Positions 1 through 37,249 of a DNA stretch of 37,249 nucleotides are shown here, piece after piece (position 1 is the first letter of the stretch; each line of letters opens with the position of its first letter). A program made the translations under genes and the position numbers. Origin of the DNA: Minisyncoccota bacterium (lineage in GTDB: Bacteria > Patescibacteriota > Minisyncoccia > Phycocordibacterales > EsbW-18); the NCBI GenBank assembly GCA_033811555.1, contig JAPXOG010000005.1, positions 1 through 37,249 of the forward strand. Direction: 5' to 3'. The notes beneath the pieces were generated by a model. The model was not told the origin of the DNA, did not search any database, and saw only the letters and a list, made by a program, of their open reading frames with translations.

Positions 1-27
1 CGGCTGATGCTTCCGCTTCGAACCCGC

Positions 28-60
28 GCGGGGGTTGTCGCCTCTCCCGCTGTTTTGTTT
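28..60 (+). terminator. Intrinsic terminator of a + strand gene lying upstream of the window
   Basis: Hairpin GCGGGGG (28-34) / CTCCCGC (44-50) with a 9-nt loop, followed directly by TGTTTTGTTT (51-60). Confidence 0.4.
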
Positions 61-167
61 AAGTCCTTGGTCTTGGTTTTTGATTTTTCTTTGATTTTTG
101 ACTTTGGTTTTGGGAGGCAACGCCTCCCGACATCGAGGCGTTGTCTCGAGACGGTGCTGGTTTGGTG

Positions 168-173
168 TATAAT
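168..173 (+). promoter_or_regulatory. -10 box (TATAAT) 7 nt upstream of the gatB ATG; putative leaderless start
   Basis: TATAAT at 168-173, spacer cgtgcgt, ATG at 181. No Shine-Dalgarno sequence is possible in a 7-nt spacer. Confidence 0.5.
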
Positions 174-180
174 CGTGCGT

Positions 181-1608
181 ATGACCGACTACATACCAAC
201 AATAGGACTTGAAATTCACGCGGAACTCAAAACGAGGTCCAAGATGTTTTGTGGTAGTGCAAATGACCCAGATGAAAAACGTCCGAACTGGAACGTGTGT
301 CCTGTATGTATGGGTTATCCAGGAACTCTTCCGGTTATTAATCGTGAGGCAGTAAAGCAGGTGCTTAAGGTTGGTATTGCATTAGGCGGTACGATTGCAA
401 ACTATACTGAATTTGATCGCAAGAACTATTTTTATCCAGATATTCCGAAAGGATACCAAATAAGTCAATATGCGTACCCTCTTGTAAAAGGAGGTTCTTT
501 AAATGGCATATCAATAACTCGCGTGCATCTTGAAGAAGATACTGCGCGTTCGCAACATGCGGGAGATTTTTCATTGGTAGATTTTAATCGCGCTGGAGTT
601 CCATTGATGGAGCTTGTTACAGAACCAGTTATTAGGAGCGCTAAAGAAGCGGGCGATTTTGCACGAGAGTTGCAGTTATTGTTACGCACTTTGGAAGTAT
701 CTGATGCAGATATGGAAAAAGGGAATATGCGACTTGAGGCGAATATTTCTGTTTCAAAAGATCCGAAAAAGTTTGGAGTTAAAACTGAGGTAAAAAATAT
801 CAACTCGTTTTCATATGCAGAAAAAGCGATTGAATATGAAATAAAAAGACATATAGAAATTCTTGAATCGGGCGGAGAAGTAGAGCAGGAAACACGAGGG
901 TGGGATAGCGTTAACAACAAAACATTTTCACAACGTAAAAAGGAGTCATCTCATGACTATCGTTATTTTCCAGAACCAGATTTGCCAAAACTTGTAATTT
1001 CAGAGATTCCTGAATTTTCAATAGAAGAGCTAAAAAAAGAAATGCCTGAATTGCCGTGGGAGAGGCGAGAGAGGTATCTTTCTATGGGGTTGAAGGAAGA
1101 AGATGCAAAAATGTTTGTTGCTGATTTTAAATATGGAAAATTTTTTGATGCTGTAGTTGAGGAGCTCGGAGGTTTTGGGAATTTAACATCTACCGGCAAG
1201 TTAAATCTTCTGCAAATTGCGACAAACTATATAGTGGTCGATTTGGCGGGTCTATTGAAAGGAGAAAATGTAAGTTTAAACCCAAAACATTTTGTTTCCC
1301 TCATCATAATGATTTCAAACGGCGTTCTCTCTTCTCGAGGGGCGAAAGATACACTTGCGATTATGGTTTCTCACGGAGGAGATCCGAAAGAAATTGCGGA
1401 ACGCGAGGGATTGTTACAGCAAAGTGATGAGAGCGCACTTAAAGTGATCGTTGATCAAGTAATAGAACAGAATGAAAACGTGGTTGCCGAATATAAAGCA
1501 GGCAAAGAAGCATCACTTCAATTTTTGGTTGGGCAAGGAATGAAGATTTCAAAAGGTTCAGCAAACCCAGGACTTTTAGCAAAACTCCTAAAGGAGAAAC
1601 TTTTATAA
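181..1608 (+). CDS. gatB: Asp-tRNA(Asn)/Glu-tRNA(Gln) amidotransferase subunit B
   Basis: MTDYIPTIGLEIHAELKTRSKMFCGSAN... is the canonical GatB N-terminus, and the ORF has a full-length GatB/YqeY-type C-terminus. The ORF-track start at 7 adds 58 non-conserved residues spanning hairpins and a promoter, so the ATG at 181 is preferred. Confidence 0.93.
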   Translation: MTDYIPTIGLEIHAELKTRSKMFCGSANDPDEKRPNWNVCPVCMGYPGTLPVINREAVKQVLKVGIALGGTIANYTEFDRKNYFYPDIPKGYQISQYAYPLVKGGSLNGISITRVHLEEDTARSQHAGDFSLVDFNRAGVPLMELVTEPVIRSAKEAGDFARELQLLLRTLEVSDADMEKGNMRLEANISVSKDPKKFGVKTEVKNINSFSYAEKAIEYEIKRHIEILESGGEVEQETRGWDSVNNKTFSQRKKESSHDYRYFPEPDLPKLVISEIPEFSIEELKKEMPELPWERRERYLSMGLKEEDAKMFVADFKYGKFFDAVVEELGGFGNLTSTGKLNLLQIATNYIVVDLAGLLKGENVSLNPKHFVSLIIMISNGVLSSRGAKDTLAIMVSHGGDPKEIAEREGLLQQSDESALKVIVDQVIEQNENVVAEYKAGKEASLQFLVGQGMKISKGSANPGLLAKLLKEKLL

Positions 1609-1617
1609 AAATTGTTA

Positions 1618-1640
1618 CGCCCCGGCGGTGAACCGGGGCG
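1618..1640. terminator. GC hairpin between the convergent gatB and small minus-strand gene
   Basis: CGCCCCGG (1618-1625) / CCGGGGCG (1633-1640), 8 bp with a 7-nt loop. A T-run follows on the minus strand (complement of 1606-1617); the + strand T-run is weak. Confidence 0.5.
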
Positions 1641-1658
1641 ACGGTGTTAGGAGAGGAG

Positions 1659-1910
1659 TTAAACGACCGAACGACGCTCGATCGCCCAGTAGACGAGACC
1701 GCGGAACAAGTCCCAACTAAGGTGTCCCAAGACGGTGTCGGGACTCGGAACTATACCGCTTTCCTTTTTAAGACCGTTCTCTATGAGGATGGCATCGAGG
1801 ATGGCGTCGACTTCCAGGTAGAACTCTTCCAGAAGTCCTTCCTTTGACTCCAACCAAGATTCATTTTCTACCAACCTCACAAATTTCTGTACATCTGCCA
1901 ATGTTTCCAT
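1659..1910 (-). CDS. Hypothetical 83-aa protein (orphan, GC-richer than its neighbours)
   Basis: METLADVQKFVRLVENESWLE... The ATG at 1910 is preceded by AAAAGGAGAAGCCAA (strong SD) and a TTGACA-18-TATAGT promoter. The longer ORF-track start (2006) would overlap that promoter. No family recognised. Confidence 0.6.
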   Translation of the reverse strand: METLADVQKFVRLVENESWLESKEGLLEEFYLEVDAILDAILIENGLKKESGIVPSPDTVLGHLSWDLFRGLVYWAIERRSVV

Positions 1911-1940
1911 TTGGCTTCTCCTTTTAGTTGGTCCACCGCA

Positions 1941-1970
1941 ACTATACGATATTTGTATATGTTTTGTCAA
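1941..1970 (-). promoter_or_regulatory. Sigma70-type promoter for the 83-aa gene
   Basis: On the minus strand, TTGACA (1970-1965), an 18-nt spacer and TATAGT (1946-1941), about 30 nt upstream of the SD and ATG. Confidence 0.55.
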
Positions 1971-2065
1971 CTCATTTGCAATATGATTTATAAGACCCAT
2001 GAACATGTTATAATTTTTAAGTGGAGTTTTTATCTTTTACTACTTATTAATATTTAATAAATTCT

Positions 2066-3085
2066 ATGACTCGTATTGCAATTAACGGTTTCGGACGCAT
2101 CGGAAGGGCGTTTTTTAAACTGGCGCTTAAATATCCAGATATAGACATTGTCGCTATAAATGATTTGGGAGATGTTCAAAATCTCGCATATCTATTGTCA
2201 TTTGATTCTGCTTATGGGCGCTCTAGTTTAGATGTAGAGGCGCGAGATAATATTTTGTCGGTAGAAGGAAAAGACATAGCATTTTTTCAAGAGAAAAACG
2301 CAAAAGATCTTCCGTGGAAAAAATTAGATGTTGATATAGTTGTAGAAAGTACTGGCCATTACACTAAGTATGAAGATGCGAAACAACACCTTGATGCGGG
2401 AGCAAAACGTGTTGTTATTACAGCGCCTGCGAAAGGTGACTCTGTACCTGGTATTGAAGTTGGTACAGTTTTATTGGGTATAAACGAAGACAAACTGAAA
2501 ACTTGTGATATCACATCAAATGCTTCTTGTACGACAAATGCTGCTTCACCTGTAATTCAAGTAATACATGAAACTCTTGGGGTTGAGAAGGCAGTGCTTA
2601 ACACTGTACATGGATACACTCAGTCTCAGAGTTTGCAAGATGCGCCGAATGCGCGTGGGTGGCGTGAGGGGCGCTCTGCAGCGGCAAATATAGTACCGAC
2701 AACGACAGGTGCTGCGATTGCGGTTGCAAAAGTAATTACTGATTTGGAAGGAAAGTTTGATGGTATCGCAATCCGCGTTCCCGTTATTGTAGGTTCAATA
2801 GCAGACATAACAATGGTGGTGGGACGAGATACTACAGAAGAAGAGGTAAATGATATTTTGAATAGAGCCGCAAGTGAAGATCGTTGGAAGGGTATTTTTA
2901 AAGTGAGTGATGCCGAATTGGTATCATCTGATATTGTTGGTGAACCTTATGGGGCAATAGTGGATAGTAAGATGACGCGTGTAGTTGGTGGAAATTTGGT
3001 AAAAGTATTATCTTGGTATGACAATGAGATGGGGTACGCATCTACGCTGATACACCATGTTCGTAAAATGTCTTCTAGTTTGTAG
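2066..3085 (+). CDS. gap: Type I glyceraldehyde-3-phosphate dehydrogenase
   Basis: N-terminal Rossmann motif INGFGRIGR, active-site SNASCTTN, C-terminal WYDNEMGY. Confidence 0.96.
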   Translation: MTRIAINGFGRIGRAFFKLALKYPDIDIVAINDLGDVQNLAYLLSFDSAYGRSSLDVEARDNILSVEGKDIAFFQEKNAKDLPWKKLDVDIVVESTGHYTKYEDAKQHLDAGAKRVVITAPAKGDSVPGIEVGTVLLGINEDKLKTCDITSNASCTTNAASPVIQVIHETLGVEKAVLNTVHGYTQSQSLQDAPNARGWREGRSAAANIVPTTTGAAIAVAKVITDLEGKFDGIAIRVPVIVGSIADITMVVGRDTTEEEVNDILNRAASEDRWKGIFKVSDAELVSSDIVGEPYGAIVDSKMTRVVGGNLVKVLSWYDNEMGYASTLIHHVRKMSSSL

Positions 3086-3086
3086 T

Positions 3087-3527
3087 ATGAAAATTGCACT
3101 TGGAGCAGATCACGCTGGATATGAGCTTAAAGAAAAGCTAAAAGAATTTTTAAGTTCACAAGGATATGAGATAGAGGATTTTGGTGCTTATGCACTTGAC
3201 CCAAACGACGATTATACAGACTTTGTATTTCCTGTAGCACATGCAGTTGCTCATGGGGAAGTAGGTATGGGAGTAGTGTTTGGAAAGTCAGGGCAAGGTG
3301 AAGCAATAGCTGCAAACCGAGTACTCGGTGTACGTGCTGCACTATACGCAGGAGGAAACGAAGATATTATTCGTCTTTCACGCGAGCATAATGATGCTAA
3401 TGTTTTGTCTCTTGGAGCTGATTATGTAAATGAATCATCTATGAAAGATATAGTGACATTGTGGCTTTCAACTCCATTTTCTGGTGATGAACGACATATT
3501 CGACGTATTAAAAAACTAGACTCATGA
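3087..3527 (+). CDS. rpiB: Ribose-5-phosphate isomerase B (RpiB/LacA/LacB family)
   Basis: MKIALGADHAGYELKEKL... The segment GKSGQGEAIAANR resembles the Glu-base (mycobacterial-type) RpiB variant rather than the Cys-type CGTG motif. The ATG at 3087 lies 1 nt after the gap stop. Confidence 0.9.
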   Translation: MKIALGADHAGYELKEKLKEFLSSQGYEIEDFGAYALDPNDDYTDFVFPVAHAVAHGEVGMGVVFGKSGQGEAIAANRVLGVRAALYAGGNEDIIRLSREHNDANVLSLGADYVNESSMKDIVTLWLSTPFSGDERHIRRIKKLDS

Positions 3528-4189
3528 TAGATATTGTTCCAGCTGTTCTACCTAAATCATACGGCGAGCTTTCCGCGAAAGTTGGTCTCGTTCGCGATTT
3601 AGTTAAGCGAGTGCAGATAGATGTTACCAATGGTACATATGCTTCTTCCACAACATGGCCGTATGGTAGAGGAGATTATTTAGAAGAAACTTTGGATGAA
3701 TATGGAGGATTACCGTTTTGGGACGAAATGGATTATGAGGTTGATTTGCTTATTGCAGAACCTGAAAAAGAAATTGATAGATGGATTCAGGCGGGTGTCG
3801 CTGGAGCGATAGTTCATGTAGAAACTACTGAGGAAATTCAAGTTATCATTAAAAAACTTCAAGAGGTGCATGCTGAAGTTGGTTTAGGTATTAAGCCGAG
3901 TACTTCAAATGACGAGTTGTATCGGTACATTGATTTAGTAGATTTTGTGCAGTGTATGGGTAACGATCAGATTGGATATCATGGAGTATCGCTAGATGAG
4001 AGTGTGTATGAAAAAATCAACCATATACGAGCGCGTTATCCAGATTTGCCAATAGCAGTTGATATTGGTGTAAACATTGAAACAGCACCGAAACTTATAG
4101 AAGCTGGGGCAACTAAACTTGTGTCCGGTTCAGCAATATTTGCAAGCGAAAATATAAATGAAGCGATTAGGGATTTTAAGGAACTATAA
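3524..4189 (+). CDS. rpe: Ribulose-phosphate 3-epimerase-like TIM-barrel protein (divergent)
   Basis: C-terminal half matches the RPE pattern (VQCMGNDQIGYHG..., IAVDIGVN, LVSGSAIF). The N-terminal metal-ligand motifs are altered (see finding). Overlaps the rpiB stop by 4 nt (ATGA). Confidence 0.7.
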   Translation: MIDIVPAVLPKSYGELSAKVGLVRDLVKRVQIDVTNGTYASSTTWPYGRGDYLEETLDEYGGLPFWDEMDYEVDLLIAEPEKEIDRWIQAGVAGAIVHVETTEEIQVIIKKLQEVHAEVGLGIKPSTSNDELYRYIDLVDFVQCMGNDQIGYHGVSLDESVYEKINHIRARYPDLPIAVDIGVNIETAPKLIEAGATKLVSGSAIFASENINEAIRDFKEL

Positions 4190-4304
4190 TTTAAATTCTT
4201 ATTTGGATGATCAGGTTTTTTACTAAGATTCAGAAGTGTCATTTATTTGTAAATAAAACACTTTGTATATTTCACAAAGATTTAATCTTGTTACAATAAA
4301 GAGC

Positions 4305-5168
4305 ATGGGACATCTTTTTGATAATCAGGTTCGTGCACTTGAACTTACAGCTATAAACATCCGCATGTCGGTTGTAGATATGCTAGAAGATGCAGGAAGC
4401 GGACATACTGCAGGGGCGCTTGGTATGGCAGATATTTTTTCCGCACTTTATTTTCATATTTTAAAACACGATCCGAAAAAACCAGATTGGGAAGAACGTG
4501 ATCGCCTAATTCTTTCAAACGGACATATTGTACCGGTGAGGTATGCAGCAATGGCACACGCAGGATACTTTCCAATATCAGAACTAAAAACTCTTAGGAA
4601 ATTTGGCTCACGCCTGCAAGGACATCCTGAACGTGATCGTTTGCCTGGCCTGGAAACTACATCTGGTCCTCTGGGCTCAGGTCTTTCACAGGCGGCAGGG
4701 TATGCGTATGCAACGCGTATGGATGGAAAGAAGTTTCGAATATACTGTGTGCTTTCTGATGGAGAACTACAGGCAGGAAATGCTTGGGAGGGCGCAATGT
4801 TTGCTGGAAATAATGCTCTCTCCAATCTTACAGCGATAGTTGATCGTAACAATATACAAATTAGCGGTACGACTGAGGAAGTGATGCCGTTGGAACCTCT
4901 AGTAGACAAATGGAGTGCGTTTAAATGGAATGTTATTGAAGTAGACGGACATAATATTACGTCATTTATTGATGCAATAGATGAGGCAAGAGCAATTTCA
5001 GAGAAACCGACCGTTGTGATAGCACATACGATTCCTGGAAAAGGAATAAAAGAGATCGAGCATGATTTTCGTTGGCACGGCAAACCTCCTTCAAAAGATG
5101 AAGAGAAAAAATTTTTGAAGGAATTGCGAACACTTAGAGGAACTATAGAAGCAAGTGATAATGATTAA
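4305..5168 (+). CDS. tkt: Transketolase, N-terminal (TPP/PP-binding) subunit of a split enzyme
   Basis: GSGHTAGALGMADIFSALYF, LSNGH, GPLGSGLSQAAG and SDGELQAGNAWE are transketolase N-half motifs. The ATG at 4305 is preferred over the TTG at 4263; the start is uncertain. Confidence 0.9.
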   Translation: MGHLFDNQVRALELTAINIRMSVVDMLEDAGSGHTAGALGMADIFSALYFHILKHDPKKPDWEERDRLILSNGHIVPVRYAAMAHAGYFPISELKTLRKFGSRLQGHPERDRLPGLETTSGPLGSGLSQAAGYAYATRMDGKKFRIYCVLSDGELQAGNAWEGAMFAGNNALSNLTAIVDRNNIQISGTTEEVMPLEPLVDKWSAFKWNVIEVDGHNITSFIDAIDEARAISEKPTVVIAHTIPGKGIKEIEHDFRWHGKPPSKDEEKKFLKELRTLRGTIEASDND

Positions 5169-6150
5169 ACAGGAACAAAAATTAATACAGGAAGTATTGA
5201 ATGAGAGCATTGAGAAAATTCCGACACGTGATGGGTTTGGACGTGGATTAGTAGAAGCGGGGAAGAACGATTCTAGAGTTGTAGTTGTGTGTGCAGATTT
5301 GGAAGAATCTACTCGTGCTGAGTGGTTCCATAAGGAGTTTCCTGATAGGTTTATTGAAGTTGGAGTAGCTGAGCAAAATCTTGCAACTATTGCATCAGGA
5401 ATGGCAAATTATGGCAAAATTCCGTTTATAACAAGTTATGCGACATTTTCTCCGGGACGTAACTATGAGCAGATACGTACGACTATTGCGCTTAACGATG
5501 TTCCGGTAAAAATCGTCGGAAGTCATGCGGGTGTTTCTGTAGGACCTGATGGTTCAACTCATCAAGCACTTGAAGACATAGGTATGATGCGTATGTTACC
5601 TAATATGATGGTGATTGTGCCAGCCGACGCTGAGGAATCGAGAAAAGCTACAGTTGCAATTGCGCAAACAAATAGTCCTGTATACATACGTATAGGACGC
5701 GCTCCATCGCCACTATTTACTACGCAAGAAACACCTTTTGAGATAGGGCGTGCCGAGATCTTATGGGAATCAGATAGGCCGCAGGTAGCTCTTATAGCTT
5801 GTGGAGTCTTAGTACACAATGCTCTTGTTGCTGCGAAAAAATTACAAGACAACGGCGTGGGCTCTATCGTTTTAAACAATCACACAATAAAACCAATGGA
5901 TAAAAAAACGATTTTAGATGTAGCACGACGTTGTGGTTCGGTAGTTACAATAGAAGAACATCAAATGGCAGGTGGCATGGGATCAGCCGTAGCTGAGGTT
6001 CTTGTTCAACAATACCCAGTACCGCATGAATTTATTGGAATACATAATCTATTTGGACAATCAGGAACGCCAGAAGAGCTATTTGAGCACTATAATCTGA
6101 GCGTAGACTCTATTGTTTTGGCAGCACAGAAAGCGGTTTCAAGGAAATAA
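5155..6150 (+). CDS. tkt: Transketolase, C-terminal (pyrimidine-binding plus C-terminal domain) subunit
   Basis: FIEVGVAEQNLATIASGMA, GSHAGVSVGPDGSTHQALEDIGMMR. Overlaps the N-subunit gene by 14 nt, the typical split-tkt arrangement. Confidence 0.92.
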   Translation: MIMIKQEQKLIQEVLNESIEKIPTRDGFGRGLVEAGKNDSRVVVVCADLEESTRAEWFHKEFPDRFIEVGVAEQNLATIASGMANYGKIPFITSYATFSPGRNYEQIRTTIALNDVPVKIVGSHAGVSVGPDGSTHQALEDIGMMRMLPNMMVIVPADAEESRKATVAIAQTNSPVYIRIGRAPSPLFTTQETPFEIGRAEILWESDRPQVALIACGVLVHNALVAAKKLQDNGVGSIVLNNHTIKPMDKKTILDVARRCGSVVTIEEHQMAGGMGSAVAEVLVQQYPVPHEFIGIHNLFGQSGTPEELFEHYNLSVDSIVLAAQKAVSRK

Positions 6151-6156
6151 AACTAC

Positions 6157-7164
6157 TTAAGAGAGTTTTTTTACCTCATATCCTGCTGGAGCTTCGGACA
6201 GATATTTTTCAATCATGTCGCGTTTGAGGAGCCCTTTTTGAGCTCCAATGTGTTGCACTACTGACATAGAATTGATAGGACCCCATAAAAGAGCTTCAGA
6301 GAGTGGCTTTTCAAGTGCAAGAGCAGCAACAACTGTTGAAGAAAATGCGTCTCCTGCTCCAGTTCGATCAACCGGAGGTTTTGGATCCGGATACATTGTT
6401 ACTGAGAATATTTCATTATTGAGAGAATCATAAGCTAAAGATCCTTTCGGGCCGTCGGTGACCACAACTACTTTAGGTCCAAGAGAAGATATATCTTGCG
6501 CAAGTTTTTTTACATCATCAATTTCTGAAGTTTCCAAGATGCGACCCGCCTCTTCGCGATTGCAGAAAAAAATGTGCGTTCGCTTGTAGAGATCAGCGAG
6601 TTCTTTTACGCCAAGTTGAATTTGTAATGTGCCGGGCTGAAATGCAAGTTTAACTGAAGGATGTGTCTCCAGATATTTTGCTATTTCATGATGATAAGGA
6701 ATTGAGGATTCTGATAGAGATGATAGGTAAATCCATTTAGGGTTCCCAATATTAGGAAGTGTGTATGGGTAAGGTTGGTGTTTGATTAGAATAGTACGTT
6801 CTGCCCCGAATTGTAGGACGAAGTGATAGTTTGAGGGCATGTCCTTATGTACTTGTACGAACGATGTTGAAATACCATTTGAAATAAGGGTTTCTAATAT
6901 TTTTTTTCCGAGCTCATCTCCACCAATATTAGTTACTAGTGCAGTAGAAAGACCCAATCGTGTAGCTGAAACAGCTGCGTTAGCGGAATTACCGACTGCG
7001 TGGACGGTAGAGATGTTTTTGTACGTGACTTTGTCGCCGAATCTAAAACAAATTTCTTCGTATCCTTTGTCTTCAGGATCGGGGTCTGTATCAATGCGCA
7101 CATCATCTAACTCAATAAATTCGTCGGTGACAGTATCTCCAATTGCAATAAAATCGTATTCCAT
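6157..7164 (-). CDS. PfkB-family carbohydrate kinase (ribokinase/phosphofructokinase-B superfamily), substrate unknown
   Basis: N-terminal GDTVTDEF..., GNSANAAV, and the C-terminal PfkB signature DRTGAGDAFSS. The start at MEYDF (7164) is preferred because the ATG at 7176 lies inside the -10 box TATGAT. Confidence 0.85.
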   Translation of the reverse strand: MEYDFIAIGDTVTDEFIELDDVRIDTDPDPEDKGYEEICFRFGDKVTYKNISTVHAVGNSANAAVSATRLGLSTALVTNIGGDELGKKILETLISNGISTSFVQVHKDMPSNYHFVLQFGAERTILIKHQPYPYTLPNIGNPKWIYLSSLSESSIPYHHEIAKYLETHPSVKLAFQPGTLQIQLGVKELADLYKRTHIFFCNREEAGRILETSEIDDVKKLAQDISSLGPKVVVVTDGPKGSLAYDSLNNEIFSVTMYPDPKPPVDRTGAGDAFSSTVVAALALEKPLSEALLWGPINSMSVVQHIGAQKGLLKRDMIEKYLSEAPAGYEVKKLS

Positions 7165-7171
7165 ACGTACT

Positions 7172-7196
7172 ATCATAGCACAGTCCGTGATAGAAT
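7172..7196. promoter_or_regulatory. Back-to-back extended -10 promoters for the pfkB-family gene (-) and fba (+)
   Basis: Minus strand: TGcTATGAT (7180-7172), 7 nt, then ATG at 7164. Plus strand: TGaTAGAAT (7188-7196), 6 nt, then ATG at 7203. The whole intergenic gap is 38 nt. Confidence 0.55.
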
Positions 7197-7202
7197 GGTG
7201 TT

Positions 7203-8072
7203 ATGAAGACTCTTCGAGAAACCATTGAGGAATTTCATTCCAACAACAAAGCAATTGGGCATTTTAATGTTTCCAATATTGAGATGATTCGAGCTGTAGC
7301 AGGAGCGGTACGTGCTACGAATTTACCAGTTATCATTGGAGTGTCAGAAGGAGAGCGAGATGTTTTTGGTGTTTCTGAAATTGTAGCAATTGTGAGAATT
7401 ATGCGTGAGGTTCATGGATTGCCCGTGTATCTTAATGCAGATCATACATATTCGGTGGAGCGAGTAAGAGAAGCAATTGATGCGGGATTTGACTCTGTAG
7501 TTTTTGATGGCGCACGGCTCTCGCTTGAAGAAAATATTGCAAAAACAAAAGAGTGTGTAGTATATGCGCGCGAAAAAGGTGGTACAACTCTTATTGAGGG
7601 AGAGTTAGGTTTTATAGGAGCAGGATCTCAGTTACTTGATGCAATTCCAGAAGGAGCGGCAGTAACAGAAGATTTGATGACTAGCACACATGAGGCGAAA
7701 CATTTTGTTGAAGAAACAGGAGTTGAATTGCTAGCACCAGCTGTTGGTACTGTACATGGCATGATGAAAAGTGGGAATAATCCACGAATAAACTCAGAGC
7801 GTATACGAGAAATTGCAAGTGTTGTGGATATTCCGCTAGTGCTTCATGGTGGGTCAGGGACCTCAGAAGATGAATATAGGGAAGCTATTGTAAATGGAAT
7901 TGCGCAGGTGCACGTGTCTACTGAACTTCGAGTTGCATACAAAAGATCTCTGCAGTTGTCGTTGCAAGAAAATCCTGAGGAATTAGCGCCATACAAATAT
8001 ACAAAACAGGCGATTTTGTCTGTACAGGATATAATAGAGCAACGAATGAGGCTTTTTGCTGGACTTGCTTGA
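7203..8072 (+). CDS. fba: Class II fructose-/ketose-bisphosphate aldolase
   Basis: GHFNVSNIEM, LNADH, ELGFIG and LVLHGGSGTS are class II aldolase (FbaA/GatY/KbaY family) motifs. Confidence 0.9.
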   Translation: MKTLRETIEEFHSNNKAIGHFNVSNIEMIRAVAGAVRATNLPVIIGVSEGERDVFGVSEIVAIVRIMREVHGLPVYLNADHTYSVERVREAIDAGFDSVVFDGARLSLEENIAKTKECVVYAREKGGTTLIEGELGFIGAGSQLLDAIPEGAAVTEDLMTSTHEAKHFVEETGVELLAPAVGTVHGMMKSGNNPRINSERIREIASVVDIPLVLHGGSGTSEDEYREAIVNGIAQVHVSTELRVAYKRSLQLSLQENPEELAPYKYTKQAILSVQDIIEQRMRLFAGLA

Positions 8073-8102
8073 AAGCTTCTTTTGTGCGACTATGAGACGC
8101 CT

Positions 8103-8759
8103 ATGGATACAATCACAATAGAAAAACGAAATGAGGGGGGCGTAGACGTCCTTCGAAAAGCTGGTAAAATTCCGGCGGTTTTTTATGGTCCTAAAGAGGA
8201 ATCAACTTCGATTTCAGTTGACGAAAAAGAATTTATCCGTGTGTTTAAGAGTGCTGGGGAATCGTCAATTATTACGCTTGAAGGAGTTGGCGAATCAAAG
8301 GATGCGTTAATACATGATGTATCACGTGATCCAGTTAGTGGTGAAATTCAACATATAGATTTTTATATAATTGAAAAAGGTAAAAAGATTACCGTTGATG
8401 TTCCGTTGTTGTTCACAGGTGAAGCGCCTGCAGTGAAGAATTTAGGTGGTACACTAATTAAGGTGATGCATGAGGTTGAGGTTGAGGCAATGCCGAAAGA
8501 ACTTCCTCATGAAATTATCGTAGATGTTTCTTCCCTAGAAACGTTTGATAGTCAAATCACTATAAACGATATACGCGTACCAGCAGGAGTTACCATTCTA
8601 GATAGTGGAGATGAGGTTGTAGCAGCAATTTCTCAGCCAAAAGAAGAAATTGAAGAACCCGTTGCACAAATTGATATGGATGCAATTGAGGTTGAGAAGA
8701 AAGGTAAGAGCGAATCACAAGAAGACGGTTCAGGAGAGCAGAATGGAGAAACTGCATAG
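8103..8759 (+). CDS. rplY: 50S ribosomal protein L25, long Ctc form
   Basis: LRKAGKIPAVFYGPKEES..., with an acidic C-terminal tail as in Ctc-type L25. The ATG at 8103 is preferred to the TTG at 8082. Confidence 0.88.
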   Translation: MDTITIEKRNEGGVDVLRKAGKIPAVFYGPKEESTSISVDEKEFIRVFKSAGESSIITLEGVGESKDALIHDVSRDPVSGEIQHIDFYIIEKGKKITVDVPLLFTGEAPAVKNLGGTLIKVMHEVEVEAMPKELPHEIIVDVSSLETFDSQITINDIRVPAGVTILDSGDEVVAAISQPKEEIEEPVAQIDMDAIEVEKKGKSESQEDGSGEQNGETA

Positions 8760-8773
8760 CACGCAATAGCGTC

Positions 8774-10135
8774 ATGCGTTTTTTATTTACGACTATTATT
8801 ACTATTTTATTCTCTGTCTGCGTTGCTACGTGGATGCCTGTTTTTGCGCAAACGAAGTCTTTGTCAGAAGCGATAGAACGACGACAGAAAGAACTTGAAT
8901 CTGATTTACAGAAGATAGAAAAAGAGATTGAGATCCAGCAGAAATTTCTTGATGAAAAAAGAACCGAACGAGTATCGCTTGAAAGAGACGTGTCTATATT
9001 AAATGCAGAAATAAAGAAGTCTCAACTTGCAATACAGGGGCGCACACATACTATTTCGAAGCTTGGAAGTGAAATTGGTAATAAACAGAAGATTATTCAA
9101 GAACTTACGAAGCGTATGGAGCGTCAAAAAGCGTCCTTGGCGCAACTTATACGAGAAACTAATGCCATAGGCGATTATTCCCTTGTGGAGGTAGTGCTTT
9201 CAAAGGAAAATATTTCTGACTTCTTTGAAGATTTAGATTCGTTTGATTCTATTACTATTTCCTTGCAAAACTCATTTCGTGAAATTGAGGAGACAAAAGC
9301 CGAAACACAAGAAGAGAAGCTTTCTTTAGAGGAATCTCAAAAGCGTGAAATTGATTTGAAGTATATTCAAGAGATTGAAAAACAAAAAGTTGAGGCACAG
9401 GAAAAAGAAAAACAATATGTTCTTGGAGTTACGAAAGGTCAAGAGAGTGTGTATCAGAATATAGTAGAAGAACGCAAACGAGAGGCAGCACGAATTCGTG
9501 CAGAACTATTTGCTCTTCGTGATGCAGAAGGTATTCAGTTTGGTGAAGCGCTTGAATATGCAAAGGAGGCGGAACGTCTTACCGGGGTCCGCGCAGCATT
9601 TTTGCTTGGTATTTTGAAACAGGAAAGTAATATAGGACAAAATGTTGGTTCCTGTGTTATTACTAACCTCACTACAGGAGAAACAAAAAGTGTAAACTCA
9701 GGGACGATTTTTGCAAATGGTATACATCCAAGTCGGGATTTGCCGGTATTACAGAAAATTTTAAAAGATCTAGGTAGAGATCCGCTTTCTACAAAGGTAT
9801 CTTGTCCGCTTTCTGTAGGTTATGGAGGTGCCATGGGTCCAGCCCAGTTTATCCCTTCCACGTGGTCAAATTACATTGAACGTCTAAAAAATATGCTTGG
9901 AAAACAACCAGATCCTTGGAATCCGAGAGATGCGTTTATAGCATCGGCGACGTTTCTTGCTGATTTGGGAGCAGCGAAGAGGGGGTACAGTGCTGAGCAC
10001 GAAGCTGCGGCTAGGTATTATGCTGGCGGTAACTGGCAGACGCTTGGTCAGGGATATGCAAGCAGTGTCTTAAATCATGCCCAAACTATTCAAACGACCA
10101 TGATTGATCCGATTGAGCGCGCTTCTCAAAATTGA
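8774..10135 (+). CDS. Secreted coiled-coil protein with a C-terminal lytic transglycosylase (MltB/SLT_2-like) domain
   Basis: N-terminal signal/TM (FTTIITILFSVCVATWMPVFA), about 220 aa of heptad-rich Glu/Lys/Gln sequence, then LGILKQESNIGQNVG and GGAMGPAQFIPSTW...DPWNPRDAFIASATFL, typical of lytic murein transglycosylases. Confidence 0.75.
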   Translation: MRFLFTTIITILFSVCVATWMPVFAQTKSLSEAIERRQKELESDLQKIEKEIEIQQKFLDEKRTERVSLERDVSILNAEIKKSQLAIQGRTHTISKLGSEIGNKQKIIQELTKRMERQKASLAQLIRETNAIGDYSLVEVVLSKENISDFFEDLDSFDSITISLQNSFREIEETKAETQEEKLSLEESQKREIDLKYIQEIEKQKVEAQEKEKQYVLGVTKGQESVYQNIVEERKREAARIRAELFALRDAEGIQFGEALEYAKEAERLTGVRAAFLLGILKQESNIGQNVGSCVITNLTTGETKSVNSGTIFANGIHPSRDLPVLQKILKDLGRDPLSTKVSCPLSVGYGGAMGPAQFIPSTWSNYIERLKNMLGKQPDPWNPRDAFIASATFLADLGAAKRGYSAEHEAAARYYAGGNWQTLGQGYASSVLNHAQTIQTTMIDPIERASQN

Positions 10136-10174
10136 TACAGTGGTTTTAAATGTATTGTCAGAAACAAAAGTTTT

Positions 10175-10183
10175 TGATAGTAT
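10175..10183 (+). promoter_or_regulatory. Extended -10 (TGaTAGTAT) 9 nt upstream of the rpmE ATG
   Basis: TGATAGTAT at 10175-10183, spacer gtttcctct, ATG at 10193. Confidence 0.45.
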
Positions 10184-10192
10184 GTTTCCTCT

Positions 10193-10483
10193 ATGAAGAC
10201 TGATACACACCCAGAGTATTTTCCGAAAGCGCGCGTAAAATGTGCGTGTGGCAACACGTTTACTGTAGGTTCTACAAAAGAAACCATTGAAGTAGAGGTG
10301 TGTTCATCTTGTCATCCGTTTTTCATTGGAGATGATAGTAAGAAAGTGCTTGCTGGACGTCTTGAAAAATTTAAGACTCGCCTAAGCGCTTCTTCTGCAA
10401 AACGCCAAACAATAAAAAAGAATTCTTCTACGCAAAAGACAAAACGAGCTCCTGTCTCATCTGAAGAGTCGGCGGAAAACTAA
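10193..10483 (+). CDS. rpmE: 50S ribosomal protein L31 (Zn-ribbon type A) with a basic C-terminal extension
   Basis: MKTDTHPEY...CACGNTF...CSSCHPFF is canonical L31 with both Cys pairs. About 25 extra Lys/Ser-rich residues follow at the C-terminus. Confidence 0.92.
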   Translation: MKTDTHPEYFPKARVKCACGNTFTVGSTKETIEVEVCSSCHPFFIGDDSKKVLAGRLEKFKTRLSASSAKRQTIKKNSSTQKTKRAPVSSEESAEN

Positions 10484-10494
10484 CTTTTTGAATA

Positions 10495-10530
10495 ACATCC
10501 GACCCGTAACTGGTCGGATGTTCGTTTGTA
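10495..10530 (+). terminator. Intrinsic terminator after rpmE
   Basis: ACATCCGACC (10495-10504) / GGTCGGATGT (10512-10521) with a 7-nt loop, followed by TCGTTTGT. Confidence 0.6.
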
Positions 10531-10537
10531 TACAAGT

Positions 10538-11503
10538 ATGAAGTTTGACATGGAAAAGATAAAAAAGAATCCAAAAACAGCGTTTTTTGCGTCCGAACTT
10601 GAACGGTTAGATCGTGAGAGACATGACATAGAGCAGACGTTAATTGCGGATCCATCGTTGGAAGAAATTGCAAAAGATGATTTGAAAAGCATAGAGGAAT
10701 CGGAACGTGCTCTTTTAGAAAAAATTGAGGTAATTTTTGCAGAGGAACAGCTCGAGGAAGAATTTCCAAACGAGATTATTCTTGAAGTTCGTGCTGGAGC
10801 AGGAGGAGAAGAAGCAGCTTTGTTTGCAGAAGAACTTGCGCAAATGTATTCGCGATATGCTGAAAGGCGAAAGTGGAATTGGACTGTACTTGATGAAAGT
10901 CGAGCTGCAATGGGTGGATATAAGGATGCTTCATTTGAAATTCGAGGTAAGGATGTATATAAAGATTTGCGTTTTGAAACAGGTGTACATCGTGTACAGC
11001 GTATTCCAACAACTGAAAAATCTGGGCGTATTCATACATCAACTGCTTCTGTCGCTATCTTACCGGTTAGAAAAAAATATACAGTTGAAATTAATCCAAC
11101 GGATATTGAAATGGAATTTTCTCGAGCAGGAGGAGCTGGAGGTCAAAACGTAAATAAAGTTGAAACAGCGGTTCGGATTATTCACAAGCCAACAGGTATA
11201 GCCGTTCGTTCGCAGGCAGAGCGTAGTCAGCAACGTAATCGTGAAAAAGCTCTTGCGATGCTCCAAGCAAAATTAGATGCTATAGAGGCAGAGAAGACAG
11301 AGCTTCAGCTTTCCTCCGATCGTCTCTCACAAATAGGTTCGGGCGATCGTTCGGAAAAAATACGAACGTATAATTTTCCTCAAGACCGCATTACCGATCA
11401 TCGTATTAAGGAGAGCTGGTCCAATATCGAATCAGTACTTGATGGTGGTTTAGATGATATGCTTGAAGCGCTCTCTAATGCCTTTAAACAATCCACTACA
11501 TGA
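10538..11503 (+). CDS. prfA: Peptide chain release factor 1
   Basis: [20 protein letters not shown] (GGQ motif). The tripeptide-anticodon region [14 protein letters not shown] is the RF1 PxT type, not the RF2 SPF type. The start is uncertain (TTG 10526, ATG 10538 or ATG 10550). Confidence 0.9.
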
Positions 11504-11573
11504 GGAGTCTTGCTTAAAGAGTTACCATTTGATATTCTTGTTAAGCCCATAACGGGCCATTTTCTGTAATTTT

Positions 11574-12365
11574 ATGACCATACAAACTACTTCCGTAGCA
11601 GAACTATTAGCCGCAGGAGCACATTATGCTTATCCGAAGGCAAGACGCCACCCAACAACCAAAAGATATATTTTTGGAGCGAAAGGTGGGGTAGAAATTT
11701 TTGATCTTGAAAAAACTGCAGAATCACTTGCAAAGGCAGTAGAGGTTGTTTCTTCTGTTGCAGCGACTGGGAAAAAAGTTTTATTTGTGGGAGGTAAGCG
11801 TGAGGCCCAAAAGCCAGTACGTAATTTTGCGGCAATGGTTGGAGCACCTTATGTAGCTGGACGATGGGTTGGAGGTACGCTTTCAAATTTTGATATTATC
11901 AAAAAGCGCATAGAGAAGTTGATTAGTCTAATAGGTGAGCGTGAACAAGGTACGCTTACAAAATATACAAAAAAAGAACGTCTTTTGATTGATCGTGAAA
12001 TAAAGCGTCTTGAAGACATGTTCGGTGGAATTAAGGAGCTTAATCAACTTCCGTCTTTGCTAGTTATCATTGATCCGAAGCATGAAAAAAATGCACTAGC
12101 TGAAGCTCGAATGCTTCGTATTCCTGTTGTTGCTCTTGCGAACTCTGATTGTGATATTTCAGCAGTGACTTATCCTATACCAGCAAGTGATGCTAATGTT
12201 GCTACGATTACTTATATACTAGAACAACTTACTAAGGCGTATGCATCTGGAGCCGAACGCGCTCCGAAGAAAACTATCGCTACAGATAGGCGTGTGCATG
12301 CGCAAGGAGATGGCCCTCGCGGACGTCGTTTGCCACGTCAGCCGCGGTCTAATTCTCGTTCTTAA
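11574..12365 (+). CDS. rpsB: 30S ribosomal protein S2
   Basis: LLAAGAHYAYPKARRHPTTKRYIFG...EIFDLEKT..., with a basic Arg-rich C-terminal tail. Confidence 0.93.
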   Translation: MTIQTTSVAELLAAGAHYAYPKARRHPTTKRYIFGAKGGVEIFDLEKTAESLAKAVEVVSSVAATGKKVLFVGGKREAQKPVRNFAAMVGAPYVAGRWVGGTLSNFDIIKKRIEKLISLIGEREQGTLTKYTKKERLLIDREIKRLEDMFGGIKELNQLPSLLVIIDPKHEKNALAEARMLRIPVVALANSDCDISAVTYPIPASDANVATITYILEQLTKAYASGAERAPKKTIATDRRVHAQGDGPRGRRLPRQPRSNSRS

Positions 12366-12373
12366 TTTTTGTT

Positions 12374-12838
12374 ATGATAATAGGAGTTTCAGAAATTAAA
12401 CAATTACGTGATCGGACTGGGTTGCCGATGGTTCAATGCAAAGAGGCCCTAGAGTATTCAGGTGGTGATGTTGAAAAGGCACTTGAGTTCTTGAAAGAAA
12501 AGGGCGCAGTTATCGCTTCAAAGAAACAAGATCGTAGCTTAGGATCGGGTTCTATACAGGCATATGTTCACGGTCATGGGTCGGTAGCCGCACTAGCGGA
12601 ACTTCTATGTGAAACAGATTTTGTGGCACGAAATCCTGAGTTTCAGGCACTTACAAAAGATATTGCAATGCAGATAGCAGCAACAGAGGATGCAATTTTA
12701 GAACAGGGTGTGGAAGAGATACTTAAACAACCATTTTTTAAAGACCCTAGTGTTACTATTGCAAATCTGATTGAAGGAGCAGTTCAAAAGTTTGGAGAAC
12801 GAACCGAACTAGGTCGATTTGTAAAGTATACTGTATAG
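12374..12838 (+). CDS. tsf: Elongation factor Ts, short form (154 aa)
   Basis: N-terminal UBA-like motif IKQLRDRTGLPMVQCKEALEYSGGDVEKALEFLKEKG, then LCETDFVARNPEFQ. Sits 8 nt downstream of rpsB, the conserved rpsB-tsf order. Confidence 0.9.
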   Translation: MIIGVSEIKQLRDRTGLPMVQCKEALEYSGGDVEKALEFLKEKGAVIASKKQDRSLGSGSIQAYVHGHGSVAALAELLCETDFVARNPEFQALTKDIAMQIAATEDAILEQGVEEILKQPFFKDPSVTIANLIEGAVQKFGERTELGRFVKYTV

Positions 12839-12868
12839 TAATTGTGCGCATAATGGCGCGACAATGTT

Positions 12869-13351
12869 ATGACGATACTTATGTGGATTTGTGCCGGTTC
12901 AGCATTTCTCCTTTTTGTTTTTTGGGTTTTTAAGGGATGGGAAATTCGGCGTAGTAATCCGACCTTTGTAACTCTTTTTTTTCAGAGACACTCTCCAACT
13001 TCTGAAAAGATGTTCAATGTGTGCGTTGCGTATGTACGTAGTTTCATTGTGCGATGTATAAGGGCAATTCGTAGAGTGTTTAAATCATTGACGAATAAAA
13101 TTATCGCATTAGTTCGGACTGCGTTCGTTGTTTTTGGTGCACATCTAATACGTATTGCGCGTGGCGAACATTTGCTTTCTGAAAGTAGAATTCCTTCTAT
13201 TTATTTTAAACTTTTGCATCGGCATAAAAAAAATATCAATGGATCTGAAATCCCTAAAGGAATCGCTCAGCCTGATATACCTAGACGTATTAGAATACAG
13301 GTATCTAATGAAGATAGGGGTGGCGCAACTTCCCTGGAACAGGTAGAATAG
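12869..13351 (+). CDS. Hypothetical basic protein with an N-terminal TM helix
   Basis: 160-aa ORF with a hydrophobic N-terminus (ILMWICAGSAFLLFVFWVF) and an Arg/Lys-rich remainder. No recognised motifs; the only long ORF in this interval. Confidence 0.45.
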   Translation: MTILMWICAGSAFLLFVFWVFKGWEIRRSNPTFVTLFFQRHSPTSEKMFNVCVAYVRSFIVRCIRAIRRVFKSLTNKIIALVRTAFVVFGAHLIRIARGEHLLSESRIPSIYFKLLHRHKKNINGSEIPKGIAQPDIPRRIRIQVSNEDRGGATSLEQVE

Positions 13352-13358
13352 TTTTTGT

Positions 13359-13435
13359 GCCACCTTAGCTCAGTTGGTTAGAGCAGCTGTTTTGTAAACA
13401 GCAGGTCCCCAGTTCGAATCTGGGAGGTGGCTCCA
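13359..13435 (+). tRNA. tRNA-Thr (anticodon UGU), CCA encoded
   Basis: Hand-folded cloverleaf. Acceptor GCCACCT/AGGTGGC, D arm GCTC-AGTTGGTTA-GAGC, anticodon arm GCTGT-TTTGTAA-ACAGC (TGT at positions 34-36), variable loop AGGTC, T arm CCCAG-TTCGAAT-CTGGG, discriminator T plus CCA. Confidence 0.93.
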
Positions 13436-13520
13436 GGATAGAGGTGTAAGTTGTTGGAGGTTGAGGATTAGATTTAAAAAGCGTTCAATATAGGACGTTT
13501 TTTGTTTTTCAAATCAAAGG

Positions 13521-13526
13521 TATAAT
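13521..13526 (+). promoter_or_regulatory. -10 box (TATAAT) 9 nt upstream of the pheS ATG
   Basis: TATAAT at 13521-13526, spacer cagctcata, ATG at 13536. Confidence 0.45.
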
Positions 13527-13535
13527 CAGCTCATA

Positions 13536-14255
13536 ATGAAACTAACGCTTTATCATCATCCGTTATCCGCAGCTATTCGTGACGCAGTTCGTATTTTTTC
13601 ACGAATGGGATTTGATGTTGCTTCAGGGCCTGAAATTGAAGATGAGTGGCACAATTTTACAGCACTAAATGTACCGAAAGATCACCCAGCTCGCGACATG
13701 CAAGATACATTTTGGCTTCCGGATGGTCGCGTTTTGCGTACTCACACATCGCCAGTACAAATACGTTGGATGAAAACGCATTCACCTCCAATTAGAATTA
13801 TAGCTCCAGGGAAAGTGTTTCGAAACGAAGCAACTGACATGACTCATGAAGCACAGTTTTATCAGTTGGAAGGATTAGTAGTTTCTGAAGACACAACTCT
13901 TGCGCATCTCAAGTGGGTTTTAGAGACATTTTTTTCTGAATTTTTCGACAGTGCAGTTGAAGTTCGATTACGCCCAAGCTTTTTTGGTTTTACAGAACCG
14001 TCAGTTGAAGTAGATATGCGTATGTCGGGGGAGAGTGCGCCACAGAAACTTCGCGATCGATGGATTGAAGTATTTGGAGCAGGAATGGTGCATCCATACG
14101 TTCTTAATAACGCAGGAATTAACTCGAAGAAATATCGTGGTTTTGCTTTTGGTGGAGGTATAGAGCGGTTGTGTATGTTGCGGTGGGGTATAGATGACAT
14201 ACGAGTTTTCCATGACGGTGATATTCGTTTGACATCTCAGTTTCCTTCCAAATAA
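13536..14255 (+). CDS. pheS: Phenylalanine--tRNA ligase alpha subunit, catalytic core only (239 aa)
   Basis: HPLSAAIRDAVRIFSRMGFDV..GPEIEDEWHNFTALNVPKDHPARDMQDTFW (motif 1 region), FRNEA (motif 2), GFAFGGGIERL (motif 3). The usual roughly 100-aa N-terminal helical arm is absent. Confidence 0.92.
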   Translation: MKLTLYHHPLSAAIRDAVRIFSRMGFDVASGPEIEDEWHNFTALNVPKDHPARDMQDTFWLPDGRVLRTHTSPVQIRWMKTHSPPIRIIAPGKVFRNEATDMTHEAQFYQLEGLVVSEDTTLAHLKWVLETFFSEFFDSAVEVRLRPSFFGFTEPSVEVDMRMSGESAPQKLRDRWIEVFGAGMVHPYVLNNAGINSKKYRGFAFGGGIERLCMLRWGIDDIRVFHDGDIRLTSQFPSK

Positions 14256-14259
14256 ATAT

Positions 14260-16683
14260 ATGAAGGTTTCTCTATCATGGCTTCAGACATTTTTTGAAAC
14301 TCCGCTTCCTGATGCGGAGGATATCAAGCAGGTACTTACTTTCGGAGCGTTTGAGGTTGAGGATGTAGAGGGTATTGGAAATGATGTGGTATTTGATGTG
14401 AACGTGCTACCAAACCGAGCTCATGATTGCCTTTCACATAGAGGTATCGCAAAGGAGCTTTCGGTTTTATTGGATATTCCAATGAAGCGAGACCCACTTT
14501 TAGATCAGAAGAATTCATGTGTTTGCATAGGAGATCTTTCTGTGGTTGTAGATGACAGTAATGCATGCCCTGTATACCATGCGGCACGCATATCTGGTAT
14601 CACAGTAGGTCCTTCTCCTGATTGGTTGGTTAAGCGTCTTGAAACCATAGGACAGCGTTCAATTAATAATGTAGTGGATGCTACAAATTTTGTGATGCAT
14701 GAGTTAGGTCAGCCTTTGCATGCTTTTGACACAGGAAAACTAAGTTTACGTGACGGCATTGTCTCTCTTCGTGTGCGTATGGCACGAGCAGGAGAACGAA
14801 TACATATTCTTGGTGGTGAAGAGATAGAGCTTTCCGAACGAATACAACTTATAACGGATGCATCGTCTGAGGAGCCTCTTGCTATCGCAGGAATAAAAGG
14901 TGGTGCACATGCAGAAGTGGATAATGCAACGACAGACATCGTATTGGAGTCGGCGAAGTTTCATCCATCACTGACGCGCAAAGCATCTCAGATTCTGAAA
15001 ATTCGCACAGATGCTTCACAGCGTTTTGAGAATGAAATTCCAGATGAACTTCCAGCGCAAGCTATGCAAACACTTATTGAACTTATTCTTGAGGTGGCTG
15101 GAGGTAAGCAAATCGCGTATTCGTATGTGCAACGACAAATGCCGAAACTCCCATATATTGTGGGATTTTCTTCTTCTGAAGTTAACGCACTTCTAGGAAC
15201 ACAACTTTCTGACGAAGAAGTAGCTCGCATTCTGCAACGGTTTGGGTTTGAATTTGAAATTGTAAGAGATCCGCGCGCTAAAATTGTAGATTGCGCGCGT
15301 AGCGCTATTGGAGCACAGTATAAGCGCCTTGCCCGTATACGATTTGATACTCCAGAGAGTTTCAATTGTTCTTCATTAACATCATGGTGTGCTATTGAAG
15401 CAGGATATTCATTTGGCATTGCTCGTATAGCTATAGATCAGTTTGCATATCTTGACCACGTTGATGAAAAAGACGCTCTTCCTGGAGATTTTGTGTTTAC
15501 AAATACTGGAGTTGTACAAAAACAAGATGGAGTTATGTATTCTCGAGTTCTAGATACAATAGTACAGGATGAATCTATACGAACACAGACTCTAGAGTTT
15601 CTTCCAGGTACAGATATTGGGCATGGTGTCGATCATGTTGGAGTGTATGTTGGTGACGGAAAGGTAATACATGCTTCATCTAGTGCAGGAGAAGTTGTTG
15701 AAGAACTTTTGTATGAAAGCAAAGGTTTTAGTAAAGAAAAGTGGTACAGAAGAGTTGTGCATAGTAATGAATCGCGGTTTGCGGTAACTATTCCTTATAC
15801 ACGTCTTGATTTGCGTTTGCCTTCCGACATCTTTGAAGAGATAGGACGTGTATATGGGTACAAAAATATACCAGCTAAACAATTGCCACCTCGTGAGTTG
15901 GTCCCAGAGAGTAATGAAGTGTTTCTTTGTTCAGAAATAATAAGGAAAACTCTTGGCAATCTTGGGTTTCTTGAAGTGTATTCATACTCATTTCGAGATG
16001 TTGGCAAAGTATTATTGTCTAACCCGTTGTCTCAGGATAAGGCTTATTTACGAGAAACTCTTGCAGGAGGTATAGCCGACGATCTGGAAAAAGGAGAATA
16101 TCACGCTTCATTTTTGGGTTTGCAAAGTGTTTTACTGTATGAGATAGGCACTGTGTTTCACAGTAATGAAGAGCGTGTTCATGTGTGCGTAGGAGTTCGT
16201 TCACTTGATTCTAAAAATAGAGATTCTCGTTCAAAAGAAAAATTACTTGAAGCGAAAGAGGCGCTTGAGAGAGTACTTGGAATTAATCTTGATGTGCAAA
16301 TAGGGGATGAGACATTTGAGTTTGACATTGAAAGGGCGATTTCTGGGAAAAAATTGTGGAGCACGGATTTAGCAGGAGTTGCTCCTGGAGTTGTTTATGT
16401 TGCGCCATCATCGTACCCACATGTTCTTCGTGACATAGCGGTATGGGTTGCTGATGGAAAAGGTGATTCTCATACAGTTTTAGAAATGGTTCAAAAAAGT
16501 GCAGGAGATTTACTGGTGCGTGCAGATTTGTTTGACACGTTTACAAAAGATGGAAGAACTTCTTACGCTTATCATCTTGTGTTTCAGTCACGTGAGAAGA
16601 CACTAACTGACCATGAGATAAACGATATCATGGAGAAAGTAACTGTTCTTCTTGATGCTCAAGAAGGTTGGCAGGTACGATAA
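14260..16683 (+). CDS. pheT: Phenylalanine--tRNA ligase beta subunit lacking the B2 OB fold and carrying an inserted NlpC/P60-like domain
   Basis: B1 (MKVSLSWLQTFF...), then directly LPNRAHDCLSHRGIAKEL. B3/B4 (INNVVDATNFVMHELGQPLHAFD). B5 split by an insert (see the next feature). C-terminal VLRDIAVWV...YAYHLVFQS (FDX-ACB-like). Confidence 0.92.
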   Translation: MKVSLSWLQTFFETPLPDAEDIKQVLTFGAFEVEDVEGIGNDVVFDVNVLPNRAHDCLSHRGIAKELSVLLDIPMKRDPLLDQKNSCVCIGDLSVVVDDSNACPVYHAARISGITVGPSPDWLVKRLETIGQRSINNVVDATNFVMHELGQPLHAFDTGKLSLRDGIVSLRVRMARAGERIHILGGEEIELSERIQLITDASSEEPLAIAGIKGGAHAEVDNATTDIVLESAKFHPSLTRKASQILKIRTDASQRFENEIPDELPAQAMQTLIELILEVAGGKQIAYSYVQRQMPKLPYIVGFSSSEVNALLGTQLSDEEVARILQRFGFEFEIVRDPRAKIVDCARSAIGAQYKRLARIRFDTPESFNCSSLTSWCAIEAGYSFGIARIAIDQFAYLDHVDEKDALPGDFVFTNTGVVQKQDGVMYSRVLDTIVQDESIRTQTLEFLPGTDIGHGVDHVGVYVGDGKVIHASSSAGEVVEELLYESKGFSKEKWYRRVVHSNESRFAVTIPYTRLDLRLPSDIFEEIGRVYGYKNIPAKQLPPRELVPESNEVFLCSEIIRKTLGNLGFLEVYSYSFRDVGKVLLSNPLSQDKAYLRETLAGGIADDLEKGEYHASFLGLQSVLLYEIGTVFHSNEERVHVCVGVRSLDSKNRDSRSKEKLLEAKEALERVLGINLDVQIGDETFEFDIERAISGKKLWSTDLAGVAPGVVYVAPSSYPHVLRDIAVWVADGKGDSHTVLEMVQKSAGDLLVRADLFDTFTKDGRTSYAYHLVFQSREKTLTDHEINDIMEKVTVLLDAQEGWQVR
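15265..15777 (+). other. NlpC/P60 (papain-like cysteine hydrolase) domain inserted in the PheT B5 domain
   Basis: ARSAIGAQYK..., FNCSSLTSW (Cys370, nt 15367-15369), PGDFVF, DHVGVYVGDGKVIHAS (His459, His471). Flanked by the B5 halves ...ILQRFGFEFEIV and FAVTIPYTRLDLRLPSDIFEEIGRVYGY. Confidence 0.75.
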
Positions 16684-16943
16684 AAATAAAAAAGAGAATA
16701 GAATATTCATGGTTTTTACTGTTCAAGTAATCGATAAAACCGTGTAATTATCTAATAACGTATTTGTAGTGCTTAGATAAATAATCAATATAGTAAAGTC
16801 TATCTCCAGATAATTCATTGAATATTTTTTCGTATATATTGAGGGCGCTTAGTTTTCCATCCTATTTTTGAAGAGCATTTTCAAGACATATTTGTGAAGA
16901 TTTTTTGGTTAATGAATAAGAGAGTTTTGTGCTTGTGATTTAC

Positions 16944-16973
16944 AAAAACCCCTTGTTTTTCAAGGGGTTTTTG
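16944..16973 (+). terminator. Intrinsic terminator about 260 nt downstream of pheT
   Basis: AAAAACCCCTT-GTTTTTC-AAGGGGTTTTT: stem CCCCTT (16949-16954) / AAGGGG (16962-16967) flanked by an A-run and a T-run. Confidence 0.65.
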
Positions 16974-16980
16974 CTATACT
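16972..16980 (+). promoter_or_regulatory. Extended -10 (TGcTATACT) upstream of gyrB
   Basis: TGCTATACT at 16972-16980, overlapping the terminator T-run. It would give a leader of about 35 nt to the gyrB ATG at 17021. Confidence 0.4.
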
Positions 16981-17020
16981 CTATATGCGTTGATGAGCGA
17001 TTTTTTATTTTCTAAATACA

Positions 17021-19120
17021 ATGGCAAAGAATAAAAAAGAAGAAAAAAAGAACATTTCAAACGGATATACCGCTCAAGATATTACTGTTTTGGAAGGTCT
17101 TGATCCTGTTCGGAAACGTCCAGGTATGTACATTGGTACAACAAGCACGGAAGGTCTGCACCACCTTATATGGGAAGTATTTGATAACTCGCGTGATGAA
17201 GCGATGGGCGGTTTTGCTGACGATATTGAAATAGCGTTGTTACCAGGTAATCGTGTGCGTGTGATTGATAATGGGCGCGGAATACCAGTTGATGTACATA
17301 AACAGACTAAAGTGTCTGCGCTTGAAACAATTATGACGACGCTTCATGCTGGAGGGAAATTTGGAGGAGAAGGATACAAAATATCTGGTGGTCTTCATGG
17401 GGTTGGTGTCTCAGTAGTTAATGCACTTTCACAATATGTGCGAGTTGATGTTTGGCGTGACGGTAGCAGGTACATGCAAGAATATCAGCGCGGAAAACCT
17501 AAATCAAAAACTAAAAAACTCGGCAGTTCACCCGCTCATGGAACGGCAGTATTGTTTGAGGCGGATCCACAGATTTTTCCAGAAATAAAATATAGTTGGG
17601 AAAAAATTGTTCAGCATATGCGACAGCAAGCATATCTTGTTCGTGGTCTTCGTATAACTGTCATAGATGCGCGAGAAGTAGAGGTAAGCCCAGACCTTGA
17701 CGATATTATGTACGTACGAGAAGCAGGATTGGAGGCACCGTCGATGACATTTTATTTTGAAGGAGGACTTGTTTCTTTTATCCGTCATCAAAACGAATAT
17801 GAAAAAACAATACACAAGACAATTTTTTATGTTGAAAAGAAACACGAGGATGTACAGGTAGAGGTAGCATTGCAATATGGTGACGATGTCACAGATCAGA
17901 TTTTTGCATTCGCTAATAATATATACAACTCGGAGGGTGGTATGCATATAACTGGTTTTAAAACTGCACTTACACGAACTCTTAATGCTTATGCAAAGAA
18001 AGAAGGCATACTGAAAGAATCTGAAGGCCCGTTTTCAGGAGAAGATGTCTTAGAAGGATTGACTGCAGTTGTATCTGTGAAGCTTCGAGAAATTCAGTTT
18101 GAAGGACAGACAAAATCAAAATTGGGGTCAGTTGAGGCGCGTGGAGCCGTTGAGACGGTGTTCGGCGAGGCTTTTGGTATGTTTCTTGAAGAGAAACCAG
18201 ATGAGGCGAAGGCGATTATAAATAAAGTAGTATTAGCGTTACGTGCACGAAAAGCTGCAAAGGCGGCAAAGGACAGTATTTTACGCAAAGGAGCACTTGA
18301 TGGTATGACGCTTCCTGGAAAACTCGCTGACTGTCAGACAAAAGATGCGACAGAGTCTGAAATTTTTATAGTAGAAGGAGAGTCTGCGGGAGGTACAGCA
18401 AAGACCGGTCGAGATCGAAGGACACAAGCAATACTGCCTTTGCGTGGAAAAATTCTTAACGTAGAGCGCGCACGACTTGATCGTATGCTTTCATCTGAGC
18501 AGATAAAAAACTTAGTTGTTGCTCTTGGAACGGCGATTGGAGACACATTCAATCTCTCTAAACTTCGTTATCATAAAATAGTAATTGCAACGGACGCTGA
18601 TGTTGATGGCGCGCATATTAGAACGCTTTTGCTAACATTGTTTTTCCGTTACTTTCGCCCTGTAATTGACGGAGGATTTCTCTATATTGCACAACCTCCA
18701 TTGTATAAAGTGAAGCGCGGTAAAGAAGTTCTGTACTTTTATACTGAAGAGGAAAAGACGACGTTTTTAAAAAAAGAAGGAATAGATATTTCCACAGTAG
18801 AAGAAACCACAGAACAAATAAACACTGAAGAAACTGAAGACGAAGTTGGTATCGAAGATGAAGAAGAAAACATAGAGAAAAAAAAGAGCGACACAAGAGC
18901 AATGAAACTCTCCATTCAACGATATAAAGGACTTGGAGAAATGAACGCCGAAGAGCTTTGGGAAACAACGATGGATCCAGAAAATCGTGTACTAAAACAA
19001 GTGATGGTGGAAGATGCTCAGGAGGCGGATCGTATATTCGACGTTTTGATGGGAACCGATGTACCTTCACGTAAGTCTTTTATTCAAAGCAACGCTAGGT
19101 TAGCAAACGTTGATATATAG
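17021..19120 (+). CDS. gyrB: DNA gyrase subunit B
   Basis: YTAQDITVLEGLDPVRKRPGMYIG, GLHHLIWEVFDNSRDE, GGLHGVG, EGESAGG, PLRGKILNVE, ATDADVDGAHI, QRYKGLGEM. An acidic insertion of about 40 aa precedes QRYKGLGEM. Confidence 0.96.
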   Translation: MAKNKKEEKKNISNGYTAQDITVLEGLDPVRKRPGMYIGTTSTEGLHHLIWEVFDNSRDEAMGGFADDIEIALLPGNRVRVIDNGRGIPVDVHKQTKVSALETIMTTLHAGGKFGGEGYKISGGLHGVGVSVVNALSQYVRVDVWRDGSRYMQEYQRGKPKSKTKKLGSSPAHGTAVLFEADPQIFPEIKYSWEKIVQHMRQQAYLVRGLRITVIDAREVEVSPDLDDIMYVREAGLEAPSMTFYFEGGLVSFIRHQNEYEKTIHKTIFYVEKKHEDVQVEVALQYGDDVTDQIFAFANNIYNSEGGMHITGFKTALTRTLNAYAKKEGILKESEGPFSGEDVLEGLTAVVSVKLREIQFEGQTKSKLGSVEARGAVETVFGEAFGMFLEEKPDEAKAIINKVVLALRARKAAKAAKDSILRKGALDGMTLPGKLADCQTKDATESEIFIVEGESAGGTAKTGRDRRTQAILPLRGKILNVERARLDRMLSSEQIKNLVVALGTAIGDTFNLSKLRYHKIVIATDADVDGAHIRTLLLTLFFRYFRPVIDGGFLYIAQPPLYKVKRGKEVLYFYTEEEKTTFLKKEGIDISTVEETTEQINTEETEDEVGIEDEEENIEKKKSDTRAMKLSIQRYKGLGEMNAEELWETTMDPENRVLKQVMVEDAQEADRIFDVLMGTDVPSRKSFIQSNARLANVDI

Positions 19121-19177
19121 ATAACTCTTTTGAAGATAGCTTCTAAAACGATATTATTTTATGCTCGCGTAGGGGAA

Positions 19178-19206
19178 TTGACAGAAGTGTTTTTATAATA
19201 TATAAT
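19178..19206 (+). promoter_or_regulatory. Consensus sigma70 promoter upstream of the CARDB-sortase-adhesin genes
   Basis: TTGACA (19178-19183), a 17-nt spacer and TATAAT (19201-19206): a perfect consensus. Confidence 0.6.
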
Positions 19207-19308
19207 AGACACATACACCATAAGGTTCTTTTAGAGCGGCTTAACAAAGCCACGTTTATTTGTTTTTCAAAATAATAATAATTTATAGGTATAAATAATA
19301 TATAGCAT

Positions 19309-20370
19309 ATGGAACTTCTATCAGCACCAAAAAAGAAAATAGTGAAAGACAGCGTTCGTATGGCACTTACGGTCATCGGCGGTATTACCGTTATAGTGGC
19401 AATTATTTGGGTTGGTATTCGAGGATTAAGTCTTTTTCCGAACGTGAATGCATTTCTTGCAAACGCAGTATCAGGTATCCGGTCAGTATTTGTTCCTACT
19501 GAACGAATAGTGATAGGAACGGTTGATAGTCAGATTGCAGTGAACAAGCCGTTTACTCTTGTTTGGGAGCATCGAGGTAATACCAGCGATGGTACATACA
19601 CTTTTTCGTATGAGTGTCAGGGCGGTGTGTTTCTTGCTCGTCGGGATGAAGGAATGCAGAAAACTATTTTCTGCAATACTGAAGTTCCGATTAAAGAAAA
19701 TGAAACCGAGATTGGATTTGTGGCTATAGGTTCAGTTCCTAGTGTTGCTGAGATACCAGTAAAGATTACATTTACACGAGCTGGTCAATTGTTCGCATCT
19801 GTTTCAGGTGAAGCTAAATTGTTAGTTCAAAGTGAGTATTTTGATACTGCCACAAGCACGGAAGTTGTTACGAAAACTCCAGAAGGAGCTACTACAATTC
19901 CACATAATACGAATACCAACGTGCAAGTTCCTCAACAGCACACAATGGTGCCTGTTGTAACACAGCCGTTCTCTGATCCAAATGGTTCTCCTGACCTGTT
20001 TGTGCGCGTTCTTGGATATGGTCTAGTTGATCAAAAGACCGGGGTTTTTACTGAGTTAGACAAGATTCCTTACAATTTACCTTCAGGAAAGCGCGGAGCA
20101 TTACGTTTCCTAGTGGTAAATCTTGGAACAAAAGAGAGTGGAACTTGGGAGTTTTCAGTAGACTTGCCTACTTCACCGTCTTATACATACAAGTCGGATA
20201 AACAACAGACTCTTTTCCCTGGAGATAGGATTGAATATACCATCGGTTTTGACAGCATTCGTAAAGCTACTCATGATGAATATCGCATTGTTGTAGATCC
20301 TAAAAATAAGGTTCATGAAAGCAATGAGGCAAATAACATACACAAAGGAATTGTAATAATTGAAAAATAA
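19309..20370 (+). CDS. Membrane-anchored/secreted protein with a C-terminal CARDB-like domain
   Basis: N-terminal TM (VRMALTVIGGITVIVAIIWVGI). The C-terminus, PDLFVRVLG...RFLVVNLGTKESG...YRIVVDPKNKVHESNEANN, matches the CARDB ending motif (D-P-x-N-x-V-x-E-S-N-E-x-N-N). Confidence 0.7.
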   Translation: MELLSAPKKKIVKDSVRMALTVIGGITVIVAIIWVGIRGLSLFPNVNAFLANAVSGIRSVFVPTERIVIGTVDSQIAVNKPFTLVWEHRGNTSDGTYTFSYECQGGVFLARRDEGMQKTIFCNTEVPIKENETEIGFVAIGSVPSVAEIPVKITFTRAGQLFASVSGEAKLLVQSEYFDTATSTEVVTKTPEGATTIPHNTNTNVQVPQQHTMVPVVTQPFSDPNGSPDLFVRVLGYGLVDQKTGVFTELDKIPYNLPSGKRGALRFLVVNLGTKESGTWEFSVDLPTSPSYTYKSDKQQTLFPGDRIEYTIGFDSIRKATHDEYRIVVDPKNKVHESNEANNIHKGIVIIEK

Positions 20371-20390
20371 TCGCATATACAGTTTTAACC

Positions 20391-21065
20391 ATGAATACTT
20401 ACACGCATCAAAAAAATACGGGAATTGTGAGCGATTTTGTGCATATGTGTAAAACACATCCAGTGCTTGTGGGTTCTTTGTGGTTCGGAGTATTTACCGT
20501 GTTGTTTGGGATTTCTTTGTCGCTTGGAATTGTGCCGAAAATCGAACGTGATGAGTCACCAACTGTATTTGCAGAGATGCAGAAACCACTACCTAAACAG
20601 GAAGAGAAGGTTACAGAGTTGAAAAGTGCACTTCCAGAACGTGTTATTGTTGAGCGCCTAGGTATCGATACAGTTGTTGTAAACCCATTAAGTTCTGATA
20701 TAGCTACTCTAGACGCTGCTCTTTTGCAGGGAGTTGTGCGTCACCCTCTCTCAGGTGACTTAAACGACGAAAGCAATATGTTTTTATTCGGACACTCTAC
20801 GGGATTTCGTGTTGTTCAAAATGAAGCGTTTAAAGCTTTCAATGGTCTGCGAAATGCGAAAAAAGGTGATTTGATACGGGTGCAATCATCCACTGATGAA
20901 TACGTTTATCGTGTTACTAACGTAACTTTGGTTGATGCTCAAGAATCACTGGTATCGTTTGCTACAGGAAAGAAAAAGTTGACCCTTACAACATGTAACT
21001 CATTTGGCGCTAAAGAAGAGCGATATGTCGTTGAAGCAGATTTTATAGGTAGTTATGCTCTGTAA
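20391..21065 (+). CDS. Sortase-family transpeptidase
   Basis: N-terminal TM anchor, catalytic His context FLFGHSTG, the TLxTC motif as LTLTTCNSFG, and a downstream Arg (ERYVVEA). Confidence 0.85.
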   Translation: MNTYTHQKNTGIVSDFVHMCKTHPVLVGSLWFGVFTVLFGISLSLGIVPKIERDESPTVFAEMQKPLPKQEEKVTELKSALPERVIVERLGIDTVVVNPLSSDIATLDAALLQGVVRHPLSGDLNDESNMFLFGHSTGFRVVQNEAFKAFNGLRNAKKGDLIRVQSSTDEYVYRVTNVTLVDAQESLVSFATGKKKLTLTTCNSFGAKEERYVVEADFIGSYAL

Positions 21066-21150
21066 TAACAATATATTAGGGTATTGACTTATACATTAAT
21101 AAATAGTATAATAGAAGGGCGATTAATATAAGAAAGTAAAAATAATAATT

Positions 21151-24100
21151 ATGAAAACAACCACATACGAAAACCTATATCGCATGCCAAAAACCGCCGC
21201 AGTTATTTTAGGTGTATTTCTTGTAGTTGGTGCGATAATCGCTGGGAATGTTGGCGCACAAGACGCAAGTACTAGAACAGAAGGAGATACAACAAGCGAA
21301 CTCATAGCAGTGTCGTCTGGTGAAGGTAGGATATCGTATGGTTCTGGTTCTTCTGCTGGGACTCAATCTGAATGTCAGCTAGACCCGTGGTCTGATCTTC
21401 GTGCCCCAGATGGTAGTCCATTTGATCCGTACAGCAATCCTCGTGTTGTTATAGACGGCAATTCTGCAAGCATTTCTGTAAAGAACTTTTCTGATTCTTG
21501 TAGTTATCGTATTAATCTAGCTTCTTATGAAGTCTTTGATCCAGAAATGCCATTGTTTGTACAAACACAAAAACTTTTTGATAGCACATGGATAACCATT
21601 CAACCAGGACAGACGCAAACGCTTTCCGTAGACCTTCCTGAATGTGCATTTCAAGTTGATTTATTTGAAGGACCTTTTATTCCAACTACTAATCCGAACT
21701 TTGACGGTGTTACTTACCCTGACCTTCGTATTTTCGATTGGTTAGTAAAAATGGATTTGCCACTATGCACAACTGTAACTGTCTGTGAACCTTGGAATGA
21801 TCTTCGAGCTCTAGACGGCGGAGTTTTTGATCCTTTTAATAATCCTAGAATAATAGTAGAAGGAAATATAGCTAAAATTTCTGTAAAGAACTTTTCTGAT
21901 TCTTGTGTTTATAGAGTAAATTTTGCTTCTTACGAAGTTTTTGATCCAGAAATGCCATTGTTTGTACAAACTCAAAAACTTTTTGCCAGTGAGTGGCAAA
22001 TTCTGCAACCAGGACAATCTAGAACTCTTATGGTAAATTTGCCTGATTTACCTGAATGCGCATATCAAGTAGAATTATTTGAAGGGCCTTTTATTCCGAC
22101 CACAAATCCCAACTTTGATGGCATTACCTATCCGGACTTGCATATTCTAGATTGGCTTATAGATATGGATTTGCCTTTGTGTGGTACGACTGGCCCTCAA
22201 ACTGCATCCCTAAAACTCGTTAAGCACGTCATAAATGACAACGGAGGAACTGCAGTAGTTAGCGATTTCAACTTGTACGCAAATGACATCAAGTTTGTAA
22301 GTGGAGTAGCTCAGAATATTCAACCAGGTACATACAAAGCACGTGAAGATCAACTTCCCGGATACACAGCATCTGATTGGTCAGGAGACTGTGCTGCTGA
22401 TGGAACAATCACACTTGCCCCTGGTGACAACAAAACTTGCCACATCACTAACAATGACAATCCTGAGATTCCAAATGCAGCAGTGCTTACTGTTATAAAG
22501 ACGGTTATCAATGATGATGGGGGTACTGCTGTAGTAGGAGATTTCAAGTTGTTTGTAACTCAAGGGCGTAGCCTTCGAGGTGATGTTCTTGTACGAAGTG
22601 GTGAACCGAATAAATTTGCTCCAGGAAAGTACAAGGTATATGAAGTACAGCTTCCTGGATACACAGCATCTGATTGGTCAGGAGACTGTGCAGCAGACGG
22701 AACCATCACTCTTGCTCCTGGTGACAATAAAGTTTGCCGTATAACTAACAATGACAATCCTGTAATTCCACCAAGAGTAGCAACCCTAAAACTCGTTAAG
22801 CACGTCATAAATGACAACGGAGGAACTGCAGTAGTTAGCGATTTCAACTTGTACGCAAATGACATCAAATTTGTCAGTGGAGTATCTCAGAATATTCAAC
22901 CAGGCACATACAAAGCACGTGAAGATCAGATTCCAGGATACACAGCATCTGATTGGTCAGGAGATTGTGCTGCAGATGGAACAATTACGCTTGCTCCTGG
23001 TGATAATAAAACTTGTCACATCACTAACAATGACGATCCTGTAATTCCTAATGCAGCAGTGCTTACTGTTATAAAGACGGTTATCAACGATGATGGAGGT
23101 ACGGCTGTTGTGGGAGATTTCAAGTTGTTTGTAACCAAAGAACGAGTATTAGGACGAAGTCTACTAGATGAAGTTTTGGTACGAAGTGGCGAACCGAATA
23201 AATTTGCTCCAGGAAAGTACAAGGTATATGAAGTACAGCTTCCCGGATACACAGCATCTGATTGGTCAGGAGATTGTGCTGCTGATGGAACCATCACTCT
23301 TGCTCCTGGTGACAATAAAGTTTGCCGCATCACTAACAATGATATAGGCGGAGGCGATGATGACGATGACGACGATGATGATGATGGAGGCGGAGGGGGT
23401 GGAGGAGGTGGTAGTAGTTCACGACGCCGACCTAAAGTAACTCTTTTCTCAAATCCCGAAATCTTAGGAGCCTCTGTTTCACTCACGCAAATTCCTTATA
23501 CAGGTCTTGGCACAAGTATTCTGCAGATCGCGCTGTTTATGATTGGACTGGTAGCGCTCTCTGGAGGTGCAGTATATCTTTTTGCTCGACGTAGAATAGT
23601 CGAAGTCCACACAGAAGATGTTCATATAGATAGCTCTACAACAAGTACTGCACAGCAAGAAGAGGCACGAATCCTTTATGAAGAAACGATAGCACCACCT
23701 GTAGACGAAGCATTTGCATCATATGATGAATATGCGTACGCAGATGATATATCTACTCAAGAACAGTTAACAACTCCAACTACACCAGATAATTTGCCAG
23801 TTGCTACAGCACCGGTTTCCGTTGGATCAGTAGTGCGCCAGAATCGAGTAGCAGAGATGGCGGAACATCACAAGAAAAACAACGTATCAGTTGCTAGACT
23901 ACAGGGCGTAGCTCGTTCTTCTCAGGTACTTATTTCAGACGATGGTATTAAACTTATCGTGGCAGCAGGTGAAAACGATGAAGTTAAATCAATAGAGCGT
24001 CTTACGCAGGTTATTGAGGTAGCAAAAACACGGTACCCACGCGAAGACGGATGGCTAGTTCTTGATGCTACACGGGTTCGCGAATCACTATTCATTTCTA

Positions 24101-24495
24101 TCCTTACGATGGTTCCTCTATTTATTGAATGGATAGTGCGAGGTGAAGACAAGCATGTGTTTGCATTTATGCGAATGCTTAAGGCACAGAACCAGCCAGT
24201 ATCGGACTTTGTACGTAAAGTTGTTGCTGAACTTGATAATGCGCACAGGGCACGTCTTGAAGGATCAGAAGATATATCGGTAGATCCACATGTTGCAGAG
24301 ATTACATACCATCTCAGTAATCGTGATTTGGAGGCGATAGTTTCCGAATTGCTACTGGGTGTTGACGAAAGATATGATTCTGCTTATACGTCTGTTCGAC
24401 TTGCACTTACTCGTGTTCTAGATATAGTTCGTTCTCGAAGCATGCTCCGCATAGGAGGGACGTACGCATTTGATAAAGAACAGAGAGAGGCATAA
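21151..24495 (+). CDS. 1114-aa repeat-rich surface protein with an internal sortase-type sorting signal and a roughly 300-aa C-terminal tail domain
   Basis: Signal/TM (AAVILGVFLVVGAIIAGNVGA). Two Cys-rich modules of about 135 aa. Four Ig-like modules of about 95 aa (V.NDNGGTAVV.DF...PG.YK..E...PGYTASDWSGDC...CxITNND). A poly-Asp/poly-Gly/Ser linker. Then IPYTG, a 27-aa mostly hydrophobic segment (TM) and RRR, followed by 299 further residues in the same frame. Confidence 0.85.
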   Translation: MKTTTYENLYRMPKTAAVILGVFLVVGAIIAGNVGAQDASTRTEGDTTSELIAVSSGEGRISYGSGSSAGTQSECQLDPWSDLRAPDGSPFDPYSNPRVVIDGNSASISVKNFSDSCSYRINLASYEVFDPEMPLFVQTQKLFDSTWITIQPGQTQTLSVDLPECAFQVDLFEGPFIPTTNPNFDGVTYPDLRIFDWLVKMDLPLCTTVTVCEPWNDLRALDGGVFDPFNNPRIIVEGNIAKISVKNFSDSCVYRVNFASYEVFDPEMPLFVQTQKLFASEWQILQPGQSRTLMVNLPDLPECAYQVELFEGPFIPTTNPNFDGITYPDLHILDWLIDMDLPLCGTTGPQTASLKLVKHVINDNGGTAVVSDFNLYANDIKFVSGVAQNIQPGTYKAREDQLPGYTASDWSGDCAADGTITLAPGDNKTCHITNNDNPEIPNAAVLTVIKTVINDDGGTAVVGDFKLFVTQGRSLRGDVLVRSGEPNKFAPGKYKVYEVQLPGYTASDWSGDCAADGTITLAPGDNKVCRITNNDNPVIPPRVATLKLVKHVINDNGGTAVVSDFNLYANDIKFVSGVSQNIQPGTYKAREDQIPGYTASDWSGDCAADGTITLAPGDNKTCHITNNDDPVIPNAAVLTVIKTVINDDGGTAVVGDFKLFVTKERVLGRSLLDEVLVRSGEPNKFAPGKYKVYEVQLPGYTASDWSGDCAADGTITLAPGDNKVCRITNNDIGGGDDDDDDDDDDGGGGGGGGGSSSRRRPKVTLFSNPEILGASVSLTQIPYTGLGTSILQIALFMIGLVALSGGAVYLFARRRIVEVHTEDVHIDSSTTSTAQQEEARILYEETIAPPVDEAFASYDEYAYADDISTQEQLTTPTTPDNLPVATAPVSVGSVVRQNRVAEMAEHHKKNNVSVARLQGVARSSQVLISDDGIKLIVAAGENDEVKSIERLTQVIEVAKTRYPREDGWLVLDATRVRESLFISILTMVPLFIEWIVRGEDKHVFAFMRMLKAQNQPVSDFVRKVVAELDNAHRARLEGSEDISVDPHVAEITYHLSNRDLEAIVSELLLGVDERYDSAYTSVRLALTRVLDIVRSRSMLRIGGTYAFDKEQREA
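21373..22182 (+). repeat. Tandem duplication (2 units of about 405-411 nt) encoding the Cys-rich N-terminal modules
   Basis: For example CCAGAAATGCCATTGTTTGTACAAAC at 21541 recurs at 21946. At protein level, CQLDPWSDLRAPDG...MDLPLC matches CEPWNDLRALDG...MDLPLC. Confidence 0.85.
22204..23343 (+). repeat. Tandem duplication (2 units of about 576 nt, each made of two subunits of about 290 nt) encoding the Ig-like modules
   Basis: Offset is exactly 576 nt. The run 22208-22292 is identical to 22784-22868 (85 nt). The motif GGATACACAGCATCTGATTGGTCAGGAGA occurs four times. Confidence 0.9.
23491..23595 (+). other. Cell-wall sorting-signal-like module (IPYTG, hydrophobic helix, RRR)
   Basis: ATT CCT TAT ACA GGT at 23491-23505 encodes IPYTG, followed by LGTSILQIALFMIGLVALSGGAVYLFA and RRR. 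Confidence 0.6.
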
Positions 24496-24519
24496 TAGAT
24501 TTTAGAATGTCAGGTTAGA

Positions 24520-24556
24520 GACGTCCTCGCCAAATTGGCGAGGACGTCTTGTTTTT
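24520..24556 (+). terminator. Intrinsic terminator after the surface-protein gene
   Basis: GACGTCCTCGCC-AAAT-TGGCGAGGACGTC (24520-24548) followed by TTGTTTTT. Confidence 0.8.
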
Positions 24557-24650
24557 ACAGTGAAATGCTCAGTATGCTATAATGCACTCAAATGGTGTCA
24601 TTTTGCGGTAGTTCGCGAAAAGTCATCTTTATAAGTGATAATTTTTTGTT

Positions 24651-24866
24651 ATGGAAAATTACAAAAAAGGAGGTGTGGGAGTGACGGTTCTTATAATCGT
24701 TGTGCTTCTCATTCTGGCAGGAGTTCTCTACTTCAAAAACCGTCGAGACGAGGTTCCGCCGATTGAAGATGCGATTGTCGAGAATAACGTTGCAACTGAT
24801 ACTCCGACTGTTGAGACAGAAATAGAGGTGGAAGTTGAAGCTCCTGTTGAAGCTCCTGCAAACTAA
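24651..24866 (+). CDS. Small single-pass membrane protein with an acidic Glu/Val/Pro-rich tail (71 aa)
   Basis: TM helix VTVLIIVVLLILAGVLYF, then NRRDE and an acidic tail (ETEIEVEVEAPVEAP). Own upstream promoter (TGcTATAAT 24575-24583; also GATAAT 8 nt before the ATG) and its own terminator. Confidence 0.55.
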   Translation: MENYKKGGVGVTVLIIVVLLILAGVLYFKNRRDEVPPIEDAIVENNVATDTPTVETEIEVEVEAPVEAPAN

Positions 24867-24885
24867 ATCTATATTTTTATGTAAC

Positions 24886-24920
24886 AAAACCGCCTTACAA
24901 ACACGGGCGGTTTTGTTTTA
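24886..24920 (+). terminator. Intrinsic terminator after the 71-aa gene
   Basis: AAAACCGCC (24886-24894) / GGCGGTTTT (24906-24914) with an 11-nt loop, followed by GTTTT. Confidence 0.7.
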
Positions 24921-24941
24921 GCAAATAGAGTTTCTTTGAAG

Positions 24942-24947
24942 TATAAT
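24942..24947 (+). promoter_or_regulatory. -10 box (TATAAT) 8 nt upstream of the ychF ATG
   Basis: TATAAT at 24942-24947, spacer gcgcgcgt, ATG at 24956. Confidence 0.5.
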
Positions 24948-24955
24948 GCGCGCGT

Positions 24956-26050
24956 ATGTCACTATCGTTAGGAATAGTTGGTCTTCCAAATGTCGGTAAA
25001 TCTACACTTTTTAATGCGCTGACTAAACAAAGCGTTCCAGCCGCAAACTACCCGTTTTGTACGATTGATCCTTCAGTTGGCATTGTTCGTGTTCCAGATC
25101 CACGACTTGAAGCTCTTTCGGATCTTTCAAAATCTGCCCAGACTATTCCAGCTGTAGTTCAGTTTGTTGACATCGCAGGGCTTGTAGCAGGTGCCTCAGT
25201 AGGGCAAGGGCTTGGTAATCAATTTCTTTCACATATACGAGAGGTAGATGCAATTACTCATGTTGTGAGGATTTTTGAAGACTCTGATATTCTGCATGTT
25301 TCTGGTTCTGTTAACCCGATGCGTGATATTGAAGTTGTTAATCTTGAGCTAGTATTGGCTGATTTACAATCGGTAACTAAACGCTTACATTCGGTTGAAA
25401 AAGAAGTTCGGGCAGGAGATAAACACGCAAAAAATGAACAGGCGGGTCTATTAAAGGTTAAGGAGGCTCTTGAAGGAGGTTCTTTTGCATCACATGCGCA
25501 ACTTACCGATGAAGAAATAGCTGAAGTGCGTAAGTTGACTCTTTTAACGATGAAGAAAATGCTATACGTTCTTAACACTAAATCTGGAGGACAGAATCTT
25601 GATGAGTTACAGGATGCTCGTTGGGAAGAGTTAATGGAATTTTTTGAAAAGATAAAAGCAGAGTATGTAGTTGTAGACGCTAACACCGAAGGAGAACTCA
25701 ATACTTTTGATGTTGAGGAACGAGACTCTATACGAAAAGAGCTTTCTGTGCGCGGAGGCATAGATGACTTGATTATTGCAGGGTATAAAATACTTGACCT
25801 CATAACGTTTCTTACAACAGGAGAAAAAGAAACACGGGCATGGACAACTCGTCGTGGTTCAACAGCGCCTCAGGCAGGGTCTTCAATTCATACTGATTTT
25901 GAACACAAATTTATTCGTGCAGAGGTAGTGTTTTGGCAAGATCTTATTGAATCAGGTTCGTATGCGCGAGCACGTGAAAAAGGATTGGTGGCAACCGTAG
26001 GTAAGGAGTATATCGTTCGCGATGGAGATGTAATTGAATTTAAGATTTAA
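24956..26050 (+). CDS. ychF: Redox-regulated ATPase YchF (Obg-like GTPase family)
   Basis: LGIVGLPNVGKSTLFNALT, YPFCTIDP, DIAGLV, and a C-terminal TGS-like domain (GDVIEFK). Confidence 0.95.
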   Translation: MSLSLGIVGLPNVGKSTLFNALTKQSVPAANYPFCTIDPSVGIVRVPDPRLEALSDLSKSAQTIPAVVQFVDIAGLVAGASVGQGLGNQFLSHIREVDAITHVVRIFEDSDILHVSGSVNPMRDIEVVNLELVLADLQSVTKRLHSVEKEVRAGDKHAKNEQAGLLKVKEALEGGSFASHAQLTDEEIAEVRKLTLLTMKKMLYVLNTKSGGQNLDELQDARWEELMEFFEKIKAEYVVVDANTEGELNTFDVEERDSIRKELSVRGGIDDLIIAGYKILDLITFLTTGEKETRAWTTRRGSTAPQAGSSIHTDFEHKFIRAEVVFWQDLIESGSYARAREKGLVATVGKEYIVRDGDVIEFKI

Positions 26051-26073
26051 GGAAAATCAGATACAATAATTTT

Positions 26074-26295
26074 ATGCTAATAGTCAAACCTAAGATAGGT
26101 AAAAGTAAAATTGAAGGCGTTGGGTTATTTGCAGATCAGTTTATTCCGAAAAGAACAGTGGTTTGGAAATTTGACCCGCGATTCGATATTTATTTTGATA
26201 CAAAAGAAGTGGAAGAAATGGCTAAAGATTATCGAGCAATTGATGCTACAGATGAGGGTGGTGATGAGGAATATTTGAATAAGGAGGTCCTATAG
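26074..26295 (+). pseudogene. SET-domain-like N-terminal fragment (73 aa), probably a truncated remnant
   Basis: SKIEGVGLFADQFIPKRTVV resembles the start of small bacterial SET-domain proteins. The ORF stops before any NHSC / post-SET-type motif and ends in an acidic tail. Confidence 0.35.
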
Positions 26296-26367
26296 AGCTT
26301 TAAACATAGAAAACGTAATAAGCAGTATGAATTATGAAAATAAACAAAATGCTTAATGAATAGTATG

Positions 26368-27228
26368 GATATTGTTCCTCAGCTTATATTGAATAGTATT
26401 ATTGCGGGAGCAATATATACAATGATTGCCCTAGGTTTCAATCTTATCTATGGAACAACAAAATTTTTTGACTTAGGTTATGGATCATTTATTGCAATAG
26501 GAGGGTATTCAGTATTATTTTTTTATAGAACCCTTGGATTTAATCTTTATATCTCGATCCCACTCGGTATCTTTATTGCGGGTCTAGTGGGGTTTGTTGT
26601 ATATCGTTTAATATATTCCACACTAAGATCTAGAAAATCTTCAAACATGGTTTTGCTTGTAGCATCTTTAGGTGTTCTAACGACTATCCAGGCGATAATA
26701 GCAATATTTTTTACAAGTCAATTCCATGTACTTTCTTTAAAAAATAGCTCTAACCCTATAAGTATTTTTGGAGGAGTTATAACACAAACTCAATTAGTCA
26801 CGTTTATTCTGGGAATTGCAGTCATGGTGCTCATAGCCACCGTTTTTCGTTGTTCGTTGTTTGGAAAAACGATAAAAGCTATAGGAGATGATGAGGAAGT
26901 CTCTAGAATAGTCGGAATCAATACTAACAATATAATTGGATGGGTTTTTTTCATTGGTTCAGCCATAGGGGGTCTCGCGGGTATTCTAATTGGATTTGAT
27001 ACTGGGGTTGAGCCGATGATGGGTCTATCGTTTCTTTTGAAAGGCATGGTTGCCTCTATAATTGGTGGAATAGGGAATGTGTACGGCAGTGTACTGGGGG
27101 CTTTCCTGCTTGCATTTATCGAAAACTTTGGGATATGGAAAATTTCCGGAGAATGGAAGGATGCTGTCGCCTTTTCAGTTCTAATCGTTTTCCTTTTATT
27201 CAGACCACAAGGGGTATTGAAAAGATAA
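26368..27228 (+). CDS. livH: Branched-chain amino acid ABC transporter permease (LivH family)
   Basis: MDIVPQLILNSIIAGAIYTMIALGFNLIYG is the canonical LivH start. Multi-TM, with GKTIKAIGDDEEVSRIVGIN. The ATG at 26368 is preferred to 26356. Confidence 0.9.
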   Translation, partial: DIVPQLILNSIIAGAIYTMIALGFNLIYGTTKFFDLGYGSFIAIGGYSVLFFYRTLGFNLYISIPLGIFIAGLVGFVVYRLIYSTLRSRKSSNMVLLVASLGVLTTIQAIIAIFFTSQFHVLSLKNSSNPISIFGGVITQTQLVTFILGIAVMVLIATVFRCSLFGKTIKAIGDDEEVSRIVGINTNNIIGWVFFIGSAIGGLAGILIGFDTGVEPMMGLSFLLKGMVASIIGGIGNVYGSVLGAFLLAFIENFGIWKISGEWKDAVAFSVLIVFLLFRPQGVLKR

Positions 27229-27229
27229 T

Positions 27230-28096
27230 ATGGAATATTTAATACATCTTCTAATATTAATTTCGATTTATGCAATTCTAGGTCTCTCCTTGGATTTGGT
27301 AGTTGGACTAACAGGACTCCTTAGTGTGACTCAAGCCGCATTTTACGGAATTGGAGCATATACTACAGCAATACTCTTAACGAATCTTAATATAAATTTC
27401 TTTTTATCTATAATTTTCGGAATGATCATAGCGGGAGTTAGTGGTCTAGTAATTGGACTTGTGCTTTCAAAATTTAAAGGGGATTATTATGCGCTGGGCT
27501 CGTTTGGATTTAATGTAATCGTTTATACAATTTTACTTAATTGGCAGTCGCTTACTGGAGGTCCTTTAGGAATTCCTGGAATTTCTCGTCCAAATTTATT
27601 TACATTTTCCTTTTCTAACAACCTCTCATTTTTGATTTTATCTATTGTTATTTTTCTGATAATTTTTGGAATCTATTATTTTATATCTAAGTCCTCTTTT
27701 GGACGAGTGCTTAGAGCTATTCGGGAAGATGAAGAAGTTATATCTGTTTTTGGTTATCATACACTTTGGTTCAAAATGTCTATTTTTGTGATTGGAGCTA
27801 TGCTTGCATCTGTTGCTGGTTCACTCTTTGCAAGTTATATAACTTTTGTCGACCCTTCATCATTCACATTAACTGAATCGATTTTTGTTCTTTCTATAAT
27901 CATTCTGGGAGGACTAGCCAATCGTAGAGGAGCAATTATTGGGGCTGTTTGCTTGGTTTTGCTCCCAGAGATTTTACGATTTGTAGGATTTCCATCTGAA
28001 ATAGCCGCTCAAATAAGACAGGCAGCGTATGGTCTTATTCTAATACTGCTTATGCTATATAGACCCCAGGGTTTGGTGGGTGAATATAAATTTTGA
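27230..28096 (+). CDS. livM: Branched-chain amino acid ABC transporter permease (LivM family)
   Basis: GLTGLLSVTQAAFYGIGAYT, GRVLRAIREDEEV, multi-TM. Starts 1 nt after livH. Confidence 0.9.
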   Translation: MEYLIHLLILISIYAILGLSLDLVVGLTGLLSVTQAAFYGIGAYTTAILLTNLNINFFLSIIFGMIIAGVSGLVIGLVLSKFKGDYYALGSFGFNVIVYTILLNWQSLTGGPLGIPGISRPNLFTFSFSNNLSFLILSIVIFLIIFGIYYFISKSSFGRVLRAIREDEEVISVFGYHTLWFKMSIFVIGAMLASVAGSLFASYITFVDPSSFTLTESIFVLSIIILGGLANRRGAIIGAVCLVLLPEILRFVGFPSEIAAQIRQAAYGLILILLMLYRPQGLVGEYKF

Positions 28097-28155
28097 ACTT
28101 TACAAATTGAGTATTTATTATAAAATAGGAATCTATTAATAGTAAAAACTTTTAT

Positions 28156-29253
28156 ATGAGAAACAAAAAAATAATCCTTGTAGGGGTTTTAATAGTTTTG
28201 GTAGTTATTGTTTTAATTACTGCGAAGAATAACAATCAGACTAATACCTCTTATAATATTGGAGCAGTAATACCTCTGACTGGTACTGCAGCATACTGGG
28301 GAGAACCAGTTCAACGTGGAATTTTATTGGCACAGGAGACCATAGACAAAAAATTTGGTAACGGAACACTTAAAATTTTAATCGAGGATGGAAAATCCGA
28401 CCCTAAAGAATCTGTATCTGCAGCCCAAAAATTATTATCGATTAATAAGGCAGATGCGATTTATGTTGAACTTTCAGGTCCTAGCTCTTCAGTAGCGCCA
28501 GTAGTAAAAAATGCAGAAAAAATTTATTACTATGGAGCTTTTAACGATAAGGTCGTATCTAATTTTGATAATGCAATAAAAGGGTTTTTATCATATACAG
28601 GTCCTTGTGAATTCTTTGGTAAATATCTAAAAAGTAGTGGTATTAGTAAGGTAGCTATACTTAATCAGTTTCCTGATACAGCACCGTCTTGTGCGGTCGC
28701 TCTTGAGAAGTATATTCCACATGAAAATATTCTATTGCTTGAAAATCTTCCAAAAGACAATGATTTTCGTAGCATACTTTTACAGATAAAAAGTTTCGGG
28801 GCAGGGGCTATCATAGGAATGACTTACGAGGGACCTTCACTTGCTTGGATAAAGCAAATGAAAGATCTAGGAATGAACTTACCAGTTTTAAGTGGGCACG
28901 ATGATGCACTTACTCAAAATATAATTGATACTATTGGTATAAATAATCTAGAAGGAAGTTTATATTTTGATGCAAGAGTCAATCCTGATTTCGTAAACTT
29001 CTATAAAGAAAAATATCCGGATAGCCCAAGTTCAGACCTTATTCCTGCCGGATATGCGTATGAAGGGATAGTTAATCTTGCAGAAGCGATAATTTCTTGT
29101 AAATCAAATGTGTCGTGTACAGTTAAATCGTTTAATAATCGAACAAGTGATGCTGGTGCAATAATTGGAGCAGGATTTAAAAACCGTGTACTCACCTCAT
29201 CGCTGGATTATTATCTGATTAAATCAGGGACCACGACCTTGTTTAATTTTTAA
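28156..29253 (+). CDS. ABC transporter substrate-binding protein (Leu/Ile/Val-binding, Peripla_BP_6-like)
   Basis: N-terminal anchor/signal, then NIGAVIPLTGTAAYWGEPVQRGILLAQETI, typical of LivJ/K-type binding proteins. Confidence 0.8.
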   Translation: MRNKKIILVGVLIVLVVIVLITAKNNNQTNTSYNIGAVIPLTGTAAYWGEPVQRGILLAQETIDKKFGNGTLKILIEDGKSDPKESVSAAQKLLSINKADAIYVELSGPSSSVAPVVKNAEKIYYYGAFNDKVVSNFDNAIKGFLSYTGPCEFFGKYLKSSGISKVAILNQFPDTAPSCAVALEKYIPHENILLLENLPKDNDFRSILLQIKSFGAGAIIGMTYEGPSLAWIKQMKDLGMNLPVLSGHDDALTQNIIDTIGINNLEGSLYFDARVNPDFVNFYKEKYPDSPSSDLIPAGYAYEGIVNLAEAIISCKSNVSCTVKSFNNRTSDAGAIIGAGFKNRVLTSSLDYYLIKSGTTTLFNF

Positions 29254-29422
29254 TAAAAGATTAGATAAAAAATATTTATAGGTTGAGAATGAACAGAGAG
29301 TGGATTATTGAGAACAAGGAGATGTTTGTTGTAGTTGGTTTGTTCTGAGCGTCGTGCATAGGTGTATTTTAGTACAGAAAATTAAAATAATGACTGTACG
29401 TAACTCTTCTAGTTGAAAATAA

Positions 29423-30172
29423 ATGGCTATTTTGTTAACAAAGGATTTAAGGAAGCATTTTGATGGATTTTACGCAGTTAATAAATTAACGATCAATTTT
29501 GAACAAGGATATATTACAGGAATCATTGGACCAAATGGATCAGGAAAATCAACTCTAGTTAATGTTCTTTCAGGGCTGATTCCTTTCGAAGGAGGGGAGG
29601 TGATTATTTCAGGAGAAACTCTGGTTAAAATTCATTCGTATCAAACACTGTCTTTTGGTATGACACGTACGTTTCAGGAGGTGAGATTATTTGAGCAGAT
29701 GTCAGTAATCGATAATATACTAGTAGTTTTAACTGATAGAAGAATTGGGAAGTCCTTTTTTGAAAAACATACTTCTTTTCATTTAGAGAAGGCGGAATCT
29801 TCGTTGAAGAAAGTGGGCCTCTGGGAAAAAAAAGATGAACTTGCTAAAAATTTATCATATGGGCAACGCAAACTGCTTGAAATAGCTCGTGTTACTGCAT
29901 TGGATCATAATGGGATTAGTGATTTAAAGATTGTGTTATTTGACGAACCATTTGCAGGGTTGTTTCCTGAAATGGTAAAAATTGTTTTGTCGGCCATACA
30001 AGAACTTAGAGAACAAGGAAAAGCTGTTGTGCTAATTGAACACAATATGGAATTGATTCGAATGTTATCAGACTATCTTTACGTTTTAGATTCAGGTGAA
30101 CTGCTAGCTGAAGGAAAACCAAAAGACGTATTGTCCAGGGCAGATGTGATAGAAGCATATCTAGGCGAATAA
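29423..30172 (+). CDS. livG: Branched-chain amino acid ABC transporter ATP-binding protein (LivG family)
   Basis: Walker A GPNGSGKST, signature LSYGQRKLLEIAR, Walker B LFDEP, C-terminal IEAYLG. Confidence 0.9.
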   Translation: MAILLTKDLRKHFDGFYAVNKLTINFEQGYITGIIGPNGSGKSTLVNVLSGLIPFEGGEVIISGETLVKIHSYQTLSFGMTRTFQEVRLFEQMSVIDNILVVLTDRRIGKSFFEKHTSFHLEKAESSLKKVGLWEKKDELAKNLSYGQRKLLEIARVTALDHNGISDLKIVLFDEPFAGLFPEMVKIVLSAIQELREQGKAVVLIEHNMELIRMLSDYLYVLDSGELLAEGKPKDVLSRADVIEAYLGE

Positions 30173-30173
30173 T

Positions 30174-30893
30174 ATGAAAGAGGCATTGTTAAAGTTAGAG
30201 GATATTCATGTACATTATGATGGAGTTATAGCGCTTGATGGAGTTTCTATCGAAGTAGAAGAAGGTGAAGTTGTCGCTCTAATGGGGCCAAATGGAGCCG
30301 GTAAATCAACTCTTCTTAAGGTTATATTTGGTCTAGCAGAATCTGACTTAGGAAGGGTTTACTTAGAAGGCCAGATAATTGTTCCTTTGTCTCATGAAGT
30401 AGTAAAACTAGGAATCTCTTTTGTACCTCAAGGTCGTCGAGTATTTCGACATCTTACTGTATTAGAAAATTTAGAAATTGGAGGATTTATATTATCAAGA
30501 GACGAGAGAAATGAGAAGATAAACGATGTTCTTGAACTATTTCCTGTCTTAAAAAACAAAATTAAAGAAAAATCTGGTACTTTATCAGGAGGTCAACAGC
30601 AAATGTTAGCCATTGCCAGAGGACTTATGACAGACCCCAAAATACTTCTGCTAGATGAACCATCGCTCGGTCTTGCCCCAAATGTAGTAAAAGAGGTTTT
30701 TAAAAAAATAAGAGAAATAAACCAGAGACGTAAAATGGCAATTGTAGTTGTAGAGCATAATATAAAATCATTGATTGAGATTTCTGACAAAATGTATGTT
30801 CTTGACAAAGGCAAGGTTGTCGCAGAAGGTGATCCTAAAAAGTTAAATTTACCAGAAATAATGGAGAAAGTATTTCTAGGTAAATTATTATAG
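30174..30893 (+). CDS. livF: Branched-chain amino acid ABC transporter ATP-binding protein (LivF family)
   Basis: Walker A GPNGAGKST, signature LSGGQQQMLAIARGL, Walker B LLLDEPS, C-terminal VFLG. Confidence 0.9.
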   Translation: MKEALLKLEDIHVHYDGVIALDGVSIEVEEGEVVALMGPNGAGKSTLLKVIFGLAESDLGRVYLEGQIIVPLSHEVVKLGISFVPQGRRVFRHLTVLENLEIGGFILSRDERNEKINDVLELFPVLKNKIKEKSGTLSGGQQQMLAIARGLMTDPKILLLDEPSLGLAPNVVKEVFKKIREINQRRKMAIVVVEHNIKSLIEISDKMYVLDKGKVVAEGDPKKLNLPEIMEKVFLGKLL

Positions 30894-30934
30894 AGTATAA
30901 AATTGTAACTAAGAGAATCTTGTAGAATTAAATT

Positions 30935-31171
30935 AAAAAAAGAAAAAGCGCCGAACTCTTCGAGCCCGGCGCACGTTTGGGTTGACCTAGTTTCGAATCT
31001 CAAGCTGACTCGATCGCATGTTTACAGTCCTGTAAACAAGTCGACGAGCACAGCACGAGACCTACTCCTGGTCCTACCCGACCGCTCCGGCGGAGCGGTC
31101 CTACAAATTATGCTACTCCTTGTGGGTGTAAAAGTCAATAGCAAGCACGGTGACCAAAAAAATAGTATACT
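30935..31171 (-). ncRNA. Candidate structured non-coding RNA, class not determined
   Basis: A GC-rich island of about 230 nt in AT-rich intergenic DNA. On the minus strand, TATAAT (31184-31179) lies upstream and a strong terminator lies at the 3' end (GCGCCGGGCTC-GAA-GAGTTCGGCGC, 30972-30948, then TTTTTCTTTTTTT). Internal hairpins include GACCGCTCC-GCC-GGAGCGGTC and GTTTAC-AGGACT-GTAAAC, the latter nested in CTCGTCG/CGATCGAG. The motif GTAGGACC is repeated. The only ORF here (31022-31219, -) looks non-coding. Confidence 0.45.
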
Positions 31172-31199
31172 TACACATATTATAAAATAACTATCACTT

Positions 31200-32135
31200 A
31201 TGGATACAACCGTGGACAAGCCAAAAACAATGCCTAAGGATTTCTTCTTATATCTAGGCGTTGCGGTTTCTCTTTATGCGTCTGCTGGGGCGCTTCTAGC
31301 ACTTTTGTTTAACATTATAAATATCGCACTTCCAGATTTATTGAACCCGTATTACTCAGCTATGTGGGCAGTGAGCGGTATGCAGTTTGCAATCTCTGTT
31401 TTGATTGTTGCGTTTCCTATTTTTATTATTTTGTCGTGGCTTATACGAAAAGATATATCTCGTGACAAAAACAAGTATCAGTTATTGGTGCGCAAGTGGT
31501 TTATTTACTTTACACTTTTTTTGGCAGGTGTGGTGCTTGCAGGAGATCTAGTAGCTCTTGTTCACACATATCTCGGCGGAGAAATAACAGCGCGGTTTAT
31601 TTGGAAAATGGTTTCCGTTTTTGCAGTAGCAAGTGCCATATTCTCATATTATTTCTATGATGTGAGACGTGCATCGTCAGGAGATACACGCGTTAACCGT
31701 ACGATAATGATTGTTGCTGTGGTTGGTGTTGTGGTGTCCATTATTGCAGGTATAGTTCTCGTGGGTTCGCCTTCAGAAATTCGATCACGTCGTTTTGACG
31801 AATCGCGCGTTAACGATTTACAAAATATTTTGTGGAGTGTTACCGATTATTATCAGCTTCACGGAAAATTACCAGAAACATTAGATGCCCTTCAGGATGA
31901 TATTGCGATGTATAAAGCTCCAGTAGACCCTGAAACACAGGAATCGTATGAGTACACAATAAAGAATGCCTCGTCGCTCACTTTTGAGGTGTGTGCGGTA
32001 TTTAGCTTGCAAAGCACTGATGAAAACAATAACAGTTTGATGTATCCAGAAATGCAAATGTTCAAACATGGAGTTGGTAGGACATGTTTTGAGCGAAGTA
32101 TTGATCCTAAGCAGTACCCTATAAAGACACAGTAA
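31200..32135 (+). CDS. Multi-pass membrane protein (DUF5671-like N-terminus) with a pilin-like extracytoplasmic C-terminal domain
   Basis: DFFLYLGVAVSLYASAGALLALLFNIIN and several further TM helices. The C-terminus, LQNILWSVTDYYQLHGKLPETLDAL...PVDPETQESYEY, resembles the type IV pilin/pseudopilin globular-domain pattern. The family assignment is from memory. Confidence 0.65.
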   Translation: MDTTVDKPKTMPKDFFLYLGVAVSLYASAGALLALLFNIINIALPDLLNPYYSAMWAVSGMQFAISVLIVAFPIFIILSWLIRKDISRDKNKYQLLVRKWFIYFTLFLAGVVLAGDLVALVHTYLGGEITARFIWKMVSVFAVASAIFSYYFYDVRRASSGDTRVNRTIMIVAVVGVVVSIIAGIVLVGSPSEIRSRRFDESRVNDLQNILWSVTDYYQLHGKLPETLDALQDDIAMYKAPVDPETQESYEYTIKNASSLTFEVCAVFSLQSTDENNNSLMYPEMQMFKHGVGRTCFERSIDPKQYPIKTQ

Positions 32136-32211
32136 CCTGTACGATAAAGCTTACTTACAGTTCGTTTGATCATAAATGGATAGATCATTTTTGTATTGCG
32201 TTTATGTGGTG

Positions 32212-32217
32212 TAATAT
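32212..32217 (+). promoter_or_regulatory. -10 box (TAATAT) 8 nt upstream of the leuS ATG
   Basis: TAATAT at 32212-32217, spacer gttctcac, ATG at 32226. Confidence 0.4.
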
Positions 32218-32225
32218 GTTCTCAC

Positions 32226-34646
32226 ATGGAAGGATATGATCACAAAGAGATAGAACAAAAGTGGCGCAATCGCTGGGAAGAGAAACAGCCGTGGCGAGCA
32301 GATGATGCGAGTGATAAGCCTAAATACTATGCACTTGTTGAGTTTCCGTATCCATCTGGAGCTGGTTTGCATGTTGGACATCCGCGACCGTATATTGCGC
32401 TTGATATAGTGTCACGTAAGCGTCGTATGGAGGGATACAATGTTCTGTACCCTATTGGTTGGGATGCTTTTGGGCTTCCAACAGAGAATTACGCTATAAA
32501 GACAGGAAAGGATCCGAAAGAGGTAACTAAAGAAAATACTGACACGTTTCGAAAGCAGATACAAATGCTCGGAATTTCTTTTGATTGGTCGCGTGAAGTA
32601 AACACTACGGATCCAGAGTATTACAAATGGACTCAATGGATTTTTGTTCAATTGTTTAAACACGGTTTAGCATATAAAGCAAAAACTTATATCAACTGGT
32701 GTCCTAAATGTAAAATAGGTTTGGCTAATGAAGAGGTAGTGGGCGGTGCGTGTGAAAGATGTGGGTTTTCTCCTATTGAGAAAAAAGAGAAAGAACAATG
32801 GATGCTTGCGATTACGAAATATGCTCAACGCCTATACGATGATCTTGATACAGTTGAGTACATAGAAGCTGCTAAGGTGGGGCAACGTAACTGGATAGGA
32901 CCGTCTCGTGGTGCAGAAATAGATTTCGTTATAAAAGAAACGGATGAAAAGATTCGTGTATTTACTACTAGACCAGACACGCTTTTTGGTGCAACTTATC
33001 TAGTTTTATCTCCAGAGCATTCTCTTGTGAAGAAGCTTGAGGCACTCATTAAAAATATAGATGAAGTGCGCGCATATCAAGCACAGGCACGCGTAAAAAC
33101 TGAGATAGAGCGTACTGATGAAACAAAAGAAAAAACAGGAGTTCTTCTTGACGGGGTGTTGGCAATTAATCCTGCTAATAAAGAAACTCTGCCTGTTTTT
33201 ATAGCTGATTATGTTCTTTCTCAATATGGGACGGGCGCCATAATGGCGGTTCCTGCACATGACGAGAGGGATTTTGATTTTGCGAAAAAGTTCAAATTAC
33301 CGATTATAGAGGTTGTATCTGGTGGAGATGGTAGTGGTTTATACACAGGAGAAGGGGAGCTGGTTAATTCAGGTGTGTATTCTGGAATGCAATCACAAGA
33401 AGCGAAGGAAAAAATAACTAAATTTGTAGGCGGAGAAATGAAAACTTCATATAAACTCCGTGATTGGGTATTTTCGCGTCAACGATATTGGGGAGAACCT
33501 ATTCCGATGATTTATTGTGAAAAGTGTGGGTGGGTTACGGTTCCTGAAGAAGAGTTGCCTGTGGTCCTACCAGAAGTTGAAAAATACGAACCCACTGAGA
33601 CAGGAGAATCTCCTCTAGCTAATGTTTCCAAATGGGTTAATACAACTTGTCCTAAGTGTGGAGGAGAAGCAAAACGAGAGACAGATGTGATGCCGAACTG
33701 GGCAGGATCTTCGTGGTATTACATCTCATATTGCATTAGTGAAAATCTTAAATCGCAGGATCCGATCTTTAAACAGATCTCAAGTTCCGAAATTCAGAAT
33801 AAATTTAGATACTGGTTACCAGTTGATTGGTATAACGGCGGTATGGAACATACAACTCTGCATCTTTTATATTCGCGCTTTTGGCATAAGTTTCTATATG
33901 ATATAGGAGTAGTTCCAACAAATGAGCCATATTCAAAACGAACAAGCCATGGTCTTATTCTTGCAGAGGATGGAAGGAAAATGAGCAAGAGCTTCGGCAA
34001 TGTAATCAACCCAGATGATATAGTTGATCGTTTTGGTGCTGATGCTATGCGAGTGTATGAAATGTTTATGGGTCCGTTTGAACAAGCAATAGCTTGGTCA
34101 ACTGATGGTCTCGTAGGAACAAGACGATTCCTGGAACGTATAGTTCGTGTATCCACTCGTGTTGCGGAAGTGCCTATGTCAGATGCAATTAGAACTGTGA
34201 TTCATTCCACAATAAAGAAAGTGGGGGAGGATATAGAATCTCTTTCTATGAACACAGCAGTCAGTCAGCTTATGATTTGCTGTAATGAATTGGAAAAAGA
34301 AACAACAGTTTCGAAAGAAGGGTTTGAGATGTTTGTGTGCTTACTTGCTCCATTCGCACCTTTTCTTGCAGAAGAACTTTGGGAGCGTTTAGGCCATAAA
34401 CACTCAGTGCATGAAGAGCCTTGGCCGAAATATGAGAAGGAAGCACTTGTCAAAAAAGAAATATATGTTATAATACAGGTTAACGGTAAGGTTAGGGGTA
34501 AGGTTCTAGGATTTCCTGGGATTAGCCAAGATGAAGTTTTTTCGTTGGTACGTAAGGATAAAAAGCTTTCAGGTTATGTTGGGGATGCACAACCTTTGAA
34601 GGTTGTTTTCGTCCCCGACCGTATACTAAGTATCGTCTTGCGCTAG
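32226..34646 (+). CDS. leuS: Leucine--tRNA ligase
   Basis: YALVEFPYPSGAGLHVGHPRPY (HIGH region), a CP1 editing domain (TTRPDTLFGATYLVLSPEH), KMSKS as RKMSKSFGN, and a Zn-type CPKC...CERCG insertion. The start at MEGYDHKEIEQKWR is preferred to the TTG at 32196. Confidence 0.95.
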   Translation: MEGYDHKEIEQKWRNRWEEKQPWRADDASDKPKYYALVEFPYPSGAGLHVGHPRPYIALDIVSRKRRMEGYNVLYPIGWDAFGLPTENYAIKTGKDPKEVTKENTDTFRKQIQMLGISFDWSREVNTTDPEYYKWTQWIFVQLFKHGLAYKAKTYINWCPKCKIGLANEEVVGGACERCGFSPIEKKEKEQWMLAITKYAQRLYDDLDTVEYIEAAKVGQRNWIGPSRGAEIDFVIKETDEKIRVFTTRPDTLFGATYLVLSPEHSLVKKLEALIKNIDEVRAYQAQARVKTEIERTDETKEKTGVLLDGVLAINPANKETLPVFIADYVLSQYGTGAIMAVPAHDERDFDFAKKFKLPIIEVVSGGDGSGLYTGEGELVNSGVYSGMQSQEAKEKITKFVGGEMKTSYKLRDWVFSRQRYWGEPIPMIYCEKCGWVTVPEEELPVVLPEVEKYEPTETGESPLANVSKWVNTTCPKCGGEAKRETDVMPNWAGSSWYYISYCISENLKSQDPIFKQISSSEIQNKFRYWLPVDWYNGGMEHTTLHLLYSRFWHKFLYDIGVVPTNEPYSKRTSHGLILAEDGRKMSKSFGNVINPDDIVDRFGADAMRVYEMFMGPFEQAIAWSTDGLVGTRRFLERIVRVSTRVAEVPMSDAIRTVIHSTIKKVGEDIESLSMNTAVSQLMICCNELEKETTVSKEGFEMFVCLLAPFAPFLAEELWERLGHKHSVHEEPWPKYEKEALVKKEIYVIIQVNGKVRGKVLGFPGISQDEVFSLVRKDKKLSGYVGDAQPLKVVFVPDRILSIVLR

Positions 34647-34711
34647 TCTTGACTACTATCTCTTATAATGATACATTCATTCTTATAATAACGATTTAAT
34701 AATACGTGGGT

Positions 34712-35782
34712 ATGTCAAAAGTATATAAAAAAGGCACGACTGTTCCACGCGCAGGTTCTGCGTTTTCATTTAATCCAAAACAGGTCAATAAACGTCTTCT
34801 TGGTACGCTTTCTGATCGTGCTCGTGATGTGTTGACGAAGCGATATGGACTTGGAGATAGTAGCAAGCGAATGACACTAGAGGCAATAGGTGAGCAGTAT
34901 GGTATTACACGTGAGCGTGTTCGACAAATTGAAAATTACGCAATAGCAAGTATCAGAAAATCCGAAGCATATGAAAAGGAAGTCGGATCATTTTTGGAGA
35001 TTAAAGAGGAGATCTTGTTTTATGGAGGGATTGCAAGTGAAAAAAATTTTCTTGAACACATTTCAAGTGATTTAAGTGTGCAAAATCATGTATACTTCAT
35101 GTTAGTAGTGGGTCATTTATTTGAGAAACGAAAAGAAGATGATAGTTTTTATCACAGATGGTATGTTGACGGTAATATAGCAAACATAGTTGAAGATGCC
35201 CTTCAGAAATTATATTCATCTCTTCCTGATGAAGAACTTTTGTCAGAACATGATATTATCTCTTCATTTCTAGATCCTTTGAAAGATATTACGGAAGAGT
35301 ATCGTAATGAAGAAGTGGCTCGTCGCTGGCTGACTCTTTCAAAAAAAATCGGTAGTAATCCGTTGGGTGAATGGGGTCATGCAGAATCGCCGAATGTAAC
35401 TCCTAAAGGTATTCGTGATTATGCATACTTGGCAATTCGTAACCACGGATCACCTCTGCATTTCTCAGAAGTAAGTAATCGTATAAACGAATTGTTTCAA
35501 AAAAAGGCTCATGTTGCCACTACGCACAATGAACTTATAAAAGATAAACGTTTGGTGCTTGTTGGGCGTGGTTTGTATGCACTTTCTGAATGGGGATATG
35601 TTGAAGGAGTTGTGCGAGATGTTATCAAAAAAATCCTTTCTGAGTATCAACCACTTTCTCGTGATCAAATAGTAGAAAAGGTTCTTAAAGAGAGATATGT
35701 TAAACCAAACACAATTGTTGTAAATCTTCAAGATTCGAAGTATTTTGTGAGGAACCAAGATGGAACCTATTCACTTGCATAG
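34712..35782 (+). CDS. DNA-binding protein with sigma-70 region 4 at the N-terminus and a HARE-HTH (RpoE-delta-like) domain near the C-terminus
   Basis: LSDRARDVLTKRYGLGDSSKRMTLEAIGEQYGITRERVRQIENYAIASIRK is a region 4.2 pattern. IRDYAYLAIRNHGSPLHFSEVSNRI...KDKRLVLVGRGLYALSEWGY is a HARE-HTH pattern. No sigma region 2 is visible. Confidence 0.7.
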   Translation: MSKVYKKGTTVPRAGSAFSFNPKQVNKRLLGTLSDRARDVLTKRYGLGDSSKRMTLEAIGEQYGITRERVRQIENYAIASIRKSEAYEKEVGSFLEIKEEILFYGGIASEKNFLEHISSDLSVQNHVYFMLVVGHLFEKRKEDDSFYHRWYVDGNIANIVEDALQKLYSSLPDEELLSEHDIISSFLDPLKDITEEYRNEEVARRWLTLSKKIGSNPLGEWGHAESPNVTPKGIRDYAYLAIRNHGSPLHFSEVSNRINELFQKKAHVATTHNELIKDKRLVLVGRGLYALSEWGYVEGVVRDVIKKILSEYQPLSRDQIVEKVLKERYVKPNTIVVNLQDSKYFVRNQDGTYSLA

Positions 35783-35821
35783 AATAAAACACTATTGAAA
35801 TACATTCTTATGGAGCGGTTG

Positions 35822-35830
35822 TGGTAGTAT
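35822..35830 (+). promoter_or_regulatory. Extended -10 (TGgTAGTAT) 8 nt upstream of the ATG at 35839
   Basis: TGGTAGTAT at 35822-35830, spacer ggaggtgt, ATG at 35839. Confidence 0.45.
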
Positions 35831-35838
35831 GGAGGTGT

Positions 35839-37134
35839 ATGGAAGCTTTTCTAGAATCAATTCGCACATCGTTTGTATCGGCGTGGGGTATCATCGTTAT
35901 TTTTTTCCGCTTTGCCCCATACTGGGCACCAGTTTTTTTTGTGTTTGCTGGATGGAAATCATGGATGCGGTATCGTCGTGCGTTGTTTCTTTCCAAAAAA
36001 GAACCTGTACTATTGGAAATTCGTCTACCTAAAGAAATTGATAAGTCTCCACTTGCAATGGAGATGGTGTTAAATGCATTGTTTGCCACAGGAGGAGAAG
36101 GAACTTGGAAAGATAGATATTGGCTCGGAGGAGTGCGTCCGTGGTTTTCTTTGGAGCTCGTATCTCTTGAGGGGCGAGTTAAATTTTTTATTTGGACATG
36201 GAGAGATAGCGTGAAGTCAATACAAAACAGCATTTATGCGCAGTATCCGATGACTGAAGTTGTTGAAGTGTCCGATTACACTCTCGCATTTTTATATGAT
36301 CCAGATAAAGCAGACATTTCTGCCGCGGAGTTTGTATTGAGTAAGGCAGATCCATACCCTATTAAAACATATGTAGATTATAAGTTAGATAAAGATCCTA
36401 AGGAAGAATACAAGATAGATCCAATGGCCCCCGTGTTGGAGTATCTAGGTGGACTTGGAAAGGGGGAACAGGCTTGGATACAAATAATAGTTCGTGCACA
36501 TAAAAAAGAAGATAGCAAGAAGGGGTCTTTGTTTAGCTTATTTTCCTCATTTGAGGATGTCTTCGATGTGGGTAAAAAAATAAAAGAACATTTTGAAAAA
36601 ACGGATCAATGGAAAGATGATGTGAAGAAAGAGGTGGATTCTATAATCAAAAAACGCAAAATTAAAAGTGGAAAAGATGAAGAATTTGGTATGGTTCAGT
36701 TAACTGACGTGGAGAAAGATATGATTACTGCTCTGGAACGTAGTATTACAAAATTGCCATTTGATGTTGGAATAAGGACCATTTATTTAGCAGAACAAGA
36801 GTATTTTAATAAGAGTAATAAAGGAGCTTTGAATGGGGTATTTGCACAATACAACACTCAACATTTAAATGGTTTCAAGAAAGTAAATGGAACAAGTTTT
36901 GATTACGATATTCAAGATCCGTTTGGATGGCGTGTGGCACGTATGAAGCGAGAAATGTTTGAGGCTTATCGATTGCGTAGTTATTTCCATCCACCTTTTA
37001 AGAGAAATCATTATGTGCTTAACTCAGAAGAATTGGCTACTATTTACCACTTTCCTGGTGGTACTGTGGCAACACCCACGTTTGCACGCATAGAATCGCA
37101 GAAGGCGGAACCTCCTATGAACTTGCCGATATAG
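35839..37134 (+). CDS. Hypothetical membrane protein (two N-terminal TM helices plus a large soluble domain)
   Basis: MEAFLESIRTSFVSAWGIIVIFFRFAPYWAPVFFVFAGW, then ...LLEIRLPKEIDKSPLAMEMVLNALF...FSLELVSLEGRVKFFIWT...IYAQYP. No family named with confidence. The start is moved from the GTG at 35821 to the ATG at 35839 because the GTG overlaps the -10 box. Confidence 0.7.
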   Translation: MEAFLESIRTSFVSAWGIIVIFFRFAPYWAPVFFVFAGWKSWMRYRRALFLSKKEPVLLEIRLPKEIDKSPLAMEMVLNALFATGGEGTWKDRYWLGGVRPWFSLELVSLEGRVKFFIWTWRDSVKSIQNSIYAQYPMTEVVEVSDYTLAFLYDPDKADISAAEFVLSKADPYPIKTYVDYKLDKDPKEEYKIDPMAPVLEYLGGLGKGEQAWIQIIVRAHKKEDSKKGSLFSLFSSFEDVFDVGKKIKEHFEKTDQWKDDVKKEVDSIIKKRKIKSGKDEEFGMVQLTDVEKDMITALERSITKLPFDVGIRTIYLAEQEYFNKSNKGALNGVFAQYNTQHLNGFKKVNGTSFDYDIQDPFGWRVARMKREMFEAYRLRSYFHPPFKRNHYVLNSEELATIYHFPGGTVATPTFARIESQKAEPPMNLPI

Positions 37135-37136
37135 TT

Positions 37137-37249
37137 ATGCGACGCACGTATTTTATTGTTGTTATTGTAGGTATAGTGTCTCTGTGTATCGCTTTTTTTC
37201 AAGTTCCAAAATATACTCTCCATCCTAAGGTATTGTCTATACCTAAAGG
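37137..37249 (+). CDS. Partial ORF (5' end only) encoding an N-terminal TM helix; runs off the window
   Basis: ATG at 37137, 2 nt after the preceding stop. Encodes MRRTYFIVVIVGIVSLCIAFFQVPKYTLHPKVLSIPK... and is open to the window edge. Confidence 0.35.
   Translation, partial: MRRTYFIVVIVGIVSLCIAFFQVPKYTLHPKVLSIPK

What the first reader, a model, noticed from the sequence alone, without database searches (positions are those of the whole stretch)
15265..15777. NlpC/P60 cysteine-hydrolase domain with an intact triad inserted in the B5 domain of PheRS beta subunit
The 807-aa pheT ORF is uninterrupted. Residues 1-335 read as B1, B3/B4 and the first half of B5 (...SSEVNALLGTQLSDEEVARILQRFGFEFEIV). 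Residues from about 507 onward resume B5 exactly where it broke (FAVTIPYTRLDLRLPSDIFEEIGRVYGYKNIP), followed by the core and the C-terminal anticodon-binding-type domain. The roughly 170 aa in between carry the NlpC/P60 hallmarks in the canonical order. These are ARSAIGAQYK, the nucleophile context FNCSSLTSW (Cys370), PGDFVF, and DHVGVYVGDGKVIHAS (His459 and His471). NlpC/P60 enzymes are thiol amidases, esterases or acyltransferases and are normally secreted cell-wall hydrolases. A cytoplasmic copy grafted onto an aminoacyl-tRNA synthetase, next to the B3/B4 editing module, is not an architecture I recognise. The same enzyme has lost the B2 OB fold, and PheS has lost its N-terminal arm, so this insert is a gain in an otherwise minimised enzyme. 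Possible roles (speculative) are extra hydrolytic proofreading of mis-acylated tRNA-Phe or aminoacyl-adenylate, a moonlighting role in peptide or muropeptide turnover, or a docking module.
Basis: partly seen in the sequence, partly recalled or inferred. Interest (0 to 1): 0.8.

Follow-up and report, generated by a model that had tools for sequence, protein, structure and literature searches.

The report
Cysteine peptidase domain inside PheRS beta
A group of tiny uncultured bacteria (Patescibacteria) carries an apparently active cell-wall-type cysteine peptidase domain inside the enzyme that loads phenylalanine onto tRNA, and a related lineage kept this peptidase piece after losing most of the surrounding subunit, so it probably has a selected but still unknown job.

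Summary
Window 14260-16683 is one uninterrupted 807-aa pheT. Residues 336-506 (nt 15265-15777) are a canonical NlpC/P60 (C40) domain inserted in a 4-residue hairpin turn of B5. Evidence: Pfam 40.5 bits against a cutoff of 23; AF2 pLDDT 91; Foldseek TM 0.90 to autolysin 7CFL.

It is not an assembly artefact. The exact protein occurs in an independent assembly. 214 PheTs of at least 700 aa among those retrieved carry the module, and 221 clusters at 50% identity reach E<=1e-30. Cys370 and His459 are kept in 120/120 close homologues, His471 in 119/120.

New findings:
- In a Parcubacteria/Minisyncoccia lineage, PheRS is a single-chain mitochondrial-type enzyme. The next gene, overlapping by 4 nt in 9 of 11 loci, encodes only B5 remnants plus NlpC/P60 with the triad intact.
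- One close relative of the window has cleanly lost the insert.
- One PheT that keeps B2 also carries an insert at the same site.
- A cytoplasmic C39-like peptidase gene is an enriched neighbour and is sometimes fused to the module.
- The residues I recall as the B3/B4 editing site are conserved.

Best reading: an active, semi-autonomous cytoplasmic thiol amidase scaffolded on B5, probably acting on a small peptide rather than on tRNA. The substrate is unknown. I found no paper describing it. Verdict: new variant of a known kind.

The parts
13536..14255 (+). pheS: PheRS alpha subunit, 239 aa. Catalytic core only; the N-terminal coiled-coil arm is absent.
   Evidence: Pfam tRNA-synt_2d at 6-236, 299.9 bits. 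TIGR00468 scores 286 bits (cutoff 237) and aligns residues 7-237 to profile 71-323.
14260..16683 (+). pheT: PheRS beta subunit, 807 aa, uninterrupted ORF. It lacks B2 and carries the insert.
   Evidence: The full-length AF2 model has pLDDT 87.9. Foldseek best hit is 1pys_B, E = 3e-47.
14563..15102 (+). B3/B4 editing domain (residues 102-281). The residues I recall as the editing site are conserved.
   Evidence: Pfam B3_4, 182.4 bits. Window T142, N143, H154, G211, E230, T250 and A252 align to Tth beta T249, N250, H261, G315, E334, T354 and A356. These positions are invariant or nearly invariant in 25 homologues.
15145..15264 (+). B5 domain, first half (residues ~296-335): strand-helix-helix-strand, ending ...RFGFEFEIV.
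   Evidence: Pfam B5 first stretch. The Tth alignment runs up to beta 436. AF2 module elements E2-6, H8-15, H21-30, E34-38.
15265..15777 (+). NlpC/P60 (MEROPS C40) papain-like cysteine hydrolase domain, residues 336-506, inserted in the B5 hairpin.
   Evidence: Pfam PF00877, 40.5 bits against a cutoff of 23. PDB profile hit 7cfl_A, E = 1.8e-24. AF2 pLDDT 91.3, pTM 0.87. Foldseek 7cfl_B: TM 0.90, rmsd 1.8 A; the top 50 hits are all NlpC/P60.
15367..15369 (+). Codon of Cys370, the predicted nucleophile, at the N-terminus of a helix (motif F-N/D-C-S-S).
   Evidence: Conserved in 120/120 fused homologues and 63/63 stand-alone homologues. The AF2 helix H73-83 starts at module residue 73, which is Cys370.
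15511..15573 (+). Optional ~20-aa sub-insert (residues 418-438) within the NlpC/P60 domain. Lower model confidence.
   Evidence: Present in about 13% of fused modules, including the window's clade, and about 85% of stand-alone modules. pLDDT 54-64 in the full-length model.
15577..15627 (+). Family-specific conserved beta-hairpin (residues 440-456; consensus I-R-x-E-x-x-E-F/Y-x-P-G-T-x-V-x-x-G) just before the catalytic His. It is absent from the one canonical NlpC/P60 structure compared residue by residue (7cfl).
   Evidence: Present in 97% or more of all modules. G450 is conserved at 0.93/0.96 and G456 at 0.94/0.94 in fused/stand-alone forms. 7cfl has a gap here in the profile alignment.
15634..15636 (+). 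Codon of His459, the catalytic His (motif D-H-V-G-x-Y).
   Evidence: Conserved in 120/120 fused and 63/63 stand-alone. It starts strand E162-168 of the module model.
15670..15672 (+). Codon of His471, the third triad residue (motif V-I-H-A).
   Evidence: Conserved in 119/120 fused, with one Tyr. Conserved in 61/63 stand-alone, with two Gln. It lies on strand E171-176.
15778..15879 (+). B5 domain, second half (residues 507-540): FAVTIPYTRLDLRLPSDIFEEIGRVYGYKNIP.
   Evidence: Pfam B5 at 500-534 matches profile 33-67/67. Aligns to Tth beta 441 onward. P512, R515 and D517 are invariant.
15883..16278 (+). B6/B7 catalytic-like module (residues 542-673).
   Evidence: Pfam tRNA_synthFbeta, 36.1 bits.
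16408..16683 (+). B8 FDX-ACB anticodon-binding domain (residues 717-807) plus the stop codon.
   Evidence: Pfam FDX-ACB, 66.2 bits.

Best explanation
SHOWN. The window encodes the PheRS of a Campbellbacteria-like Patescibacterium. Its beta subunit carries a complete, canonical (non-permuted, P60-type) NlpC/P60 cysteine hydrolase domain in the surface hairpin of the B5 winged-helix domain. The domain has been under long purifying selection with its Cys-His-His triad intact. It lacks any export signal, so it works in the cytoplasm.

INFERRED.
1. It is a catalytically active thiol amidase, working through an acyl-thioester on Cys370 with His459 as general base and His471 orienting it.
2. B5 acts mainly as its structural scaffold. 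The two B5 halves and the peptidase are predicted to form one rigid unit.
3. The module is functionally semi-autonomous. It is not needed for aminoacylation or for B3/B4 editing. Instead it hydrolyses a small cytoplasmic peptide or amide substrate. The most economical guess is a gamma-D-glutamyl-type or other scavenged peptide, as the YkfC-type murein-peptide peptidases do. In several lineages it probably acts together with a neighbouring or fused cytoplasmic C39-like cysteine peptidase.
4. The family-specific conserved hairpin next to the catalytic His probably retunes the substrate groove relative to cell-wall endopeptidases.
5. The tie to PheRS may be co-expression or tethering only, or supply of amino acid to the synthetase. 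It is not resolved.
For: Identity and fold:
- Pfam NLPC_P60 above the gathering cutoff.
- PDB profile match to 7cfl, E = 1.8e-24, with the canonical motifs aligned (PY..G, FDCS, PR.S.DQ, GDLVF, HVGIY.G.G..IHA).
- AF2 pLDDT 91.3 and pTM 0.87 for B5 plus insert as one unit.
- Foldseek TM 0.90 and rmsd 1.8 A to 7cfl_B; all top 50 hits are DL-endopeptidase-type NlpC/P60, including B. cereus 3h41.
- Cys at a helix N-terminus and both His on consecutive strands.

Selection:
- Triad 120/120, 120/120 and 119/120 at 40-65% identity.
- 221 clusters at 50% identity with E<=1e-30.

Autonomy:
- About 64 stand-alone 'B5 remnant + NlpC/P60' proteins of 197-241 aa keep the triad (63/63, 63/63, 61/63 plus 2 Gln) although B1, B3/4 and B6/7 are gone.
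- In all 11 loci inspected they sit next to a single-chain PheRS or its cut 3' end.

Dispensable for PheRS:
- The P0059/L034 lineage, sister to the window's lineage, has cleanly lost the insert with the PheT body intact. It is seen on 3 independent contigs and in a GTDB representative.

Not required as an editor:
- The B3/B4 positions I recall as the editing site are conserved.

Peptidase partner:
- A cytoplasmic Peptidase_C39_2 gene lies directly downstream in 5/11 insert-bearing versus 1/35 insert-less loci, Fisher p = 0.002.
- It is fused to the module in P0315 and P0319.
- It has no signal peptide.

Family-specific hairpin.
Against: - No activity or substrate has been tested. The substrate class is an extrapolation from family membership.
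- The module stays genetically attached to PheRS even after the rest of PheT is lost: a 4-nt overlap with the single-chain PheRS in 9 of 11 loci, and adjacency even when inverted in L093/94. The PheT-invariant B5 motif (R506, P512, R515, D517, R519) is largely retained in the stand-alone proteins. Both facts fit a continuing physical or functional partnership with the catalytic subunit better than pure hitch-hiking.
- The C39_2 enrichment is not corrected for phylogeny, and C39_2 also occurs next to one insert-less pheT (L038). The window itself has no C39_2 gene.
- Nothing shows that these organisms import or recycle murein peptides.
- I could not measure where Cys370 sits relative to the synthetic site, the editing site or the tRNA path, because no coordinates and no multimer prediction were available.
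Confidence: 0.5

Rival explanations
1. PheRS-coupled aminoacyl chemistry. Cys370 attacks the ester of an aminoacyl-tRNA-Phe, or the mixed anhydride of an aminoacyl-adenylate, made by the neighbouring alpha subunit. This forms an aminoacyl-thioester. The thioester is then either hydrolysed, which would be a second, thiol-based proofreading activity, or passed to an amine acceptor, which would be a Phe-transferase.
For: - The NlpC/P60 superfamily includes enzymes that use acyl-thioester intermediates on ester substrates, such as LRAT and PLAAT (established knowledge). There are weak LRAT profile hits here, all below cutoff.
- B5 contacts the B3/B4 editing helices and the alpha subunit in E. coli PheRS (PMC12449066).
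- The module always stays next to the PheRS catalytic gene, with a 4-nt overlap in 9 of 11 loci, in the lineage that lost the B3/B4 editor.
- The conserved PheT B5 motif is retained in stand-alone forms.
- The family-specific hairpin beside the catalytic His suggests a changed specificity.
Against: - The B3/B4 positions I recall as the editing site are conserved in all fused forms, so a second editor is not obviously needed.
- The insert was cleanly lost in a close relative that keeps an otherwise normal PheRS.
- All sequence and fold neighbours are peptidoglycan-type amidases, and the canonical motifs are retained.
- No NlpC/P60 enzyme is known to act on aminoacyl-tRNA (my knowledge; nothing found in literature searches).
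- The enriched partner is another peptidase, not an RNA-binding or transferase protein.
Confidence: 0.17
2. The domain is a non-catalytic structural or docking module. It would be a pseudo-peptidase that replaces lost tRNA-binding or assembly surfaces (B2, the PheS arm), or that anchors PheRS to another partner.
For: - The insert occurs mostly in B2-less, arm-less PheRS.
- Non-catalytic NlpC/P60 domains exist, such as RipD (4jxb), which appears among the fold hits.
- B5 plus insert is predicted as one rigid body (pTM 0.87).
Against: - Cys370 and His459 are invariant and His471 is nearly invariant across about 280 fused and stand-alone modules down to about 30% identity. Pseudo-enzymes usually lose such residues.
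- Many equally minimised PheRS lack the insert, and a PheT that keeps B2 has one. The insert therefore does not track the losses.
- The core is acidic (median pI 5.5). This is weak evidence, because the B8 anticodon-binding domain of the same protein is acidic too.
Confidence: 0.08
3. Assembly chimera, or a frameshifted fusion of two separate genes.
For: None was found.
Against: - The ORF is uninterrupted and there is no GC break.
- An identical protein occurs in an independent assembly.
- 214 full-length fused homologues come from NCBI, JGI, ENA and Logan sources.
- B5 resumes in register after the insert.
- The whole protein gives a confident single-chain model.
Confidence: 0.01

Closest known systems
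Bacterial heterotetrameric PheRS beta subunit (T. thermophilus 1PYS/2IY5, E. coli 3PCO)
   Same: The domain order B1, B3/B4, B5, B6/B7 and B8 is the same. The B3/B4 positions I recall as the editing site are conserved. pheS lies directly upstream. Best sequence and fold matches are 2iy5_B at 3.6e-59 and 1pys_B at 3e-47.
   Different: There is no B2 OB-fold. About 170 aa of NlpC/P60 sit in the B5 hairpin, at the position of Tth beta 436-441. The score falls just under the TIGR00472 equivalog cutoff (391.2 against 402.65). PheS lacks the coiled-coil arm.
NlpC/P60 (MEROPS C40) gamma-D-glutamyl DL-endopeptidases, e.g. C. difficile Acd24020 (7CFL), E. coli MepS/Spr, B. subtilis CwlO/LytE, B. cereus YkfC (3H41)
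   Same: The fold, the non-permuted order Cys...His...His, and the canonical motifs are the same. TM is 0.90 and rmsd 1.8 A to 7cfl_B. YkfC-type enzymes act on free murein peptides rather than on the wall (my knowledge). That makes them the nearest functional analogy for a cytoplasmic copy.
   Different: - It has no signal peptide, lipobox or wall-binding domain.
- It is embedded inside a cytoplasmic synthetase.
- It has an extra conserved hairpin of about 17 aa, and an optional further 20 aa, before the catalytic His.
- The B5 halves take the place of the usual accessory domains.
- Its substrate is unknown.
Mitochondrial-type single-chain PheRS (human FARS2, 3CMQ/3TUP)
   Same: In the related reduced lineage the PheRS is a 380-396 aa fusion of the catalytic core with the FDX-ACB (B8) domain. 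This is the mitochondrial architecture.
   Different: It is bacterial and sits at the pheS locus. It scores below the cutoffs of both TIGR00469 (231.8 against 258) and NF051887 SrmL (244.8 against 300). It is always accompanied by a gene for the B5-remnant/NlpC-P60 protein, which mitochondria lack.
Free-standing descendants of PheT domains, e.g. canavanyl-tRNA deacylase CtdA (B3/B4 fold; PMC12449066)
   Same: A PheT-derived piece persists as an independent small protein with its own catalytic role.
   Different: Here the surviving piece is B5 plus a foreign peptidase domain, not the B3/B4 editor. There is no evidence that it acts on aminoacyl-tRNA.
Hydrolytic editing domains inserted in or appended to other aaRS (CP1 of LeuRS/IleRS/ValRS, INS of ProRS, N2 of ThrRS)
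   Same: A hydrolase domain is inserted in a synthetase polypeptide as an excursion from a host domain.
   Different: Those domains are not papain-like thiol enzymes, and their substrate is known to be mischarged tRNA. Here the fold is a peptidase fold, the host domain (B5) has no assigned catalytic role (PMC3275996), and a dedicated editor is already present.

Membership tests
NlpC/P60 (Pfam PF00877, MEROPS C40) | Significant match to the family profile, above the curated threshold | tested here: met
   40.5 bits on the insert against a cutoff of 23. Stand-alone relatives score 50.7-74.3 bits. PDB profile hit 7cfl_A, E = 1.8e-24.
NlpC/P60 (Pfam PF00877, MEROPS C40) | Papain-like alpha+beta fold | tested here: met
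   AF2 pLDDT 91.3. Foldseek 7cfl_B has TM 0.90 and rmsd 1.8 A, and the top 50 hits are all NlpC/P60.
NlpC/P60 (Pfam PF00877, MEROPS C40) | Catalytic Cys at a helix N-terminus, His on a following strand, and a third polar residue (His/Asp/Glu/Gln/Asn), in the non-permuted order | tested here: met
   Cys370 starts helix H73-83. His459 starts strand E162-168. His471 lies on E171-176. Conservation is 120/120, 120/120 and 119/120.
NlpC/P60 (Pfam PF00877, MEROPS C40) | Thiol-dependent hydrolysis of a gamma-D-glutamyl-diamino-acid (or related amide) bond | not testable with these tools
   This needs an enzyme assay with a C370A control.
Secreted cell-wall NlpC/P60 endopeptidases (the usual biological context, not a fold criterion) | Signal peptide or lipobox and/or wall-targeting domains (SH3b, LysM) | tested here: not met
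   The domain is internal to a cytoplasmic synthetase. Stand-alone forms start MKNKWIYRIGLS... with no hydrophobic leader. Pfam finds no wall-binding domains.
Bacterial PheRS beta subunit (TIGR00472 pheT_bact) | Score at or above the equivalog cutoff | tested here: not met
   391.2 bits against a cutoff of 402.65. The shortfall is explained by the missing B2 and the split B5. All other PheT domains are present and pheS is adjacent.
Bacterial PheRS beta subunit (TIGR00472 pheT_bact) | Domains B3/B4, B5, B6/B7 and B8 in order, next to pheS, with the editing-site residues | tested here: met
   Pfam domains. pheS ends 4 nt upstream. T142, N143, H154, G211, E230, T250 and A252 align to the Tth positions I recall as the editing site. 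Fold match to 1pys_B.
Bacterial PheRS beta subunit (TIGR00472 pheT_bact) | B2 (tRNA_bind OB-fold) domain | tested here: not met
   No PF01588 hit. Profile positions about 40-156 are unmatched. This is a known trait of many CPR PheRS beta subunits (PMC5370408).
LRAT/PLAAT-type (permuted) NlpC/P60 acyltransferases (PF04970) | Profile match above threshold and the circularly permuted order (His before Cys) | tested here: not met
   16-17.8 bits against a cutoff of 24.3, covering only about 22 residues around the His motif. Here Cys precedes His.
Known aminoacyl-tRNA editing or trans-editing folds (B3/B4-CtdA, AlaX, YbaK/INS, Dtd, CP1) | Sequence or fold similarity of the insert to any of these | tested here: not met
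   The fold search with the insert module returns only NlpC/P60 structures. CtdA and B3/B4 hits of the full-length model map to the resident B3/B4 domain.

The most novel reading that the evidence does not exclude
The NlpC/P60 module is a dedicated catalytic partner of the PheRS active site and a new class of synthetase-associated thiol enzyme. Cys370 would capture the phenylalanyl (or a mis-activated aminoacyl) group from the adenylate or from tRNA-Phe as a thioester. It would then either hydrolyse it, giving thiol-based proofreading that allowed a whole lineage to discard the B3/B4 editor and shrink to a single-chain PheRS, or transfer it to an amine acceptor, giving tRNA-dependent or adenylate-dependent Phe-ligation to a peptide or cell-envelope precursor, possibly with the C39-like partner.
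Probability: 0.15. Interest if true: 0.92.

Novelty: new variant of a known kind. Interest (0 to 1): 0.7.

Why it matters
Aminoacyl-tRNA synthetases seldom acquire whole foreign catalytic domains. When they do, the result is usually important: editing domains, or the signalling domains of eukaryotic synthetases.

Here a peptidase with all its catalytic residues has been kept inside an essential translation enzyme across a large radiation of ultra-small, genome-reduced bacteria, where spare sequence is quickly lost. In one lineage it outlived most of the subunit that hosted it. That amounts to a natural deletion series:
- fused;
- insert lost;
- host subunit lost but insert kept;
- fused to a second peptidase.

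This series makes the function directly testable.

If the module acts on peptides, it points to an unrecognised cytoplasmic peptide-salvage step in amino-acid-auxotrophic Patescibacteria. If it acts on aminoacyl groups, it would be a new proofreading or transfer chemistry.

The side finding of a bacterial single-chain, mitochondrial-type PheRS is of interest for synthetase evolution and for antibiotic-target reasoning.

It also has an annotation consequence. NCBI currently labels some of these PheT proteins 'C40 family peptidase' or 'hypothetical protein', and labels some stand-alone modules 'PheRS subunit beta'.

Tried and rejected
1. The insert-only word-indexed search returned just 3 hits and missed all fused PheTs. 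I replaced it with a P0122 search and an exhaustive profile search.

It is usable as a presence/absence sample (15 with insert, 65 without) but not as a census.

3. I asked whether the 230-aa gene after the insert-less pheT (L006) is a detached module. It is not: hhalign probability is 0.1%, and it looks like a membrane protein.

4. The module NJ tree suggested five independent origins of stand-alone forms. The PheS-core tree shows the single-chain PheRS as one divergent clade with an identical ~104-aa C-terminal extension. I therefore treat the polyphyly as probable noise and claim only one or more reduction events.

5. The charge/pI test for RNA binding is uninformative. The NlpC core is acidic, but so is the protein's own anticodon-binding B8 domain.

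6. The LRAT, Peptidase_C92 and Amidase_5 hits are all below threshold or partial. I rejected them as family assignments.

7. Rfam across the window found only tRNA-Thr. There is no leader or riboswitch near pheST.

8. Eight literature searches found no description of an NlpC/P60 domain in any synthetase. The library excludes most subscription journals, so absence there is not proof.

9. I could not obtain model coordinates, PAE or a multimer prediction. The position of Cys370 relative to the synthetic site, the editing site and the tRNA could not be measured.

Full report
OBSERVATION

The ORF at 14260-16683 (+) is an uninterrupted 807-aa pheT. It lies 4 nt downstream of a 239-aa pheS at 13536-14255. 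The finding's coordinates, 15265-15777, are exactly residues 336-506.

Pfam places the domains as follows:
- B3_4 at 102-281.
- B5 in two stretches, the second at 500-534 matching profile 33-67/67.
- The catalytic-like module at 542-673.
- FDX-ACB at 717-807.
- NLPC_P60 on the insert, at 40.5 bits against a gathering cutoff of 23.

Aligned to T. thermophilus PheRS beta, window 41-333 matches Tth 152-436 and window 506-641 matches Tth 441-584. The insert therefore replaces a 4-residue turn between two strands of B5. The quoted motifs and Cys370, His459 and His471 are all present. GC content shows no break across the insert.

B2 is absent and PheS lacks its N-terminal arm. B2 loss in many CPR PheRS beta subunits is already published (Mukai et al. 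2017, PMC5370408).

IS IT REAL AND IS IT AN NlpC/P60?

The identical protein occurs in an independent assembly (SRR31357136) with the same gene order. Of the 120 best database homologues, at 40-65% identity, 119 have the same architecture. They come from Campbellbacteria, Kaiserbacteria, Yonathbacteria, Zambryskibacteria and Paceibacterota MAGs from NCBI, JGI, ENA and Logan.

An exhaustive profile search of 1.84 billion representatives finds 221 clusters at 50% identity with E<=1e-30. Most are proteins of about 770-840 aa with the module at about residues 295-540.

A profile of the module hits solved NlpC/P60 DL-endopeptidases. The best is C. difficile autolysin 7cfl at E = 1.8e-24. The canonical motifs are aligned, and the flanks hit the B5 of solved PheRS beta chains.

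AlphaFold2 models B5 plus insert as one confident unit (pLDDT 91.3, pTM 0.87). Cys370 is at the N-terminus of a helix, and His459 and His471 are on consecutive strands. Foldseek gives TM 0.90 and rmsd 1.8 A to 7cfl_B, and every one of the top 50 hits is an NlpC/P60 structure.

The full-length model is confident (pLDDT 87.9). It matches bacterial PheRS beta (1pys_B, E = 3e-47), with additional NlpC/P60 hits.

Across the 120 insert-bearing sequences in the 121-row alignment, Cys370 is kept in 120/120, His459 in 120/120 and His471 in 119/120. Y354, F368, D393, D410, F413, G450 and G456 are also nearly invariant.

A chimera is excluded.

NEW EVIDENCE ON WHAT IT IS

(a) A natural dissection. A search with the insert found proteins of about 230 aa that align to PheT residues 316-528 (41% identity, E = 3e-50). 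They consist of a shortened B5 first half, the NlpC/P60 domain, and the B5 second half.

- These form a family of about 64 clusters in Parcubacteria, Minisyncoccia and Wolfebacteria. The triad is intact: Cys 63/63, His 63/63, and the third residue His in 61/63 and Gln in 2.
- In all 11 loci inspected (L001-5, L089-94), the module lies next to a 380-396 aa protein made of the PheS catalytic core fused to an FDX-ACB domain. In 8 loci the two genes overlap by 4 nt. In L092 the upstream gene is cut by the contig end but overlaps in the same way. In L093/94 the two genes are divergently oriented. gyrB follows in nine of the loci (in L093/94 the downstream gene was not identified), which matches the window's synteny.
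- These single-chain PheRS cores form one divergent clade with a constant ~104-aa C-terminal extension.
- So in this lineage B1, B3/B4 and B6/B7 were lost and B8 moved to the alpha chain. B5 plus NlpC/P60 was kept and has since diverged to about 33-37% identity with its catalytic residues unchanged.

(b) A clean loss. P0059 (643 aa) lacks the insert exactly at the hairpin (...FGFAYT-PG-FTVVAP...).
- It occurs on three independent contigs and in a GTDB representative (L034).
- It is nested with the window's clade in the PheT-body tree, and it is sister to the window in the PheS tree.
- It has the highest-scoring PheT body of all sampled relatives.
- The insert is therefore dispensable for a working PheRS.

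(c) Distribution. Among 80 sampled GTDB loci, 15 carry the insert. Most other Patescibacteria PheTs (about 600-700 aa, also B2-less) do not. One distant PheT (L023, UBA7522) keeps B2 and has a divergent NlpC/P60 with an intact triad at the same site. The insert is thus not coupled to the minimisation.

(d) A partner. A cytoplasmic Peptidase_C39_2 gene with no signal peptide lies directly downstream of pheT or of the module.
- This is seen in 5/11 informative insert-bearing loci against 1/35 insert-less B2-less loci (Fisher p = 0.002, not corrected for phylogeny), and in 3 of the stand-alone loci.
- It is fused to the module in P0315 and P0319.
- The window has no such gene.

(e) Editing site. 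The residues I recall as the T. thermophilus B3/B4 editing site (T249, N250, H261, G315, E334, T354, A356) align to window T142, N143, H154, G211, E230, T250 and A252. All are invariant or nearly so in the family. The E. coli residue list in PMC12449066 overlaps this set. The resident editor looks functional.

(f) A family-specific element. All modules share a conserved ~17-aa hairpin immediately before the catalytic His (consensus ...E-F/Y-x-P-G-T-x-V-x-x-G-V-D-H). It is absent from the canonical structure compared residue by residue (7cfl). A further 20-aa sub-insert is present in the window's clade and in most stand-alone forms.

MECHANISM

Shown: a canonical, non-permuted, cytoplasmic NlpC/P60 domain under strong purifying selection, scaffolded on B5.

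Inferred: it is catalytically active, with the Cys370 thiolate, His459 as base and His471 as the orienting residue, working through an acyl-thioester intermediate.

My preferred reading (confidence about 0.5) is a semi-autonomous thiol amidase that hydrolyses a small cytoplasmic peptide. It would be a gamma-glutamyl-type or other scavenged peptide, by analogy with YkfC-type murein-peptide peptidases. It sometimes acts together with the C39-like peptidase. This reading fits:
- the retained canonical motifs;
- the peptidase partner;
- survival of the module without the rest of PheT;
- loss of the module without harm to PheRS;
- the conserved B3/B4 editing-site positions.

The main rival (about 0.17) is PheRS-coupled aminoacyl chemistry, meaning thiol-based proofreading or Phe transfer. 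It is favoured by:
- the module's persistent genetic linkage to the PheRS catalytic gene;
- retention of the PheT-invariant B5 motif (R506, P512, R515, D517, R519) in stand-alone forms;
- B5's published contact with the editing helices and the alpha subunit (PMC12449066).

A purely structural role (about 0.08) is hard to reconcile with the invariant triad. The remaining probability covers functions I have not thought of.

COMPARISON AND NOVELTY

Both components are well known: bacterial PheRS beta and C40 peptidases. The combination appears in sequence databases. NCBI labels some members 'C40 family peptidase' and some stand-alone modules 'PheRS subunit beta'.

Eight full-text searches found no paper that describes an NlpC/P60 domain in any synthetase, or a bacterial single-chain PheRS. 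Reviews describe B5 only as an HTH 'DNA-binding-like' domain with no assigned function (PMC3275996).

I classify this as a new variant of a known kind: a synthetase with a foreign, apparently active catalytic domain of unknown substrate.

LIMITS

- No enzymology was possible.
- No coordinates, PAE or multimer prediction were available, so the geometry relative to the active sites is unknown.
- The trees are neighbour-joining without outgroups.
- The number of reduction and loss events is unresolved, as is whether the L023 insert is homologous by descent.
- The C39_2 association is not phylogenetically corrected.

Noticed in passing
L001:6856-8687, and L002-L005, L089-L094: A Parcubacteria/Minisyncoccia/Wolfebacteria lineage has a single-chain, mitochondrial-type PheRS of 380-396 aa (tRNA-synt_2d + FDX-ACB) in the pheS position. 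It scores below the cutoffs of both pheS_mito and SrmL. The next gene encodes only B5 remnants plus NlpC/P60. I found no paper on a bacterial single-chain PheRS.
   Followed up: yes
L090:4754-5287, L091:4602-5222, L092:1047-1628; also L009, L012, L014, L016, L020, L038; proteins P0315 and P0319: A cytoplasmic Peptidase_C39_2 (papain-like) gene lies directly downstream of pheT or of the module. It is enriched next to insert-bearing pheT (5/11 against 1/35) and is fused to the stand-alone module in two proteins. It is absent from the window.
   Followed up: partly
L023:2762-5647: A 960-aa PheT from 'Patescibacteria bacterium UBA7522' keeps the B2 OB-fold and has a divergent NlpC/P60 (29% identity, triad intact, different pre-His elaboration) at the same B5 hairpin. 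This is either an older insertion than the B2 loss or a second acquisition at the same site.
   Followed up: partly
L006:6001-7932, L007, L008, L034: A lineage sister to the window's has a 643-aa PheT with the insert precisely excised (FGFAYT-PG-FTVVAP). The gene downstream is an unrelated membrane protein.
   Followed up: yes
window 12374-12838: The tsf gene (EF-Ts) encodes only 154 aa: the UBA/N-terminal domain plus the first ~80 residues of the core. EF-Ts is usually about 280 aa. The copy in L095 has the same length.
   Followed up: no
window 12869-13351: A 160-aa ORF with an N-terminal hydrophobic segment and no Pfam hit lies between tsf and tRNA-Thr/pheS. An ORF of similar size occupies the same position in L001 and L095.
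   Followed up: no
window 16684-17020: A 337-nt AT-rich spacer (GC about 0.29-0.34) lies between pheT and gyrB. It has no ORF and no Rfam family. It is the position where other lineages carry the C39_2 gene.
   Followed up: no
window 19309-24495: A cluster of a CARDB-domain protein, a sortase and a 1114-aa SpaA-like (prealbumin-fold repeat) protein. It is probably a sortase-assembled pilus or adhesin locus.
   Followed up: no
window 4263-6150: Transketolase is split into two overlapping genes: an N-terminal TPP-binding part of 301 aa, and a Pyr/C-terminal part of 331 aa.
   Followed up: no
window 26356-30893: A complete branched-chain amino-acid (Liv-type) ABC importer: two permeases, a binding protein and two ATPases. 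This fits an amino-acid-scavenging lifestyle.
   Followed up: no

Follow-up and report, generated by a model that had tools for sequence, protein, structure and literature searches.

The protein described here carries an LPXTG-type sorting signal in the middle of the polypeptide, followed by a conserved, folded and probably cytoplasmic domain. It is encoded in a window of 37,249 nucleotides (the whole stretch of DNA that was analysed), and the host is a member of the Patescibacteria, Paceibacteria/Parcubacteria-like. We favour, with a probability of roughly 0.55, the reading that this is a single genuine protein, that it serves a dedicated sortase cassette as its main substrate, that it is cleaved, and that its tail is an interaction module. 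The mid-protein sorting signal with a conserved tail is a real, widespread and apparently undescribed variant of sortase substrates; the layout is common to many CPR bacteria, and no description of it was found in the literature searched or in the Pfam/NCBIfam scans. The initial annotation had taken the arrangement for a peculiarity of one locus, but it is lineage-wide: in CPR bacteria, cytoplasmic extensions, of which there are several types, follow the majority of PYTG signals.

The protein is specified by a single uninterrupted ORF of 1114 aa (21151-24495, on the plus strand, as are all features located below), comprising signal peptide, ectodomain, sorting signal and cytoplasmic tail and closed by a TAA stop codon at 24493-24495. 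The ORF list of the window contains no competing plus-frame ORF of at least 60 aa over 23500-24495. The N-terminal signal peptide region (aa 1-38; 21151-21264) has a hydrophobic core at about aa 16-35, followed by AQD, where cleavage may occur. Its Kyte-Doolittle (KD) peak is 2.49, in windows starting at aa 11-20, the hydrophobic segment spans aa 11-38, and the N-terminal starts of homologues resemble it. In its N-terminal part the ectodomain has a Cys-containing domain, about 135 aa long and present twice (21358-22185), a repeat that is visible in the translation. This domain has no significant Pfam match, and related copies are present in homologues at 26-55% identity. Four SpaA_2 prealbumin-like domains of the pilin/adhesin stalk type follow (22186-23346; PF19403, E=1.9e-54, four stretches), and then a poly-Gly/poly-Asp/poly-Gly/Ser spacer (aa 733-757; 23347-23421), which has D/G-rich equivalents in the homologues P0001 and P0002. 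Directly upstream of the ORF lies a sigma-70-like promoter match, as judged by consensus only (TTGACT-17-TATAAT, 11/12; 21084-21112), and 23 nt past the stop codon there is a hairpin resembling an intrinsic terminator, with a 15-bp stem and a T run (24518-24550).

The elements of the sorting signal stand in canonical order, as initially annotated. A conserved pre-motif, RRRPKVTLFSNPEILGASVSLTQ, runs into the pentapeptide IPYTG (together 23422-23505; IPYTG is aa 781-785, nt 23491-23505). Next come the 27-aa hydrophobic segment LGTSILQIALFMIGLVALSGGAVYLFA (aa 786-812; 23506-23586), with a KD peak of 2.22 and modelled by AF2 as one long helix, and the putative stop-transfer sequence RRR (aa 813-815; 23587-23595), transmembrane (TM) segment and RRR together occupying 23506-23595. 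The consensus of pre-motif and motif is VLF..P....VxLSQVPYTG. In 29 diverse aligned signal regions, taken from proteins less than 50% identical overall, L, P, T and G do not vary, and the conservation of Y reaches at least 90%. Position 1 of the motif is V, I or L, and six representatives carry LPYTG, a literal LPXTG; PETG and PITG variants among the homologues still conform to P-x-T-G, so that the loss of this motif among relatives, which the initial annotation had allowed for, did not materialise. With P, T and G invariant, Y nearly so, and the fusion seen again and again in over 60 independent assemblies, the arrangement of P-x-T-G, TM segment and tail exceeds chance expectation by far. The 1114-aa ORF thus has the signal peptide, the LPXTG-like pentapeptide and the adjoining membrane-spanning segment of an LPXTG-type sortase substrate, but not the positively charged C-terminal end: the frame continues past RRR for 299 residues (23596-24492). 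No Pfam Gram_pos_anchor or NCBIfam LPXTG-anchor model matched the ORF at E<=1. In some family members, for example P0020 and P0027, the basic stop-transfer sequence is unclear.

A sortase gene directly upstream had also been noted at the outset, and this identification held. The gene (20391-21065) encodes 224 aa with an N-terminal TM anchor and scores above the cutoffs of both PF04203 (E=3e-18; 66 bits, cutoff 26.6) and TIGR01076 (43 bits, cutoff 39.35). The motifs FGHS, LTLTTC (the TLxTC motif) and ERYVV are present, with catalytic His135, Cys202 (in LTLTTC) and Arg211, and the His-Cys-Arg triad is invariant across eight cassette sortases that share 33-49% identity. Against the NCBIfam sortase classes C, D, E and GN, the best scores were 29-42 bits, compared with cutoffs of 140-165, and the enzyme belongs to an unclassified CPR sortase lineage. 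Wherever upstream sequence exists among the homologous loci (L001, L003-L013, L016, L017 and L019), a sortase gene is immediately upstream; the same is true of all five diverse representatives, one of which has a different genomic context, and of all eight long-tail loci from metagenomes in which the upstream sequence extends to 2.5 kb or more. Much of the sortase adjacency falls within a conserved synteny block (gyrB…ychF) and is thus in part a product of common descent. A connection with the neighbouring sortase is supported by the gene neighbourhood across very divergent members and by one locus, L086, in which a PYTG-type motif and TM segment stand at the true C-terminus (…VIKKKRS*) beside a CARDB and sortase pair. 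A PYTG-type signal also occupies the true C-terminus in L030.

Two further membrane proteins flank this pair of genes. Upstream, at 19309-20370, is a membrane-anchored CARDB-domain protein of 353 aa (CARDB PF07705, E=2e-7) with an N-terminal hydrophobic anchor, preceded by a promoter-like site with a 12/12 match (19178-19206); a CARDB homologue adjoins the sortase gene in most related loci, on either strand. Downstream, and conserved in that position, is a small single-pass membrane protein of 71 aa (24651-24866) with a promoter-like site before its gene (24554-24583). Homologues of it occur at the same position in L001, L002, L004, L005, L007 and L025, and it is possibly an accessory of the sortase cassette. 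The replication genes gyrB, dnaX and dnaE recur in the neighbourhood.

The fused layout is not restricted to close relatives. Among 43 representative homologues (one per 50%-identity cluster, all covering the tail), every one has [VIL]PxTG and a TM segment located 257-430 aa before the C-terminus. Of 18 loci in Patescibacteria genomes, 17 have the same mid-protein arrangement and the remaining one ends at a contig edge; P0001-P0006 and L002 have it as well, and so does every homologue with enough sequence. Whether the tail might be a separate gene elsewhere had been raised in the initial annotation, together with a missed stop or frameshift after RRR. In no homologue is the tail a separate gene, tail-only entries (P0003, P0004 and P0031) being contig-edge fragments, and in none does a stop or frameshift follow the basic residues. 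In comparisons with close relatives, identity is 66-78% over the folded part of the tail (aa 913-1105) and 57-85% over the signal, against 22-59% over the ectodomain and 23-37% over the linker that follows RRR. The tail domain and the sorting signal are thus the best conserved regions of a protein with a fast-evolving ectodomain. Furthermore, a metagenome scan using the motif only, and hence sampling independently of tail sequence, yielded 65 complete PYTG+TM ORFs, of which 63 have a cytoplasmic extension and two are canonical. At least five tail types follow the PYTG signals, and other PYTG proteins bear unrelated short tails. PYTG+TM is thus a general CPR sorting signal that nearly always carries a cytoplasmic extension.

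The tail itself has two parts. The acidic stretch initially noted after RRR was confirmed (net charge -13 over aa 816-912); it corresponds to a predicted disordered cytoplasmic linker (aa 816-913; 23596-23889; pLDDT <50) with the short motifs SYDEY (23719-23733) and PDNLP (23785-23799), which recur in the linkers of homologues as [AS]Y[EDN]EY and PxN[LI]P. The remainder had been described as helix-rich with no recognisable motif. It is indeed helical, but it can now be identified as resembling the lid and collar of clamp-loader subunits: an AAA+ lid-like domain (aa 914-972; 23890-24066; AF2 pLDDT ~95) is followed by a helical collar-like domain that resembles clamp-loader domain III in Foldseek (aa 973-1105; 24067-24465). 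AF2 models this folded region of about 190 aa with a pLDDT of 89.9 and a pTM of 0.81, and buries within it a borderline hydrophobic stretch (aa 978-998; KD 1.76). In two independent models, the best 50 PDB matches in Foldseek were clamp-loader subunits only, over lid and collar, with about 190 of 219 residues aligned, E down to 1.6e-5 and a probability of 1.0, at 13-15% identity in the structural alignments. The TM-scores of only ~0.45 and the rmsd of ~11 Å are attributed to a hinge between the two domains. Sequence profiles gave a fainter echo. A PDB profile search matched the tail weakly to the RFC5/RFC4 lid region (E=0.16-0.7, the value of 0.16 being for the RFC5 lid), PF16193 matched 6 of 30 tails and only weakly, and hhalign aligned the tail with one Patescibacteria DnaX, in register over the lid and reaching into the first part of domain III (E=0.0017, probability 15%). 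No clamp-loader Pfam family scored over its cutoff for the tail, and the sensor-2 arginine is not conserved in the lid-like domain. The AAA+ P-loop domain I (Walker A/B, SRC) is absent, the region between TM segment and lid being a disordered linker with no P-loop family match, and Pfam/NCBIfam scans of the tail found no DNA-binding or enzymatic motif. At the level of fold, the tail therefore has the lid (II) and then the collar (III) of clamp-loader subunits, and it is best described as a clamp-loader-like fold without the ATPase core.

We propose that the cassette consists of the CARDB membrane protein, the sortase and its substrate, often joined by a small TM protein. The signal peptide would export the adhesin-like ectodomain, and the protein would be retained in the membrane by a lineage-specific LPXTG-type signal made up of VxL[STA]Q[VIL]PYTG, a TM helix and basic residues. 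On the cytoplasmic side would lie the acidic linker of about 100 aa with its two short linear motifs and then the DnaX/HolB/RFC-like lid and collar domain of about 190 aa. The neighbouring sortase would cut between T784 and G785, the ectodomain would be moved to the wall or to another acceptor, and G785-A1114 would be left anchored in the membrane, its folded domain in the cytoplasm. Most likely the tail mediates protein-protein interaction or oligomerisation, as the collar domain does in clamp loaders. It may position or organise precursors for the sortase before cleavage, or last as a cytoplasmic record of completed sorting, or both.

Strong purifying selection on a domain that is severed at each sorting event would be costly for a minimal genome, and an uncleaved TM protein fits this conservation equally well. 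A less probable reading, which we nonetheless take seriously, is that the protein is an uncleaved or conditionally cleaved single-pass TM adhesin or receptor in which PYTG docks the sortase or another partner, and that it couples surface contacts (with a host cell, for example) to a cytoplasmic partner. The best conserved domain is always on the same polypeptide, extensions on 63 of 65 PYTG+TM ORFs would be odd if they were merely discarded, and the conserved linker motifs suggest regulated cytoplasmic interactions. However, the invariance of P-x-T-G, with x as Y, E or I, matches the sortase requirement exactly, a sortase predicted to be active is always adjacent, and L086 and L030 use the same signal canonically. 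Moreover, among transmembrane receptor families we know of none in which an LPXTG motif has a structural role. A mere artefact, in which a stop or frameshift missed past RRR would have fused a sorted protein to an independent downstream gene, is very improbable. Homopolymeric D/G codon runs and internal repeats do make the gene hard to assemble, and several homologous loci (L001, L003 and L006) have N-gaps or broken calls, but over 60 independent assemblies all read in frame from RRR into the linker, which effectively refutes this explanation. In the window, moreover, the junction has no promoter-like site or start, and a terminator appears only after the tail.

If cleavage does occur, it could be the first step of signalling or partitioning: the remnant of TM segment and tail, released or reorganised by an intramembrane protease, for example, would act on the clamp loader/replisome or on transcription and report surface display. 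We consider this unlikely. It has a precedent in S. gordonii, where a two-component kinase senses the C-peptide, the piece of substrate that stays in the membrane once sortase A has cut (Hall et al., 2019, as outlined in PMC11326707). Furthermore, the fold of the tail is the one through which clamp-loader subunits interact with one another, and replication genes recur nearby. Against it, the cassette has no conserved site-2 protease, regulator or kinase, the tail has no DNA-binding or enzymatic motif, the nearby replication genes may reflect nothing more than synteny in genomes of very small size, and the unrelated short tails on other PYTG proteins imply that a specific replisome link would not be general. 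More speculative still, and improbable at present, is a trans-envelope coupling device in which cleavage at PYT|G would separate a host-contacting ectodomain from a membrane-tethered, ATPase-less module that oligomerises in the manner of a clamp-loader collar or engages DnaX, HolA, HolB or the beta-clamp, tying surface deployment or host attachment to replication or the cell cycle in these episymbionts. CPR bacteria would then use the 'discarded' ends of sorting signals as a cytoplasmic effector family, a broader notion that we raise because the signal is succeeded by five or more types of tail.

A large, uncultivated radiation with minimal genomes maintains conserved cytoplasmic extensions on nearly every PYTG signal sampled. 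In the cassette substrate, the extension met most often is the clamp-loader-like domain, which is well folded and better conserved than the surface part. Either the remnant is functional (in organisation, quality control or signalling), or these proteins are TM links between surface and cytoplasm, or the sortases work differently; any of the three, if true, would alter the view of surface-protein sorting beyond Firmicutes and Actinobacteria. This is relevant to the way in which CPR episymbionts assemble and control their surface structures for host attachment. In practical terms, VxLSQ[VI]PYTG plus a TM segment provides a searchable signature for the sortase-dependent surface proteome of Parcubacteria-type genomes, where the Pfam/NCBIfam anchor models miss this protein.

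In canonical sortase substrates, the positive tail ends the protein, and all that cleavage leaves in the membrane is a disposable peptide some 30 residues long. The protein described here resembles LPXTG-type substrates in its SpaA_2 adhesin/pilin-type ectodomain and in its adjoining sortase gene with an intact triad. It differs in that the signal is not C-terminal, with a folded domain after the basic residues, in the roughly 20 conserved residues upstream of the pentapeptide, in its lack of a match to the anchor models, and in its host, which belongs to the Patescibacteria/CPR and is not a Firmicute or Actinobacterium. Among known dedicated sortase-substrate pairs, the 'marine' sortase of class GN (TIGR03784) has a single target and SrtB has IsdC, and in both the target ends directly after the sorting signal. 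The small conserved cassette and the lineage-specific LPXTG variant are similar here, whereas the CARDB membrane protein and a substrate with a cytoplasmic domain are not. With the clamp-loader subunits (DnaX gamma/tau, HolB delta', HolA delta and RFC), the tail shares two helical domains, II and III, in the same order and a faint sequence echo in the lid/sensor-2 region, but it has no P-loop domain I and would be membrane-tethered behind a sorting signal. The C-peptide of S. gordonii (Hall et al., 2019, cited in PMC11326707) is likewise a post-cleavage membrane remnant that can carry information inward, but it consists of the signal alone, about 30 aa long, and is sensed in trans; the remnant here would itself bear a cytoplasmic tail, some 300 aa long and including a folded domain, and it has no associated kinase. 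Finally, with respect to pilins, the 1114-aa ORF has SpaA_2 domains and the adjacent sortase scores below the class C cutoff.

The 1114-aa ORF is one unbroken forward-strand frame (21151..24495, TAA stop), and its translation carries the pentapeptide IPYTG at aa 781-785 (nt 23491-23505; surrounding peptide VSLTQIPYTGLGT), a 27-residue hydrophobic segment, LGTSILQIALFMIGLVALSGGAVYLFA, at aa 786-812, and RRR at aa 813-815. The frame then runs on for 299 residues, so the mid-protein sorting signal and long in-frame tail proposed in the initial annotation are both borne out. In a hydropathy scan, the only two strong hydrophobic segments were the N-terminal signal peptide and the transmembrane (TM) segment after IPYTG. 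A borderline stretch at aa 978-998 was rejected as a second TM because it contains Pro and Glu and is buried in a helical domain that AlphaFold2 folds with confidence. Consensus scans found a near-perfect sigma-70-type promoter-like site upstream of the ORF (21084-21112) and a terminator-like hairpin with a 15-bp stem just outside it (24518-24550), and nothing comparable at the junction of signal and tail, so that the ORF looks like a single monocistronic unit that includes the tail.

The same fused layout recurs across homologues. A database search with the C-terminal 354 aa gave six homologues (26-64% identity), and every one with enough sequence carries SQ[IV]PYTG, TM and tail on one chain. 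A genome scan, with one genome per species, gave 18 Patescibacteria loci (Campbellbacteria, Wolfebacteria, Taylorbacteria and Paceibacterota, some of them under a mistaken Saccharibacteria label); 17 have [STAN]Q[VI]PYTG roughly 290-350 aa before the end of the stop-to-stop ORF, and the 18th is cut at a contig edge. HMMER, run exhaustively against 1.8 billion cluster representatives, returned 12,043 matches, a total that is no measure of family size, since the profile kept the He_PIG ectodomain columns and most matches are unrelated giant repeat proteins. We therefore used only the 43 that span the tail, each representing a 50%-identity cluster, and all 43 have [VIL]PxTG and a TM 257-430 aa ahead of the C-terminus. 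Homologue searches with a short signal profile and a tail profile gave one and four matches, respectively; their word index evidently misses the tail-protein family, and these counts are no census. The alignment of 29 signal regions shows no variation at L(-4), P, T or G, and Y is kept in at least 90% of them; the rare PETG and PITG variants retain P-x-T-G, and LPYTG occurs in six representatives. Thus, neither the stop or frameshift after RRR nor the unconserved P-x-T-G that the initial annotation had named as grounds for abandoning its proposal was found. One database protein, P0003, is called as a separate tail gene starting MGES…, and this reading was rejected because the call is truncated at a contig edge: in its locus, L002, the ORF reaches that edge and begins …PYTGLGTSLFQIFLF…ARRRMGES, and the upstream continuation is PYTG and TM. 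Judged by these comparisons, the fusion is no assembly artefact, an explanation to which we attach a negligible probability.

In the AlphaFold2 model of the C-terminal 354 aa, a long TM helix leads through a disordered stretch to a domain predicted with confidence; the tail domain alone, modelled with 30 diverse homologues, reached pLDDT 89.9 and pTM 0.81. For both tail models the best 50 PDB matches in Foldseek were all clamp-loader subunits, with about 190 of 219 residues aligned; they are led by E. coli gamma/tau (best E=1e-5 to 1.6e-5) and include E. coli delta and delta', B. subtilis delta, yeast and human RFC, Rad24-RFC and Ctf18-RFC. The TM-scores of about 0.45 and rmsd of about 11 Å probably reflect a hinge between the two tail domains. 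The sequence evidence for a likeness to clamp loaders is weak, and what there is falls in register. The tail profile matches the RFC5/RFC4 lid, isEDG..l...s.GD.r.Al..L (the sensor-2 region), at a weak E=0.16-0.7, 6 of 30 tails give weak matches to PF16193 (the MgsA-type AAA lid), and hhalign places tail columns 25-155 on residues 154-276 of the Patescibacteria DnaX of locus L019, which cover the lid and the first part of domain III (E=0.0017, probability 15%). The sensor-2 arginine position is unconserved in the tails. No significant Pfam or NCBIfam family was detected in the window tail alone or in the 30 diverse tails, nor was a P-loop domain in the tail of the 1114-aa ORF. Given the lid and collar likeness and the missing P-loop, the tail is, on its predicted fold, a 'headless' lid + collar module that resembles clamp loaders and by family membership is no clamp-loader subunit. 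An acidic, disordered linker of roughly 100 residues (net charge -13) joins the TM to the lid. In this otherwise unconserved linker SYDEY (23719-23733) recurs as [AS]Y[EDN]EY and PDNLP (23785-23799) as PxN[LI]P in many homologues, and both are candidate docking motifs.

The gene at 20391-21065 encodes a sortase (PF04203, E=3e-18; TIGR01076 above cutoff) with FGHS, LTLTTC and ERYVV. It is catalytically intact, His135, Cys202 and Arg211 being kept in eight cassette sortases of 33-49% identity. Every NCBIfam sortase class model scores far below cutoff, and by sequence it is a member of an unclassified sortase lineage. With the window sortase as tblastn query, a homologue was found directly upstream of the tail protein in every related locus with upstream sequence (L001, L003-L013, L016, L017, L019), even where the tail shares no more than 26-28% identity with that of the window. 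In most close loci a common gyrB…ychF synteny means that this adjacency is partly inherited, a concern mitigated by the divergent loci and by the metagenome sample. In five further diverse representatives the sortase lies zero or one gene upstream (5/5), one of them, L023, in a different genomic context (rplY-SLT-rplI…proS). Furthermore, in most related loci the sortase is joined, on either strand, by a CARDB-domain protein that is anchored to the membrane at its N-terminus (19309-20370, +, in the window); the window copy is without a sorting signal and could possibly act as acceptor or scaffold. Immediately after the tail protein comes a single-pass membrane protein of 71 aa (24651-24866, +; M..N.QKGGAGVTILIIVVLLILAGVLFF.N, then an acidic/Thr-rich tail), which has its own promoter-like site at 24554-24583, is conserved in this position in L001, L002, L004, L005, L007 and L025, and may be a fourth cassette member.

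Across 320 kb of related loci, no P-x-T-G and TM proteins other than the tail proteins turned up in a scan. To avoid circularity, metagenome contigs were scanned with a degenerate DNA pattern for [VI]xL[SAT]Q[VI]PYTG alone. The motif followed by a TM was present in 72 ORFs from the 80 metagenome loci read, 65 of them complete at the 3' end. Of these 65, 23 have long tails that match the tail HMM, and a further three (L051, L063, L074) have the lid domain only. In 30 the motif is followed by 76-160 residues, many of these tails terminating …APRIVIxR or …FILSQINRPRRA, in seven it is followed by 46-75 residues, and two (L086, L030) are canonical; the L086 ORF ends …VIKKKRS* and adjoins a CARDB and sortase pair. 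Where at least 2.5 kb of upstream sequence was available, a sortase was in the locus for 17 of 20 complete ORFs of all tail classes, and in the long-tail class for 8/8, 0.5-1.9 kb upstream of the ORF start. From these motif-only counts and the sortase co-occurrence, PYTG and TM are a general, sortase-linked signal of the lineage, for which a predicted cytoplasmic extension is the rule and not the exception.

At least three further types of conserved cytoplasmic tail follow VxL[ST]Q[VI]PYTG and TM in metagenome loci (L033, L035, L037, L039, L041, L043, L050, L053, L070, L071, L073, L081, L087, L096-L099): one of 100-130 aa ending …D(S/A)M…G.APRIV(I/V).R(S/N/A), one ending …F(I/V)LSQINRPRRA, and one of about 64 aa reading …GGVLRFSFAQEVKAAMRNQ…. 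Two PYTG proteins of different tail type stand in tandem in L097, and another two, those of L033 and L095, share a single contig.

In established sortase biology, a substrate with a signal peptide, LPXTG and a TM is cleaved between T and G (PMC12445088). By analogy, the ectodomain would be exported, the TM would retain the protein with its tail inside (positive-inside rule), and the neighbouring sortase would cleave T784|G785 and pass the ectodomain on to the wall or to some other acceptor, leaving G785-A1114 in the membrane. We put the probability that the protein is such a cleaved substrate at about 0.55. The 1114-aa protein probably works as known sortase substrates do, but its charged tail is not the protein end, and an uncleaved transmembrane adhesin or receptor is a distinctly weaker candidate beside the invariant P-x-T-G and the adjacent sortase.

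Clamp-loader collar domains mediate subunit assembly, and on the most economical view the tail would accordingly serve in oligomerisation or protein-protein interaction on the cytoplasmic side, where it could gather or place precursors for the dedicated sortase. Once the substrate is cleaved, the tail might also remain as a sign that sorting is complete; a precedent for informative sortase remnants comes from S. gordonii, where the C-peptide is sensed (PMC11326707). A signalling or replisome-coupled variant is improbable. The tail looks like clamp-loader domains II-III, but it is without the ATPase domain and its sequence match is weak.

Against relatives L004-L013, identity is 66-78% in the lid + collar and 57-85% in the signal region, and 22-59% in the ectodomain and 23-37% in the linker. 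This pattern is what one would expect of a surface module that varies, facing the environment or a host, while the sorting and cytoplasmic unit that carries it stays constant. Ectodomain domains are shuffled among members (SpaA_2, DUF11/CLIPPER, He_PIG, CARDB, PKD), and a PDB sequence search with the long profile matched only SraP-type adhesin domains, via ectodomain columns. An N-terminal module of about 135 aa that contains Cys is present twice (21358-22185, +; …DPWSDLRAPDGSPFDP…VKNFSDSC.YR.NLASYEVF…) and matches no Pfam or NCBIfam family; L003, L004, L006, L008, L012 and L013 carry related copies. The ectodomain is internally repetitive, and Gly/Asp homopolymeric codon runs lie just ahead of the sorting signal (23347-23421, +; compare L001 at about 9.7-9.9 kb, L006, L009, L017 and L019). 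In several public homologue assemblies the ectodomain is interrupted by N-gaps or its gene call is split, never at the signal-tail junction.

The curated anchor models of Pfam and NCBIfam do not match the 1114-aa protein, neither Pfam (2025) nor NCBIfam (2026) has a model for the tail, and full-text literature searches found no description of this architecture. For these reasons we rate the tail-bearing PYTG layout as a new variant of sortase substrate, apparently undescribed and, by its sequence distribution, widespread in Patescibacteria.

The source organism is uncultivated, and its closest relatives by gyrB (84-87% identity) are L005, labelled Campbellbacteria, and L004, labelled Saccharibacteria, probably wrongly. 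The gyrB gene (17021-19120) adjoins the cassette in most loci, dnaX lies about 5 kb downstream of it in L018/L019 (about 7.9-9.0 kb), and dnaE two genes downstream in L027 (11148-14357). These replication genes are notable beside a clamp-loader-like tail fold, and their closeness may reflect no more than the synteny of very small genomes. Ordinary housekeeping genes occupy 1-16700 and 24956-31000 (gatB, gap, rpiB, rpe, a split transketolase, pfkB, fba, rplY, an SLT transglycosylase, prfA-like, rpsB, tsf, pheS/pheT, ychF and a branched-chain amino-acid ABC transporter), a content consistent with a small Patescibacteria genome. Finally, pheT (14260-16683, +) has a weak NlpC/P60 match inside it (aa 450-486, E=2e-8), and the same extra family is present in the pheT of L001.
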